IMG/VR virus record: IMGVR_UViG_3300010998_000001
Location: 91,477-155,476 of that record
Direction: 5' to 3' (one strand)
Origin: a virus
Taxonomy: Duplodnaviria; Heunggongvirae; Uroviricota; Caudoviricetes
DNA: 64,000 nt
Part shown: positions 1 to 64,000 of the stretch, in pieces
Layout of the letters: every line of letters starts with the position of its first letter
Numbering within the stretch: the stretch's first letter is position 1
Position numbers and translations under genes: made by a program
Notes under the pieces: model-generated
Databases searched by the model: none
Told to the model about the DNA's origin: nothing
What the model saw: only the letters and a program-made list of their open reading frames with translations

Positions 1-633
1 CAACAAGCGATCCTCTTCCGATCCACTACGGCCCTCAAGGAAGTAATCTACATTGAATGCAAGAACGGGGCTGCTATTCTGTTTACCAACAATACGCGTA
101 TAATCAGCAGGGAGAGAGAAGATTGCCGCATTGACACCCATCTCATTAATTTCTGTAATTGCATCAACATCTATATCGGTCAACATTTTGCGGCCATAGG
201 AAAGCTTTTCAGCCGTTTCAAAATAATAATAAGCCGCACCCTCCAGCATAGCTTTCATTAAAGCATCTCGTACAAACTCTTTATCGCGAACCACACGAAG
301 AGTAGATAACATCAAGTCTTTATTACGCGCCCGTTTCTTGTTATTCTTCCCATGAGGAACAACAACCTTGCTAAGTGTTGGCAATGAACACATATAATCA
401 ACTGTATTCGTGTAAGCACCATTTGTTCCATAGAGCATAATTGATAAATGTCTCAGAACATCGTTATAAGTCATCGGGTCTTTAATAATGTTCGCTAATT
501 GCTCTTGAGTAAAATATTCTAAAATATTTAAACCAAAATAATATACTGAGTTTATAGATGACGCTGAATATGAATTAAATTCATAAGAAGGTTGAACGTC
601 ATCTTGTTCAACAATCTTAACATTATTACTCAT
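1..633 (-). CDS. Hypothetical protein, partial: the N-terminal ~211 codons of a gene that runs off the window start
   Basis: The ATG is the reverse complement of cat at 631-633. A GGAGG RBS (reverse complement of cctcc at 647-652) lies 13 nt upstream. The frame stays open down to position 1. Confidence 0.4.
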   Translation of the reverse strand, partial: MSNNVKIVEQDDVQPSYEFNSYSASSINSVYYFGLNILEYFTQEQLANIIKDPMTYNDVLRHLSIMLYGTNGAYTNTVDYMCSLPTLSKVVVPHGKNNKKRARNKDLMLSTLRVVRDKEFVRDALMKAMLEGAAYYYFETAEKLSYGRKMLTDIDVDAITEINEMGVNAAIFSLPADYTRIVGKQNSSPVLAFNVDYFLEGRSGSEEDRLL

Positions 634-653
634 ATAATCTGTTCAACCTCCTT

Positions 654-1208
654 TCAATTCACAAATACGGCAAACTCATAATCTGCTTGTTGTGAATATA
701 AATCTTGTTCTAACAAGGACGCAAAATACGAGCCATAACTACAACTGGTATAACGGTCTTTTGTATTGTTACCTTGTTCCCGCACAATAATTGCGCCCGT
801 TTGCTCTTTCTTTTCATATACCAATTCAACACATTCGCTAATCAATGCTTGGGTTTCAAGGAATGGTGATTCATAAAATAACTGAATATCCGCATCTGGC
901 GCAGCATTATATTCTTTATTCAATGATAAAATCTCTTCCTGCGCCGTATCAAATGATACCAACAGATCAATTTGTTTTTGTTCAAGTATTCTACGAAAAT
1001 CCAAAGCTATATCGCCATTTAGCTTCTGCGTTGCATTTATTGCATAAATACAAGGTATTGCGCCTTCGCTTCTTATGCGAGCTGCTATTGTATCATCATT
1101 CATACAAAGTAGCGGTGGATATTCCATACGGCGCTCTTCATCAAACATGACTTTTGCCAATTTATCATATATAGCAATCAATTTGTTATCGTGGAAGTTT
1201 TTTATCAT
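654..1208 (-). CDS. Hypothetical protein (184 aa)
   Basis: ORF track; placed in the dense minus-strand block. Confidence 0.45.
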   Translation of the reverse strand: MIKNFHDNKLIAIYDKLAKVMFDEERRMEYPPLLCMNDDTIAARIRSEGAIPCIYAINATQKLNGDIALDFRRILEQKQIDLLVSFDTAQEEILSLNKEYNAAPDADIQLFYESPFLETQALISECVELVYEKKEQTGAIIVREQGNNTKDRYTSCSYGSYFASLLEQDLYSQQADYEFAVFVN

Positions 1209-1237
1209 CCACTTCTAACAGTTCATTTCCTGTTAGT

Positions 1238-2104
1238 TCAGCATACCTTTTCACCTTTATTTAAAAGGAACTCGTTTAATTGAATATCATTATTAAATGA
1301 TTTTCCATATAATGAATGAAATTTATAATGACATTGATTACATAAAGTGATTCCATTAGAAATTTCATATCTTAATTCAGGATAATCTTTCCAATTATAA
1401 ACATGATGTGAATTTAAAATCACTGAATTGTTATTGCTACTCCGATTACCACAACATCTACAAGTATAATTATCACGATGAAACACTTTGTTTCTCCAAT
1501 TTTGATAATCATGTGTTGCACGTTCATTTCTTTCTACGGCAACTCCGCCCTTCCAAACTGGGCTTTCCTCACCGCTAAAATGCTGCGTACAAATATAATA
1601 ATCCACTCCGTAACGTTCCTTGCAAGTATCGCTAACCTTTTGCAGAATATCTTTGTTTTGTAAAGGCTTGGCAACACCATATCTTTCAATATTCGTCTTA
1701 CGAATACGATCCTGAATAGGTTGTGATCCGAATGGATTTGTAGCGCCATATTTTTCCAAATTAGTTTCAGCAATTCTTTCTTTCACTTCATCTAATTGAA
1801 AAACAGAATTAACACCATATTTATCTTGGGCTGTTTCAACAATCTTATATTTTTTGCATCCACGGCAACAATCTTTATGAATAGTTGATTTTTTGTTTTC
1901 AAGCAAATAGTTATACCATGGCTTTTCATATTCCAAGCCACAATAATCACATTTCACTTTCACTGGCATCATACTACCATCAGATAAATCAGAAACATTA
2001 ATCTTAAATTCACCATTCATTTTTGTAAATTCATATCCTAAATCTACAAAACGTTTTTTATTTTTTGAGTTCCATTTCATTATTACTGTTTTGCTAATAA
2101 GCAT
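1238..2104 (-). CDS. HNH homing-endonuclease-like protein with tandem [EK][RK]YG(V/A)xxP repeats
   Basis: The C-terminus carries an HNH motif (NSHHVYNWKDYPELRYEISNGITLCNQCHYKFH). The middle has four repeats built on KYGVNSVF, EKYGATNPF, ERYGVAKPL and ERYGVDYY. Confidence 0.6.
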   Translation of the reverse strand: MLISKTVIMKWNSKNKKRFVDLGYEFTKMNGEFKINVSDLSDGSMMPVKVKCDYCGLEYEKPWYNYLLENKKSTIHKDCCRGCKKYKIVETAQDKYGVNSVFQLDEVKERIAETNLEKYGATNPFGSQPIQDRIRKTNIERYGVAKPLQNKDILQKVSDTCKERYGVDYYICTQHFSGEESPVWKGGVAVERNERATHDYQNWRNKVFHRDNYTCRCCGNRSSNNNSVILNSHHVYNWKDYPELRYEISNGITLCNQCHYKFHSLYGKSFNNDIQLNEFLLNKGEKVC

Positions 2105-2314
2105 TTATATCAACCTCCCATATTATATAGACAGATACATCTATCTGTCTCTAAAAATGAGAAAGTGATATATCTAATTAGTAAAGGTGGCGCGGCCTCG
2201 TGGGAAAGTTATTTCATTTCCTATGCGTTGCCTGTGACTATCTCTAGCCTTCCAGTCGGGTTGGCATCTCAGCGTTCCCGTATTTTCCGCGCTTTTTCAA
2301 AATGTATTTCTACA

Positions 2315-3682
2315 TTAAGCGGCATCACTACCGGCATTTCTTGTATCAAGCACAATATAATCGGCTTCAAAATCATTAAATAATTGTCTAATTCGTATTG
2401 CCTGTCTATCAACATCACCGCCTTGTACGCTTTCAATATATGGCACAATACGACGATAGCCATTGTTTAATTGCACTTCTTCTGAATCATCTTTAACATA
2501 AGTTGTAGATTCTGGTAACAATCTCATACAAGAAAATACGGAATTATCATTCCCTTTTCTTGTAACAAAAGCCATATCACAAGACACAACACGAATTTCA
2601 CCTTTTTGTTTAGCTATCGCATATGGATTCTTTTTATTATTCAACACATCTAATGTGCGCCTTGGGTAAAAAGGTTGTTTACACAATTGGTTTTGTTGTA
2701 ACATTGTATATGTAAAAAAAGCCGCCTGATTCTCTTTCAGGCGGGAATTAAGAAACTCTAATTGCCAGGTAATTGGGTCTTGCTTCCGTTTTTCGGCAAT
2801 AAGCTGTTTCATAGATTTAATATTATGTTTTAATACAACAGATTCATCAAACGCAAGCAAACAAGATGATTTGCCCTCCAACATTGAATTATAAGCATTG
2901 TCAACAATCGACCACATCCAATGCCCGTTGTCATACCAAGAAGAGCTAATATATATATCAACTGGTTCTTCCTTCAGCTCCGGCATATCCTTGTAAGGAG
3001 CTTGAAGCATATACGGAGCCTGTCTTAATATCTGACAAGGAGAAAGAACACTATCGTCAATATACTTATCTATCTGTCTAAACTCTTCGCGCACAATGCA
3101 ATTACTGCGATTACCACGGGCGTTGTCATTGGCAACTACCACAGTAATCTTACTTTGATTGCGAAAAGTCACGACCGTCTTGTTTTGGCTCTCTTTAATA
3201 TGCAATACCTCACGAACCAGCATTGGCGACCACACCATCAACTCACCTTTAATCTTGTCAGATACAATTAACTCCGATTGGCCTTTGGTGGCCGAACTGA
3301 GCAAAATCTTAGTATTAGGGTATAAGATACATCTACTACAAGCATATAAAGCAATAAGAAATGACTTCGACGCTGCACGACTAGCAACAATAACAATCAT
3401 GTTATTAACGCCCATCTCATACAAAGTCAAAGCCTGATACTCATATAAAGGAATATTTAAAAAATCTGTGGCGAATCTGTTTAAGTTACGCCGAAAAAAA
3501 GTATTCCAACGATAAAAGTGATCTAAATTATTTTTGTTACTTAGAAAATGTGTAGTAGGGAACTTCTTATATAATTGCTTTTGTAAATCATCGGCAATCA
3601 CATTGACATCGTAATTAGTCATCGTCATCACCGCTCTCATGAACAAAGAACTCATAATCTCTGTCATTTGTACCCATTTCAA
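2315..3682 (-). CDS. terL: Terminase large subunit (TerL)
   Basis: Walker-A-like IVIVASRAASKS, Walker-B-like LLAFDESVV, and C-terminal nuclease-like acidic motifs (VVSCDMAF, IVLDTRNAG). The 455-aa size fits TerL. Confidence 0.65.
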   Translation of the reverse strand: MKWVQMTEIMSSLFMRAVMTMTNYDVNVIADDLQKQLYKKFPTTHFLSNKNNLDHFYRWNTFFRRNLNRFATDFLNIPLYEYQALTLYEMGVNNMIVIVASRAASKSFLIALYACSRCILYPNTKILLSSATKGQSELIVSDKIKGELMVWSPMLVREVLHIKESQNKTVVTFRNQSKITVVVANDNARGNRSNCIVREEFRQIDKYIDDSVLSPCQILRQAPYMLQAPYKDMPELKEEPVDIYISSSWYDNGHWMWSIVDNAYNSMLEGKSSCLLAFDESVVLKHNIKSMKQLIAEKRKQDPITWQLEFLNSRLKENQAAFFTYTMLQQNQLCKQPFYPRRTLDVLNNKKNPYAIAKQKGEIRVVSCDMAFVTRKGNDNSVFSCMRLLPESTTYVKDDSEEVQLNNGYRRIVPYIESVQGGDVDRQAIRIRQLFNDFEADYIVLDTRNAGSDAA

Positions 3683-4559
3683 GATTAGACAATGGTCTTA
3701 TTGCATGGCGATCATAGTATTCGCCTATGCCATCCATATCTTTATACAAAGTCTTATCTCTGTAATATTCTTCGGGTGTATATTGAGAAACCAAAGAAGT
3801 CCATGCACTCCAACAATCATCGGCGCTTGTCGATGCTTCTTGCACTGTCTTTAATCCGGCCTGTTGGAATGATTTTATATATGACTCAGTAAGTTTCTTA
3901 TAATCATCAACACGATTTTCGCGGACAGCTTTCATCTGTTGCATTTTTGTATAACAAAGGTCTAAAACAAAAATCTCCTGGTTGCTATCGCAATTTGGAT
4001 TTGCTTCCTTTAAATACTTATAATGTTGATTGAGTAAATCATAATCTTCTGGTTCATAACCATATCCCCATCGTTGAATGTTTGCCTTACTGATCTTTGG
4101 CTCATCTGAATCGTTAGGTTTGTTTTCTTCGCTTGGCTGTTCTTCCTGTTTTGACTTTTTGGGAGCCTTCTTTTCCTTGGCGGGAACATCACCAAAAACA
4201 AATCCCTCGGCCAAAGTATTATCAAATGTTTTATTTTGAAATTGAACCATATTCAATTTCTTTAGATAACTCCCCAATATAGCTTCCGTTCCATTATCAC
4301 TTTTCAAAAATAATGAATCACTATAATATAAATCAAACATCATACATATTTTTTGAATTGCTTTTTTGGCATCGCGGTATTGCATTTCGTAGTGCTTATA
4401 TATCTCTTCCAAACAATCTTTGCACACAGGAAGTCTACCAGTGCTGCTGTATATATAACTATTTGACTTTGAAAAATTTTCTAGCGATATGAAAGATTTG
4501 CGACACATATTGCACACATATCTTTCACTAGTTGTATATCCTTCTGGCAATACTGCCAC
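3615..4559 (-). CDS. Hypothetical Zn-finger protein lying upstream of terL (possible small terminase or DNA-binding subunit)
   Basis: N-terminal CNMC...CKDC pair, acidic C-terminus, and position immediately 5' of terL. The assignment rests mainly on position. Confidence 0.3.
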   Translation of the reverse strand: MAVLPEGYTTSERYVCNMCRKSFISLENFSKSNSYIYSSTGRLPVCKDCLEEIYKHYEMQYRDAKKAIQKICMMFDLYYSDSLFLKSDNGTEAILGSYLKKLNMVQFQNKTFDNTLAEGFVFGDVPAKEKKAPKKSKQEEQPSEENKPNDSDEPKISKANIQRWGYGYEPEDYDLLNQHYKYLKEANPNCDSNQEIFVLDLCYTKMQQMKAVRENRVDDYKKLTESYIKSFQQAGLKTVQEASTSADDCWSAWTSLVSQYTPEEYYRDKTLYKDMDGIGEYYDRHAIRPLSNLEMGTNDRDYEFFVHESGDDDD

Positions 4560-4600
4560 CCTCTTTCTCGACTAATATAAAAATTACAACTAACATTAAA

Positions 4601-4677
4601 TGGTTGCGGGAACGGGACTCGAACCCGTGACCTTCAGCTTATGAGGCTGACGAGCTACCAACTGCTACCACCCCGCA
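4601..4677 (-). tRNA. tRNA-Met (anticodon CAT), with an acceptor/T-arm very similar to bacterial initiator tRNA
   Basis: Minus-sense TGCGGGGTGG...TCAGC-CTCATAA-GCTGA...GGTTCGAGTCC...CCCGCAACCA. CCA is encoded. The 1:72 pair is U:A. Confidence 0.8.
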
Positions 4678-4736
4678 TTATACAAATACCCCCTCTTCAC
4701 AAAGAAGAGGGGGATTAATATTTATTATCAAAGACT

Positions 4737-5210
4737 TCAACTATCAATTAAAGTTTCCAGTAATTCTCCTAATGTAACTGTAAACTCATAAATAGAATCA
4801 GATTGGCAATCAGCGCATTCACATTCGCAATCTTCATCAACTAAAATTTCATAACAATTTTCTACGGAAGTATCAGCCATTGCATTAGCATGAACATCTC
4901 CACCTAGCAACAGCACGTCCGCATCAGTATTCAAATAATTATCATTAACGTATGCTGGCTCTACAGATAATGTTTTATATTCGTCAAGCGAAACATAGTA
5001 TTCTCGATCATAGCCATTGTAAAAGGATGGCTCAATATCGAGTGCTGAAATTTCAACATCATCGAAAGATAATAACTCTCTTAATAATTGAATTGCATCT
5101 TCATAATATAATACGGCAACAATATATATATCATCTGTAGCTTCATCATACATATACTCAGCCATATCTATATAATCATCAAAATATAGTCTGTCCATTT
5201 TGTTCCTCAT
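4737..5210 (-). CDS. Acidic hypothetical protein (157 aa)
   Basis: ORF track; D/E-rich. Confidence 0.45.
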   Translation of the reverse strand: MRNKMDRLYFDDYIDMAEYMYDEATDDIYIVAVLYYEDAIQLLRELLSFDDVEISALDIEPSFYNGYDREYYVSLDEYKTLSVEPAYVNDNYLNTDADVLLLGGDVHANAMADTSVENCYEILVDEDCECECADCQSDSIYEFTVTLGELLETLIDS

Positions 5211-5485
5211 TTCATATTTATCTCATCTTTGATTGTTTTACTCATCTTGCATTTAATTGTCTTGCTCGCCGGATACTCTTCAACCATGCCAGTAAGCGGA
5301 TTTCTACGCTTGCCGCCAGCGCGTTCGGTTGTTTCAAAACTCATAAAGCCACTTATCAATACTTTATCTCCGGCCACCAAACAATCTTTAATTTCTTCTG
5401 CCAATGCAGTTATAACTTTATCACAAGATTGTCGTGAGATGCTTGTTTTTGCACTAATATTCTTGATTAACTCACGTCTTGTCAT
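5207..5485 (-). CDS. hup: HU/IHF-family histone-like DNA-binding protein
   Basis: Family signature GFMSFETTERAGGKRRNPLTGM (GF.F...R.GRNP.TG arm), ~90 aa. Confidence 0.85.
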   Translation of the reverse strand: MTRRELIKNISAKTSISRQSCDKVITALAEEIKDCLVAGDKVLISGFMSFETTERAGGKRRNPLTGMVEEYPASKTIKCKMSKTIKDEINMK

Positions 5486-5506
5486 CTTTATTCCTCTTTC
5501 AACTAA

Positions 5507-6712
5507 TTATTCTAAATCTATTGGATAACAAGTTTTGACACCAGAATGATCTAATACGCATATCATCTGTGATGCTTTGCCACTTAAACGCTTAGAGATC
5601 GTATAATCATCTACTGTTCCGCAGAAACTACCACTCCGAATAATCTTAACCCCCGATATATCATCATAGGAGCATCTATGTAAATGTCCATAGAAAATTG
5701 CTGTTGGTTTATATCCAAGCATCATCACAAGTTTAGAAACTCCTTGCTCGCTATAGACATCCATATCGCCATGGACTAAAAGATACTCGTGACCTCTGAT
5801 CGACCAATTGGAAATAGTAGAATCAATATTATCCTCACAAAAGATAATATTATCAATATGTGATAGCTTTGCTTTCATATACCAAGGAATAAGTGTATCT
5901 AAACGTTCTCCGCGTAATACCTCATCCTTTTTCATAGAAGTTCGTGAATGATTACCTGAAACGCTGTTCACATACACATTGGTAAAAATTTTGCTTAACT
6001 CATATACAAAAGCAGAAATCAGCTCCGCAGACTTTTGTACTTGTTCCACTGTATGCTCACGCTCTTGTAAACGAACAGTTGGATGAATACCACCAGAAAT
6101 CACATCACCAAGAATACCTACATACGCATTCTCTGATCCATGTCTTTCTTGTATAATAGCTATCTCTTGTAGATACTGAGATAGACGCTCTGCCGCTATA
6201 TCAGAGTTGTATGAGCCAAAATAGCTATCGCTAGTGAGTCCAAGGTGAAAATCAGACAATGAAATAAATAAATCGTTATCCGAATGAATGACTGGCTTAT
6301 ACACGCTTGGTAGTGTTATTGTGCCATTTGATTCGATTAATGACGCAAGATAAGCTAAATCTTCTTCTAGTCTGGCGCTATCACGCAGTTTCTTATTTAG
6401 AGCCACACGCTCATCAAATAGCTTTTGTTTCTCTTTGCGTATCTCCTGTTTTGTCTCTTGTAGCTCACTAATATAGTCTTGAGAATTTATATCCGTAGTA
6501 AATACACCAGCCGTATAATATTTCGCCGCCTGTTGATAAGGCTTTCTATATGCGGCCTCCGTTCTATACTCAGATTCATCAGAACGAAATTCTTTATTAA
6601 TAATCGAAGCTAGTTCATCCCATGACAAATCAAGTGTGCCATTATCTTTGGCTTGACCCAAACGCCATATAAACTGCTCTTCATTCTCATCTTTATTTCT
6701 TCTTATGTCCAA
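5507..6712 (-). CDS. Calcineurin-like metallophosphoesterase (Mre11/SbcD-like nuclease or phosphatase) with an N-terminal coiled-coil
   Basis: Metallophosphatase motifs GDVISGGIH, GNHS, LLVHGDMD and FYGHLH. Confidence 0.65.
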   Translation of the reverse strand: MDIRRNKDENEEQFIWRLGQAKDNGTLDLSWDELASIINKEFRSDESEYRTEAAYRKPYQQAAKYYTAGVFTTDINSQDYISELQETKQEIRKEKQKLFDERVALNKKLRDSARLEEDLAYLASLIESNGTITLPSVYKPVIHSDNDLFISLSDFHLGLTSDSYFGSYNSDIAAERLSQYLQEIAIIQERHGSENAYVGILGDVISGGIHPTVRLQEREHTVEQVQKSAELISAFVYELSKIFTNVYVNSVSGNHSRTSMKKDEVLRGERLDTLIPWYMKAKLSHIDNIIFCEDNIDSTISNWSIRGHEYLLVHGDMDVYSEQGVSKLVMMLGYKPTAIFYGHLHRCSYDDISGVKIIRSGSFCGTVDDYTISKRLSGKASQMICVLDHSGVKTCYPIDLE

Positions 6713-6730
6713 ACCTTTTCCTCCATATGA

Positions 6731-7342
6731 TTAAAGGATCGAGTTAATATCACAATCCTCACCAATTATGTAATCAACATATCCAAATTCTTGGGCCTCT
6801 TTAGGAAGCATATACCATTCAACTCTCTCATGTTCTTTATATGTACTGGCAAGAATATTGCTGTGATTTAGCACAAATTCCTTTATCATTTCGCTAATAT
6901 CATTGTTTAAAAACATCATTCTGTCTTTCATCTTTGACAGATGATCCAAGTCACCAACAATGGCCTCATGGATAAGGAACTCACTTCTTGGCATAGCAAA
7001 ACGTTTATCCCCCGCCATGAAAATATAACACGCTGCGGACGCGGCCAATCCCAAATTGACCGTATATACAGGAGTTATACTGGTAGTAATCGCATCAACC
7101 AGGGCAAACCCATCACTCAAATTGCCGCCAGGAGAATTAATATAAAGAATAATAGGTGTTCTTTTATCCACTGGTTTTCCTTGATCCACTCTGTTATATC
7201 GCAAAATGTGATAAATCACATTATTTACAACGTTTTCATTTACTTCATCGTTAAGATACAGATGACGCACTGCTACATCTTCCATAACAAAAGCATCTTC
7301 ATAACTATAATTAAATGCTTCTGCAAATCCGTTCTTTTTCAT
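6731..7342 (-). CDS. ClpP-family serine protease (likely prohead/maturation protease)
   Basis: INSPGGNLSDGFALVDAI (ClpP signature), catalytic Ser in GLAASAAC, and His in FLIHEA. Confidence 0.75.
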   Translation of the reverse strand: MKKNGFAEAFNYSYEDAFVMEDVAVRHLYLNDEVNENVVNNVIYHILRYNRVDQGKPVDKRTPIILYINSPGGNLSDGFALVDAITTSITPVYTVNLGLAASAACYIFMAGDKRFAMPRSEFLIHEAIVGDLDHLSKMKDRMMFLNNDISEMIKEFVLNHSNILASTYKEHERVEWYMLPKEAQEFGYVDYIIGEDCDINSIL

Positions 7343-7350
7343 ATATCCTC

Positions 7351-8793
7351 CTATAGATGAACAACCATCCCGCGAAATGCCATAACTACACGATAAGTCT
7401 TGTTATTATTAGATATGGCTTCTTTCAATCTCTTAGCAAGGGCAGACTTACTCTCGGCTGTTCCGTGAACAAGAACAAGTTTATTAGTATTCAACGAGCT
7501 TCCGAACTTAATCAAATCTGTGCTATTTGCATGACTACTAAATGTAGTCAAAGAAATACAGTCTGCTTTGTTGGGGATTTTCAGTTTGTTAATACTAATA
7601 AATTTGTGATCTCGATAATTCTTTACTCGATATGACAAATATGATGGGTTATCCCCCGTATAACCAGAAAAGACAATAATGCTATTCGGATCGGCAATAT
7701 ACTTCTTGAGATACTTTACAATCCTGCCGTTAGTGCAAAAACCAGATGAGGATATAATAATCTTTGGTGAATTATCCGCCAGCCACAAATCAGATTCATC
7801 TTTTTCTGAAACAAACTTCACATTCTTCCAGTTATATACCTTTTGCCAATCGTCTAAATCGGCATCATCAAGCAATGAATTATATGCCTTACTTACATCA
7901 CAACTTAGTTTTGAATCCACTAATACAGTCTTATTAAAAAATGAATCTGTTCCAAACAAATCATATAATGATGTAAGAACTTCTTGTGTGCGGCTAAAAC
8001 TGAAACATGGAAACACTACCGATCCACCACGATCTATTGCTGTTTCCACCGTTGACTTTAAATGATCTAAGTCAGCTTTCCGCGTTTTGCGAGAATCGCG
8101 TTTTTCATCTCCGTATGTTGACTCCATTAATACACAATCAACAAACTGAGTCGGTATCTGTGTATCAGGTAAAAAGTGATTATCAGTGTGCAATGCACCT
8201 AAATCTGACGTGTAAAGAATTTTTTTAGTTTTCTCTTTTGTGGATAGGATTAGGTAAAGTTGCGCAGCTCCAAGACAATGAGAGTTTGACAACCATTGAA
8301 AACTAACCGTATCGTTCAATTTAATAGTTTGGTTATAATCATCATATTCATATATTAAATCAAATGTATTATATACATCTGTGATTTCATATATTGGTTT
8401 ATAATTCCTGCCAAACTGCTTTGAGAGAATCTTGCTTTCATCATTTAGTATATGACAAGAATTGATTAAAAGTAATTTCATAATCTCTGCGGTCTTATGA
8501 GTTGCAATAATCCGTCCATGGAATCCCTCATGAACCAATCTTGGAAGAAGGCCGCAATGATCTATGTGTGGGTGTGCCACAAATACAAAATCAATTTCCG
8601 ATGGCTTGAACTTGAATTTTTCAGAATTAATCTTATAAGAATCTAAATAACTATTGCTGGAAGATTGATGCAATCCACATTCTAATAAACACTGGCATGG
8701 GCCAAATCGAATGTAATACTGTGAACCAGTGACATCATCAGATGCTTTTCCAGTAAAGAAAATGCCATCCGTTTTTAGTTTCTTTTTACTCAT
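7351..8793 (-). CDS. Metallo-beta-lactamase-fold / beta-CASP-type nuclease (RNase J / CPSF-like)
   Basis: HxHxDH motif FVAHPHIDHCG near the N-terminus; 480 aa. Confidence 0.6.
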   Translation of the reverse strand: MSKKKLKTDGIFFTGKASDDVTGSQYYIRFGPCQCLLECGLHQSSSNSYLDSYKINSEKFKFKPSEIDFVFVAHPHIDHCGLLPRLVHEGFHGRIIATHKTAEIMKLLLINSCHILNDESKILSKQFGRNYKPIYEITDVYNTFDLIYEYDDYNQTIKLNDTVSFQWLSNSHCLGAAQLYLILSTKEKTKKILYTSDLGALHTDNHFLPDTQIPTQFVDCVLMESTYGDEKRDSRKTRKADLDHLKSTVETAIDRGGSVVFPCFSFSRTQEVLTSLYDLFGTDSFFNKTVLVDSKLSCDVSKAYNSLLDDADLDDWQKVYNWKNVKFVSEKDESDLWLADNSPKIIISSSGFCTNGRIVKYLKKYIADPNSIIVFSGYTGDNPSYLSYRVKNYRDHKFISINKLKIPNKADCISLTTFSSHANSTDLIKFGSSLNTNKLVLVHGTAESKSALAKRLKEAISNNNKTYRVVMAFRGMVVHL

Positions 8794-8805
8794 GGCAAAG
8801 CCTCC

Positions 8806-8988
8806 TTACAGAAGTTTCTTCGCCATATCAACATACTTATCTTCGATATACCGTTTTGTTCTAGTCCGATAGTATCCGATTACAAAGCCGCTTTTATTAA
8901 TAAAGCCTTTTCTAGTATTTCGTATAATCCCATTCTTTACTAGAACATTCATTTCATTTTTGGTAATCGTTTTTATGGTAAACACCAT
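8806..8988 (-). CDS. Small hypothetical protein (60 aa)
   Basis: ORF track only. Confidence 0.3.
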   Translation of the reverse strand: MVFTIKTITKNEMNVLVKNGIIRNTRKGFINKSGFVIGYYRTRTKRYIEDKYVDMAKKLL

Positions 8989-9035
8989 CCTTTATTTAAT
9001 AATAAAACCAGTAGCCTTAATAGACTACTGGTGCT

Positions 9036-9112
9036 ATGGCTCTCCGTGTAGGTCACGATCCTACGACATCCAGATTAACAGTCTGGCGCTCTACCAACTG
9101 AGCTAACGGAGA
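9036..9112 (-). tRNA. tRNA-Asn (GTT)
   Basis: Clean cloverleaf on the minus strand. The anticodon loop is CTGTTAA between CCAGA/TCTGG. CCA is encoded. Confidence 0.85.
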
Positions 9113-9118
9113 TTATAT

Positions 9119-9195
9119 TGGTGGAAGTAAGCGGAATCGAACCGCTGCTCTTCTGCTTGCAAGGCAGCTGCTTTCCCAACTAAGTTATACCCCCA
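9119..9195 (-). tRNA. tRNA-Ala (TGC) with the G3:U70 identity pair
   Basis: Minus-sense GGGGGTATAAC...CTTGCAA...GGTTCGATTCC...TACTTCCACCA. G3 pairs with U70. Confidence 0.8.
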
Positions 9196-9289
9196 TATAA
9201 AGCGGCAACTCGGCAGGATTTAACATTCTCCCTACAGTTTTAGATACAAAGACTTCGCCTCGCTTACCAGGCATTAACGCCACCGCTTA

Positions 9290-9366
9290 TGGTAGTCAGA
9301 GAGGGGATCGAACCCACGATCTCACGATTATCAGTCGTGCGCTTTAGCCTACTAAGCTATCCAACT
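9290..9366 (-). tRNA. tRNA-Ile (GAT)
   Basis: Acceptor AGTTGGA/TCTGACT; anticodon stem-loop CACGA-CTGATAA-TCGTG; T-loop TTCGATC; CCA encoded. Confidence 0.75.
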
Positions 9367-9564
9367 ACATATAAACATCTTCATGTTGTACCTCTGGCAC
9401 AGTCGAAACCATGCCAGAGTACCACATCACGAAGAAAAGAGAAAGATAAAGAAATGAGAATGGTATAGTTTACTATATATACCATATAATAAAATTTTTA
9501 ACCACATGCGAAAACGCCCATAAAATGAGAGAAAAATAAAGGTCTTATCTTTTAATTGTGCTGA

Positions 9565-10449
9565 TTACATACTTATACTTTTTGATCTATAGTTTTGAAC
9601 GTTTTCTCTTATTTTATTTCTTCTATATTTATCATAACAATTATTGCATCTATTCGTTTGATTGTTTTTTGCGTCTACATCAAACGTCTTTCCGCAATCC
9701 ACACAAATAATGGTTTTCGTATCCCATGTTTGATACCCGGCACATTCAGAACAATACTTCTTTGTTTTAGCTTTATTGTTCTTTATCAATCTGCCGCAAC
9801 TTGCGCAACGAACATAACCGCCATGAGCATAATTCAAATACTCATAGCCAAGCTCTCTGAAATCACTGATTGAAATTACATATGGGCTATCGTCATTAAC
9901 AAACGTTACTCTATTACTTAGATTGTCATTCTTCTTAGGGAACTCTAACAAACCAAGTAGACCAAGATCGCCAAGCATTTGATACTGCTTTAGCTTGCTT
10001 GCGGAGATATGGGCCATTTTGAAAATGTCCTTTGCATCCTCATTGACCCATCCATTATTCTTTACATTCCTTTTATTGGCTAGCTTTGCAAGACATAGTA
10101 TTGTAAATGCTAATCTTTTTAATTCTGTTCTCCCATTTGACTCTTCTATACTATTGATCGTATCAATCTCTGCCTGAGTGATTAGAATTTCACTAATATC
10201 ATATAATGGGTATTTCCCGGCGCGGCGGGAGATACGTTCAACAGTTTCTTGCCATTTAAGGATATTAGCATGATAACGCTTATAGTTTTCTTTCAAAAAC
10301 TCTAACAAGGCTTTTTCAATTCTTTTAGTACGCATTCCTTGTTCATAATAGTATTTTGCAAGTATCTGTAAAGTGATATATACGTTCTCACCCACATCAC
10401 CCGTGTTTATACAAGTCTCGGCGTATTCTCGTTCATTAAGTATAATCAT
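9565..10449 (-). CDS. Hypothetical protein with a C-terminal multi-Cys zinc ribbon
   Basis: CASCG...CSECAG...CVDCG...CNNC cluster in the C-terminus. Confidence 0.45.
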   Translation of the reverse strand: MIILNEREYAETCINTGDVGENVYITLQILAKYYYEQGMRTKRIEKALLEFLKENYKRYHANILKWQETVERISRRAGKYPLYDISEILITQAEIDTINSIEESNGRTELKRLAFTILCLAKLANKRNVKNNGWVNEDAKDIFKMAHISASKLKQYQMLGDLGLLGLLEFPKKNDNLSNRVTFVNDDSPYVISISDFRELGYEYLNYAHGGYVRCASCGRLIKNNKAKTKKYCSECAGYQTWDTKTIICVDCGKTFDVDAKNNQTNRCNNCYDKYRRNKIRENVQNYRSKSISM

Positions 10450-13180
10450 CTATCTTATCACCAACATACATTGTCCGCATATCAAAGACATGTCCACAAT
10501 ATTCAAATTCATCTCCACCATTGACAGGGAAGGAAATTGAATAGTCATTTCTCTTTAATAGATTATGTATAATAGTTTCACCAGCAACTTTCCAGGCAAA
10601 TTGTTTTGATTTTTCTGTCTGATAACAAATATCTAAAACAATATCGCAAAGCTCTAATTCGTTGCTACAAATCTTTTCTGCGGCGGACTTAAAACGATTA
10701 ATAAACTCTTCTTCTGAATTCTCATCTTCATCTGAAACGCCAGAATGAGCCACACGCTGAAAATATGCTTCTCTCTCGTGTGTATAATTTATATATAACT
10801 CTTTGATTGCGTTAAAATCTTTTTTACTGTATTCTGTTCCACTTTTTAAAATAGTATAATCAAATTCTTGATCTATGCGCGATCTAATTGCAGAAGAATC
10901 AAATTCATTTTCTATGATATGGCACAAACGGTTGATAACACAATCATTAAAACCTACGCTCATTCCATATTCATAGTGTTGTATGAAATCAACCATCTCT
11001 TTTGTTTTAGGCGTATATTCTAGTAGTTCTTTGAAACTCTGAATATTGTACTTACGAAATTTGCAAATAACTTTATAATCCGTGTTTTGCAAATACTTTC
11101 TCAGTTTTGTTTTTAGTGCCGGATATACATATATCATAAAGTATGGCTTGTGTGCTGCAACGATCTTCTTGTGAAATGCTTCCGCATCATCTCGCGGAAT
11201 GTCGCGCATTGAATACCAGTATGGAGGCATAGGTTTTGCAATAATGCCTTTAGCTCGATCTATTGTGTTCTGCTGAAAATTCTGTCCGCACATGATACGG
11301 TAATTAAGAATTTTGTATTCTTCACTATCAGGTTGAAAACCAGCTCTCCGCTCGATCATTGAAGTAACATGGTTAGTAACAACACCAATATCATCATTGA
11401 ACGCCAGTTTATTAGCTGCGATAATCTCATCCTCAGTAACTATCTTTTTCTCTGCTTTTCGCTGCACACATACAATTGTAGGCTTTTGTTGTAGGCTCTG
11501 AAGGATAATTGGATTATCCGTACACATATTGGTATCGCCATCAAAATCCGATCCATTCATTGCCTCACAGGTGCTATCAAAGGCATTGTGTATAAGCGCC
11601 GTATCTATATATTGAAACCAATGTAACGCCTCTGCCGAACGATTCAGACGAACCTTTCGGATGTTATTGCTGACTGTCATAGGGGCACGAAAACAAGCAA
11701 TCTCATCTGATCCTCTGTCAATCCAATACTTGTGATAACACTCACCAGCTCGCAATAGACCAGTTACAGGCAACCCAAACATACTTTGACACAGCGCATA
11801 CAAATCGCCGCTTATCATGGCATAATTGCCATTAACACGGATAGAACCCTTCTTAGCACAATCAATGCGTTTTTTTATCATAGTCTGAATGTTGCGCCGT
11901 ACATATGGGTCATTGATTGCCGCTGGCTCGATCATCAGCGCCTTTATATAATCGTCCTCGATCTTTAAAACATTCGACTCATTGAGGCTAAAACCAGCCA
12001 GGAACACTATAGCCTTGCGATAATCCATTCCGAGAACACCATTGATCTCATCAATCGTAGGTTGGCACAGCTCACGCAGCGCATCATCGTCCATATCAAT
12101 GTCCTGAAGGAACTGATAGTTAGTATCTCTTACATTCTCTAATTCATCAGGAGTCAGTTTTGCGGCAGAGAACTCATACCCGTTTTTAATACAGTTGCCA
12201 TAGTAATCTTCCCAACTATCGTAGCAATTCCACAACTTCAACATAGATTCTGTTAAGATGACTTCTGCATCTCTAACATCTCTATCGTCGCCCCATACAT
12301 CCTTTATCACATAAGACCCAGCGACTTTCTCTGCAAACTCCACAAAATCAAATGTATATACCATACCCTTAGTCCAGGCCCATCGTGAATTAAAACCAGA
12401 TACGGTTTTCTCTGGATCGCCGCCGAAGCTTGCATTGACTCTCTTAGAATACGACGGAAGCATCAAACCGTAGCCATCAGAATTGTTATGCTCGATCTCG
12501 TAATCCTTGACATATGACAAATCTGGTTCATCACCCTCTGAGTCCTGGATCAAAATGACATCTTCTTTAAAATGAGTAATACAGTCATTCACAACAATGA
12601 TTCCATGTGGCTGTGGTAGGGGAGTGGAGCCAGAACAAATGAGGGCTTGATATGCCTCAAGCTTGGCAGGAACCAGAGGGACATCATGATTGCGCCCGTT
12701 ATCTAACTTGGCTTTTAATGCCGGGTACAGCTTATCATTCACATAAACAATCGTGCTGTTCTTAATACCACCATTTGTCCCAAGAAATCTTCTGTACTTG
12801 ATGCCATTAACATAGAAACCTTTATTAGCGCGGTCATAATCAGAATTGCTCGCCATAACTACACAAATGTAATCTTGTTGAAACTGCAACTCATAAAGAA
12901 CACGATAGTATTCATTAATCATCTTCTTAGTTTCAACTGTCCTTGGCTTTTTCTTTTCTATCTTAATCTTTTTCTGTACTGCGCGGATTTCGTTATCAAT
13001 GTTTCGCACATTATTCAGTTTATCAATAAACCTTAGAACTTGACTCGTACCGATAGAAACCACTATCTCAGGGTAATCACGCAAGGCCTCGTCTAAAGGC
13101 AATTTTAAATTCCAATTAGCTTTCTTTAATTGTTTGCTGCTGATCTTGTATATCAAACGTAAGCAGCTCTGTTGTTTCAT
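10436..13180 (-). CDS. Large protein (914 aa) with a DFDGD metal-binding motif; candidate single-subunit two-barrel RNA polymerase (YonO/QDE-1-like). Function unproven.
   Basis: NGSDFDGDTNMCTDNP resembles the NADFDGD catalytic loop of multisubunit-type RNAPs and the DxDGD loop of cellular RdRPs. No Walker motifs and no PolA/PolB motifs are present. Confidence 0.35.
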   Translation of the reverse strand: MKQQSCLRLIYKISSKQLKKANWNLKLPLDEALRDYPEIVVSIGTSQVLRFIDKLNNVRNIDNEIRAVQKKIKIEKKKPRTVETKKMINEYYRVLYELQFQQDYICVVMASNSDYDRANKGFYVNGIKYRRFLGTNGGIKNSTIVYVNDKLYPALKAKLDNGRNHDVPLVPAKLEAYQALICSGSTPLPQPHGIIVVNDCITHFKEDVILIQDSEGDEPDLSYVKDYEIEHNNSDGYGLMLPSYSKRVNASFGGDPEKTVSGFNSRWAWTKGMVYTFDFVEFAEKVAGSYVIKDVWGDDRDVRDAEVILTESMLKLWNCYDSWEDYYGNCIKNGYEFSAAKLTPDELENVRDTNYQFLQDIDMDDDALRELCQPTIDEINGVLGMDYRKAIVFLAGFSLNESNVLKIEDDYIKALMIEPAAINDPYVRRNIQTMIKKRIDCAKKGSIRVNGNYAMISGDLYALCQSMFGLPVTGLLRAGECYHKYWIDRGSDEIACFRAPMTVSNNIRKVRLNRSAEALHWFQYIDTALIHNAFDSTCEAMNGSDFDGDTNMCTDNPIILQSLQQKPTIVCVQRKAEKKIVTEDEIIAANKLAFNDDIGVVTNHVTSMIERRAGFQPDSEEYKILNYRIMCGQNFQQNTIDRAKGIIAKPMPPYWYSMRDIPRDDAEAFHKKIVAAHKPYFMIYVYPALKTKLRKYLQNTDYKVICKFRKYNIQSFKELLEYTPKTKEMVDFIQHYEYGMSVGFNDCVINRLCHIIENEFDSSAIRSRIDQEFDYTILKSGTEYSKKDFNAIKELYINYTHEREAYFQRVAHSGVSDEDENSEEEFINRFKSAAEKICSNELELCDIVLDICYQTEKSKQFAWKVAGETIIHNLLKRNDYSISFPVNGGDEFEYCGHVFDMRTMYVGDKIDDYT

Positions 13181-13283
13181 CCAATCACCTACCGGGTCAT
13201 TTTTGTATTACAATACAATAGTTATAAACCATCAATGACATTGCGTAATATGGAAGCTCATATAAACTCTGGATATAAAAAAC

Positions 13284-13724
13284 TTATTGCACATCAATAG
13301 TTTTTCGACTTGCTTTGAGACGTTCCGCAATCTGCGCTCTTTGTTCATCTGAGAGGATGACCTTGCGCGGCGGGGATACCTTAATCCACTTCTTCGGCAC
13401 TATGTAATCTGCAAAATCACCACCACGAGATTCATGCTCCAATCTACATTCATCTGGATACTGTTCTGCCAATGAGCGCAACCTATTTAATAATGCGCGA
13501 TTTCCAGTATAAACACCAGCCTCATCTTCGGCATCGTTGTAAGTGATAACCGTTTCTGTTTCTAGTTTTGAATATCTTTCAGCCATCTCCACCAACCTTT
13601 CTAATAATCCAACACATAAACTCAAGCAACTCGATAAAAATAAAGATAGGAAGTGAGAACGGCCAAACAAAGCCAACCACTGTACTTTCCATATAATCAA
13701 TCTTATCGTCTGATTTCTTAACAC
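13284..13724 (-). CDS. Hypothetical protein (146 aa)
   Basis: ORF track. Confidence 0.4.
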   Translation of the reverse strand: MLRNQTIRLIIWKVQWLALFGRSHFLSLFLSSCLSLCVGLLERLVEMAERYSKLETETVITYNDAEDEAGVYTGNRALLNRLRSLAEQYPDECRLEHESRGGDFADYIVPKKWIKVSPPRKVILSDEQRAQIAERLKASRKTIDVQ

Positions 13725-13793
13725 TATGCAAGCTTATCATAGACATGATAAACCACATAACAAAATAACCGACAATTCCAATAATCAACCACA

Positions 13794-14207
13794 TTATGAT
13801 TCACCGCCGATCTTTTCTCTTACTTGTTTCACACTGAGCGAACAAGGAAGATGCTGCCATGCCACCACCTCGTCATCACACAGTTCGTTATCAACAACCC
13901 AATTTCGCCCAAGTCGCCAGCCGCATACCGTATATGTATCTGGATGATCGTATCTATCACACAGACACATTAGAATGACCATTTCATTCTCTGGCGGTTT
14001 GGAAATGCAACACCAATTCCACGGGTCTTTTATTGGCGGCGAGGTCAGAACCTTTGAGGGAAGTTTATCTACACTCCTTGGGATAATTTTGCCGCTAGGC
14101 GTAGGAGGCGGAATCAACGTCCATCCACGCAGACTTTCCTTTTCTATGTATTCAGTCATCCTGATCTGCTTCCTCCAGAGCTGTTGGATTATCAAATATA
14201 TTTCCAA
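13794..14207 (-). CDS. Hypothetical protein (137 aa)
   Basis: ORF track. Confidence 0.4.
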   Translation of the reverse strand: MEIYLIIQQLWRKQIRMTEYIEKESLRGWTLIPPPTPSGKIIPRSVDKLPSKVLTSPPIKDPWNWCCISKPPENEMVILMCLCDRYDHPDTYTVCGWRLGRNWVVDNELCDDEVVAWQHLPCSLSVKQVREKIGGES

Positions 14208-14604
14208 TCATCTCGCCCTCAAACTTCCCGTCAAACAGCCACGCTTGCAGAAAGTAATTTCCTGCGCAGAAACCGCCCTCATCAAATTCAACAACATAGC
14301 GCACAAGACTATCATCATTGAAACTCTTAACTCGGATAACATCACCCTCGAAAATAGGTTTCTTATTCCTATCGTCTATTCCAGAATACCTACCAACAGT
14401 CTTAGGATCAACCTCAATTGCCACCAGCTCTCTTGGCATATTCCAATCTGCGAAACTGTCAAAGAAAATATAATGTTCTATCTCATTATCTTTTAATCCG
14501 TCGCCAATCACACATGGCTGTCTTTTCTCATGTCTCACATAATAGCCAAAGCGCCAATACCCGTTCAAATCCTTTGCGCGACTAATTTGATTTTCCAATT
14601 TCAT
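14152..14604 (-). CDS. Hypothetical protein (150 aa)
   Basis: ORF track. Confidence 0.4.
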   Translation of the reverse strand: MKLENQISRAKDLNGYWRFGYYVRHEKRQPCVIGDGLKDNEIEHYIFFDSFADWNMPRELVAIEVDPKTVGRYSGIDDRNKKPIFEGDVIRVKSFNDDSLVRYVVEFDEGGFCAGNYFLQAWLFDGKFEGEMIGNIFDNPTALEEADQDD

Positions 14605-14866
14605 CTAACAATTCCTTTCCAGCACGATACGCCTCTAATGCGCCGCGTAAATACAACTCTTCATCTTCTGTAACATCTGCCATAAACAAGTAATCATTAT
14701 GGCGAATAAACCCGATCTGTTTCAAAAACGTATTGAATTGTTCTCCCATATCAAATAGCATTTCAGTTGATGGGGAATCCATTTCAGTATGAGCCGTATT
14801 AATTCTTCCATAACGATCTTTATGTCCAAAATCCAATTCCCAATGAATCATACAAGGACTAATCAT
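14582..14866 (-). CDS. Hypothetical protein (94 aa)
   Basis: ORF track. Confidence 0.4.
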   Translation of the reverse strand: MISPCMIHWELDFGHKDRYGRINTAHTEMDSPSTEMLFDMGEQFNTFLKQIGFIRHNDYLFMADVTEDEELYLRGALEAYRAGKELLDEIGKSN

Positions 14867-15024
14867 GTTGAACCTCCCGCCATAAATCCTGCCAGCATAA
14901 TTGCTACGCCTATAAATTGCGCGTCATTTGACAAATCTGTATATCCACCATTTGCTATACCATAAAGCAAGGCGAGTGATAAAATGAAACCTAAAACCTT
15001 ATTGCGTGGCATCTATATTATCCT

Positions 15025-15471
15025 CTAACGATTTCTAAACCTTGAATTGCTCCTGGCATCCAATACGCGACGAATGCCAGCTACAGAAAGATCAGCCGTG
15101 AATACACAGTCGCAATTGTCACACTCACACTCGGCGCTCATCATATCGTCCGCATAGTCGATCTCTCGCATATTAGGACTCCCACAGCTCAGACAAAGAA
15201 TAATGTCGTTATCTGAAATATCGCAAACGAAATCGCCAAGCATATCATCCCATCCATCATTCAGGTCTGACCATACATGTCTGCAACGTTCACACAAACA
15301 ATAATCATTGAACTCTCCGCTAACTACGCCAGTTTCGCGGGAGTAATGATCTCCAATATGGATAGGGGCGCGACAGTATTCACACCGATAATTTTTCCGA
15401 GCTGTCCTATATTGACTATTCCAAAAACTCATTAGTAGGCACCATGACAATGCCAGCAGAACTCTTATCAC
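15025..15471 (-). CDS. Cys-rich hypothetical protein (148 aa, several CxxC pairs)
   Basis: ORF track; CEYCRAP...CERCRH...CLSCG...CECDNC. Confidence 0.4.
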   Translation of the reverse strand: MIRVLLALSWCLLMSFWNSQYRTARKNYRCEYCRAPIHIGDHYSRETGVVSGEFNDYCLCERCRHVWSDLNDGWDDMLGDFVCDISDNDIILCLSCGSPNMREIDYADDMMSAECECDNCDCVFTADLSVAGIRRVLDARSNSRFRNR

Positions 15472-15631
15472 AACAAGGGCAATTGCAAACAGGATAAGGT
15501 TTTAGTTGCCCTTGCTGTAGTATATATTCATCGTTATTTGCTTCCCACTTGCAACCGCAATTCCAGCAAGTAAATATAGCTGGCCTTTTTGTATTCTCCA
15601 AATTTCCTTCTTTAAGAATTCTCATAATCAC
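15416..15631 (-). CDS. Small Cys-rich protein (71 aa)
   Basis: CWNCGC...CNCPCC. Confidence 0.35.
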   Translation of the reverse strand: MIMRILKEGNLENTKRPAIFTCWNCGCKWEANNDEYILQQGQLKPYPVCNCPCCDKSSAGIVMVPTNEFLE

Positions 15632-16119
15632 CAGTCCACATATACATCAAGCGTATTCGCTGTGGCACAATAATCGTAAACACAACCTTGTTTACCAAGC
15701 GGAGTATCTACAACCGTTCCTTTCTCAAGTGTATTAGAAGCCAAACATATGTAATCGTTCTCGTCGCACACATATCCATCATCGTCAACGTGGCGACCTG
15801 GGATCGACAGCCCGCCGCCAGGGAGGACTCTCTGACTATACCAAGTCCAGCGCCAGCCATTCCAATTCAAAACGCCCATCCATTGAAAATCAGAAGGTTC
15901 ATATAATCGCGGCGAAGTAGTTTCCTCTTCTGATTCATCTGTTGGTTTCTCCAAAATCAATTCTCTTGATGCGCGGCCAATCATCACAATTGGCTGTGTG
16001 ATCTCCGGCGCTGGTGTTTCTTCTACAATTGTTTCTGTATTATCTGTTCGGCTCGTACACGCCGCCGCTGTAAAGATCACGAATGCGGCAAGCACCAGCC
16101 AAAATATTCGTTTACTCAT
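15628..16119 (-). CDS. Lipoprotein with a C-terminal 3D-like (MltA-type, Asp-rich) domain; candidate peptidoglycan-binding or lytic protein
   Basis: Signal peptide plus lipobox MSKRIFWLVLAAFVIFTAAAC. The C-terminus reads DTPLGKQGCVYDYCATANTLDVYVDW. Confidence 0.45.
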   Translation of the reverse strand: MSKRIFWLVLAAFVIFTAAACTSRTDNTETIVEETPAPEITQPIVMIGRASRELILEKPTDESEEETTSPRLYEPSDFQWMGVLNWNGWRWTWYSQRVLPGGGLSIPGRHVDDDGYVCDENDYICLASNTLEKGTVVDTPLGKQGCVYDYCATANTLDVYVDW

Positions 16120-16486
16120 TATGTATCCCTAGCATCTCCTGTATGTAAAAAAGAATATGTTTTGATGAAATTCTTAGAAATCTTGCCTGAGATTGACAGT
16201 CATCAAATGGCACGATTCCTGAATCCTCTGGCGGAAGTTCGCATTGTCCTATAATGAAATCAAATAATCTCAAACAGGATTCTAATGCGAAAACGTGTTC
16301 CACATAGGATTTAAATTCATCTGGCTCTAATCCAGTATCTTCATAATCCGCGAGCTTGCGTAATGCAATTTGTTCGCACTCACGCTCCGTAAAAAAATTC
16401 TGCCAATCAAAAGATTCTGAATTATACATTACATTCTCTGTTGGCTTATCATTTTGATCTTTCTGTCTATATGTAAGTCTCTTCAA
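16112..16486 (-). CDS. Hypothetical protein (124 aa)
   Basis: ORF track. Confidence 0.4.
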   Translation of the reverse strand: MKRLTYRQKDQNDKPTENVMYNSESFDWQNFFTERECEQIALRKLADYEDTGLEPDEFKSYVEHVFALESCLRLFDFIIGQCELPPEDSGIVPFDDCQSQARFLRISSKHILFYIQEMLGIHNE

Positions 16487-16797
16487 ATTTCGCGCCTCTG
16501 TGTTTCATATCTCCATGGCCCATCCATACCATCATTAATACAAAAATTGCGTAGGCATTTAGGACACACTAAATAATCAATTGCATTTCTAACGCGGCCA
16601 GTGTAATAACGCACACCGTATTCAACCGTCGTTTCTTCTTCTGTGAACCATACGGCCTCTAGCTCACAGCCGCAATATGCACATTCACCGTACTTGCTCA
16701 TAGCGCTCCCAGCGTTTGCAATAATCGTCCCACATAACAGCGCCAATGCTCCAAAATTTACATGGTGCGTGGCCGCAAGCGTTATGGACTCCATCAT
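16483..16797 (-). CDS. Hypothetical Cys-containing protein (104 aa)
   Basis: ORF track. Confidence 0.4.
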   Translation of the reverse strand: MMESITLAATHHVNFGALALLCGTIIANAGSAMSKYGECAYCGCELEAVWFTEEETTVEYGVRYYTGRVRNAIDYLVCPKCLRNFCINDGMDGPWRYETQRREI

Positions 16798-16910
16798 AAT
16801 GAATACAGGTATTGCAGTGCCGCTCTAAAATGCTGATCGCCACTTCTAGCGCCTCGGCCCATTTACCGAATACACATGGCCGGAACTTCTCTTTTAAAAA
16901 ATTGGCGGCT

Positions 16911-17117
16911 TCATAATTCGTCATCCCACATATCTCCGTCCCTGATTATATTAATAACTTCCACTTTCGTAATCTTTCGACCACACCATGGACAAAAACG
17001 ATATGAAACACTTCCACCACCGCCACACTTTGCGCAATATGTTCGGCCAGGTTTGCCCCAAGACTGATTAACACCTTCTATGTATTCATGTTTCCAATAA
17101 CTTGTATCAGTCATCAC
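16911..17117 (-). CDS. Small zinc-ribbon protein (68 aa)
   Basis: CAKCGG...CPWCG. Confidence 0.4.
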   Translation of the reverse strand: MMTDTSYWKHEYIEGVNQSWGKPGRTYCAKCGGGGSVSYRFCPWCGRKITKVEVINIIRDGDMWDDEL

Positions 17118-17412
17118 TACACCTTGATTTCAGCCAATCGAGCCACATGCTTTTACACACGGCCATCTTAGTTTCATTTTCTCCATACTCATCTCTCAGT
17201 TGCAACTTGGTATGATAATCTGCCAGTTCATCATCAGACATGGCGCGAATCTTATCAGCCTTTGTCTGAGGCTGTCTATTACGAACCTTTTCAATGCCTC
17301 TCTTAAATCCTCTAATATAAGCCTCTTTGATCGTGCCGCCCATGTCTCTACGAAGGTCTTGACATTCAGAAGTCCAGCAGTTTTCAGCCGCAAGTATAAC
17401 TTTATCAATCAT
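17107..17412 (-). CDS. Hypothetical protein (101 aa)
   Basis: ORF track. Confidence 0.4.
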   Translation of the reverse strand: MIDKVILAAENCWTSECQDLRRDMGGTIKEAYIRGFKRGIEKVRNRQPQTKADKIRAMSDDELADYHTKLQLRDEYGENETKMAVCKSMWLDWLKSRCSDD

Positions 17413-17842
17413 TGATTTTCATTCCCTCATCCATACGAGCGCCGCAAAACCAGCAGTAGTGTCCGCGAATCGCTGTACTTGCATTATCATGATTTCCGCA
17501 ATTAGAACACTGATATTTTGTTCCAAATCCCGGCCCCGTCTTTTTAATCCAATGTGCATGGACTACTTTCACAACATCATCCATCTGTTCGCCTAAACCC
17601 TTGCCAATGGACTCAAGCTGTTGGATAGCAATGTCGCGTTCCCATACTGCTTGATCGTAAGCACCATTTGATACTGCATCGGCAGATGGAATATCAGCAA
17701 TATGTTTCTTCACGCCAGCAACATCAATCACGGCAGATAAAGCACTCTTGCGCTGAAATGCCTCATGCTGAGACAGCTCCGCGATCCTCTTGTCAACTGC
17801 TGCCATAGCATCGTCGCTGTAGATTAATTTGCGCTCACTCAT
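17405..17842 (-). CDS. Hypothetical protein with a C-terminal zinc ribbon (145 aa)
   Basis: CSNCG...CWFCG. Confidence 0.4.
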   Translation of the reverse strand: MSERKLIYSDDAMAAVDKRIAELSQHEAFQRKSALSAVIDVAGVKKHIADIPSADAVSNGAYDQAVWERDIAIQQLESIGKGLGEQMDDVVKVVHAHWIKKTGPGFGTKYQCSNCGNHDNASTAIRGHYCWFCGARMDEGMKIND

Positions 17843-18181
17843 TTTTTATATCCATCCTTGAACCGCATATAGGGCAATAAGGCAATCTCTTCGCAACCAT
17901 AGCATCACATTCTGAGCAATCAAAAGCATCTTCCAGGTCATCGACTGGTATCCATTCTCCATGCCGCATAACATGCACATTACCAATAGCGATAGCATTT
18001 AAAAGACCTACCAAATTGCCTAGACTATTTTATTCGCACCATAATAGTAAGCTGCCGATCTCTTCTGGTTCTACATCCAAATCCTCATAGATCATCAGCT
18101 TGTTATAAATCTCTCGCCAAATTCTCTCATTGGCATAAACCACATAAGGTTTTAAGCCACTGTCATGAGACGTTAATCTGT

Positions 18182-18793
18182 TCATACCTTTATGTACCTC
18201 TCAAGCTCAAGCTCTTTTTCATGTTCCAGTTGATCCCGCCACTCGCGCACAATCCTAATCACTTCATCCATATCATCTAAGTAAAATGTCTCGATATATG
18301 CTTCACTATTTCCCGATTCATCAGCGGCAAACTTATACAATGTGATTGTCCTGAATACATGATCTTCATTGTGCCAAACATCTACATTGAATTTCTCCTT
18401 GAGTTCATTGCACAGATCATTGAGCTGCGCAAACTTAACCTTCTCAAAGTAAAATTCAACGTGCCGGGGCCAGGAAGAGAAGAAACCGTAATTGCATCCG
18501 ACTTTGTATATGTAATTGTCCCGCGCCAGCTTAGAAGGGATTTCAGAAATCATCTTCCTAAAGTATTCAACTGAATGGGCGCGTTTGTAGTGATTACATG
18601 AGCGGCAAGAGGGGAATAGGTTGTCCATATCATCCGTGCCGCACTCTTGTTCATTCCATGCGTGAATAGGCACTACATGATCTACTTGCATATCTTTATA
18701 ATCAATCATCCGGCCACAATAAGCGCAATGGCCGTCAAACTTTTTGTATATCTCTTCTCGTTGCGCTTTCGTCAGTTTCTTTCGCTCCGCCAT
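18182..18793 (-). CDS. HNH endonuclease
   Basis: DGHCAYCGRMIDYKDMQVDHVVPIHAW...NLFPSCRSCNHYK. Confidence 0.75.
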   Translation of the reverse strand: MAERKKLTKAQREEIYKKFDGHCAYCGRMIDYKDMQVDHVVPIHAWNEQECGTDDMDNLFPSCRSCNHYKRAHSVEYFRKMISEIPSKLARDNYIYKVGCNYGFFSSWPRHVEFYFEKVKFAQLNDLCNELKEKFNVDVWHNEDHVFRTITLYKFAADESGNSEAYIETFYLDDMDEVIRIVREWRDQLEHEKELELERYIKV

Positions 18794-18819
18794 AACTTAC
18801 CATCCTAATATATTATATG

Positions 18820-19170
18820 TCACACCTTAGTTGGTTGTTCCGTATTAACCATAAAACAAGCGAACATCTTTTCTTCCGGCATCCAGCTAATGTCCATCTC
18901 TGGTTCATACGATAACAGGTCAATGACCTGATAGAGATGAAAGCAGTAGTCAATATTGCCGCGTCTGACGTTCCGCAAAATGTCATTAATAAACTCTGAG
19001 TAAAAGTAATCTATAGAAAAGCCAGAAGGAGAGAAGAGGCCAACAGAGGAATCATAAGGCATCCATCTCTCTTGCACAGGAACGATACAGCTGCGAAGAG
19101 CTGATAAGACAGACTCCCATTCTGCTCGCCCGATCTGCTCAAGGGCCTTCTCTTGTTCTTGAAAAATCAA
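18820..19170 (-). CDS. Hypothetical protein (116 aa)
   Basis: ORF track. Confidence 0.4.
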   Translation of the reverse strand: MIFQEQEKALEQIGRAEWESVLSALRSCIVPVQERWMPYDSSVGLFSPSGFSIDYFYSEFINDILRNVRRGNIDYCFHLYQVIDLLSYEPEMDISWMPEEKMFACFMVNTEQPTKV

Positions 19171-19319
19171 ATTGCATTGTAACCTCCTATGAAGCTCCGC
19201 TGGCCGCGATCAATCTACGTTCAATTAATTGAAGCCAGACCCGGTAATTTCCTGGCTCTTATTATACACGCCTAAATCTGGTTTGTCAACCCTTAGTTTG
19301 TTTTGCGCTTTAGAGCTGC

Positions 19320-19500
19320 CGCCCTCCCGCCATTCAGAAACACCCTATAAAGAAGAAAAGAACTAAAAGAAGAAATTTAATATAAGAATTATAGTATATT
19401 AAATAAAGTATATTATAATACTCTTTAATATAATATACTCCTATTATTATATATATTAACTTCTTATATAATGTATAATATATAATATAATAATAGTAGT
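19320..19500. repeat. Extremely AT-rich stretch with nested palindromes (AGTATATTATAATACT-like); candidate DNA-unwinding element in the divergent control region
   Basis: Direct reading. Sits between the leftward and rightward gene blocks. Confidence 0.4.
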
Positions 19501-19599
19501 AACGAGGAACATCAAAAATTTCTATTCATTTTTAAAAGAATTTGAGCAAATTTCAAATGAATTTCACAAGATTTTGAAAATCATCTTTCTTGCGCCAGA

Positions 19600-19960
19600 G
19601 AGAAACATCATTAAACTGTTTTGCGCCAAAGGATGGGAAGTTTGGAATTAGTTATTCTCGCGCAACAGATATACCTTGAAGAATGTTTTCGATAATCCAA
19701 GTATGAAAATCAACTTTGTACCATGTCATGGGAACTTTTGAATTTGTTCGGGAGATATTCGAGAAAAGTTAAGTTTGTGCCATAAGCTGGGAGATTTTGA
19801 AATTTCTTCGGTGAGCTGGAAATTGGGTGGAGTGTGGGGTGTATCACATTCTTCCCAATTTATGGGAACTTTTATTCGTTAAAATGTAAAAGTACCCCCT
19901 TATATTTTGCGTCGGAATTTGTGTAAATATTCCCCAATTTATGGGCAATTCCATAAAAGG
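19600..19960. repeat. Iteron-like imperfect direct repeats (TGGGAAsTTTTGAAtTT), 5-6 copies with 57-95 bp spacing
   Basis: Copies sit near 19634, 19729, 19786, 19862 and 19941. The region is non-coding. Confidence 0.45.
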
Positions 19961-20759
19961 TCATTTTTTGGAATTAAAGAATAAACCATGTAATAAAATA
20001 CTGTTTTCATAATTCCCGAAAAAAGTTAGTGTTATCAATGGTTTGTGTTAATGAATGATTTTTTTATTGATGTTTTCGGGAAGGGTATCGGTAAAGGATA
20101 TTAACCGATAATCGTTTAATTTTCGTTTCAAATTCGTCTAGTAATATTTCTCCCATATTATGGACATTTTTGCACTATTAAAAGAAAATTCGTCTATTTT
20201 ACGTTCTCAAATAGTATAATTTCATCCTAGTTTATTATCTGCTTTTCTAACTTGCGGCGATAGCTGCAACATAAATACACATAATAATTTCAACACGTCA
20301 AATATGATTATCAACACACTAATATCAATTATCCGCTTTCTGCTATTTGCATAAATACATAATATATTTATCTCATTTGCGCCGCAATCACAATACACCG
20401 CTATATTATATTTACACCACGCTATTTATATTACATCTAATCTATTTCATACTCAAGTATCACAAATTGAAACATAAATATAAACATATAATGAACACAA
20501 GATAGATCGCCAGAAAATTTATAGGATAATTGCGTAAGAAAAATCAAAAGGAATTAACAGAAAAACATATCAAGAAAATCAGCATAAAAAATAGATCATA
20601 AATAGAATGAATGAAGTTATATCACTCGCGGCGACATAGTAAAAACAATTCATAATCCCATCAAGAATTAACAATAGAATAAACCAAAGAGAAAACGCAA
20701 GAGTAAACAATATAAAAACTACATAATAAACGGCATAGAAAACGCGCCGCAAATCATAT

Positions 20760-20990
20760 TAAATATCGTCCTGGCATCCGGCGCTGTTAATATCTGGTAA
20801 TTCATTTACTGGGGTAAATCCCTATGGTATTTACTGGTAAATTCATCATATCGAATATGGTAAATCATGGGAATTATCGCACGGCCTTAATTGGCAAGAA
20901 ATGGGAATTATGATCGCGGCATAATTACCATAAACTGTAAAACAGAATTACCAAAAAATGGTCAAGTTGATTTAATATCATCATGGCAAG
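20760..20990. repeat. Second family of short direct repeats (TGGTAAaT / GGGAATTAT), 7 or more copies
   Basis: Direct reading. Confidence 0.35.
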
Positions 20991-21310
20991 AATTACAAAA
21001 TATTATAACAGTCATTCTAAAAAATCCCTATATTTTATTGTATATGCTTTTCCTCTGGTATCCGTCTATTTGACACGAGCGATTTGCTATATATAATGTA
21101 TAGGCTTTTCATACGTTCAAATTTTAGGCATGATTTACGCCTATTCAGAACATGCAGCAACGCGCCGGAAATGGCAAAACATGGTAAATCCAGGACTGAA
21201 AATCAAACTTTTTTCAAAAAATTTAGTTTCAAAAAATCCAGCATTATCAAGGCTTTGCGGGCTTTTCAAGAGAATTTTTTCAAAAAATCGAAAAAAGTTG
21301 TTGACATTGG

Positions 21311-21339
21311 ATTACGGCGAAGGTATTATAGTACCAGAA
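21311..21339 (+). promoter_or_regulatory. Sigma70-type promoter (TTGACA-N17-TATTAT), the first rightward promoter
   Basis: ttgacattggattacggcgaaggtattat; preceded by three TTTTTTCAAAAAAT A/T tracts. Confidence 0.5.
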
Positions 21340-21387
21340 AGAGAAAACAAACTAAAACACGACGGAACACAAACGGAGGTCAATCAA

Positions 21388-21693
21388 ATGAAAAACATCA
21401 AGTCAACGATCCGCGATCTGAATACCATTTTCCGCGCCGTCGAAGGTTGGGTTGATGATTACGCAACCAAAGAAATCAATATCATTCTGAAGGCTTGCTA
21501 TGATAGGGGAATCGATGTTGAATGCATCGACGATAGATATTTCTGGATAGGCGGCGAGCCCACTACAAAGCAGAGAACATACAGATTGACCGATAGCAAT
21601 AGCGGCAACATTATCCCGTCGATCCTTATTATCAATCGTTACTATGGTAACTACGATAACGGCCATTGTGAATTGACTGGTTATTTTTCCTAA
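21388..21693 (+). CDS. Hypothetical protein (101 aa)
   Basis: In-frame internal ATG of track ORF 21130. RBS aacggaggtcaatcaaATG. Confidence 0.45.
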   Translation: MKNIKSTIRDLNTIFRAVEGWVDDYATKEINIILKACYDRGIDVECIDDRYFWIGGEPTTKQRTYRLTDSNSGNIIPSILIINRYYGNYDNGHCELTGYFS

Positions 21694-21735
21694 AAACAAG
21701 AAAACAAACTAAAGCAAAAACGGAGGTATAAAACA

Positions 21736-22062
21736 ATGATTAAAACCATGCTTACAATCGGAACTTTTGACAAGGATACTTGCAAGGCTGAAATTACCAT
21801 GGAGGAGGCCGTCAATCGTATTTCAAATATCATTCTTTCCAATGACATTGAAGGCGCAACTATTATCCCTAATTGCACGGGGATTTATAAGATGTGCAGC
21901 ACGGGCGAAATTATCCGCGAGCCTTCGATCCGTGTTGAATATGTGGAGGCAATTGTTCACGGTGATATATCTTTTCAGAAAATGATTGATGAAATCAAAA
22001 CAGAATTAAATCAAGAATCTGTTATGGTTGAAATCGCGGAGGTGAATGTGTCCTTTATGTAA
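21736..22062 (+). CDS. Hypothetical protein (108 aa)
   Basis: RBS aacggagg. Confidence 0.45.
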   Translation: MIKTMLTIGTFDKDTCKAEITMEEAVNRISNIILSNDIEGATIIPNCTGIYKMCSTGEIIREPSIRVEYVEAIVHGDISFQKMIDEIKTELNQESVMVEIAEVNVSFM

Positions 22063-22136
22063 TTTGACTTATCTTTGCAAAATATCCGCAAGTATAGATA
22101 CCGCCGTTTATATGGCTGAAATTATAGGAGGATGAA

Positions 22137-22337
22137 ATGTTTACAATTAAAAAAGATGATTTTGACCGCCTCCGCCGTGAACATCCTGATTATATCAGCA
22201 AAGCCATAAAACGCCACGAATGGAACGGGCGCATATGTGAGGCTGGTGATTATATGGGATTCGCCTCCGTCATTGAAGGCGATCCAAAAAAGGGAACGAC
22301 GCTAATATTTGAACATATCCATTTTGAAATAATTTAA
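22137..22337 (+). CDS. Hypothetical protein (66 aa)
   Basis: RBS aggagg. Confidence 0.4.
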   Translation: MFTIKKDDFDRLRREHPDYISKAIKRHEWNGRICEAGDYMGFASVIEGDPKKGTTLIFEHIHFEII

Positions 22338-22352
22338 CGGAGGTTTTCTGTT

Positions 22353-22817
22353 ATGGCAACGCCTAATTTCCGCTCAATGCTTTATAACATGCCGCTGGTT
22401 TGTGGCATTCCCTTTAGCGAATATTGGGAGGAATACGATCATGACGAATTCATGGCCGAAGTTGAAGCAAATGCGGATTGCGCGGAAGCGCAGCATATCG
22501 CGGAGGACTTTAACGACGATTTAACATTCCATACAGTCACCATTATCGCGGGACATTATGATTCATTTCAGTTTTTCGTGGAGGAAAAGTATTCCGGCTA
22601 TTTCGATCTTGATAAATCGTCCCGCTGGTGTATCGACAATGATAACGCGCATTATTATTTCGACATGTGTCGATCCCTGGCAATCCGAAAAGCGGATAGC
22701 GAAAAGCGCCGGATTATGAAATGGCTTTATCAAATCGCGGAGAAATACGGTTATAACATTTGCGGAATATCGGAACGTTTCTCCAATGGGGAAACATGGT
22801 ATTGCAAGCTGAATTAA
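22353..22817 (+). CDS. Hypothetical protein (154 aa)
   Basis: RBS acggagg. Confidence 0.45.
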   Translation: MATPNFRSMLYNMPLVCGIPFSEYWEEYDHDEFMAEVEANADCAEAQHIAEDFNDDLTFHTVTIIAGHYDSFQFFVEEKYSGYFDLDKSSRWCIDNDNAHYYFDMCRSLAIRKADSEKRRIMKWLYQIAEKYGYNICGISERFSNGETWYCKLN

Positions 22818-22831
22818 TGGAGGGCAGCGCA

Positions 22832-23164
22832 ATGAGAACAGAATTACAAATGTACTATTCCGGCAATAACTTTTTTGGTCATCGTGAAATGCTGACAAGC
22901 GAAATGATTTATCCTAGAATGTCGGATATAAAAAAATGCTTTATGTACTTGCGGAAAAACAGCGACGGCGCAATCCACTACCTCCATACCGATGGCGTAT
23001 GGTATTCAGCTTATTACAATTCTGAAAAGGATTTTAACGCTGGTATCCTAACAATGGCGATTAGTCCGCACCCGAATGTACGGGAATTGGAAACAATCGC
23101 ATTCGACAAATGCAAAGGAAAATTCTATAAATTCTTTACGGAGGATGAAAAAAATGATTATTGA
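22832..23164 (+). CDS. Hypothetical protein (internal start of track ORF 22760)
   Basis: RBS ggaggg 8 nt upstream. Confidence 0.4.
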   Translation: MRTELQMYYSGNNFFGHREMLTSEMIYPRMSDIKKCFMYLRKNSDGAIHYLHTDGVWYSAYYNSEKDFNAGILTMAISPHPNVRELETIAFDKCKGKFYKFFTEDEKNDY

Positions 23165-23492
23165 CCTTATTCTTGATAGGCGAGCAGCCGACAAACAAGA
23201 GGATGAAACGGGCAAGCGCCCAATCTGGTTTACCGGAGAAATTGACGAATACGATCCGGCAAAGTTTTACAGGGATGTCATGTCCTATGGAGAAATCGGC
23301 CACGACATCACGCGAGCGCTTGACGGCGGGACGGAGGACGATGTAAAGCGCGAATTGTGCAAGTATATCATCAATGGAGAATATAATCCCAACATTTGCG
23401 GATACATCTATTCCGTCAACTGGTTAACCAATTCAAGAGTGAAGGATAGTTTTGGCGAAAACATCAAGATAGTACCCATCACATTCGATTGA
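23154..23492 (+). CDS. Hypothetical protein
   Basis: RBS acggagg. Overlaps the upstream stop. Confidence 0.4.
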   Translation: MIIDLILDRRAADKQEDETGKRPIWFTGEIDEYDPAKFYRDVMSYGEIGHDITRALDGGTEDDVKRELCKYIINGEYNPNICGYIYSVNWLTNSRVKDSFGENIKIVPITFD

Positions 23493-23563
23493 TGGAAAAA
23501 TTGATTCAGAAGGGAGGTGATACGGAAAATTTCAAAAATTTTCGGAAAATTTGAAAAAAGCAC

Positions 23564-23592
23564 TTGACACAATGCAAGCATTGTGATATAGT
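23564..23592 (+). promoter_or_regulatory. Sigma70 promoter whose spacer contains the palindrome CAATGCAAGCATTG
   Basis: ttgaca-caatgcaagcattgtga-tatagt. Confidence 0.55.
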
Positions 23593-23635
23593 CTAAGCAA
23601 GCTAAACAAACTAAAGATTGAAGGGAGATAAACTA

Positions 23636-23821
23636 ATGAGTGCGATCATTTCTGAAATCATGGAAAGCTTGGATGTAACCTTGTCGGAGGCGCGGGACAT
23701 CATCGACGATCTGAAAAGCGACGTAAACCACTACATAAGCCAGGGCGATCTTGGCAGCGCGGAGGAGGCGCTTTACGAATACGGGATCGAAATGGAGGAT
23801 TTTATCGACGCTGTTATGTGA
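23636..23821 (+). CDS. Small acidic protein (61 aa)
   Basis: RBS gaagggag. Confidence 0.4.
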   Translation: MSAIISEIMESLDVTLSEARDIIDDLKSDVNHYISQGDLGSAEEALYEYGIEMEDFIDAVM

Positions 23822-23906
23822 TTTGGTTTATCGGGCGCATATACGGAAAATATACGCGCCCCATTAAATCAAATCAAAACGGAAAAAATGAATGGAGGAA
23901 AATATC

Positions 23907-24239
23907 ATGACAAACAATCAGATCATTTTTAATGCGGCGTATGAGCTTATGATGGAAGGCAAAATCGGAACGACTGGACGGAAAATTACACTAGAAGATG
24001 GAGAAGAATTTTTTGAACCGGAGCCGATTCACACGTTCCAAACTTGGAAAAAGAAGGGATATATCGTCAAGCGTGGAGAAAAAGCAATTGCAGCCATTGA
24101 CATCTGGAAATACGCGCCGCGCAAGAAAGACAATGATGATGGAGAAAACGACGGCGAGAAAAAGAAAATCCGCAATAGCGAAATGATTATTAAAACGTCA
24201 TACTTTTTTAGCATGGCGCAAGTGGAAAAAATCGGCTGA
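23907..24239 (+). CDS. Hypothetical protein
   Basis: RBS aatggagg. Confidence 0.4.
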   Translation: MTNNQIIFNAAYELMMEGKIGTTGRKITLEDGEEFFEPEPIHTFQTWKKKGYIVKRGEKAIAAIDIWKYAPRKKDNDDGENDGEKKKIRNSEMIIKTSYFFSMAQVEKIG

Positions 24240-24312
24240 TGGATTAGATTTATACAGCCCTATACGGAAAATATAGGGCTGAATTAAATCAAATCAAACG
24301 GAGGAAAAAACA

Positions 24313-24801
24313 ATGAAAATCAAGATGACGGAAAATTCTAAATGTGCTATCCATGTTTCTGAAATGCCGAAGGTACGGGAGATCATGGCAATGCTGAAGG
24401 AAGATGACAGTCTGAACGATTATGCGCAGATGGCCGCAAGAGTGGCGAGCGGAAAGAACGATGAATTTGAAATCCTGAAGGCCACGGCAGAGATGGCGCA
24501 GAATTGCAGAGTGTGGGATGCCTACGGCGACGGTACGGAAAAACTGGATGTATGGTTGGAGGTTTACGCCTATAATCCCTACTATGGTTTTTATGACCTT
24601 GGCATTTACCTGACAGATGTATGGGCGATCACGGGCGACAATGCGGAAGAAATCAAATCCCATATGTATATCAAGCCTTTTATTGCGGACTGTGAGGAAA
24701 AAATGAACAATCACGGCCTGACACAAGCGGAGATAATCGACATTATCATCAAACACTATGAACAGAAAAACAACCTTGTGGGAGGAAAAAACGATGACTA
24801 A
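24313..24801 (+). CDS. Hypothetical protein (162 aa)
   Basis: RBS acggagg. Confidence 0.45.
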   Translation: MKIKMTENSKCAIHVSEMPKVREIMAMLKEDDSLNDYAQMAARVASGKNDEFEILKATAEMAQNCRVWDAYGDGTEKLDVWLEVYAYNPYYGFYDLGIYLTDVWAITGDNAEEIKSHMYIKPFIADCEEKMNNHGLTQAEIIDIIIKHYEQKNNLVGGKNDD

Positions 24802-25180
24802 TCTTTACAATATCAAATCTCTTTTCAAGGATCACGACGGCGGTTATATCGCCATTCTGGAATACGGCAATGGAAGATTCTACAATCATTACGATTGCGC
24901 CGAAGATGGCAGCGGAAGCACGTCCAGCGCCGGAGGCTTTATTGACCTAGATGCAGCTCGCGCCGCCGTAAAGAAGCATCGTCCCATGGCGCGGGAATGG
25001 AAAAGATGGTATGAACATTCCGACATTCACACCTATGAGGTTGAAAAGCTCGGTTTTGCGGAGAAATTCACCGTCAAGCTTTTCGAGAACATGGGCGGGC
25101 GTTGGGTGCAGCTTGGAAAAGCTGAAATCTGTGACCGTGAAACAATGGAAGAAACAATCGGGATCGCATGGAGGGAATGA
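24794..25180 (+). CDS. Hypothetical protein
   Basis: RBS gggagg. Confidence 0.4.
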   Translation: MTNLYNIKSLFKDHDGGYIAILEYGNGRFYNHYDCAEDGSGSTSSAGGFIDLDAARAAVKKHRPMAREWKRWYEHSDIHTYEVEKLGFAEKFTVKLFENMGGRWVQLGKAEICDRETMEETIGIAWRE

Positions 25181-25255
25181 AAATGCTGAACATCGGAAAA
25201 TTTCAAGAGCGCAATCGCCTCCATTGAGGCGCTGGAAAACGGGGAGGAGATCTGA

Positions 25256-25534
25256 ATGAAAGTCAAGTATGTTCATTGTGATCGAGTGACAACTTTCAAT
25301 CTGGAAAAAGTGACGGGCGTTAAAGACAAATGGGGAATTACATTCGATGTGTCCAGTTTTCGGATTGATAGCTGGGCCGGAACAAAATCCGTATATATTA
25401 AATACTACGGAAAAAACGGTCTTCCTTATATGACCGCCCTGAAACGTGTAAACTTCTGTGAAGACGGGAATATGCTCATCAATGTATGCGGAAAAAGCTA
25501 CATCATCGGAACGTGGGAAATTAAAGAGCAATAA
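25256..25534 (+). CDS. Hypothetical protein (92 aa)
   Basis: RBS gggaggag. Confidence 0.4.
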   Translation: MKVKYVHCDRVTTFNLEKVTGVKDKWGITFDVSSFRIDSWAGTKSVYIKYYGKNGLPYMTALKRVNFCEDGNMLINVCGKSYIIGTWEIKEQ

Positions 25535-25541
25535 GGGAGAT

Positions 25542-25793
25542 ATGGAAAATATGAAAAAGTATGTTCTTTGTGAGACAATCGAGCGCGAGATTTCTACGCC
25601 GGAATTTTTTGATACACACGATGCGGTTTTTCGCGCCATGCTGGAAAGATTCTCGCAAGTCATGGATATTCCGTATTTGGAGCTTGTAATCCATCAAGAC
25701 GAATATGAGGACGAAATAACCGAGTATTCGGCCTATTGCGAACGCCACGGAAATAACTACGATTGGAAAATCTTTGAGGTTGAAATCAACTAA
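25542..25793 (+). CDS. Hypothetical protein
   Basis: RBS aagggag. Confidence 0.4.
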   Translation: MENMKKYVLCETIEREISTPEFFDTHDAVFRAMLERFSQVMDIPYLELVIHQDEYEDEITEYSAYCERHGNNYDWKIFEVEIN

Positions 25794-25820
25794 TAAAACG
25801 TAGATTTGATGGAGGAAAAC

Positions 25821-26102
25821 ATGAAGAATACAGCCTATCATATCGACCTTTGGGAAGAGCGGCAGATGGAATACGGGATCGGTATTGTGCGCCTTTGCGA
25901 TATTTACTGGTGGCCGGAAAGAATCAAAAAATCCGTTTCTAATTGGCGCATGATGGAAAAACTCAAAGGTATCAATGGTCTTCACGTTATCAAGCGGATG
26001 GATGGCAGTTATTATCTTAACTCAATTTCTGGATATACCTATGATAAAGGTATGTATCTCTACATGGTTCATCCTGACGGAACACTAACGCGAGAAATCT
26101 AA
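25821..26102 (+). CDS. Hypothetical protein
   Basis: RBS gatggagg. Confidence 0.4.
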   Translation: MKNTAYHIDLWEERQMEYGIGIVRLCDIYWWPERIKKSVSNWRMMEKLKGINGLHVIKRMDGSYYLNSISGYTYDKGMYLYMVHPDGTLTREI

Positions 26103-26121
26103 TCAATCGGAAAATTTGTAC

Positions 26122-26150
26122 TTGACACAATGCAAGCATTGTGGTATAAT
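26122..26150 (+). promoter_or_regulatory. Sigma70 promoter with the spacer palindrome CAATGCAAGCATTG and the downstream box GGTAGATCAGAAAGG
   Basis: ttgaca-caatgcaagcattgtgg-tataat. Confidence 0.55.
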
Positions 26151-26180
26151 CCGGGTAGATCAGAAAGGGAGGGCGATCCA

Positions 26181-26651
26181 ATGAAATTCGCAGAGTTTAA
26201 GCAGCATATCGAAAACACCTATAACGCCTTGTTTCATGCGAGCAAATGCAGATGTATGATTTACAACTGCTTTGGCAAGAGCATCACGATTGATTGCTGG
26301 CTTGCGGAAAAGACGGAGGAATGTCCTAATAATATTCCCGCAAATGATATGTTTCATATCAGCTTTATCATTGATCTTCCGAAGGACTGGCAGGACGATG
26401 ATGATATGCCGGATAACATGACGATGAAGGCATATGCGAAGGACATCAAAATCAAGCCGGAAAATCCGATGTTTTATTGTGATCGTAAAACAATCTCTTT
26501 CCGCAAAACTAGCGGCAATGCGGAAAAGTTGATGCAAACCTTCAGCAATTTCGTTATTCGTCTTTTTAAGGCCGTCATGGAGGAATACAAAAACGACAAT
26601 CTCCTGGCGTATGATATGCAGCTCATCCAGAAGAAAAATTATTTCATATAA
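26181..26651 (+). CDS. Hypothetical protein (157 aa)
   Basis: RBS aaagggaggg. Confidence 0.45.
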   Translation: MKFAEFKQHIENTYNALFHASKCRCMIYNCFGKSITIDCWLAEKTEECPNNIPANDMFHISFIIDLPKDWQDDDDMPDNMTMKAYAKDIKIKPENPMFYCDRKTISFRKTSGNAEKLMQTFSNFVIRLFKAVMEEYKNDNLLAYDMQLIQKKNYFI

Positions 26652-26679
26652 CAAAACAACAAACTAAGGAGATAACAAA

Positions 26680-26952
26680 ATGGAAACTATCATTTCTTTC
26701 ATCATGGCTTTTATCGCGGCCTTCGGGCTTTATCCGAGAACTGGTTACATCGTCGAGCTTGAGCCGCAGCCGGAAGATATGTATAAGATCACGATTGAGG
26801 ATGCCACTGGTAATCTGTGGGTATATGATACTGATGCAGATGATTATACCGTGGGCGACGGCGTAGCAATGATTATGTATAACAATGATACGCCGGAAAG
26901 TATCTATGATGATGTTATCATTTCAGCGCGTTATAGCGGTTTTTGGAGGTAA
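26680..26952 (+). CDS. Hypothetical protein (90 aa, N-terminal hydrophobic segment)
   Basis: RBS aaggag. Confidence 0.4.
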   Translation: METIISFIMAFIAAFGLYPRTGYIVELEPQPEDMYKITIEDATGNLWVYDTDADDYTVGDGVAMIMYNNDTPESIYDDVIISARYSGFWR

Positions 26953-26957
26953 TGACA

Positions 26958-27317
26958 ATGCGGATCATCAACACTTTGACAATTTATGTATATGATTTTC
27001 CTCTTGGCGATTGCACGAATGACGGAATATCAAAGTATTATAAAACCTTGCGACTATATTGCCCTGATGGGCCTGATAGCTTTGATGCTGATGTGGAAAT
27101 TCCCATTAACTTTTGCATGGTTGAGCAGCGCCAAGTGTATGCCGGAGAAATCTATTGTGATATTGTTCCGGCTACGATCATGGAGGGTTTTGGACTGCCT
27201 ACGCCGCGCCCTGGTTGGTGGATGTCTGGCGGAAATATTGGGTATAGTTGTGATTCAAGATTTGATGAGATGGCGGGCGTTAGCTATCCACTGAAAATTC
27301 ACGATAGGAGAGAATAA
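26958..27317 (+). CDS. Hypothetical protein
   Basis: RBS ttggagg. Confidence 0.4.
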   Translation: MRIINTLTIYVYDFPLGDCTNDGISKYYKTLRLYCPDGPDSFDADVEIPINFCMVEQRQVYAGEIYCDIVPATIMEGFGLPTPRPGWWMSGGNIGYSCDSRFDEMAGVSYPLKIHDRRE

Positions 27318-27319
27318 CA

Positions 27320-27535
27320 ATGGAAAAGATCATTGATGATATGATTTGCGCAGCTTATCGCCACAACGATTCCGAGATGGCTACAATGGCCTATAAGCTC
27401 ATGTGTGAGTTTGCACGTACAATCAACTGTCCTTCCAACTGGCGCGATATAGGCGAACGTATGGCCGGAAAATACAATGGAGATAACACTTTCCATGAGT
27501 GGGTAAGAGAGAATTGCAACCTGGAAGATTTCTAA
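27320..27535 (+). CDS. Hypothetical protein (71 aa)
   Basis: RBS aggag. Confidence 0.4.
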   Translation: MEKIIDDMICAAYRHNDSEMATMAYKLMCEFARTINCPSNWRDIGERMAGKYNGDNTFHEWVRENCNLEDF

Positions 27536-27563
27536 AAATATTAAACATGAAAACAAACTAATG

Positions 27564-27616
27564 CTTGACAAATGCAGTGTAGTATGATATAATACAGTTA
27601 CAGTAAATGAGTTACT
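27564..27616 (+). promoter_or_regulatory. Sigma70 promoter with the downstream operator-like palindrome AGTAAATGAGTTACT
   Basis: ttgaca-N17-tataat at 27564-27592; the palindrome is at 27602-27616. Confidence 0.55.
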
Positions 27617-27639
27617 AATCTGATTGGAGGATTTCAAAA

Positions 27640-27804
27640 ATGACATTCAGAGAGTTAATGGACAAACACGGCTATGAAATGATGTTGCTTGATCTGTACG
27701 ACAAGGATGGTAATGAAATAAATCCAGATGAAACGCCAGGAGAAGCAGAGGTTATCGGATATACGGAAGAATCCGGGTTTTGGGATGTTCAGTTAGATTG
27801 GTAA
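27640..27804 (+). CDS. Small protein (54 aa), the first gene after the operator promoter
   Basis: RBS ggagg. Not in the track because it is under 60 aa. Confidence 0.35.
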   Translation: MTFRELMDKHGYEMMLLDLYDKDGNEINPDETPGEAEVIGYTEESGFWDVQLDW

Positions 27805-27819
27805 AGGAGATCGGAAAAC

Positions 27820-28053
27820 ATGATGTATAAGGAACTGAAACAGGCCATTATCAATTGGCTCATGGAACATGAACACACATGGCAGCGAGAGAGCACTTGC
27901 CGCGAGAAATTTCACCCTTACATATACGACGCTGACGGAAACTATCTGATTGGTGGAGTGATCGTTAGTAACTTCATCTCCGCAGCGGACAAGCTCATTT
28001 ACGGCGACGATAAGATGATTAAACAGATCGGAGATTTGAGGCCGATTTTCTGA
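27820..28053 (+). CDS. Hypothetical protein (77 aa)
   Basis: RBS aaggag. Confidence 0.4.
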   Translation: MMYKELKQAIINWLMEHEHTWQRESTCREKFHPYIYDADGNYLIGGVIVSNFISAADKLIYGDDKMIKQIGDLRPIF

Positions 28054-28086
28054 TAAGACAATCTTTTAATTAGGAGGATAAAGAAT

Positions 28087-28290
28087 ATGAACAACAACAA
28101 ATGGTTTGGCATGGTACGCTGGTGCAATGATGATATTGCCGGAAAACTGGAAGATATGGGGATCGAAGCAAGCGAGGAAAATATCGCTGCCGTTCGCAAA
28201 AACTGCGAGAATAACAAATATTTCCGCGACACGATGATCGAAGCCGGATGGGATATGATCGAGGAAGCGATTAATGAAACGCTTGGATAA
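28087..28290 (+). CDS. Hypothetical protein (67 aa)
   Basis: RBS taggagg. Confidence 0.4.
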   Translation: MNNNKWFGMVRWCNDDIAGKLEDMGIEASEENIAAVRKNCENNKYFRDTMIEAGWDMIEEAINETLG

Positions 28291-28342
28291 AACGAAAGTT
28301 TAATCATCTGGAATAGCGCAAAACAAGATAAAGGTGGAAGAT

Positions 28343-28600
28343 ATGAAATACTTCGTTGTTTGGAGATCGAGAAACAATAAGCAATCGAATTACGAGATTT
28401 CAAATTCCAGAAATGCCATGAAACATCTGGAGGAAAAAGATGCTCAAACGGTATGGGTCTACGATAAAGATGGATGGTGGCTTTCATTCGCGGACAGAGA
28501 TCAGAATGGAAAACCTTATCGTCCGCAGATGTGTCCCGATGGCGAGCCGAGAAAATACTATGCGGAGAAATTCAAAGAACTCAACTGTGGAGGCCAATAA
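28343..28600 (+). CDS. Hypothetical protein
   Basis: RBS aaggtggaag. Confidence 0.4.
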   Translation: MKYFVVWRSRNNKQSNYEISNSRNAMKHLEEKDAQTVWVYDKDGWWLSFADRDQNGKPYRPQMCPDGEPRKYYAEKFKELNCGGQ

Positions 28601-28860
28601 TGAAACTAACCAATGAAGATAAAGATTATTTGAAATCCATCGGATATCGTGAAGAGGATTTCGCGCAAATCCAAAGAGCAGCCGGAAAAACTGATTATGA
28701 ATATCAGATGCAGAAGATCGGACAGAAGAAAGCTATGGAGCTTTTGGGACGTAAAAACTATCTAAGTGGGCTTGCAAGAAGCGCTTTTCATTGGACGTGT
28801 GTAAGAGAAAGATTTAATGGAGAAATCGTCTATTTCGATTCTGCTAGACTGTTTAGGTAG
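28600..28860 (+). CDS. Hypothetical protein
   Basis: RBS gtggagg; ATGA overlap with the upstream gene. Confidence 0.4.
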   Translation: MKLTNEDKDYLKSIGYREEDFAQIQRAAGKTDYEYQMQKIGQKKAMELLGRKNYLSGLARSAFHWTCVRERFNGEIVYFDSARLFR

Positions 28861-29070
28861 GTGGAGAATTTGAAAACCAATGACAGGGTAATGATCGTAT
28901 GTTGCGAAGCATCTCCATATAACAATCAAAAAGGTGTTATTGTGCGAACGCAGCTTAATATAGATAAGCATAAACAGGAATCAACAACCTATATTGTTCG
29001 TCTTGATAAACCTCATTGTGCATGGGCCAAAGAGGTTGGTTTTCCAATAGAAGCATTAAGGAGAATTTGA
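28861..29070 (+). CDS. Hypothetical protein (69 aa; possible GTG start)
   Basis: ORF track. Confidence 0.3.
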   Translation: MENLKTNDRVMIVCCEASPYNNQKGVIVRTQLNIDKHKQESTTYIVRLDKPHCAWAKEVGFPIEALRRI

Positions 29071-29071
29071 C

Positions 29072-29335
29072 ATGAAATACACTCTTGAATATCTCGCGGA
29101 CGTGGCGAAATTCTGGTTGGAAAATCAGGTCTATACCAGAACCACATGGAAAGACTTTCAATGCGGAGAATCGACCAGAGCAGATGAGATGGATAATTCC
29201 ATTATCTTCTGGTTTTCTTGCACATATACATGGAAACTTAATTCTTGGGATAAGAATATGTCTAAAGAAATTGGTGTAATCTACATCAAAGAAAAAGATT
29301 CTTGGACTTGCACGGAAGCGGCACTTGCTGAGTAA
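29072..29335 (+). CDS. Hypothetical protein (87 aa)
   Basis: RBS aaggag. Confidence 0.4.
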   Translation: MKYTLEYLADVAKFWLENQVYTRTTWKDFQCGESTRADEMDNSIIFWFSCTYTWKLNSWDKNMSKEIGVIYIKEKDSWTCTEAALAE

Positions 29336-29347
29336 AGGAGCGGAAAA

Positions 29348-30190
29348 ATGAAGCTGATTGATGTCAATAATGAGCGCAGCATGAAACGGGTTATCATGTA
29401 TAACCACGATCAGACGAAAGCGCTGTATCACAATAAGAATCTCATGCACGTCGAAGGAAATCTCTATGTCGGAGAATTTGAATACGATTGCAATGGCCCT
29501 TATTACGACGAGTTTGTTATTTGGCCGGAACTTGATGTCGGTATCTGGTTTGGAGTAGGCAGCGGCAAATGGGAAGAGATTAGTGATACTATGTTCGCCA
29601 TTGAGCGTATGGGTTATGACACGTTGGAAAACTTCAAACAGACAATTCATGCCAGATTGGAAAAGAATGACCATTTCCGTTATACCGAGATCGAAATGAT
29701 GAAGCTCGTGGATGCGTCTATGGTGGATGCTATGCGGGAGTCTCGCGAGCGGTTTGCGGAAAACCGTAGAATCAAAGAAGAAGCCAGACGGAAAGAACAG
29801 GCAGAGCAAGAAGCGGCATTTCTGGCCGAGCGCAAAGAGGAAGCCGAAGAGATTATCAATTCGGCGCTGGAAGTCTTGCGCAATGGTGGAGAGCTTAAAA
29901 ACAATTCTGTGAGCATTTATCGCAGCGAGTACGATCATTCTACTTATAGCATCATCAACTATCTCATGCGCGAGTATGGCGTTAAAGTGCCTATCAAGAC
30001 GCAGGGATGGATCAATAACAGTCTGGTATCTGTTACTATCCAGGATGGAAAATGCGAGCATTGCCGTTATTACAAACACAAAAATGGCAGAGGATCGACA
30101 ACTATTTTCGGCTACATGAATGAACTTATCAAGGCGGTGAGCAAAGATGGAAACATTGGACAAAAGGATTTTGAAGAAGTCGCCGGATGA
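29348..30190 (+). CDS. Hypothetical protein (280 aa) with a central coiled-coil
   Basis: RBS aaggag. Confidence 0.45.
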   Translation: MKLIDVNNERSMKRVIMYNHDQTKALYHNKNLMHVEGNLYVGEFEYDCNGPYYDEFVIWPELDVGIWFGVGSGKWEEISDTMFAIERMGYDTLENFKQTIHARLEKNDHFRYTEIEMMKLVDASMVDAMRESRERFAENRRIKEEARRKEQAEQEAAFLAERKEEAEEIINSALEVLRNGGELKNNSVSIYRSEYDHSTYSIINYLMREYGVKVPIKTQGWINNSLVSVTIQDGKCEHCRYYKHKNGRGSTTIFGYMNELIKAVSKDGNIGQKDFEEVAG

Positions 30191-30299
30191 ACTGGAGGAA
30201 TATTTAGCTTTTAAGCGGCGAGGCTTTAAGATCAATAACAAGAAAGGCAAAGGAAGTTACAAACGTAAGAACAAGCATCCTAAGAGGGAGGAAATTCAA

Positions 30300-30458
30300 T
30301 GAGCATCTATCGGAAAATTTCTTATATCATTATCGCGATCATGGCCTTGATTCTGATGTGGTTTGTAATTAGCTGGGTGGATGTTATCGCACATAATACT
30401 ATGCCCTATGTAATTTATCATAATTGGAATCTCTTTTATATGCTATTTAGTGCATAAC
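30300..30458 (+). CDS. Small membrane protein (52 aa)
   Basis: RBS agggagg; hydrophobic core IIIAIMALILMWFVISW. Confidence 0.3.
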
Positions 30459-30572
30459 AAACTAAAGCAATACATATTCTATTGCGGATCAAATGAGAGG
30501 ATGATATAATAAATCATCATAGCAGCCGCCAGGAAGCGTCTTGACGCGCCGCAATCGCAGGAGATGGAGATT

Positions 30573-30815
30573 ATGGCCTTTACAGAGGAAGAGCGTAGAC
30601 AGCGCAAGAATGAGCGCCAGAGACGGTATTATAGAGAGAATGCAGATAAAGCGCAGCAATACGCAAATGAGTATAATAAGACTAAAATGAAGTCATACGC
30701 ATTTCGGTTTTCATATAAAGAGGATCAGGATATTATTGACTTTCTGGAATCCATAGATAATAAGACAGATTACATTCGGCGGCTTATACGCGCCGATATA
30801 GAAAATAGCACTTGA
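30573..30815 (+). CDS. Ribbon-helix-helix-like small regulator
   Basis: C-terminal KSYAFRFSYKEDQDIIDFLESIDNKTDYIRRLIRADIE resembles a CopG/Arc RHH fold. Confidence 0.4.
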   Translation: MAFTEEERRQRKNERQRRYYRENADKAQQYANEYNKTKMKSYAFRFSYKEDQDIIDFLESIDNKTDYIRRLIRADIENST

Positions 30816-30840
30816 CATTATGCTAGCATTGTGTTATAAT
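30812..30840 (+). promoter_or_regulatory. Sigma70 promoter with the spacer palindrome ATGCTAGCAT and the downstream box GGTAGATCAGGAAAGG
   Basis: ttgaca-ttatgctagcattgtgt-tataat. Confidence 0.55.
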
Positions 30841-30869
30841 ATAGGTAGATCAGGAAAGGAAATTATCAC

Positions 30870-31142
30870 ATGAATAACGTCGATAAGAAGTCTTTGGAAC
30901 ATCTGATGCCGATTGGAGAGTTTGCTGATACCTACCTGTGTTTCATCTCTAAGCATAATAAAGAGGAATATATGTATAGCGTCTTTGATAAGGTGGCCGC
31001 TTGGGTGGAACGAAACGGCGGGAAAATCAAGCGCACAAGCGATAAGAAGATCGTCGGAGATCGCAAGGGTTTTGAATGTAAGATCGTGTTTCCTACCTAT
31101 GGCAAGCGGAACATGAAAGAAATTATGGCTACGCTTTATTAA
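30870..31142 (+). CDS. Hypothetical protein (90 aa)
   Basis: RBS ggaaagga. Confidence 0.4.
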   Translation: MNNVDKKSLEHLMPIGEFADTYLCFISKHNKEEYMYSVFDKVAAWVERNGGKIKRTSDKKIVGDRKGFECKIVFPTYGKRNMKEIMATLY

Positions 31143-31157
31143 TTTGAGCCAAACTGA

Positions 31158-31349
31158 TTGGAGTTTTTGATGGATACAAGAACAGTAGCATGGAATATGA
31201 TGCAAGCTGATAGCATGGAGCGCCGCGAGGCAGAGAAAGCTATCGGAAAGAAGCTTGAGGATATGACAAAAGAAGAAAAAGCCATTGTTGTTGTTTGCAT
31301 AGCAGCCTTTTATGATGAACTCAAAGCTAAATATGAAGTGGAGGATTAA
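31158..31349 (+). CDS. Hypothetical protein (63 aa)
   Basis: ORF track. Confidence 0.35.
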   Translation: MEFLMDTRTVAWNMMQADSMERREAEKAIGKKLEDMTKEEKAIVVVCIAAFYDELKAKYEVED

Positions 31350-31351
31350 AT

Positions 31352-31621
31352 ATGAAAACAATGTCGATTAAATTAGAGCCTTATAATTACGATGTATCTG
31401 ATAATGTATTCAGCATCCTCTTTAATGGTTCTGATAAGGAAACGGAAAATGGATTACAGGAAATTCCGGCAGCAAGTTATCAGCTTATTGTGTCTGCCCT
31501 TCAACTTTGTGCGTATGACAATCTGGATGGCGGAGAGCGAGACATAATTCATACTGCCACGGCGATCATTGAAAGATTGCGCGATCAGCAGAAACTCCGT
31601 GAATGGAGGAGAGAAAATTAA
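31352..31621 (+). CDS. Hypothetical protein (89 aa)
   Basis: RBS gtggagg. Confidence 0.4.
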   Translation: MKTMSIKLEPYNYDVSDNVFSILFNGSDKETENGLQEIPAASYQLIVSALQLCAYDNLDGGERDIIHTATAIIERLRDQQKLREWRREN

Positions 31622-31623
31622 TC

Positions 31624-31818
31624 ATGGATATTTATAGCTTTTGCGAACTGGCAACAGATGATAGCTATGATTGTGCGATCTACGACATGAATGAATCTGT
31701 CGAGCAGGAGGTTTTTCGCGGAACCTTGCGCGAGGCCAGAGACAGCGATTTCAGCGAGTATGATGTTATGAGCTTTGATCTGGATGATGGTGTTATCGTT
31801 CTCAATATTGAGACGTGA
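31624..31818 (+). CDS. Small acidic protein
   Basis: RBS aatggagg. Confidence 0.4.
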   Translation: MDIYSFCELATDDSYDCAIYDMNESVEQEVFRGTLREARDSDFSEYDVMSFDLDDGVIVLNIET

Positions 31819-32229
31819 TGATTTAAGTTTGACTAATTCTGCCTATTTTCTAATTTTGGTATTGACAAATAGAAAATACGATGTTACAATGTAGGCAGTT
31901 GAAAATCAAATCGCCTCATGTAAAAGAGGACGGCATAAACCGTCCTCTCAAGCGGGATTATTTGACGAGTTGCCAAACATATCCGCCAGCAAAAATGATC
32001 CCATAGGAAATCAAGTTTGCCAATATACCAACCAGAAGATTGTGTATAATGTCTATTGCAGACACCTCCTAAAAGTATTTCACAATTAGATTGTGATTCC
32101 TAGTGTGAGTCTTTTAGAAGAATCCCGCACGGTAATTATAGCATTATGATTTTGACTTTTCAACCAAAATAATCCTCCCTCAAATAAGAGGGAGTGATTA
32201 AAGGATTAAACAGAATAACAAACTAAGTA

Positions 32230-32281
32230 TTGACAAAATGAGATTAGTCTGCTATAATACAAGTATAGTAAATGAGTTACT
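32230..32281 (+). promoter_or_regulatory. Sigma70 promoter (extended -10, ctgcTATAAT) with the AGTAAATGAGTTACT operator
   Basis: ttgaca 32230-35, tataat 32254-59, palindrome 32267-81. Confidence 0.55.
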
Positions 32282-32298
32282 TGAAAGGAATGATTGAT

Positions 32299-32607
32299 AT
32301 GCGTCTGACATATTACAGATTTCCAGATGACACCAAAGAGGAAATTCTGCTTGCCAATGGCTGCGCCGTCGTTTTGAAGGATGGAAATGAGATTTATCCA
32401 GAGATCATACCAGATGACAAAAGGTATTTAGTAGATCATATAGATCATTCCATTAATTGTTCCATCTCTTTTGCGAAGAAAATGATGAAACAATATGGCG
32501 GTTGTGGATGGACAGAACATTGTGATCGAGATGGCGGATGTTTTGAAGTAACGGAAATCACTTTGTCAGGTAATAACAGTCATTTCAAATATAACCACCA
32601 TCTTTGA
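32299..32607 (+). CDS. Hypothetical Cys/His-rich protein
   Basis: RBS gaaagga. Track ORF 32272 starts at the ATG embedded in the operator. Confidence 0.4.
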   Translation: MRLTYYRFPDDTKEEILLANGCAVVLKDGNEIYPEIIPDDKRYLVDHIDHSINCSISFAKKMMKQYGGCGWTEHCDRDGGCFEVTEITLSGNNSHFKYNHHL

Positions 32608-32620
32608 GGAGGAAAGGCCA

Positions 32621-32827
32621 ATGCGCGATTACTATTCCGAGATCAGCAAGAAGATTGATTATCTTTCTTCTCATTATTGCGCACATGAGTTTAATCCGCG
32701 AAGCATGGAGCTTTCTTCCTGGATCACAAATCGGATTGACTGGTGTTGGAAATTCAGAAAGATAACAGCGCAGCAGAAAGATGAGCTTTGTAATCGGATG
32801 ATTGTTTACTTTGAAGGCGACTATTAA
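32621..32827 (+). CDS. Hypothetical protein (68 aa)
   Basis: RBS gaggagg. Confidence 0.4.
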   Translation: MRDYYSEISKKIDYLSSHYCAHEFNPRSMELSSWITNRIDWCWKFRKITAQQKDELCNRMIVYFEGDY

Positions 32828-32837
32828 GGAGGATCAA

Positions 32838-33029
32838 ATGACTAGCTATATGATTTACGGACGCAAGCCGGGATTTGGCGAAAAGGAATTTGAGCTTTGT
32901 ATTATGCGCGGCGAAAACATCTTGGGCGCGGTTACTGTGGCCGAGGCTATATATGGAGCAGAGAATGTAACAGCAGCTCGCAGTATGCCTCTAGCCTATA
33001 ATGCGGAATCCTGGGAGAAACCAGAATGA
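32838..33029 (+). CDS. Hypothetical protein
   Basis: RBS aggagg. Confidence 0.4.
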   Translation: MTSYMIYGRKPGFGEKEFELCIMRGENILGAVTVAEAIYGAENVTAARSMPLAYNAESWEKPE

Positions 33030-33280
33030 TTACACGGAACAACATTGATCGTCTGGACAAGATTGTGGCGCATTACGCCATGCAGGATTTCAAGAGGGCA
33101 AATCCGCAGCCAAAACGATATGCCAATGGCAAGACTAATTATAAACCATATAGTCTTTCTCCCTTGACGAATGAGGCCAGAAAGATGTTACATCTTGCGC
33201 GGAAAGAAATGATTACGCCAGAGGAAGAAAGAGAGGTAAAAGCATATCTTTTGAAACACAAGATGTTGTTTGATATGTAA
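33026..33280 (+). CDS. Hypothetical basic protein (84 aa)
   Basis: RBS gggag. Confidence 0.4.
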   Translation: MITRNNIDRLDKIVAHYAMQDFKRANPQPKRYANGKTNYKPYSLSPLTNEARKMLHLARKEMITPEEEREVKAYLLKHKMLFDM

Positions 33281-33610
33281 TGGATTGGATAACATTTGCG
33301 AGCAGATCAGGAATGACGTTGCAGGAAATGCGCGATCTATTTGAAGCTGAAACAGGAATTTCCTTTAGGCATCCATCATGTAATGTGGATGATGATTGCT
33401 GGAAGATGGCACAATTCAAGGAGTGGATTATCCTGAACATTTGACAGCTTCCGCATATTGTTATGATTATATTATATACTATACTTATCAATAATAATAA
33501 CTTTATATAATTATAACAATATAATATATATTAAACTAAGTATAATATAATCCTGTTTAATATACTATACATAAAGTATATCATTTAATATACTATACAT
33601 GGAGGTTTGA

Positions 33611-33934
33611 ATGAAGAGCGGAACATATAGGTGTGTTGACAGAGATCATTATTCGCTTGTCTGGAATGGCCGTGATGATGTAGTCGTAGATCATCCAGAA
33701 TATGATTTGACGATTTCTGTGCGTGATACTGGCAAATCATATATTTTTAATATGCTGGAAAACAATAGCCGTTATATGCCTGGTTATCTGGAAATGCTTT
33801 TTAAGAAACCAAAGGTAACGATCAATAAGGAGAAAAATCCTCATGCGATTTTAGAGGACACACATAATAATAGCTACTTTGTGATTTATCCTTATCGCGG
33901 TGGTGTTCCGTTTACGTTCGATCTGGTTAGCTAG
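33611..33934 (+). CDS. Hypothetical protein (107 aa)
   Basis: RBS ggagg. Preceded by a very AT-rich stretch at 33460-33600. Confidence 0.4.
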   Translation: MKSGTYRCVDRDHYSLVWNGRDDVVVDHPEYDLTISVRDTGKSYIFNMLENNSRYMPGYLEMLFKKPKVTINKEKNPHAILEDTHNNSYFVIYPYRGGVPFTFDLVS

Positions 33935-33943
33935 GAGGATGCT

Positions 33944-34183
33944 ATGAAAAGATTTCTTTCAGATGTTCGCATGTTTTGGAAAGATAATAAGTGGTATGAA
34001 AATATAGTGGCCGCAATTTATTTCATTGGTTGCGTTGGCGCTATTCCGTTTATGATCTTTGTAAATCTTACAGAACAGGATATTGCATGGCGTATTGTTT
34101 CAATCGTTATGATTATTCTGTTTTCCGTCTTATGGGGAGTTTCTATTTTTGCATTGATCGCCGATTATTGTGATTGGTGGTAA
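33944..34183 (+). CDS. Small two-TM membrane protein (79 aa)
   Basis: RBS aggagg; two hydrophobic helices. Confidence 0.4.
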   Translation: MKRFLSDVRMFWKDNKWYENIVAAIYFIGCVGAIPFMIFVNLTEQDIAWRIVSIVMIILFSVLWGVSIFALIADYCDWW

Positions 34184-34310
34184 TGATATGAGATATGTTT
34201 ATCTGTTAGAGAGGATCAGAGATAGCCGCGATTGGCCGAAAGGCACAAGAATATGGGCGCAGCATCCATGTACTGGCTGGCGCATTGTCAGAAAAGAAAA
34301 GGTGAGCTAT

Positions 34311-34343
34311 TGACAATCCGCGCAGCTTTGCATACAATATAAG
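34311..34343 (+). promoter_or_regulatory. Sigma70 promoter (TTGACA-N17-TACAAT) followed by a ~160-nt structured leader
   Basis: ttgaca-atccgcgcagctttgca-tacaat. A 10-bp hairpin at 34427-34460 (CCGATAGGAC / GTCTTATCGG) is followed by GGGCTTTTTTG. Confidence 0.45.
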
Positions 34344-34508
34344 TGAACCTATAAAGAGTACGCGAGGGACAAGCCCAATGACCGTACAGCAACCTACCAT
34401 CTGGCAAGGTGCTAAAGCTTGACCGATAGGACTGAATGTGGTCTTATCGGAAACGATAGGGCTTTTTTGTTACTCTTTTTTGGTAATAAATTTTTAGGAG
34501 TTGACAGT

Positions 34509-34829
34509 ATGAAGAAGAAACTAATGGAACTGGTGAACACATGGCCGAAGGAGAATTACCGTGTTTACGTCAAATTCGACGATGCAGAAACCAAACAGAA
34601 ATTTATCGCTAATGCGACGGATGAAGGTTTTACCTATGGCGACGGTACGCCCATTAATAAACGGGAGCCGGATGACATTATGGCGATCAATGAGGACAAG
34701 ACAATCAACTTTGTCGGGACGAATGGACATATGGCCTTCGCCGCCGATGCAAAGGTGAATGGTTTGTGCCTGGTGCGCATTGATTATAAGCGTTTCATTT
34801 CTGGTGCAGAAAACTATCTGATTGAATAA
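34509..34829 (+). CDS. Hypothetical protein (106 aa)
   Basis: RBS taggag. Confidence 0.4.
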   Translation: MKKKLMELVNTWPKENYRVYVKFDDAETKQKFIANATDEGFTYGDGTPINKREPDDIMAINEDKTINFVGTNGHMAFAADAKVNGLCLVRIDYKRFISGAENYLIE

Positions 34830-34901
34830 AGTGCTTGCAATCTGTTTAACATTGTGGTATGTTGGCAATAGTTACTAATACCACGATGGAGGTTTGAAAT
34901 A

Positions 34902-35234
34902 ATGGCACGTCCGAAGGGCAGTAAGAACAAAAAGACTTTGGCGGTGGACTTTTCCGCAGCGCTGGATGAAAAGCTGGCGAAGAAAGCGGAGCTTGAAACC
35001 GAGCAGAAGAAAATAGCAGAGGATATGGAGGCTTTGAAGGCCAAAGCTAAGACTGTTAAAAAGTCTCTTTCATCTCTTGAGCGCGAGATCGTGAAGCTGG
35101 AGGCGCGTAAAGCCGAGGCTGACGCAGCGCAGGAGATGAAGGCTAAGAAGGATAGCCTAGATACCGCCGTGGATGATCTGGTGGCTCGCGGCGTGTCTGT
35201 GGATGATATTCTGGCCGCATTGTCTAAGATGTGA
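34902..35234 (+). CDS. Coiled-coil protein with an AT-hook-like N-terminus (RPKGSKNKK)
   Basis: RBS gatggagg; K/E-rich. Confidence 0.4.
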   Translation: MARPKGSKNKKTLAVDFSAALDEKLAKKAELETEQKKIAEDMEALKAKAKTVKKSLSSLEREIVKLEARKAEADAAQEMKAKKDSLDTAVDDLVARGVSVDDILAALSKM

Positions 35235-35297
35235 TTTCATTCGGTCTGGCGCTTGTCAGACCGTTTGAAAAATCTTTTGAGAAAAACAAAATAACGC

Positions 35298-35349
35298 TTG
35301 ACAATTTCGATTTGGTATGCTATAATGCAAGTACAGTAAATGAGTTACC
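35298..35349 (+). promoter_or_regulatory. Sigma70 promoter with the AGTAAATGAGTTACC operator
   Basis: ttgaca 35298-303, tataat 35321-26, palindrome 35335-49. Confidence 0.55.
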
Positions 35350-35369
35350 AATCGAAAGGAGATCAAGAA

Positions 35370-35576
35370 ATGCACGTCTATGTTATTCAGTACGATGATA
35401 TTTACTTTGGATCGAAGATTTCCCAGGAAGGGTATAGCAGCCTGAAGGCGGCGCAGAAGTTTGTGGCGAGCCGCCCAGGAAATCATGTGATGGTGAATAA
35501 TTACCGCTATGAGGCTTCCACTTATTCCTACACCATCATTGACGTACAGATTAAGGAGGACATGGACAATGCGTAA
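35370..35576 (+). CDS. Hypothetical protein (68 aa)
   Basis: RBS gaaaggag. Confidence 0.4.
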   Translation: MHVYVIQYDDIYFGSKISQEGYSSLKAAQKFVASRPGNHVMVNNYRYEASTYSYTIIDVQIKEDMDNA

Positions 35577-36072
35577 TCTCCAACAGATCACAGGCAAGTG
35601 CATGGATGAGCTGGAAGCTATCGGGATCGAGCTTGGCCGTGTCGAAAATGTCATTGTCAATACCCGTGCTGTCAAGCGCTGGGGCCAGTGTAAGAAGCTA
35701 GCATCCGGGGGATTTGAGATTAATATTTCCTCCAGGCTGTTAGATGAGAGTGCGCCGGAAATCAGTCTGAAAAACACTATCATCCATGAGCTTTTACATA
35801 CTTGCCGCAATTGTATGAACCACGGAGCGGAATGGAAGTATCTGGCGCAGAAAGTCAATCGCGCTTATCCTCAGTACAACATCAAAAGAACAGCATCCGC
35901 GAGTGAATATCAGATGTCGGAGGCAGAAGTCGAGCGGAAAGCAAAGTATATCTTGGAGTGTAAGAAGTGCGGAAACAAGCTTTTCCGCTATCGTGAAAGC
36001 GATCTTATTCGCAATCCTGGTAACTATCGCTGTGCGAAATGCAAGGGCGATTTTCAAAGAGTTATCGCGTAA
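35569..36072 (+). CDS. SprT-like zinc metalloprotease with a C-terminal zinc ribbon
   Basis: HELLH (HExxH) plus CKKCG...CAKCKG. Confidence 0.55.
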   Translation: MRNLQQITGKCMDELEAIGIELGRVENVIVNTRAVKRWGQCKKLASGGFEINISSRLLDESAPEISLKNTIIHELLHTCRNCMNHGAEWKYLAQKVNRAYPQYNIKRTASASEYQMSEAEVERKAKYILECKKCGNKLFRYRESDLIRNPGNYRCAKCKGDFQRVIA

Positions 36073-36098
36073 AACAAACTAAAGAAGGAGATATAACA

Positions 36099-36728
36099 AT
36101 GGGTCAGAGATCGCAGATTTATGTACGTTATAACGGTAAGCTTATTCTTGCGCGGTATTATCAGTGGAATTACAGCGAGCGCATGATTAGCCGCGCTAGG
36201 TATGGGATTGAATACATGAAAGATTATCTTGATAGTGGATATGATTTCGTATTTCGCGATCCCAGCTATATTGAAAAGATGGCTCGTGTTTTTGATGTCA
36301 ACTTTGATATGAAGGACGTTCAGATCAGCCAAAACATTTTCAAGGAATGGGAAGAGTATGGCGAAGGAATCTCTTTCTTTGATTATGTTTTTGCTGGACA
36401 GGATAACAACGACGGCCAGTTGTTCATTGACATCTACGGCGGCGACGCAAACAATCAGCCGGAAATCAAGTATGCTTTCTTCGATTCTGGTACGGATTAT
36501 GAAAAGATCATGACGGCAGATGAATACATGGATTGGGATTGCGAACATTGGGATAATGCGCCAGAACATAATCCGGCCTATGATAATTGCTACTTGGGAG
36601 AAGAGGAAGTAAAGACTTGCAAAGAAAATATCCTTGCGATCTATCGTATGGCGCGGCTGATGACGCGGGCGGAGGTTACTTCCTTCCTTGATACGGAGGA
36701 CTATTTCGGGATGCCTGTTCCGTTTTGA
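36099..36728 (+). CDS. Hypothetical protein (209 aa)
   Basis: RBS aagaaggag. Confidence 0.45.
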   Translation: MGQRSQIYVRYNGKLILARYYQWNYSERMISRARYGIEYMKDYLDSGYDFVFRDPSYIEKMARVFDVNFDMKDVQISQNIFKEWEEYGEGISFFDYVFAGQDNNDGQLFIDIYGGDANNQPEIKYAFFDSGTDYEKIMTADEYMDWDCEHWDNAPEHNPAYDNCYLGEEEVKTCKENILAIYRMARLMTRAEVTSFLDTEDYFGMPVPF

Positions 36729-36744
36729 TGGGTGACATGGGATA

Positions 36745-36981
36745 ATGAAAATTGTAAAAGAGCTTTCAACAGAACACACAGACAGTAATAGAAAAATCCG
36801 AAATGAGTATGTAATCGTGGAAGTGTTTTCGATATATGTGTTCCTACATTTCCAGCTTATAACAAGTGTGTATGGCACTTGGAAATATCCTATGGCTGTG
36901 CGCGAATTACATACTGCTACCAGCGAAGAAGAAATCATTAACTATTTTAATAAGGCCATGACATGGCTGGAAAGAGAATGA
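36745..36981 (+). CDS. Hypothetical protein (78 aa)
   Basis: ORF track. Confidence 0.3.
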   Translation: MKIVKELSTEHTDSNRKIRNEYVIVEVFSIYVFLHFQLITSVYGTWKYPMAVRELHTATSEEEIINYFNKAMTWLERE

Positions 36982-36993
36982 CGGAGGAAGAAA

Positions 36994-38214
36994 ATGAAAT
37001 TTATCGCGGATGGTTATGATATTCAGGATGCTATCAACAAGGCGCTTGTTGTTTGTCCGAAGAAATCTACATTCGATAATATGACTACGCTGTATATCAA
37101 GGCCGTAGAGGGCCAGGACGTGGCTGTGTGCGCCGTTAGTATGACAGACTATATCCGAGCATACATAAGGGCTGACGTGCTGGAAGAGGGCGCTGTAATG
37201 ATCTCTCGCGGCGAGATCGAAAAGGTATATAAGATTGATAATCTTGTTACGGTAGAAGCTCATAATGATATGTTTACTATGAGCAATGGCAAGAAGCGCC
37301 GCACGGTACACACATATGAGATGAGCAGCGGCACAAATGAAACGGAGTCGAATTTCCTTCATTGGAGCATCGGCAAGAATGATTTTTCGGAGATTTTTCT
37401 TTCCTGTAATTGCGGCGATTTTTTGGCCGCGCTTGAAAAGCTGAAGGATTTTACAGGAAATGATGCAAAGAAGCTTATCTATACTGGCTTTCATCTGAAT
37501 AGCGCGCGGCACATGATTGAAGCTTGCAATGGCTATGCCGCAGCTTGGAAACGCCTGGATGCCGGATGGTATAGCAATCAGGATTTGATTCTGACACATA
37601 CGATTCTGCCTATGATGAAGAAGATTGCCAGCACAAAGCGAGACAAGCGAGAGGATATTTCTTTCTATATTGGCGAGTATGGAAACATGAAGCTCGTTAA
37701 GATAACGGGTGAGAATTATGAGTATTATACCAGCCGATATGAGGGAGAATATATCAACCTTGAAAAATCCATTGGAGGTCTGGAAACGAATTATCTTGTG
37801 ACGGTCGATGCGGATGATGTATCTGATGTGGCGCAGGATTTCATTAACAGCTCGCAGGAGGCGCTTACGAAAGGCGTATTTGTCGCGGCAGATAAACAGT
37901 ATGGATTTGCTGTGGCGATCAATGCAAGCGATTTTAGAGGCATTGAGATAGTCGATGGAAGTAATACGTCTCGCGCAATAGATGATCGTGTTATTGTGAG
38001 GATCAATCCTATCTATCTCAAGACCGCCATGGATTTCTTTAAGAAGGAACGAGTTTATATTTCTATCAAGAGCAATACAGCGCCCATCATCATCACAAAT
38101 GAGGAAGATATTTATGATGTTGATGATCTGGCATTTATTCTTCCGGCGCGTTATCACGCGGTAGAGATTGACACAATTAGCGGTATGTTTGACGATCTGA
38201 TTTCTGGACGCTAA
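36994..38214 (+). CDS. DnaN-like DNA polymerase sliding clamp (beta-clamp family)
   Basis: The ~400-aa size, the MKF...KAL N-terminus and the C-terminal ...INPIYLKTAMDFF...APIIIT...LAFILPAR pattern are typical of DnaN. Confidence 0.5.
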   Translation: MKFIADGYDIQDAINKALVVCPKKSTFDNMTTLYIKAVEGQDVAVCAVSMTDYIRAYIRADVLEEGAVMISRGEIEKVYKIDNLVTVEAHNDMFTMSNGKKRRTVHTYEMSSGTNETESNFLHWSIGKNDFSEIFLSCNCGDFLAALEKLKDFTGNDAKKLIYTGFHLNSARHMIEACNGYAAAWKRLDAGWYSNQDLILTHTILPMMKKIASTKRDKREDISFYIGEYGNMKLVKITGENYEYYTSRYEGEYINLEKSIGGLETNYLVTVDADDVSDVAQDFINSSQEALTKGVFVAADKQYGFAVAINASDFRGIEIVDGSNTSRAIDDRVIVRINPIYLKTAMDFFKKERVYISIKSNTAPIIITNEEDIYDVDDLAFILPARYHAVEIDTISGMFDDLISGR

Positions 38215-38220
38215 AAGACA

Positions 38221-38264
38221 TTGACGATATGCGGAGGGAGTGTTATTATAGTAAATGAATTACT
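38221..38264 (+). promoter_or_regulatory. Sigma70 promoter (TTGACG-N17-TATTAT) whose operator AGTAAATGAATTACT contains the start codon of the HTH gene (near-leaderless)
   Basis: The ATG at 38255 lies inside the palindrome at 38250-64, only ~6 nt after the -10. Confidence 0.5.
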
Positions 38265-38578
38265 TGAATAATGCGATCTCCGCAAAGAAAAGAGCGAGAC
38301 AGATGAAGATTGAAAAAGAGATATTAGAGCTATACGCCCTGTGGGATGCTACACAAAGCCATGTGATAGCCGAAAATGTAGAAAAGAAAATCTTTGAAGT
38401 ACATAACATCAAAAATTGGGAAGAGAAACTAAAGACACTTGCTAATTTGACTGGTTCGAGTAATCATGCTGTATATGCCTGGATGAACAGAGGAAGAGAG
38501 CGAGTCAAGATTCCATTTATCAAGCTATGTGTAATAGCGAATGAATACAATTTGAGCATGAAAGACTTACTTACATAA
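38255..38578 (+). CDS. XRE/Cro-type helix-turn-helix regulator (candidate repressor for the AGTAA-N5-TTACT operators)
   Basis: HTH-like LANLTGSSNHAVYAWMNRGRERVKIPFIKLCVIANEYNLSMKDLL. Confidence 0.5.
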   Translation: MNYLNNAISAKKRARQMKIEKEILELYALWDATQSHVIAENVEKKIFEVHNIKNWEEKLKTLANLTGSSNHAVYAWMNRGRERVKIPFIKLCVIANEYNLSMKDLLT

Positions 38579-38611
38579 ATATTTTTAAGTAATTTGAAAT
38601 GAGGATAGACA

Positions 38612-38812
38612 ATGTATTATTTTTACGGTATGAGATTACGCGGCTTTTCGCCTGGATGCCAGCCGATGGATGGGCTGATTAGCCGCATTGATTCGACAAG
38701 TAAACGGTATTGGGATATTCTGATTTACAATCGTAAGCTGACAGAGAAAGAAGAATTTGGATATGATTTGGATTGGCTCTATCAGAAGGAAGAAATAGAG
38801 GATATTCTATGA
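38612..38812 (+). CDS. Hypothetical protein (66 aa)
   Basis: RBS aatgagga. Confidence 0.4.
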   Translation: MYYFYGMRLRGFSPGCQPMDGLISRIDSTSKRYWDILIYNRKLTEKEEFGYDLDWLYQKEEIEDIL

Positions 38813-39009
38813 CACCAGAAACAGCAGCCATGATCCAAGAAGGGATGTGGCAATTAAATTTGTTAAAGGAAATACCTAAAGTAATTGGTTTTTGTGACAA
38901 ATGTGGAGGGCCAATTTTCGCAAATCAGTTTTATGTGGCCGAACCAAATGGTGATGGACGCGCCGATTTTTGGTGTGTTGTGTGTGCCAATACTGCGATA
39001 GGAGAATGA
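38809..39009 (+). CDS. Small zinc-ribbon protein
   Basis: CDKCGG...CVVC. Confidence 0.4.
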   Translation: MTPETAAMIQEGMWQLNLLKEIPKVIGFCDKCGGPIFANQFYVAEPNGDGRADFWCVVCANTAIGE

Positions 39010-39010
39010 C

Positions 39011-39174
39011 ATGGAAACAAAATTCTATAAGCGTGGCAAACTGAACGATAAGAAAATCATTGAGGCATTGAAGGACGCTATCAAGGATTATGAGGATGGT
39101 GCAATCATTGAATGCCGCGATATCCTTCAGGATGTTATTGATTCGATCAACGAATTTGAAGATAATCAGGAATA
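39011..39174 (+). CDS. Small protein (54 aa)
   Basis: RBS taggaga. Confidence 0.3.
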
Positions 39175-39405
39175 ATGTATAACAAAATTAGGATTGATAC
39201 CTATTATGATCTGACTTGCGACAACTGCGCCAGAAGTTGGAGTACAGATTTTGATTATGTCAGCAAGAAGATGAATCAACTTAATGTGGGAGGCATGGGT
39301 ATGGCGATGGATCGTAATTCTCTTTATCATATGGCCTATAAAGCGGGTTGGAAGTGCAGAAAAGGAAAGACGCTATGCCCTGAGTGTTTGCAGAATGTGG
39401 AGTAA
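39175..39405 (+). CDS. Small zinc-finger protein (76 aa)
   Basis: CDNC...CPEC. Confidence 0.4.
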   Translation: MYNKIRIDTYYDLTCDNCARSWSTDFDYVSKKMNQLNVGGMGMAMDRNSLYHMAYKAGWKCRKGKTLCPECLQNVE

Positions 39406-39409
39406 AACA

Positions 39410-39646
39410 ATGAGAACTAAGTTTTGTAAAGATGGTGAGCTGCTATATACAGAGATCAGCGCAGAATTGAAGTATGCCGAAGATGATCTAATGTCCGGCG
39501 ACCTGACGGGCTGTGCCGCAAGTCTGCAAGATATTCTTGATTCTCTGACAGAGAAGAAGAGATACGATGCTGGGCTGATTGCTACGGCGACACCTGTATG
39601 GACGTGGCGCGACAAGCTGAAAAGGTTTGTACTTGAAAAATTTTAA
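39410..39646 (+). CDS. Hypothetical protein
   Basis: RBS gtggag. Confidence 0.4.
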   Translation: MRTKFCKDGELLYTEISAELKYAEDDLMSGDLTGCAASLQDILDSLTEKKRYDAGLIATATPVWTWRDKLKRFVLEKF

Positions 39647-39664
39647 GAAATACCAAACTAATGC

Positions 39665-39716
39665 TTGACATATTGGTGATGATATGTTATAATGCAATTA
39701 CAGTAAATAAGTTACC
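39665..39716 (+). promoter_or_regulatory. Sigma70 promoter with the AGTAAATAAGTTACC operator
   Basis: ttgaca 39665-70, tataat 39688-93, palindrome 39702-16. Confidence 0.55.
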
Positions 39717-39740
39717 AATATGTAAAGGAGATACATAACG

Positions 39741-41654
39741 ATGATGAACGTAACGATCAATGAGAAGATGAACGGGATCGAGCTTCGCTTTGATGGCAAG
39801 CCGGAGCGGGATGTTCTTACCGCGCTGAAGGCTAATGGTTTCTGTTGGAGCAATCGCCAGAAGATGTGGTACGCGAAGAATACCGACGAGCGCATGGAGT
39901 TTGTGACCGCGCTTGGCGAGGGTGATATTTCTTATGAGAAAAACGAGAAAACAAACTCAAGCTTGACTTATGACCTTTGGGCAATGACCCGCGTTGATGA
40001 TCTGATTCCCGGTAAGTCTTATACGGATCGTCTTGGAAGCGGTATGAGTTGCAAGGAAATCGCCGCGATTATTCGCAAGCATATCCGCGCCCGTTTCCCG
40101 ATGTGTAAGTTCTCCGTTACCAGCGATTACAATAGCATCAACATTGATCTCCTGGCTGGCCCTTGGGCGAAGGATAGTGGCGAGATCGCCGCGATTGCAG
40201 AGTATGTCTATCGCTTCACCCGGCAGTATAACTATGACAATAGCGACAGCATGAGTGATTATTTCGATGTCGGCTTTTATGGTGTGTATGGCGCTTCCAG
40301 CATCCTCTCTTACCATTACGAGCAGCGGGAGCAGACTGTGGCCGAGATGAACATTGCCGCCGAGTTCCAGCAGCAGCGCGAGGCGTATGAGGTTCGGAAA
40401 GCCAAAGAGGAAAGGGAAAAGCTTGAGCGCCGCATGAAGGAGCTTGAGATTGAGCGAGAGAAGGCCGCGATCCGTGCCGAAGAAGAGAAACGCGAGATTG
40501 CCGCCATTGAGAACGGCTCTCAGGTTTCCGATTGCGATTTCTGGTGCGACAACCTTTGGACTACCAATATCAACAAGCTTGATTCTGCGGCGGCTTATGA
40601 GCGTTACCGTGATAGCGAAGAGGAATGCATTGAGATTAACCGCGAGACTTGCCATGTTGTGCGTGGTGTGAATATGAGTGCCGAGATTTATGCTATGTTC
40701 TCCCGCCATCTTCTTTCTGATTTCTCCTTCCTTGAGCATATGGGCGGGACTAGCACGGATGATCTTCGCATCACTTCCGACCTGGATTATGTGCGCATGA
40801 GCAAGGAAGAGCGCGAGAGTGTCAAGTTTTATTGCGATAAGTGCGTGGCTATTTATTGCGCCAAAGAAAATTCGTCGGATTGTGAACTGAAAATGGTGGT
40901 TGATCCCCAGGGCTTTAGCTATGCGCGTTATGTGTATTTCGTGGATGAGGAATCCGACGTGGATTGTAGCCACGATGCCGAGGCCAATCGCGGCATTACC
41001 TATGAAGAGCTTGAGGATAACAAAGTTGCCGCCGATGGTCTTGAGGATGCCAGCACGGAAGTTATCATGGACAATGATATGGTTGGCACTTGGAACAAGG
41101 AACGGCGCGAGGAATACAAAATCAAGTTTGTGGAGTATCTGAAAGATCATCCTATGCGTTTTGATGCTGCCGCGATCCGCGCCATGGAGAATAGGGAGCT
41201 GAAGGAAATGCTCTATGATATTCTCAATAGTCCGCTGAATGCCGTGTATCAGTTTTCGGTTTCTGGCCTGAATCCTGGTGATAAGTTCTCTCTGTTCCGC
41301 ATTGGCGATTTCGGAATGTTTGAGAAAATCTATGGCGTATTTGTCGGATACGAGGTTAAGAAGTATGCGCAGTATGATAACGCTGTTTGCCTGATGTTCA
41401 AGCGCGAGCATGGCCGCACGGTGTATCAGATGTATATTTACCGTGACTGTCTGATTTATAAGGACTGGCTTGAGCTGCCGGAGGGGCTGTTTTGGGAAGA
41501 GCTTGAAAGCTCTTCGGGGCTTTGCACGATCAAGCATGGTAAGTTTATGTCATGCGACAATCAGCAGTATGATGTGACTATGGATTATCTCGCGGAGCAT
41601 GAGCATTATCCTGTTGTGAACACCTATAAGCCGATCTTTAAGCGCTGCGTATGA
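39741..41654 (+). CDS. Large hypothetical protein (637 aa) with a central charged coiled-coil; visibly more GC-rich than its neighbours
   Basis: RBS aaaggag. The N-terminus reads NGIELRFDGKPERDVLTALKANGFCWSNRQKMWYA. A long shadow ORF on the opposite strand is consistent with the higher G+C. Confidence 0.5.
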   Translation: MMNVTINEKMNGIELRFDGKPERDVLTALKANGFCWSNRQKMWYAKNTDERMEFVTALGEGDISYEKNEKTNSSLTYDLWAMTRVDDLIPGKSYTDRLGSGMSCKEIAAIIRKHIRARFPMCKFSVTSDYNSINIDLLAGPWAKDSGEIAAIAEYVYRFTRQYNYDNSDSMSDYFDVGFYGVYGASSILSYHYEQREQTVAEMNIAAEFQQQREAYEVRKAKEEREKLERRMKELEIEREKAAIRAEEEKREIAAIENGSQVSDCDFWCDNLWTTNINKLDSAAAYERYRDSEEECIEINRETCHVVRGVNMSAEIYAMFSRHLLSDFSFLEHMGGTSTDDLRITSDLDYVRMSKEERESVKFYCDKCVAIYCAKENSSDCELKMVVDPQGFSYARYVYFVDEESDVDCSHDAEANRGITYEELEDNKVAADGLEDASTEVIMDNDMVGTWNKERREEYKIKFVEYLKDHPMRFDAAAIRAMENRELKEMLYDILNSPLNAVYQFSVSGLNPGDKFSLFRIGDFGMFEKIYGVFVGYEVKKYAQYDNAVCLMFKREHGRTVYQMYIYRDCLIYKDWLELPEGLFWEELESSSGLCTIKHGKFMSCDNQQYDVTMDYLAEHEHYPVVNTYKPIFKRCV

Positions 41655-41770
41655 AAACCTTACTCATCATTTGTGTGTGTCTGTTCTGTGTATCATCCAC
41701 CTTTGTTTGGTACGCAGAACAGAAGATAAACGAGTTAAAACCAAATCGAAAAAGGAGAAAGAGACAACGC

Positions 41771-42169
41771 ATGAAAAAGAAAGACGTTCCCACCTTGCAG
41801 GAATTGGCCGTGTTTCTGCGAAATGCGGCGTATGCCAATAATCATAATCTCTATATTGACTGGAATCTAAGTATCATCCATCCAAAGCTCCCGAATGGTG
41901 ACATTGGTTATACTGGCGGTATTTGGTTCCGATCAATCAGCAAGGAATATCAAGAGGAAGTCTATGCAAATAGGGGAACGGATAAACATGTTTCCATTTC
42001 CTTCTCCTATGCGGAGAGCCAGGGCATTACCAATTTCCAATACTTTACGGATGATGACAAGGTATCATATGAGAGCATTGAATTTGAGGCTTTCAAGAAG
42101 ATTGTGATTGATGCTTTCCATATTAAAAAGCTTTATTGTCCTCCTAGCGAGAGGAAGGAAAACAAATAA
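41771..42169 (+). CDS. Hypothetical protein (alternative start for track ORF 41651)
   Basis: RBS aaaaggag. Confidence 0.35.
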   Translation: MKKKDVPTLQELAVFLRNAAYANNHNLYIDWNLSIIHPKLPNGDIGYTGGIWFRSISKEYQEEVYANRGTDKHVSISFSYAESQGITNFQYFTDDDKVSYESIEFEAFKKIVIDAFHIKKLYCPPSERKENK

Positions 42170-42513
42170 TGGAAGATAGAACAATCAAGTTTATACGCGC
42201 CATTAAAGGTGGAATAGAATTTCGCCCGACGATTGAAGAGACGGCAGTAGCGTTTATGTCTGATTATTCTGGCGTTCCTGAAAGCCGTTATACCAATGAT
42301 TTGCTTTTCAAAATTGTCAAAGATTTCTTTCTTGACTTTCTGAAAACTGCGGATAACCCGTCTTTTGAAATGTGGCGTTTCTTTGATGTGAAGTATAAGG
42401 CATTTGAAACAAGAGATGATACTTATGCTATGCTGGTGACTATGCAGCTCGCGCAAGTGCGTAATGACGATGGATATGTCAATGGTTTTCGTGATTTGGA
42501 AACCGTCAAATGA
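42169..42513 (+). CDS. Hypothetical protein (114 aa)
   Basis: RBS gaggaagga. Confidence 0.4.
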   Translation: MEDRTIKFIRAIKGGIEFRPTIEETAVAFMSDYSGVPESRYTNDLLFKIVKDFFLDFLKTADNPSFEMWRFFDVKYKAFETRDDTYAMLVTMQLAQVRNDDGYVNGFRDLETVK

Positions 42514-42596
42514 AATGTGAGTTTTATCGGCAAAAAATATCAATATATAGTGGAGTGGTAATGTTATAACCACAATATATAGTGGAGGCGAAGAAG

Positions 42597-42782
42597 ATGC
42601 GAGTACGAAGGATGACAATGGCCGAGGGAATGCGGTGGAATCTGTCTCAATACCCGAATTTTTCAGCTACGGGAAGCATTCGCGGCATGAAAGAGAAGTA
42701 TTACGGCAAAGATGCTTTGCTTGTTCGCTGCGGTGGTTTCATCTATAAGGTTCCGGCGAATGTTTATTATGCTGCCTCTTAA
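42597..42782 (+). CDS. Small basic protein
   Basis: RBS ggaggcg. Confidence 0.35.
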   Translation: MRVRRMTMAEGMRWNLSQYPNFSATGSIRGMKEKYYGKDALLVRCGGFIYKVPANVYYAAS

Positions 42783-42800
42783 AGAAAAACAAAATAATGC

Positions 42801-42852
42801 TTGACAACTGCTAATTAGTATGCTATAATACAACCATAGTAAATGAGTTACT
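42801..42852 (+). promoter_or_regulatory. Sigma70 promoter with the AGTAAATGAGTTACT operator, driving the integrase
   Basis: ttgaca 42801-06, tataat 42824-29, palindrome 42838-52. Confidence 0.55.
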
Positions 42853-42870
42853 AATTAGGAGGTAACGATC

Positions 42871-43830
42871 ATGGCACAGACGGCAAGAAAGATGGACGAG
42901 AGCGGAATCATTAACTTCTTTGATTTCTGTGAGCCGCGCCAGGAAGCAGAACAGGACAAAGCTCCGAAACTCAAGAAGGATGGCACTCCTAAAACCATCG
43001 TTTGCAACAAGAAGAGGGGCCGTAAGTCTGAGGTTTACACTCTTGAAATTGCGGACATGAAGAAAATCATTCGTTATTTTGAGGACACCGGGCGCTGGAT
43101 TCATTACCTTCTTTTCGTGATGAGCTGCAACATGGCTCGCCGCGTTGGTGATACTCTCAATCTCCGCTGGTGCAACTTCTATAATGAAGATGGTTCTTTC
43201 CGCAGAGATATTTTTGAGATCGTCGAGGATAAGACCGATAAGCTGGCGAATCCTCATATCAATTCCGCAGTAAGAGCCGCTATTCAGAAGTACATTGAAA
43301 TGACTGGCTGCGATCCTGCCGCGAATGAGTATCAAAACTATGTGTTCCTTCAGTTATCCGGCACACACAAGGGGGCGGTTCTTAGCTACAGCGCGTATAT
43401 GAAGGCTCTGAAAAAGGCGGGAGAGGAAGTCGGTATTGAGTACAATATCGGTACGCACAGCCCTCGCAAAACCTTTGGTATGATGTCCCGTATGCTTCAT
43501 CCCAATGACTATGACAGCATGGAGCTGTTGCAGACTGTTTTCAATCACTCCGATACCAAGACCACGAAACATTACATTGGCTTGACGAAGAAGAAGATTG
43601 ACCAGTATTATGATGATATGGGCGCGTTCTTTGATGCATATGTTACTGGCGACCAGGAATATATCGCGGTCAGCGATAAGCCGATTATCAGCATTGACAT
43701 AAATGATATGCGTGATCTTCTGATGGCTGCTATCAAGGCTGGCTTTGAATCCGGCAAAAACGGCGATCCAGCTTCCATGATGGACAAGTTTAATGAAATG
43801 ATGGAAATGCTGGATACCATGAGAAAGTGA
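42871..43830 (+). CDS. int: Tyrosine recombinase / phage integrase
   Basis: ARRVGDTLNLRW (Arg I), GTHSPRKTFG (His-x-x-Arg) and HSDTKTTKHYIGL (catalytic Tyr). Confidence 0.75.
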   Translation: MAQTARKMDESGIINFFDFCEPRQEAEQDKAPKLKKDGTPKTIVCNKKRGRKSEVYTLEIADMKKIIRYFEDTGRWIHYLLFVMSCNMARRVGDTLNLRWCNFYNEDGSFRRDIFEIVEDKTDKLANPHINSAVRAAIQKYIEMTGCDPAANEYQNYVFLQLSGTHKGAVLSYSAYMKALKKAGEEVGIEYNIGTHSPRKTFGMMSRMLHPNDYDSMELLQTVFNHSDTKTTKHYIGLTKKKIDQYYDDMGAFFDAYVTGDQEYIAVSDKPIISIDINDMRDLLMAAIKAGFESGKNGDPASMMDKFNEMMEMLDTMRK

Positions 43831-43839
43831 GGAAACACA

Positions 43840-44115
43840 ATGAATCCGAAGCGTTACGCGGAGCTGCTTGAGTTCATCCAAAAGAATAATGGATGGGGGC
43901 CGAGCATGGCAAAGAGTCTTTACCAGAAAAAGCGACGGTGTTTCAAATATGTAACCGCTGATTTTGATACAAGAACTGGCCGAGTATGGAGGATTGTCCT
44001 CAGAAGTGGATTGCCGGAGCGTGAAAAAGAATTTCTTGTTAATACGCAGGATGATGTGTATGCTCTATATGAGTATCTGAATACGCCCTATGAGGCTTCT
44101 GACGAGGCGACATGA
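43840..44115 (+). CDS. Hypothetical protein (91 aa)
   Basis: RBS gaggaaac. Confidence 0.4.
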   Translation: MNPKRYAELLEFIQKNNGWGPSMAKSLYQKKRRCFKYVTADFDTRTGRVWRIVLRSGLPEREKEFLVNTQDDVYALYEYLNTPYEASDEAT

Positions 44116-44309
44116 AAGAATATAAGGGAATACCAAAGAACGATATAGGCTGGGTGGAAATCCGCACAGACAGTGGCGATCTGTATTACATCACATCTAA
44201 GAAAGATCGGGAGGTATATTATCTTTATAAGATCGAAGATGATACGGCAAAGCTCATGGGTCAGTCTCAAAATCCATTGAAGCTAGAGGAAAAGTTTATA
44301 AGAAGATAA
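44112..44309 (+). CDS. Hypothetical protein (65 aa)
   Basis: ORF track. Confidence 0.35.
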   Translation: MKEYKGIPKNDIGWVEIRTDSGDLYYITSKKDREVYYLYKIEDDTAKLMGQSQNPLKLEEKFIRR

Positions 44310-44320
44310 CAAACTAAAAC

Positions 44321-44370
44321 TTGACAAAAACATAACTTTGTGATATTCTACATATAGTAACTGAGTTACT
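44321..44370 (+). promoter_or_regulatory. Sigma70-like promoter with the near-perfect palindrome AGTAACTGAGTTACT, driving the MazF-like gene
   Basis: ttgaca 44321-26; palindrome 44356-70. Confidence 0.5.
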
Positions 44371-44470
44371 AAATATAACTGAAAGGAAGGCGATGTGTAG
44401 GCGTAATGCTGGCATATCCTCCACAGAGGCGTAGGCTTTGCCTACATAGCGCCGATGTGGGTATTCCAGA

Positions 44471-44854
44471 ATGTACGAACAGAGTTATGTTAAGCGTCCC
44501 AAGTGCGGCGAGATTTGGATGTGTAACCTTACATCCAAAGAGGGAAGTATTCAGAGCGGGTATCGCCCAGTTTTCATTCTCTCCAACAATAAGAATAACA
44601 CATATAGTCCTACGCTGAATGTGATTCCTCTGACTACGAAGATGAACAAGAGAAGTCTGCCTGTTCATGTGGAGCTTTGGGAATACCGGGCGTATGGATT
44701 GAAAGCACCTAGCACTATGCTTATCGAGCAGATTACGACGGTTCCCGCAGAGAACATGCAGCACTATGTCGGCAAGATTGCGGATCAGAATACACTTGCC
44801 AACATTCGCACGGCCATGAGTGTACAGTTCCCTATCATTTCTCTTGCGGTATAG
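44471..44854 (+). CDS. MazF/PemK-family endoribonuclease toxin homolog with no adjacent antitoxin ORF
   Basis: KRPKCGEIWMCNLTSKEGSIQSGYRPVFILS...VIPLTTK... matches the MazF/Kid N-terminal pattern. The start-codon context is weak. Confidence 0.6.
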   Translation: MYEQSYVKRPKCGEIWMCNLTSKEGSIQSGYRPVFILSNNKNNTYSPTLNVIPLTTKMNKRSLPVHVELWEYRAYGLKAPSTMLIEQITTVPAENMQHYVGKIADQNTLANIRTAMSVQFPIISLAV

Positions 44855-44924
44855 AAAATAACATAATAATGCTTGACATTATCCTTTAGGTGTGATACAT
44901 TTACTTTAAATGGAGGATGATGTT

Positions 44925-45947
44925 ATGCAGACAATTCCTACAAAACAGTTGATCGACGAATACATTGATTCGGAGTTCGGCCAGGATGAAATAACTTTGT
45001 ATAAGGTTCGCGGAGGCATAGATCGAAAAGAGATATATGAGTATGAAGCCAAGATTGGGAAACAGCTCATGGATTTCACCGAAGATGAGATCATCGATAT
45101 GGTATGCACTTTGCAAAATGGCAGAGTTACCAGTCGCGGTGAAGGTGTGTCTTTACTGACGTACAAGAACTTTTTGTCTCGGCTGAGAGGAATTTTTAAT
45201 TACTACATCGAGCATTATGAAGTAATCCGAAATCCGATGAATAGTAAATCCATGCGCGGCGCGGCTGCGCTGGACAAGATTTCAGAGCGAGTTATTAAAC
45301 CATATTCATATGAGGATGTTGAACAACTGATCGCTTATGCACACATGGATGATACGCCAGAGATGGGCGATTGGTTGGAATGTGTGATACTTCTCTTTTA
45401 TAGTGGCTGTCCTTCTCCGCAAGAGCTTACGCGCATTAAAGAGGACATGATCGATTTCAATGCTAATGAAATCCATATGGCGAATGGAGTGACTATCCAT
45501 CCCTCTGCAAGATGCTTGTATCTCTTCAAAAAAGTTCATGAGATGGAAATTGTCATGGGCGGCAAGGGGCGCGGAGTAGGTCAATACCTTATGTATCAGT
45601 ATAAGGATTACTATATGCGCTATCTGATAGTTCCAGGAATGGAATATGAATATAACCAAAGGGAAGAGGAAGTTCTATCAGAGCTAGCAAACAAGATCAA
45701 TCAACAGTTCGCAAAAAGACTTTCCTCGAAGTACAATGTCAAAGCAAGCCCGCGCCAGATATACTTGTTAGGTTTTTATGATTATATGGTAAATAATCTT
45801 GGGCTTGATGAAACGAACGACATTATTTTATCTCAAAGAGATAAGTCAAAGTCTGATATTTTTGTTAGTATGGCGGATCAGTATGGAGTGAACCGCTGCA
45901 ACATTACAGAAATGCGGAATAAGATGCGGCCATTTGTAAGACATTAA
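44925..45947 (+). CDS. Hypothetical protein with distant, probably inactive integrase-like features
   Basis: Own sigma70 promoter at 44867-44895. LLFYSGCPSPQELTRIK sits where a recombinase Arg box would be. No clear catalytic Tyr. Confidence 0.3.
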   Translation: MQTIPTKQLIDEYIDSEFGQDEITLYKVRGGIDRKEIYEYEAKIGKQLMDFTEDEIIDMVCTLQNGRVTSRGEGVSLLTYKNFLSRLRGIFNYYIEHYEVIRNPMNSKSMRGAAALDKISERVIKPYSYEDVEQLIAYAHMDDTPEMGDWLECVILLFYSGCPSPQELTRIKEDMIDFNANEIHMANGVTIHPSARCLYLFKKVHEMEIVMGGKGRGVGQYLMYQYKDYYMRYLIVPGMEYEYNQREEEVLSELANKINQQFAKRLSSKYNVKASPRQIYLLGFYDYMVNNLGLDETNDIILSQRDKSKSDIFVSMADQYGVNRCNITEMRNKMRPFVRH

Positions 45948-46100
45948 AGGCATTGCCGCCAATAGGCGGCTTTGCTAAAACTTAAAAGAGAAAAACAAAC
46001 TAAGTATTGACAAACGATGTGCGATATGGTATAATACTTGACAGATGGAGATTGACTTTCTCCAATATGAAAAAACAAACTAAAGGAAGAAGGGGAACAA

Positions 46101-46715
46101 ATGTCTGAGTTTGTAATTGTTGGCAACGATGGCAGCTATATGAAACAGGAGGGACAGGCATATCGTCCCGTTGGCTTGCTGTCACAGGCTACGCGCTGGC
46201 AGAACAAACAGAAAGCCGAAAATGTCCTGCGAAGCTGTATCAACAAGAATCTTAGGCCACGTTATCACGTTGATCTCGTTCCTGGTACTGCCAACAATTT
46301 TGCTATGAGCGCGGCCAAAGAGCAAGAGATGATTAATATTGGTGCGACGGTGATCGAGGATGGACAGATTGATAAGTGGGCGGCAGATATTGATTCCTTT
46401 GCCACGTTCATCGATGAAACGGAGACACGTCGGGGGCAACTTGATGAGAAGCTGTCCAGCATAGATAAACAGATTACAGACATCTGTCATTACATAGAGT
46501 TCGGTAAATACAATGCGTATCAAGGCTGGCTCATCACCAATATGCTGAGAAACAGATTGCAGCAGCGGCGCAAGGTCAAGAATGAGTTACTTTTTCTTCA
46601 CGATCTTATGCGGTGCAATGTCGATGGCTCTATGATTGACACAATGAAGAATACAATGCGAAAGATTAAGGAACTTGAATATAAGCCAAGGGTGCTTTCT
46701 CAGCTATTCAAGTGA
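46101..46715 (+). CDS. Hypothetical protein (204 aa)
   Basis: RBS ggaagaagggg. A sigma70 promoter lies at 46006-46036. Confidence 0.45.
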   Translation: MSEFVIVGNDGSYMKQEGQAYRPVGLLSQATRWQNKQKAENVLRSCINKNLRPRYHVDLVPGTANNFAMSAAKEQEMINIGATVIEDGQIDKWAADIDSFATFIDETETRRGQLDEKLSSIDKQITDICHYIEFGKYNAYQGWLITNMLRNRLQQRRKVKNELLFLHDLMRCNVDGSMIDTMKNTMRKIKELEYKPRVLSQLFK

Positions 46716-46725
46716 GGGAGAAAAA

Positions 46726-47214
46726 ATGAAACTATCGAATATCAGAATTTTGCCGTACTTTCAGCGAACACCGCCTTCTGAAATAAAGATGGATATGTGC
46801 CGTACTTATTTCAAAAACCACGGAGTTCTTGACAGAGAGATCATCCTGGATCATCGTTTGACTCTCACAGATGGTTATGTCGGCTATCTCGTTTTGAAGG
46901 AGAATGGGATCGAAGATGTAGATTCCTATGTAAGAGTAGAGGCAAGAGCGGCAGATTCGCGTCCGGTGAATCCACCGTATTGGACACAGGAAACGACTTA
47001 TGTATTCGGTAAACATCCGAATTGCGACAAAGAATATGTTTGGCGTATCAAAAAGTCAAATAAATCTGTCGATGAGTTTATGCGCGTCGGGGGCAAGGCC
47101 ATTGTAAGTACCCGTAATGGCAACAAGGTAATTACGATCACGCGAATTGAAACGATGAATCATTCTCCGACAAATAGAATTGTAAAGAAGGTGATCCGAT
47201 GCTTGCCAGAGTGA
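46726..47214 (+). CDS. ParB/Srx-like N-terminal domain protein
   Basis: NIRILPYFQRTPPSEIK...LTDGYVGYLVL resembles the ParB nuclease/NTPase fold. Confidence 0.4.
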   Translation: MKLSNIRILPYFQRTPPSEIKMDMCRTYFKNHGVLDREIILDHRLTLTDGYVGYLVLKENGIEDVDSYVRVEARAADSRPVNPPYWTQETTYVFGKHPNCDKEYVWRIKKSNKSVDEFMRVGGKAIVSTRNGNKVITITRIETMNHSPTNRIVKKVIRCLPE

Positions 47215-47226
47215 AGAAATTTTTGT

Positions 47227-47445
47227 TTGACATCACGCCACGGATTTATCGCTTGCCGACTGTTACATATATACGCTGGATGGATAAAGAGTTCATCATT
47301 AATCGGAGCTTTTGATATGGGCGACGAAATGCGAAAAGATGATTGGCAAGAGCCAATTTATAATGACAGATATATAGTGCATCACGAGGACGGCACAAGC
47401 GAAGTATATGATATGAGTGGCAACCAAATTATTTATCATACATAA
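47227..47445 (+). CDS. Small hypothetical protein (the real start may be at 47317)
   Basis: ORF track. Confidence 0.3.
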   Translation: MTSRHGFIACRLLHIYAGWIKSSSLIGAFDMGDEMRKDDWQEPIYNDRYIVHHEDGTSEVYDMSGNQIIYHT

Positions 47446-47453
47446 TAGGTAGG

Positions 47454-47750
47454 TTGGAAAAAATGAAACATAGAGAAAAGAAGTATAAGAAACTGCGGCG
47501 GTTTATGAAGAAGCAGGGAACCAATTTTGGAGAGAACTATGTTGTTTATAACCAGGTGACACGCATGAACAACATTATGATGCCAGCCGTCGTTGGTGGT
47601 CAGAAGATTGTCACGAACGGATATGACGAGCTGGATGCCGTGAGGAAATATTACAAGCTGTGGCGCGATAGTATTCGGATGCAAAAGAAGATGGCAGAGA
47701 TAGTAAAGAGAGAAGATCGCCATATGCGATACTTAGAGAAGAACAAGTAA
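47454..47750 (+). CDS. Hypothetical basic protein (98 aa)
   Basis: RBS taggtagg. Confidence 0.4.
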   Translation: MEKMKHREKKYKKLRRFMKKQGTNFGENYVVYNQVTRMNNIMMPAVVGGQKIVTNGYDELDAVRKYYKLWRDSIRMQKKMAEIVKREDRHMRYLEKNK

Positions 47751-47812
47751 TTAAAACGGGATTTTATCTGCATGGTTTTAGGGCGTTTTTACAAAATATC
47801 TAATAAAAAGAC

Positions 47813-47850
47813 CTAAACCCCTTGCGCCCCAAGGGTTTGCGGACTTGAAA
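47813..47850. terminator. GC-rich hairpin (AAACCCCTTG-CGCC-CCAAGGGTTT) with a downstream T-run; candidate intrinsic terminator between operons
   Basis: Direct reading. The T-run is ~10 nt removed from the stem. Confidence 0.4.
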
Positions 47851-47919
47851 ATATTTTTATTGTAAAAATGCTATTTTCAATAAAATGCAAATTTGATTTT
47901 AGCCATTCGGAGGAATATA

Positions 47920-48117
47920 ATGTGTAGCTGTTATTATGATTTTGACACAAGAAAAAGAAACACGAAGGATAGGCTTGAGGATTATCTTGTAGGCCATGGT
48001 TTTATATATGAATTGTTTGACCGCGGCGGCGCAGGAAATCCAAATTGGCACTTTGAAATCCTTCTAAGTGACAATGATGTGCCAGTTGTCAACCACTACT
48101 TAAATCAAATTGCCTAA
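47920..48117 (+). CDS. Small protein (65 aa) immediately upstream of the nucleotidyltransferase
   Basis: RBS cggaggaa. Confidence 0.35.
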   Translation: MCSCYYDFDTRKRNTKDRLEDYLVGHGFIYELFDRGGAGNPNWHFEILLSDNDVPVVNHYLNQIA

Positions 48118-48130
48118 TAGGAGATAATAA

Positions 48131-49156
48131 ATGAAGATCGAAGAAATAAAAGAAGCAATCCAGACAGAAAGCTATAATTTTCTTCGTACCCATCCGGCGC
48201 TAGGGAACAACATTATTCTTCTTGGCCTTGGCGGGAGCCATGCTTATGGTACAGAAAATGCGAATAGTGATTTGGATGTTCGGGGGATCGCCACAAATAC
48301 AAAGAGATTTCTTCTGACTGGCCGCGATTTCGAGCAGTATGTGGAGCGTGAAACAGACACAACGGTTTATTCCTTCGACAAAATGATTAAGTTGCTTTGC
48401 AACTGCAATCCTAATACGATTGAAATTCTTGGTCTAAAGCCGGAGCATTATCTGAGGATGACAAGAGCTGGAAAGATGCTGCTTGATAACAAAGAGATTT
48501 TTCTTTCCAAGATTGCAGTTCATTCCTTTGGCGGTTATGCAAATTCTCAACTTCGCAGACTGGAAAACAAATCGGCGCGGCTCGCAAGCCAGGAACAGCA
48601 GGAAAAGAATATTCTGAAAAGCATTGAGAATGCCAGCGTAGATTATAAGCAGCACTATTTCCATTTCCCTGATGATGCTATCCGTCTTTTCATTGATGAG
48701 ACTGACCGCGAGGGATATAACACAGAGATTTTCATGGATGTGAATTTGTCTCATTATCCTCTGCGTGATTATACTGGCCTGTGGAGCGAGATGCAGAACG
48801 TGGCGAAAGCGTATGCAAGCATTGGAAAGAGAAATGAGAAGGCAATCGCGCACGACAAGCTGGGGAAGCATATGTGCCATTTGGTAAGGCTCTACCTCAT
48901 GTGTTTCGATATTCTTGAAAAGGGAGAGATCAACACCTTCCGCGACAAAGACCACGATCTTCTTATGTCCATCCGTAATGGACGGTATCTTGACGAAAAC
49001 CGTCAGCCTATTCCAGAGTTCTATGAAATGGTCGATGGATTAGAAAAGCGCCTCGATTATGACAAGACGCATACTGAGCTGCCGGACAGACCAGACATGG
49101 AAGCTGTATATGATCTGGCAATGACAATTAATGAAGAAGTGTGTAGGAGCGTGTAA
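48131..49156 (+). CDS. Pol-beta-superfamily nucleotidyltransferase (RlaP-like GS-x-AYG...SD-x-D class)
   Basis: GLGGSHAYGTENANSDLDVRG; 341 aa. Confidence 0.6.
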   Translation: MKIEEIKEAIQTESYNFLRTHPALGNNIILLGLGGSHAYGTENANSDLDVRGIATNTKRFLLTGRDFEQYVERETDTTVYSFDKMIKLLCNCNPNTIEILGLKPEHYLRMTRAGKMLLDNKEIFLSKIAVHSFGGYANSQLRRLENKSARLASQEQQEKNILKSIENASVDYKQHYFHFPDDAIRLFIDETDREGYNTEIFMDVNLSHYPLRDYTGLWSEMQNVAKAYASIGKRNEKAIAHDKLGKHMCHLVRLYLMCFDILEKGEINTFRDKDHDLLMSIRNGRYLDENRQPIPEFYEMVDGLEKRLDYDKTHTELPDRPDMEAVYDLAMTINEEVCRSV

Positions 49157-50428
49157 ATGTACCTTCCATCTGATGTAGAGTATATTCTTGAAGTCTTATA
49201 TCTCAATGGGTATCAAGCGTATTGCGTTGGTGGATGTGTTCGTGACAGTTTGATGGGTATTAAGCCGCACGACTATGACATTTGCACGTCGGCAACACCA
49301 GATCAAATCTTGGGCATATTCAACGAATGTGGCTTGCGCTGTCTTACCGTGGGCCTGAAACATGGCACGGTCACGGTCATTCTTGGCAGCGAGCAATATG
49401 AGATCACGACATTTCGTATTGATGGTGATTATTCAGATGGTAGACACCCGGACGAGGTAATATTTACAGACAAGCTTTATGAGGATTTGGCGCGACGGGA
49501 TTTCACTATGAACGCCATTGCCTATAATTTCAGAGATGGGATCGTAGACCCATTCCACGGTCAGGATGATATTAAGCGGCGCATTATCCGCTGTGTTGGT
49601 GATGCCAATGAACGATTCCAGGAGGACGCTCTGCGTATGCTGCGCTGTCTGCGCTTTGCCTCGCGGTTCAATGATCTATATATAGACGGCGATACCAGAC
49701 AAGCGCTTATAACTAATGCGCATCTTCTCAAGAATGCGTCTGTCGAGCGCATTCAGTCTGAGCTTGTGCAGATTTTGGAGTGCGACAATCATTCTAACCA
49801 AATCCTGTATGAGAATTTGATCTATCTTCTTTCCGTCGTTGTGCCGGAGCTTGAGATGGATGATAAATATGATATAGCTCGCCACCTGATCGGACAACAT
49901 TCAACTGGCCGCAATGTCTATACAATGGCGGCTCTTCTTTTCGATTTCTGTGAAGAGACGCTAGATGATGTTTTGCGCCGCTTGAGATTCCCGAATGATG
50001 ATATTTACCACATCAAGCATATCAGCGCCAATGGCTATGATATTGTTGAAAATCTTGACATTCTTATGTCTGGTAATGTCGATCTCGATATTTTTGCGCG
50101 AGATATTATCAGCCGCATAGGATATGGGGACGCTTTTGAATCTGTGAATTATGCGATCTCCTATCAGAGCGTTGATATGGACAAGGTGAGTTTTCTTTTT
50201 GGTCTGAAGGAGATCGTCGGCGCACACTATGTAGACGAGGGCCGCATTACTATTTCGTCTCTTGAGATTAACGGAAATGATTTGCTGGCTCTTGGGTATC
50301 AGGATCGCAAGATTGGAGAGATGCTAAACATCCTTCTTGATAAAGTCATTCATTATGAGCTTGGGAATAAGCGCGATCAACTCATGTGGTTTGTGAAAAA
50401 TTATAAAGCAAAACAAACTAAGTCTTGA
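49157..50428 (+). CDS. cca: tRNA nucleotidyltransferase (CCA-adding enzyme)
   Basis: GYQAYCVGGCVRDSLMGIKPHDYDICTSATPDQI matches the class-II CCA-enzyme head motif. Confidence 0.8.
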   Translation: MYLPSDVEYILEVLYLNGYQAYCVGGCVRDSLMGIKPHDYDICTSATPDQILGIFNECGLRCLTVGLKHGTVTVILGSEQYEITTFRIDGDYSDGRHPDEVIFTDKLYEDLARRDFTMNAIAYNFRDGIVDPFHGQDDIKRRIIRCVGDANERFQEDALRMLRCLRFASRFNDLYIDGDTRQALITNAHLLKNASVERIQSELVQILECDNHSNQILYENLIYLLSVVVPELEMDDKYDIARHLIGQHSTGRNVYTMAALLFDFCEETLDDVLRRLRFPNDDIYHIKHISANGYDIVENLDILMSGNVDLDIFARDIISRIGYGDAFESVNYAISYQSVDMDKVSFLFGLKEIVGAHYVDEGRITISSLEINGNDLLALGYQDRKIGEMLNILLDKVIHYELGNKRDQLMWFVKNYKAKQTKS

Positions 50429-50453
50429 CAAATCAAGAATAATCTGCTATAAT
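50425..50453 (+). promoter_or_regulatory. Sigma70 promoter with an extended -10 (ctgcTATAAT), upstream of the Thg1-like gene
   Basis: ttgaca-aatcaagaataatctgc-tataat. Confidence 0.5.
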
Positions 50454-50483
50454 ACAGTATAGAAAAACGAAAGGACAGAAACA

Positions 50484-51284
50484 ATGACAAAGGATTCTCT
50501 TGGAGATCGGATGAAAGCCTACGAGAACATCAATCGAAATTATCTCATGCGGCGAGTGCCAGTTGTGATTCGCCTGGATGGGAAAGCGTTCCATACCTTC
50601 ACCCGTGGATTCAATAAGCCGTTTGATGATGTTTTCTCTGCCGCCATGGGCGACACAATGAAATATCTTTGTGAGAATATCCAGGGATGCGTTCTTGGTT
50701 ATACTCAGTCAGACGAGATTTCTTTGTGCCTGGTTGATTACCAGAAACTAGATAGTGATGCCTGGTTTAGCTACAACATTCAGAAGATGGCGAGCGTGGC
50801 CGCGAGTATGGCAACACTCAAATTCAATAATGCGTTTCTTCGCCATGTAGAAGAAACAAAGAGTATTCTATCGTATCCCGATCCAGTTAAAGATATGTTG
50901 GACGATGATCCTACGCCGTTTTCGGCTTATTACACAGCAAAGTTTCGTGGCGCAATGTTCGATGCTCGTTGTTTCAGTCTGAGTAAGGAAGAGGTTTGCA
51001 ATTACTTTCTCTGGCGGCAGAACGATGCTGTAAGAAATTCTATCTCAAGCGCGGCGCAATCCCTATTCTCTCATAACGAGCTGCTGGGAATTGACTCTAA
51101 TGGCCTTCAGGATAAGATGTTCACAGAACGCGGTGTAAACTGGAATGACTATCCTACGAAGTATCGACGCGGTTTCTGCTGTGTCAAAGGCGAAGATGGA
51201 AAATGGTTTCTTGATACAGAGATTCCTATTTTCAAGGGCGAGGATCGCGCCTATATCGACAAATTTATTTATGTTGGCGAATAA
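50484..51284 (+). CDS. Thg1-like protein (tRNA-His guanylyltransferase family, 3'-5' nucleotide addition)
   Basis: KAYENINRNY...VVIRLDGKAFHTF...GYTQSDEISLCL parallels Thg1 (EYV...RIDGKHFHRF...YGESDEYSF). Confidence 0.75.
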   Translation: MTKDSLGDRMKAYENINRNYLMRRVPVVIRLDGKAFHTFTRGFNKPFDDVFSAAMGDTMKYLCENIQGCVLGYTQSDEISLCLVDYQKLDSDAWFSYNIQKMASVAASMATLKFNNAFLRHVEETKSILSYPDPVKDMLDDDPTPFSAYYTAKFRGAMFDARCFSLSKEEVCNYFLWRQNDAVRNSISSAAQSLFSHNELLGIDSNGLQDKMFTERGVNWNDYPTKYRRGFCCVKGEDGKWFLDTEIPIFKGEDRAYIDKFIYVGE

Positions 51285-51319
51285 AGTAAATCAAACTAAA
51301 GACAATTAAGGAGATTTTA

Positions 51320-52180
51320 ATGAACAAAAATTATTCTAAGATTATTGGCGCGGTTGTTGCTGTCGTAATTGTACTGATTCTGATTATGTCGTGTACGGTT
51401 GTGATTGGAGCCGGACATACTGGCGTTGTATCTACGTTTGGCAAAATCAGTGAAGATGTCCTCCAGGAAGGATTTTCTTTTAAGGCCCCGTGGCAAAAGG
51501 TAACTAAGGTTGATAACCGTATTTCGATGCTGACTGTATCAACAGAGGCATTTAGTTCTGACCTTCAGACGGTTAGTGTTGTTGTTGCTGTGAATTATCG
51601 TATTGATACGAGCAAGAGTTATTACATCATCAAAAATATTGGAAAGGATTACGAGGATGTTCTGGTTAATCCTTCTGTGAACGAGGTTCTGAAACAGATC
51701 ATTGCGCAGTACACGGCAGAGCAGAGCATTACTAATCGCGGCGTAATTTCTCTTGCACTTCTTGATGGGCTGAATGAAAAGCTAAATGCAAGTGGTATCT
51801 ATGTGAGTGATATTAACATTATCGACTTTGATTTTAGCGATACATATATTGATGCCGTGGAAGCGAAACAGGTCGCGGAACAGGCCATGCTCAAGGCTCA
51901 GATCGAACAGGAGCAGATGACTATGGAGCGGGAAGCCCAGGCAGAGCGCGATATTATTGCCGCCGAAGCCGCTCTTGAAGTGAGCAAGATCGAGGCCGAA
52001 GCCGTAGAGTTTGCCGGACAGAAAGAGGCCGCAGCGAATAAGGCTATTAGTGAGAGTATTACGTCGGAGCTTGTAGAGTATTATAAGGTTCAGGCTTGGG
52101 ATGGCGCACTTCCAACTATTACTGGAAGTGAATCTATAATCACTCTTACTGGTGTTACTGATGACTCTGACGCGCAGTAA
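51320..52180 (+). CDS. SPFH/band-7 (prohibitin/HflC-like) membrane protein
   Basis: N-terminal TM helix, SPFH-like core, and a C-terminal EAQ/A-rich coiled-coil. Confidence 0.55.
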   Translation: MNKNYSKIIGAVVAVVIVLILIMSCTVVIGAGHTGVVSTFGKISEDVLQEGFSFKAPWQKVTKVDNRISMLTVSTEAFSSDLQTVSVVVAVNYRIDTSKSYYIIKNIGKDYEDVLVNPSVNEVLKQIIAQYTAEQSITNRGVISLALLDGLNEKLNASGIYVSDINIIDFDFSDTYIDAVEAKQVAEQAMLKAQIEQEQMTMEREAQAERDIIAAEAALEVSKIEAEAVEFAGQKEAAANKAISESITSELVEYYKVQAWDGALPTITGSESIITLTGVTDDSDAQ

Positions 52181-52207
52181 TTGAATCAAAAAAAGGAGAA
52201 TAATGAG

Positions 52208-52840
52208 ATGAAGATTAAGATTGAGAATAATGTTCCAAATGTAAGGGTTACTGTCAACAAGGCAGATGATGGCACGTTTTCTATTCTTCTTGTAGAGGAT
52301 GATAAAAAGAAGCTGGGAGATATCTCTTGCGGAGCAGTTGTTAAGATTGGCGACATTGAGTATATCGTTCTTGACCATCTTGATAATGGTGGTACAGCGG
52401 TTATCACTAAAGAGTTTGCGTATAACGATATGAAGTTTGGCGATAGTGCAGATTGGCGCAGTTCCATCATCCGTGCGAAACTGAATAACGAATTTTATAA
52501 TGCGCTTGCAGAGATTGTTGGTGTAAATAATATTATTCCGATGACAAGAGATTTGACCAGCCTTGATGGTCTTAGAGATTATGGTGAATGCGAGGATATG
52601 GTTTCTCTTCTTACCATGGATGAGTATAGAAAGTACCACGAAATCCTTGGCCTCATGTCCAATTATCTTGATTGGTGGTGGACTATTACCCCGTTCTCTA
52701 CTCCTAGCAATAACTATTCTCGTGGCGTGTGCTACGTCATTTCCGATGGCACTCTGAATTGGTGCGATTGTGGCTATGGTAGCGCGGTTCGCCCGTTTTG
52801 TATTCTTGATTCTTCCGTCTTGGTGTCTTGCGAGGAATGA
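52208..52840 (+). CDS. DGR target protein (210 aa) with a C-terminal variable region, probably a C-type-lectin-fold ligand-binding module
   Basis: The 3' end holds the VR (52717-52797), which matches the TR except at TR adenines. RBS aaaaggag. Confidence 0.8.
   Translation: MKIKIENNVPNVRVTVNKADDGTFSILLVEDDKKKLGDISCGAVVKIGDIEYIVLDHLDNGGTAVITKEFAYNDMKFGDSADWRSSIIRAKLNNEFYNALAEIVGVNNIIPMTRDLTSLDGLRDYGECEDMVSLLTMDEYRKYHEILGLMSNYLDWWWTITPFSTPSNNYSRGVCYVISDGTLNWCDCGYGSAVRPFCILDSSVLVSCEE
52717..52797 (+). repeat. DGR variable repeat (VR) plus the GC-rich initiation-of-mutagenic-homing element GCGGTTCGCCCG
   Basis: 81-bp match to the TR with 11 substitutions, all at TR adenines. Confidence 0.85.
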
Positions 52841-53208
52841 ATGAGAAAAACACCAAGTTTGAGATTGGTGATAAAGCAGAAACATTATATTTTGATGTAT
52901 TTGACAGAACAACAAATAGAAAGAATTATCCGGTGAAATTTCGCCGTATGGCAGATAAATTACAAGAGTTTTCTCTTGATATATATAGTTATTTGTTGGA
53001 TGCTAATTCCTTTTCGGGCGTAAGCGAGGAAAATAGACGAAGGCGATATACTTTAAAAACAAGGGCAATTACTTGCTGTAACAAGTTCCTAAGTCTAACT
53101 AAATATAGTTTACACGCCCATCTTATTAGCGCGGCGACAAGTGAAACATGGACGAATTTAGCACATGATATTAAATTTATGACTCTCGCTTGGAGAAAGA
53201 ACGATTGA
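52837..53208 (+). CDS. avd: Accessory variability determinant (Avd-like small basic helical protein)
   Basis: Sits between the target gene and the TR. ~123 aa and basic, which is the canonical DGR arrangement. Confidence 0.6.
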   Translation: MNEKNTKFEIGDKAETLYFDVFDRTTNRKNYPVKFRRMADKLQEFSLDIYSYLLDANSFSGVSEENRRRRYTLKTRAITCCNKFLSLTKYSLHAHLISAATSETWTNLAHDIKFMTLAWRKND

Positions 53209-53232
53209 TACATTCTTTAGGCTATACGCTGT

Positions 53233-53313
53233 ATCTCGTAACGTGTGCTACGTCAATTCCAATGGCACTCTGAATTGGAACGATTGTGACTATAGTAACG
53301 CGGTTCGCCCGTT
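53233..53313 (+). repeat. DGR template repeat (TR), with AAC codons at the positions that vary in the VR
   Basis: In the target frame the TR encodes SRNVCYVNSNGTLNWNDCDYSNAVRPF. The Asn-AAC codons correspond to the variable VR codons. Confidence 0.85.
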
Positions 53314-53418
53314 CTGGTGGATTAGTGAGGTCTATAAACTGTTTCGGCAGCTACAAGGAGTACACCACATCATCAAAAGAGCGTATAACCTTTCTCGCCT
53401 CGTGCGGGATAAATACAA

Positions 53419-54465
53419 ATGAATATGGGAGATTTTCAAAAACTAATTGATTTTGAAAACCTTTATAACTCTTATAAAGTATCTCTCAAAGGCAAGGGAC
53501 AGAAATCAGGTGCGATCAAATTTAAAGTTATGGCGCTTGAAAATCTGTGTGTTATGAAACGCCAGTTGGTAGAACATACATACAAGATTTCTCCGTATTC
53601 TGAGTTTATAGTGACCGAGCCAAAACGAAGGGTGGTCAAATCAGGTTCTTTCCGAGATAAGGTTCTTCAACATTGCCTATGCGATTATGTCTTATTACCG
53701 AAGATGAAAGATATTTTCATCCAAGATAATTATGCGGGTCAAATAGGCAAGGGAACTTTATACGGGTTGGATCGTTTGTCAGAAAATCTAACTCATTTTT
53801 ATGGCGAATATGGTTGTGAAGGATATATATTGAAGTGCGATATTGCCAAGTTCTTCTATAATATCAATCATGACTTGATGAAAAAATGTATCAAGAAATA
53901 CTTTGAAGATAAAGACATTCGTTGGGTATGTAATCTATTCATAGATAGCGTTGATGGAGATGGCTTACCGTTAGGTAATCAATGCAGTCAAGTTTTTGCG
54001 CTGATGTATCTTAATGGTTTAGATCATTTCATCGTAGAAAAGTTAGGGTGTAAGTATTATGGTAGATATATGGATGATTTTTATTTATTATCGAATGATA
54101 AAGAATATCTCAAAGATTGTCTGAAACAAATCGAGTCTTTTCTGGCTAAATTAAAGTTGACATTAAATAACAAAACAGAGATTGTGCCGATGCGCAAGGG
54201 TATAAGGTTTTTGGGTTTTCACACATATATTACTGAGCAAGGTAAAATCATTCGTAAACTGACGGGTGACAATAAAAGACAGATAAAGAAGAAGCTTCGC
54301 AAGAAAGCGGCCCTTGTCAATAAGGGAAAAATGACAAGAAAGCAATTTAATGAATCGTATTATTCGTGGCGTAATCATGCCTCGCATGGGAATTGTTATA
54401 AGCTGATATGCGAAATGGATAAATATGTAGAATCATTATTTAGAACGGAGAGTAAGATAATATGA
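53419..54465 (+). CDS. DGR reverse transcriptase
   Basis: RT motifs: FRDKVLQ, GLPLGNQCSQ (the DGR-type [LIV]GxxxSQ instead of QGxxxSP), and YGRYMDDFYLL (YMDD). Confidence 0.85.
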   Translation: MNMGDFQKLIDFENLYNSYKVSLKGKGQKSGAIKFKVMALENLCVMKRQLVEHTYKISPYSEFIVTEPKRRVVKSGSFRDKVLQHCLCDYVLLPKMKDIFIQDNYAGQIGKGTLYGLDRLSENLTHFYGEYGCEGYILKCDIAKFFYNINHDLMKKCIKKYFEDKDIRWVCNLFIDSVDGDGLPLGNQCSQVFALMYLNGLDHFIVEKLGCKYYGRYMDDFYLLSNDKEYLKDCLKQIESFLAKLKLTLNNKTEIVPMRKGIRFLGFHTYITEQGKIIRKLTGDNKRQIKKKLRKKAALVNKGKMTRKQFNESYYSWRNHASHGNCYKLICEMDKYVESLFRTESKII

Positions 54466-55526
54466 TTAAATATTTTGATAAACAGAATTGCTTTGTAGAA
54501 TTGTTTGATCCTACGAATGGTTATTATGCTCGCACGGGAGTATTGAATGACAAGGGTGAAGATACTGGTGTTGATCCTTTCATGCGCGATTTTCCGGCGC
54601 TCATCGACATTGGTATTATGCAGAGCTGCGTTTGTGCGAAGCGTTGCAAAGTGGACTGTTACCAGAAAGCGATTGATCGGTTTGGTGCGAATATGAGCCT
54701 TGATGATTACAAGGAAATCATGCGCCAGTCAAAGGGTAAAGTATTTCAGGTTGCGCTTGGCGGCGCTGGTGATCCTGATACACATGAGAACTTCGGCGCT
54801 ATTCTGAAAATCACCAGAGAACATAACATCGTTCCTAACTTTACAACCTCTGGTATTGCGTTCTATTCAGATAAGGCAAGGCTGTGTAAAGACTATTGCG
54901 GAGCCGTGGCCGTAAGCGAACATTGGGCTGATTATACGGGAAACGCTATCAAGAATCTTTTGGATGCTGGCGTAAAGACAAACCTTCATTATGTGCTGTC
55001 GAATAAGAGTATCGACGATGCTATTGCGCGGTTGCGCGAAGGCTGTTTCTATGATGGTATCAATGCCGTCGTATTCCTTCTTTATAAACCGATTGGCCTT
55101 GGCAAGCGAGAGAATGTTCTGCGGCCAGATGATCCGAAGTTGAATGAATTTTTCGAGCTGGTGGATAAGGGCGGCTATGATTTCAAGATTGGATTTGATA
55201 GCTGTTCATGTCCTGGTATCGTCAACAAAACATCGAATGTTGATTTGCAGAGCATCGACTTCTGTGAAGGTGCGCGGTACTCCATGTATATCGACGCTCA
55301 TATGAACGCCATGCCTTGTTCCTTTGGCAACCAGGATGAAAAGTATTTTGTAAGTCTGCGCGACTTTACGATTGAAGAGGCATGGCATAGCTATGTGTTC
55401 GAGGATTTCCGTAGGCATCTGCGCGATTCCTGCCCTGGATGTGCAAATCGTTATGGTTGCGCTGGCGGTTGTCCAATTTGCCGCGATATTGTTCTATGTA
55501 ATGCGAAAGAGAAGGTTCTTGTATGA
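54462..55526 (+). CDS. Radical-SAM-like enzyme with a C-terminal SPASM-type Cys cluster
   Basis: N-terminal Cys cluster SCVCAKRCKVDC (non-canonical spacing). GGxGDP at ALGGAGDP. C-terminal CPGCANRYGCAGGCPIC, which fits CX2CX5CX3C. Confidence 0.45.
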   Translation: MIKYFDKQNCFVELFDPTNGYYARTGVLNDKGEDTGVDPFMRDFPALIDIGIMQSCVCAKRCKVDCYQKAIDRFGANMSLDDYKEIMRQSKGKVFQVALGGAGDPDTHENFGAILKITREHNIVPNFTTSGIAFYSDKARLCKDYCGAVAVSEHWADYTGNAIKNLLDAGVKTNLHYVLSNKSIDDAIARLREGCFYDGINAVVFLLYKPIGLGKRENVLRPDDPKLNEFFELVDKGGYDFKIGFDSCSCPGIVNKTSNVDLQSIDFCEGARYSMYIDAHMNAMPCSFGNQDEKYFVSLRDFTIEEAWHSYVFEDFRRHLRDSCPGCANRYGCAGGCPICRDIVLCNAKEKVLV

Positions 55527-56164
55527 ATCCATTTCTATTTGTTTTCGGTCTGGCGTTACCTTGGATTATCAGTTTTGTTATTAATGTAATTCAAGAAGCA
55601 ACAAATAATGATGAGGTTGATGAAGATAAGGAAACAAAGTCAACCAATAAAGAACTGTGCCATGATTATGAAAAATATAAGGATGATGCCGATATGATTC
55701 CTTTGACGTTCTCACAGTTTCATTCTTATTATTCACTGAATCCGGCTATGTGGAAGTTGGGGAAGTATTATGCCAAACGTGTTCAAGATGGCGTTACCAA
55801 CAATGACATATGGCGTTATGACGAGCTGTGTTCTCAGTATGGCGAAGATGGTGTTGATGCTGTTTTCAAAAGTAAACGATCTCTGTTTTACTGTATTCAT
55901 TTTGCGACGTTTGAGGATTTTAAAAAGTACAGAAAGTTTATCGCAACAGAAGAACAGCGGATTGCAGATGAAAAGGAACGCGAGCGGCTAAAAAGAGAAA
56001 TGGAGCGTAAGAAGAAACTTACGGTTGCTTTCTTGGAGTCCATTCAGAAAGACATTGATAATATGCGGCAGCTCAGTCAAGACGAATATAACCAGGCGCT
56101 TGATACTGTTTCCAAGATTAAGCAACACGCAGATGAAGTGTATGCCACGCGCACAGCGCATTAA
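55523..56164 (+). CDS. Membrane-anchored coiled-coil protein (213 aa)
   Basis: N-terminal TM helix, then a charged coiled-coil. Confidence 0.4.
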   Translation: MNPFLFVFGLALPWIISFVINVIQEATNNDEVDEDKETKSTNKELCHDYEKYKDDADMIPLTFSQFHSYYSLNPAMWKLGKYYAKRVQDGVTNNDIWRYDELCSQYGEDGVDAVFKSKRSLFYCIHFATFEDFKKYRKFIATEEQRIADEKERERLKREMERKKKLTVAFLESIQKDIDNMRQLSQDEYNQALDTVSKIKQHADEVYATRTAH

Positions 56165-56199
56165 ATAAAATAAAAAATTAATTTGATGGAGAAATAATT

Positions 56200-56484
56200 A
56201 TGCGAGTAGTAATTGTTAAGCACGAAAGTTGTGGCACAAAGTATTTGTTCCAGGTGCCGGAGCCGTATAGTTTTTTGACTGGTGATCTCGTCAGTGTTAA
56301 GACGCGCAAGGGAACAACTACAATGGCGACGTGTCTGAGTCCGTCTTTTGACATTGACGAAAACAGCGAGCGATTTAAGGAGCTGTGTGTGAATATGGGC
56401 GCGACTGTTCCGCTGTCGCCTGTTGTCGGCTATTATAACTATGTTGATATTGCGCAGGAAACGCAAAGGGTAGTTGATTTCTAA
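56200..56484 (+). CDS. Hypothetical protein (94 aa)
   Basis: RBS gatggag. Confidence 0.4.
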   Translation: MRVVIVKHESCGTKYLFQVPEPYSFLTGDLVSVKTRKGTTTMATCLSPSFDIDENSERFKELCVNMGATVPLSPVVGYYNYVDIAQETQRVVDF

Positions 56485-56486
56485 TT

Positions 56487-56900
56487 ATGAAAATTCGCAC
56501 AGACTTTGTAACAAATAGTTCTAGCAGCAGTTTTCTTGTGGCATACCGCGAGCCAAATGAAGATAGTAAGTATGCCGCGCTCTATAAGCATCTTCTTGAA
56601 GCTATTATCAAAGCTGAAGGATATGATACAGATGTAGCGATGGTTTTTTATTCCCAAGATGAATTTGATAATTGGATTATTGAAAGTGAATCTTGGTGTG
56701 GCGCAAAAACCATCGAGGATGTTTTTAAGAATTACGGTTATAGTAAAGAACTATATGATAAGGCCCGTCCTTATTTTGAACAAGGGTTTGTTTTATTTAG
56801 AAAAAATATTTCTTATGATGATGTCGCCCTTGTTGACCTCATCGGAAATATTTCCGAGAGTACAGATGATTTTGTAATTTTGGAGGATAGTGAAGCATGA
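56487..56900 (+). CDS. Paralog 1 of the MKIRTDFVTNSSSSSF family (137 aa)
   Basis: Shares its N-terminal 16 residues with the next two ORFs. Confidence 0.55.
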   Translation: MKIRTDFVTNSSSSSFLVAYREPNEDSKYAALYKHLLEAIIKAEGYDTDVAMVFYSQDEFDNWIIESESWCGAKTIEDVFKNYGYSKELYDKARPYFEQGFVLFRKNISYDDVALVDLIGNISESTDDFVILEDSEA

Positions 56901-57442
56901 AAATTAGAACTGATTTTGTAACCAATTCTAGTAGCTCTAGCTTTATCCTGTCGTTTTCTGACGAAGATAGGATTGATGCAGAAGTAAATGATATGCTTAT
57001 GCTGTATGGTGATCCTATCAAGAAGATCGTTTCTCGTGATGCAAGCATAGGACGGAAATTTACCAAGAAAGAAATACTTGACGCGGCAGAAAAGGCCGTG
57101 CCTGTGTTTGGTGAATATGGTATGGTTCGTTTCGATGGCGTAAACGATGAAGGTGTTGTCCATCTGTTGGAAGAATTTTGGTATAAGGCAAAGTGGGAAG
57201 TAGATTGCCATAAAAGATACGGCGGTCATATGTCGTGGTCTGAAACGATGGATTATTTGCGTACTGACGCTGGCCGAGCAGAGATCATGCAGGAGTATAA
57301 AAGCTATTTTAGTAAATTTGAAAAGTATAGTGATGACTGTATCTTTGTCGAGGTAGAGTACGAGGATCATGATGAGATCGGCGCAATGCTGGAACATGAA
57401 ATCCTTCCGTCAAAATGCGTTATCAGTTTTAATCATCATTAA
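56897..57442 (+). CDS. Paralog 2 of the MKIRTDFVTNSSSSSF family (181 aa)
   Basis: N-terminus MKIRTDFVTNSSSSSFIL. Confidence 0.55.
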   Translation: MKIRTDFVTNSSSSSFILSFSDEDRIDAEVNDMLMLYGDPIKKIVSRDASIGRKFTKKEILDAAEKAVPVFGEYGMVRFDGVNDEGVVHLLEEFWYKAKWEVDCHKRYGGHMSWSETMDYLRTDAGRAEIMQEYKSYFSKFEKYSDDCIFVEVEYEDHDEIGAMLEHEILPSKCVISFNHH

Positions 57443-57451
57443 GGAGAGAGT

Positions 57452-64000: not shown

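Follow-up and report, generated by a model that had tools for sequence, protein, structure and literature searches.

Organization of the cassette and its genomic context

The window analyzed here is a stretch of 64,000 nucleotides from a phage genome of about 155 kb that carries tRNA arrays and tRNA-repair genes. Between 52208 and 54465, all on the + strand, lie the parts of a diversity-generating retroelement (DGR). The target gene (52208-52840, 210 aa) has an AGGAGA ribosome-binding site ahead of its ATG, and its stop codon overlaps the start of avd (52837-53208, 123 aa) in the sequence ATGA. The template repeat TR (53233-53314, core 53234-53313) is intergenic and separates avd from the reverse transcriptase (RT) gene (53419-54465, 348 aa), for which homologues suggest a true start at ATG 53425 instead of ATG 53419. 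An SPFH gene ends 27 nt before the target gene and a radical-SAM/SPASM-like gene follows the RT. This order, and the interpretation of the locus as a complete DGR with adenine-specific TR/VR differences, had been proposed in a first-pass annotation of this DNA; the order is as described, and TR/VR, RT, Avd and target all tested positive.

A perfect extended -10 promoter of the sigma-70/sigma-A type is predicted at 50425-50453 on the + strand (TTGACA-N14-TGc-TATAAT, hexamers 12/12). The unit predicted to start there comprises Thg1, SPFH, target, avd, TR, RT, radical-SAM and onward; the next such promoter lies at 57887, and no convincing terminator was found between the 50425 promoter and the cassette. 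The window contains 14 perfect promoter sites compared with 0.06 expected, and 13 of them are + strand sites within 23.5-59 kb, with none in the terminase-side block. On the strength of these consensus matches, the 50425 site would act as a promoter and the unit would be transcribed early. Genes for tRNA repair and maturation (RlaP, CCA-adding enzyme and Thg1) are among the neighbours, and we agree with the earlier assignment of the cassette to an early or accessory region without tail-module neighbours. A single DGR target is present in the 64 kb, and no Ig-domain 'tentaclin'-type target was found there. Stop-codon recoding, prompted by a tRNA with a TCA anticodon, was considered and rejected, as alternative codes gave no clear gain in ORF length.

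TR and VR differ only at template adenines

The VR occupies 52717-52798 (core 52718-52797, + strand), corresponding to codons 171-197 of the target gene, and aligns with the TR without gaps at an offset of 516. The repeats first reported at 52717-52797 and 53233-53313 are real and lie at those coordinates. The 80-bp core (52718-52797 and 53234-53313) contains 9 mismatches, with a TR adenine replaced by G in 7 and by T in 2. Adding the pair 52717/53233 gives an 81-bp version with 10 mismatches (7 A>G and 3 A>T), one fewer than the 11 originally counted in the same segment. A tabulation by TR base, which had been suggested as a check, is adenine-only: all 10 mismatches have A in the intergenic copy and T or G in the genic copy, as had been stated, and the 62 non-A positions are identical (62/62). 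The hypergeometric probability that 9/9 mismatches fall on 18 adenines among 80 positions is 2.1e-7, and that of 10/10 on 19 adenines among 81 positions is about 5e-8. Past 52797/53313 the likeness fades through a T/C mismatch and a shared TG into unrelated sequence.

All 18 adenines of the TR core are at codon position 1 or 2 in the target frame, and the TR templates 12 variable codons and about 4.7e10 protein variants, with a stop codon unreachable. Seven VR codons (G173, I178, D180, C186, G189, G191 and S192) differ from the TR. The first-pass annotation had the TR reading AAC exactly where the VR varies; this holds for three of the seven, and the others read AAT (twice), GAC and AGT, while a sixth AAY codon, at 53273, is the same in the VR. 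The first part of a 59-aa ORF (53243-53422) is the TR read in frame. A search for further TR copies that treated A as N found none on either strand of the 64-kb window.

Both repeat copies end in GCGGTTCGCCCG, in agreement with the original description. The GC-rich 3' end of the VR, GCGGTTCGCCCGTT (52784-52797, + strand), is identical to its TR counterpart (53300-53313) and IMH-like, and beyond it the two sequences diverge. On the TR side, the window and nine relatives all continue with GTTCTGGTGG; on the VR side, the window continues with GTTTTG, as do five relatives, each of which has an equivalent GC-rich block common to its own TR and VR. By analogy with the IMH of BPP-1, GCGGTTCGCCCGTT would direct homing. 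No extended IMH/IMH* pair was detected at the VR and TR ends. In BPP-1, a hairpin is located 3' of the VR; a DNA hairpin 3' of the VR was not significant here (z -1.5), and we counted this against the DGR reading.

The target is a DUF6273 protein with a C-type-lectin fold

The target had been described as a small protein with a C-terminal Cys/Trp-rich module. It can be classified and is a single DUF6273/C-type-lectin-fold domain, a known DGR target domain, matching Pfam DUF6273 (PF19789) over residues 74-202 with 28.5 bits (cut-off 23.5). Its model has a C-type-lectin fold and, among known structures, most resembles the DUF6273 N-terminal domain of the T. ramosa IgA peptidase (PMC12402451). 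The listed target homologues have PF19789 or no domain, and phmmer against PDB sequences gave no meaningful match. In the model, the VR changes map to a C-terminal beta-hairpin (strands 173-177, 183-187 and 191-194). The VR thus lies at the 3' end of the target ORF on a C-type-lectin fold, a feature by which DGRs are recognized. No signal peptide or transmembrane segment is visible in the N-terminal sequence of the target. DUF6273 targets of gut-phage DGRs are already in the literature, including the small single-domain ones of nd4/nd12, Toutatis and Lelie (PMC10743442, PMC11792537, bioRxiv 2024.10.15.618418).

The reverse transcriptase and Avd

The RT carries the YMDD and LPLGNQCSQ motifs noted in the first-pass annotation. 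Its catalytic residues D141 and D219/D220 (YMDD) align with D138 and D215/D216 of 8ub7, and S190-Q191 of LGNQCSQ align with S186-Q187 of bRT; the 8ub7 numbering (D138, D215/D216, Q187) is that of the Bordetella phage bRT as described (bioRxiv 10.1101/2023.10.23.563531). The protein matches RVT_1 at 5e-17 and phrog_1423 at 8e-110. Among solved structures, it matches best the 328-aa RT 8ub7, with a full-length alignment and an E-value of 2e-36, followed by group II intron RTs (2e-11) and retron-type RTs (9e-11). In NCBIfam, TIGR04416 reached 102.9 (cut-off 300) and the retron St85 model 51 (cut-off 235), and the Drt models stayed far below cut-off. The closest GenBank phage RT is that of DGR phage nd12 (52% identity), and the 128 GenBank phage matches include Faecalibacterium DGR phages, lower in the list, and Bordetella records. 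Its sequence places the RT with the DGR RTs, closest to Bordetella phage bRT. Assignment to group II intron or retron RTs was rejected on these family scores and on Rfam, including group II intron and retron RNAs, in which 51000-56000 gave only three chance-level matches (E 0.39-0.6) far below gathering scores.

Avd matches phrog_3206 ('Avd protein of DGR') at 1.8e-10, and its AF2 model is a four-helix bundle with a pLDDT of 92 that matches the Avd/S23-IVP fold. Foldseek aligned it with 2rld (TM 0.80/0.85), 2gsc and BPP-1 Avd (4dwl, TM 0.69/0.78), the link with 4dwl coming from this fold comparison only. Helical bundles match easily in structure comparison, and the Foldseek E-values are weak (1.8e-3; 0.29 for 4dwl) despite TM scores of 0.7-0.85. 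We counted this against the assignment, as well as the absence of Avd matches in Pfam, NCBIfam and PDB sequences (phmmer and an Avd profile against PDB).

Conserved RNA elements around the TR

The sequence around the TR can fold into a structure supported by covariation among ten sequences. The 5' arm of a stop duplex (53219-53232, + strand) pairs with 53378-53391, enclosing the TR, and corresponds to the avd:Sp 'cPRT Stop' duplex of BPP-1. Its 12 bp are paired in 96.7% of cells, with compensatory changes in 4 pairs (10 sequences). Over the whole structure, 35 pairs were tested, of which 11 show compensatory changes, and 94.6% of cells are paired, compared with 38-52% when the partner is slid by 1-3 columns as a control. 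A stem-loop just downstream of the TR (53325-53365, + strand) is a candidate Avd-binding element. In its apex hairpin (53337-53352), compensatory changes occur in 5/5 pairs, and the cap reads UUCG in the 7-sequence consensus (A2); support for the lower stem is weaker (80% of cells paired). Further downstream, a short hairpin (53393-53409) is followed by the A-rich, near-invariant AUAAAUACAAA (element 53393-53420, + strand), a counterpart of the BPP-1 cPRT Stop stem-loop and adenosines. The hairpin has 5 pairs, 100% paired, one of them compensatory (AU/GC, 6:4), and GGGATAAATACAAA is almost invariant among the aligned sequences. Helices that RNAalifold placed within the TR had no compensatory changes and were left out of the model.

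Directly 3' of the TR, UGGUG (53315-53319, + strand) is a candidate template strand, predicted to pair with CAUCA (53371-53375), the candidate primer strand of an element (53371-53391, + strand) that continues with AA and the downstream arm of the stop duplex. Neither UGGUG nor CAUCA varies in the window or in 9/10 sequences; in one relative, a single pair has changed on one side, from G-C to G-U. Since the duplex is nearly invariant, covariation cannot support it, and this was counted against it; it was therefore placed by analogy with BPP-1. On that analogy, A53375 would prime synthesis and C53314 would be the first nucleotide copied. In BPP-1, Sp A56 is followed by a 2-nt spacer, G57-C58, before the stop duplex (bioRxiv 10.1101/2023.10.23.563531), and a 2-nt spacer (AA) likewise separates the candidate primer duplex from the stop duplex here. 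The predicted cDNA ends fall exactly at the ends of TR/VR homology.

Relatives show the same adenine-specific pattern

The closest IMG/VR relatives are loci L001-L006 and L088-L100, on contigs of 65-160 kb. Like the window, they carry avd, TR/spacer RNA (77-84% nucleotide identity) and an RT of about 75% identity, and share as neighbour families integrases, PemK, radical-SAM/SPASM proteins and 'FVTNSSSSSF' paralogues. Most of their RTs have a C-terminal YAcAr/SLOG domain, in contrast to the RT of the window. Five relatives with about 75% RT identity have a TR/VR pair of their own, in which the VR tracks the TR at all non-A bases within the repeat; L004 has the only non-A difference among the five, located in the 5' boundary column. 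One relative has a remote second VR which, across about 125 kb, shows 0 non-A and 11 A-position mismatches to its TR. Of two other remote second VRs, one differs from its TR at 14 A and 2 non-A positions, the other at 9 A and 5 non-A positions.

Four of the relatives (L003, L005, L006 and L090) have two small DUF6273 genes each, class B beside avd and class A remote. The class A copy lies a few kb upstream of RlaP-CCA in several loci and still matches the TR in 3/3 pairs tested. The window target is 52-63% identical to class A and 44-48% identical to class B. The class A orthologue here is directly at the cassette, indicating that two loci of the relatives are merged in the window.

Diversification was also visible among proteins. 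Three 90%-identity clusters of the closest target homologues (57-66% identical to the window protein) vary at about 12 VR positions, and these correspond to the A-bearing TR codons. A further cluster, for which two genomic locations were inspected and showed no RT within 7 kb, is nearly invariant at the VR positions. The VR of the window phage itself is identical in three assemblies (the window, ENA ERZ3810914 and JGI 3300011005) representing at most two samples, which we counted against activity, and the 90% cluster of the window target contains that sequence alone. The TR, with A treated as N, had no match in IMG/VR, JGI metagenome contigs or GTDB genomes, sets in which the window's own sequence is also absent, and megablast of the cassette against GenBank phages gave no match.

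Proposed mechanism and competing explanations

Taken together, the data favour a complete DGR working by mutagenic retrohoming, which randomises 12 codons on the surface beta-hairpin of a DUF6273 protein and leaves the scaffold and the TR intact; we give this reading a probability of about 0.88. In the proposed mechanism, an RNA of about 200 nt (53219-53420) would be transcribed within the operon from the sigma-70-type promoter at 50425. The 12-bp duplex 53219-53232:53378-53391 would close off the TR, and the stem-loops on the 3' side would bind the RT-Avd complex. The RT would prime itself from the spacer, at the predicted A53375, on the predicted C53314 just 3' of the TR, and copy the TR back to the stop duplex with misincorporation opposite the 18 adenines. 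The resulting cDNA of about 82 nt would replace VR 52717-52798, guided by the common GC-rich end GCGGTTCGCCCGTT, and the outcome would be 12 randomised codons and up to about 5e10 variants, with stop codons impossible. The anatomy, the adenine-only differences, the folds, the RNA covariation and the diversification among relatives are direct results; where priming occurs, where the cDNA ends and how it homes are modelled on BPP-1. Because the predicted cDNA start and stop match the ends of TR/VR homology exactly, the window DGR makes the BPP-1 cryo-EM model testable in a Bacillota-type phage DGR.

Two rival explanations concern the cassette itself. An ordinary duplication or recombination beside an unrelated retron or group II intron-type RT, with no templated mutagenesis, could draw on the sub-threshold RT matches to group II intron (102.9 bits against 300) and retron models. 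It is effectively refuted by the adenine-only asymmetry (P about 5e-8) and its recurrence in five independent relatives, by a bRT match 25 orders of magnitude better than those to group II intron and retron-type RTs, by the lack of a significant Rfam family at 51000-56000, and by the presence of an Avd gene and DGR-type RNA elements. It is improbable, too, that the cassette is a recently inactivated relic whose TR/VR pattern records past activity. The unvarying VR of the three assemblies, the lack of variants in the 90% protein cluster and an RT without the YAcAr/SLOG domain would fit such a relic; yet the assemblies amount to two samples at most, and the RT of L001 is also short (341 aa) and accompanies an A-only TR/VR pair. 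Moreover, all ORFs are intact, the catalytic residues and RNA elements are conserved, and the 0/62 non-A differences imply that homing was recent relative to drift. The DGR of the window is probably working.

What the diversified protein does is less certain. We lean slightly towards a ligand-binding module for a variable surface structure, on the virion or after release. This receptor-type role is the weakest link of the interpretation because the gene sits in an early-type operon outside the structural module, and receptor-binding proteins are not normally encoded in early operons among tRNA-repair genes. Alternatively, the DGR is real and the target is an early cytoplasmic or membrane-proximal binder, possibly acting with SPFH, in host takeover, counter-defence or superinfection exclusion. 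We regard this as distinctly less probable. It would account for a target without a signal peptide, placed closely behind SPFH under a perfect sigma-70-type promoter, for the 13 + strand promoters that spare the terminase-side block, and for RlaP, CCA-adding enzyme and Thg1 as neighbours. Small DUF6273 targets are also found in replication or early modules of FP_Toutatis, Lelie and nd4, a 55-kb phage has one beside SSB, RecT and an Apyc1-like gene, and an SPFH gene of Toutatis (41% identical to that of the window, E 3e-70) lies two small genes upstream of a homologous target. However, virion genes are scattered in large phages, only consensus matches speak for early transcription, the reading comes without a named intracellular ligand, and DUF6273 is also part of multidomain phage proteins whose annotations are tail, RBP or Hoc-like (PMC10743442). 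SPFH was rejected as a general partner of small DUF6273 targets, as it lies within 10 kb in only 6/80 IMG/VR loci with such a homologue (0/48 other-type DGR loci); the association is a lineage-specific lead.

Extended to these phage DGRs in general, the idea would be that small DUF6273 DGR targets are early intracellular or membrane-proximal binders, some with an SPFH/prohibitin scaffold, and not virion receptor-binders. The same placement, in a replication or early module, recurs in four distinct groups of phages (the window clade, Toutatis/Lelie, nd4 and the 55-kb phage), and we hold the generalization to be rather unlikely, somewhat more so than its counterpart for this single phage. The literature takes small DUF6273 targets as Mtd-like receptor binders. 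If the generalization were true, the DGR would supply a hypervariable 'antibody' for use inside the infected cell, in takeover of the host, counter-defence or exclusion. Should small DUF6273 targets not be virion proteins, this would be a second, unexplored use of DGR variation in phages. The genomic context is a more useful lead than the DGR itself, which is textbook.

Comparison with known DGRs

The Bordetella phage system BPP-1 (mtd-avd-TR-brt) resembles the window in gene order, adenine-specific changes, AAY-rich TR codons, a GC-rich common 3' end, the aligned catalytic and SQ residues of the RT, and the Avd fold. Its RNA likewise has a TR-enclosing stop duplex, a stem-loop with adenosines and a 2-nt spacer after the priming adenosine. 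The two differ in TR length (134 nt in BPP-1, about 81 nt in the window), and the window homology stops right after the GC-rich block, without the extended IMH/IMH* pair or post-VR hairpin. Mtd contains a beta-prism and a beta-sandwich, whereas the window target has neither and is encoded away from tail genes. TvpA of Treponema denticola (2y3c), a bacterial DGR target with the C-type-lectin fold and a surface lipoprotein, is about 10% identical to the phage target.

The DGRs of gut Bacillota phages (nd4/nd12, Toutatis and Lelie) are closer. They have the same avd-TR-RT order and a VR at the DUF6273 C-terminus, on a beta-hairpin, as in nd4/nd12 tgt2 with its DUF6273/CLec fold (PMC10743442). Besides the nd12 RT, those of nd4, Brigit, Lelie and Toutatis (38-40% identical) fall in the same RT clade as that of the window, and Toutatis gp24 is 31% identical to the window target over 83% of its length. 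Toutatis, Lelie and nd4 also encode small single-domain targets outside the structural modules, and Toutatis and Lelie have an SPFH/prohibitin gene upstream, as here. In contrast, the genomes of nd4/nd12, Toutatis and Lelie are 33-55 kb, far smaller than the present phage, and the small target of Toutatis lies 17 kb from the TR, whereas that of the window directly adjoins avd. The element of the window is a clean, fresh example of the known combination of DGR and DUF6273, not a novel mechanism.

Adenine-specific differences between the template repeat and the variable region

The segments 52718-52800 and 53234-53316 form the sole long direct repeat of the region, ungapped and at an offset of 516. 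The 80-bp core (52718-52797 in the target gene, 53234-53313 in the intergenic template repeat, TR) contains 9 mismatches, or 10 when the boundary base 52717/53233 is counted in, rather than the 11 given in the first-pass annotation. The claim that each mismatch sets an intergenic A against a genic T or G was borne out on realignment (10/10): the variable region (VR) carries G at 7 of these positions and T at 3, and the non-A positions of the TR are identical in the VR (62/62). All 9 core mismatches fall on adenines, of which the 80 positions hold 18 (hypergeometric P = 2.1e-7); with the boundary base, 10/10 fall on the 19 adenines of 81 positions (calculated P about 5e-8). The homology stops directly past the common GC-rich GCGGTTCGCCCGTT, the block in which both copies had been said to end.

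The TR codons that differ from the VR are, in the target frame, AAC (three), AAT (two), GAC, and AGT, so the earlier statement that AAC codons coincide with the variable VR sites holds only approximately. Every core TR adenine (18/18) occupies codon position 1 or 2. Twelve codons are variable from the TR, a repertoire of ~4.7e10 proteins, and no TR adenine substitution can create a stop codon. No further TR-like copies were found on either strand of the 64-kb window when A was treated as N. With these minor corrections, the TR/VR observation is confirmed.

Target, Avd, and reverse transcriptase

The target gene (52208-52840, RBS AGGAGA) encodes a 210-aa protein that matches Pfam DUF6273 above threshold and phrog_9958 at 3e-43. 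In its AF2 model, built on 27 homologues (pLDDT 89.4), a C-terminal beta-hairpin holds the variable codons 173-192, the same arrangement as in the DUF6273 targets of the diversity-generating retroelements (DGRs) of phages nd4 and nd12 (PMC10743442). The start of avd (52837-53208) overlaps the target stop codon. Its product matches phrog_3206 ("Avd protein of DGR") at 1.8e-10, and no match was found in Pfam, NCBIfam, or PDB sequences. The Avd model is a four-helix bundle (pLDDT 92) that superposes on the S23-IVP/Avd-family structures 2rld and 2gsc (TM 0.75-0.85) and on BPP-1 Avd 4dwl (TM 0.69/0.78). A Prevotella MAG is the labelled source of one Avd homologue.

The reverse transcriptase (RT; 53419 or 53425 to 54465) was assigned by profile search to the DGR type, as the first-pass annotation had proposed. 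Its full-length alignment to PDB 8ub7 has E 2e-36, compared with values of 2e-11 (group II intron RTs) and 9e-11 (retron-type RTs), and the NCBIfam group II, retron, and Drt models all score far below cut-off. The equivalents of 8ub7 residues are D141, D219/D220, and S190-Q191, the last within the previously noted LGNQCSQ box; the 8ub7 numbering (D138, D215/D216, Q187) is that described for the BPP-1 RT, bRT (bioRxiv 10.1101/2023.10.23.563531). The nearest GenBank phages by RT are those with published DGRs, namely nd12 (52%), nd4, FP_Brigit, Lelie, and FP_Toutatis. Most close relatives have a DGR RT of ~470 aa that bears a C-terminal YAcAr domain (PF10686, SLOG/DprA-like), as in the related loci L003 (4001-5413), L002, L004, and L006; in locus L005 it is a separate ORF, and it is absent from the RTs of the window (348 aa) and of locus L001 (341 aa).

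The DGR interpretation is supported, and we place the probability that this element is a DGR at about 0.9; its proposed mechanism is canonical mutagenic retrohoming.

RNA structure around the TR

The region from the avd end to the RT start was aligned for the window and nine relatives. It is more conserved (77-84% nucleotide identity) than the coding sequence (~71%). A long-range duplex around the TR pairs 53219-53232 with 53378-53391 (12 bp, 4 with compensatory changes). Directly past the TR lies a stem-loop in which 5/5 apex pairs covary (53337-53352), capped by UUCG in the 7-sequence consensus, and a short hairpin at 53393-53409 is followed by the near-invariant AUAAAUACAAA. Compensatory changes occur in 11 pairs, and overall 94.6% of cells are paired, versus 38-52% with the partner slid. 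At 53315-53319, UGGUG is nearly invariant and is complementary to the invariant CAUCA (53371-53375), which ends 2 nt ahead of the stop-duplex strand.

In BPP-1, the avd:Sp "cPRT Stop" duplex, a stem-loop, and adenosines block the polymerase just upstream of the TR, and the post-TR stem-loop binds Avd (bioRxiv 10.1101/2023.10.23.563531). The TR-enclosing duplex, stem-loops, and adenosine layout of that ribonucleoprotein are mirrored in the window RNA, and CAUCA with its 2-nt gap to the stop duplex is arranged in the same way as Sp A56 and G57-C58. On this analogy, A53375 would serve as primer opposite C53314, with cDNA synthesis ending at about 53233. The extent of the predicted cDNA would coincide exactly with that of the TR/VR homology, the A-to-T difference at the boundary (53233/52717) included. 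We infer this priming step by comparison with BPP-1, because the UGGUG:CAUCA duplex is too conserved to covary.

Diversification in the lineage

The VR is identical in an ENA contig (ERZ3810914 NODE_10, 155,440 bp; 100% identical over 42208-53278) and in a JGI contig (100% identical over 47235-58033), and the 90% protein cluster of the window target contains this sequence only. The target-avd-TR-RT order recurs in five IMG/VR relatives whose RT identity is ~75%. Each has a TR distinct from that of the window and a VR that tracks this TR at every non-A base of the repeat, and TR and VR differ inside the repeat at adenines only; the one non-A difference, in L004, is in the 5' boundary column. 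Relatives also hold a second DUF6273 gene, tens to ~125 kb off, whose 3' end still matches the TR. Such remote genes were compared in three pairs of loci (L080 vs L006; L066/L005; L067/L003). The L006 TR (3809-3889) and L080 3987-4067, on the same 156-kb contig, show 0 non-A and 11 A mismatches; the two other remote copies differ at 14 and 9 A positions and, respectively, at 2 and 5 non-A positions.

The closest homologues, three clusters of at least 90% identity that are 57-66% identical to the window protein, vary between samples at ~12 positions in the pattern R-x-VC-x-V-x-S-x-G-x-L-x-W-xx-C-xx-C-x-GVRPF, which correspond to the A-bearing codons of the window TR. A fourth cluster provides a natural negative control: it is nearly invariant at those positions, and in the two places examined no RT lies within 7 kb of its representative. 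The evidence for diversification in the lineage is strong, and the window DGR is probably active at present.

The ENA contig, an independent assembly of the same phage, ends mid-TR at window position 53278, perhaps because the TR/VR repeat was ambiguous, or the VR heterogeneous, in the assembly graph. As the window runs on past this end, the two assemblies have different break points, which a circular or circularly permuted genome would explain. The JGI contig (L056), otherwise 100% identical, lacks 50712-50855 (144 bp), 55070-55229 (160 bp), and 55962-56101 (140 bp), inside Thg1, the radical-SAM (rSAM) gene, and ORF 55523-56164; two of the losses shift the reading frame, and no microhomology was found at the junctions. 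These may be assembly artefacts or real deletion variants.

Promoters and genome neighbourhood

The motif TTGACA-N14-TGnTATAAT occurs 14 times in the window, where 0.06 occurrences are expected; 11 copies are perfect and 3 contain a single mismatch. The + strand carries 13 of them, between 23.5 and 59 kb (23564-59056): 23564, 26122, 27565, 30812, 31862, 32230, 35298, 39665, 42801, 46007, 50425, 57887, and 59028, with 32135 on the - strand. Intergenic repeats of 60-70 bp (AAAACAAA..TTGACA..TGCTATAAT) surround several of these sites. The matches fit the sigma-70/sigma-A consensus of the extended -10 TTGACA/TATAAT type. Bacteroidota promoters look unlike this type, suggesting that the host is not a member of Bacteroidota.

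The promoter at 50425-50453 heads Thg1, SPFH, target, avd, TR, RT, and rSAM/SPASM onward; the next is at 57887, with no convincing terminator between them. RlaP and the CCA-adding enzyme lie upstream of this unit. Judged from sequence, the promoters would mark an early regime of the host RNA polymerase that includes the DGR. Promoter distribution and operon neighbours support the earlier placement of the cassette in an early or accessory region, and the gene order agrees with the SPFH gene described ahead of the target and the radical-SAM gene after the RT.

The ~155 kb phage encodes in the window a terminase, a sliding clamp, an exonuclease, many HNH endonucleases, two tyrosine recombinases, a MazF/PemK-like gene, and 16 tRNA genes. 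The DGR operon genes are closely preceded by a tRNA repair/maturation set (48131-51284) of RlaP-family nucleotidyltransferase, CCA-adding enzyme, and Thg1-like tRNA-His guanylyltransferase. The tRNA array is interspersed with HNH endonucleases and a DUF2828/DUF7788 protein (phrog_850 "RNA-binding protein", 60610-62121), and ARAGORN places in it a tRNA with anticodon TCA (58036-58111; labelled SeC, which could act as a UGA suppressor) and another whose anticodon loop is oversized (gagt; 58685-58756). ORF lengths in the window gave no clear sign of stop-codon recoding. The rSAM/SPASM-like gene directly past the RT (region 54462-57856; SPASM above the Pfam cut-off) has an N-terminal CX3CX3C motif instead of the usual CX3CX2C. 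Two small ORFs follow, then three tandem paralogues (56487, 56897, 57452) starting MKIR(T/S)DFVTNSSSSSF, which lack Pfam matches and match phrog_7397 only weakly. Loci L002, L003, L006, and L099 have this gene set near the DGR as well, and it could represent a maturase with its substrates.

The large-terminase homologue is apparently split (654-3682, - strand). ORF 2315-3682 matches TerL families, ORF 654-1208 matches PHROG families 24618 and 26582, which also match the C-terminal part of the former, and the two are separated by a homing/HNH endonuclease ORF (1238-2104). The split could be due to an insertion of the intron or intein type.

Small DUF6273 targets in known systems

Synteny among relatives distinguishes a pair of small DUF6273 paralogues. 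The class A gene, whose product shares 52-63% identity with the window protein, lies far from the cassette and in several loci precedes RlaP-CCA by a few kb; the class B gene (44-48%) adjoins avd. The window target is the class A orthologue, placed here directly at the cassette, so that two loci are merged and one target is visible. The window SPFH gene is immediately upstream of the target (51320-52840). In FP_Toutatis (L057, 5096-7621), a 54-kb Faecalibacterium phage unrelated to the window phage, an SPFH gene lies two small genes upstream of the target; the SPFH proteins are 41% identical (E 3e-70) and the targets 31%. SPFH/small-target loci also occur at L059 5088-7639 and L064 8739-10534, and in some large relatives a flotillin-type SPFH gene takes the SPFH place. 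SPFH was rejected as a general partner of small DUF6273 targets because the pairing is seen in only 6/80 loci.

DUF6273 has been published as a CLec-fold DGR target, small single-domain proteins included, with "target2" of nd4/nd12, the "small targets" of Lelie and CP11, and the remote second target of Toutatisvirus as examples; the authors hypothesise an Mtd-like receptor-binding role (PMC10743442, PMC11792537, bioRxiv 2024.10.15.618418). The window locus hence belongs to an already known type. Small DUF6273 targets occupy early/replication modules in four distinct settings, the window clade among them: between methyltransferases and the replication initiator in Toutatis/Lelie, adjoining an exonuclease-like gene and SSB in nd4, and between SSB and RecT in a 55-kb phage. 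Given these settings and the shared SPFH gene, we keep in consideration a non-virion role of the diversified protein, although we regard it as rather unlikely. The early-module placement and the SPFH gene shared by the window and Toutatis go slightly beyond the published accounts consulted.
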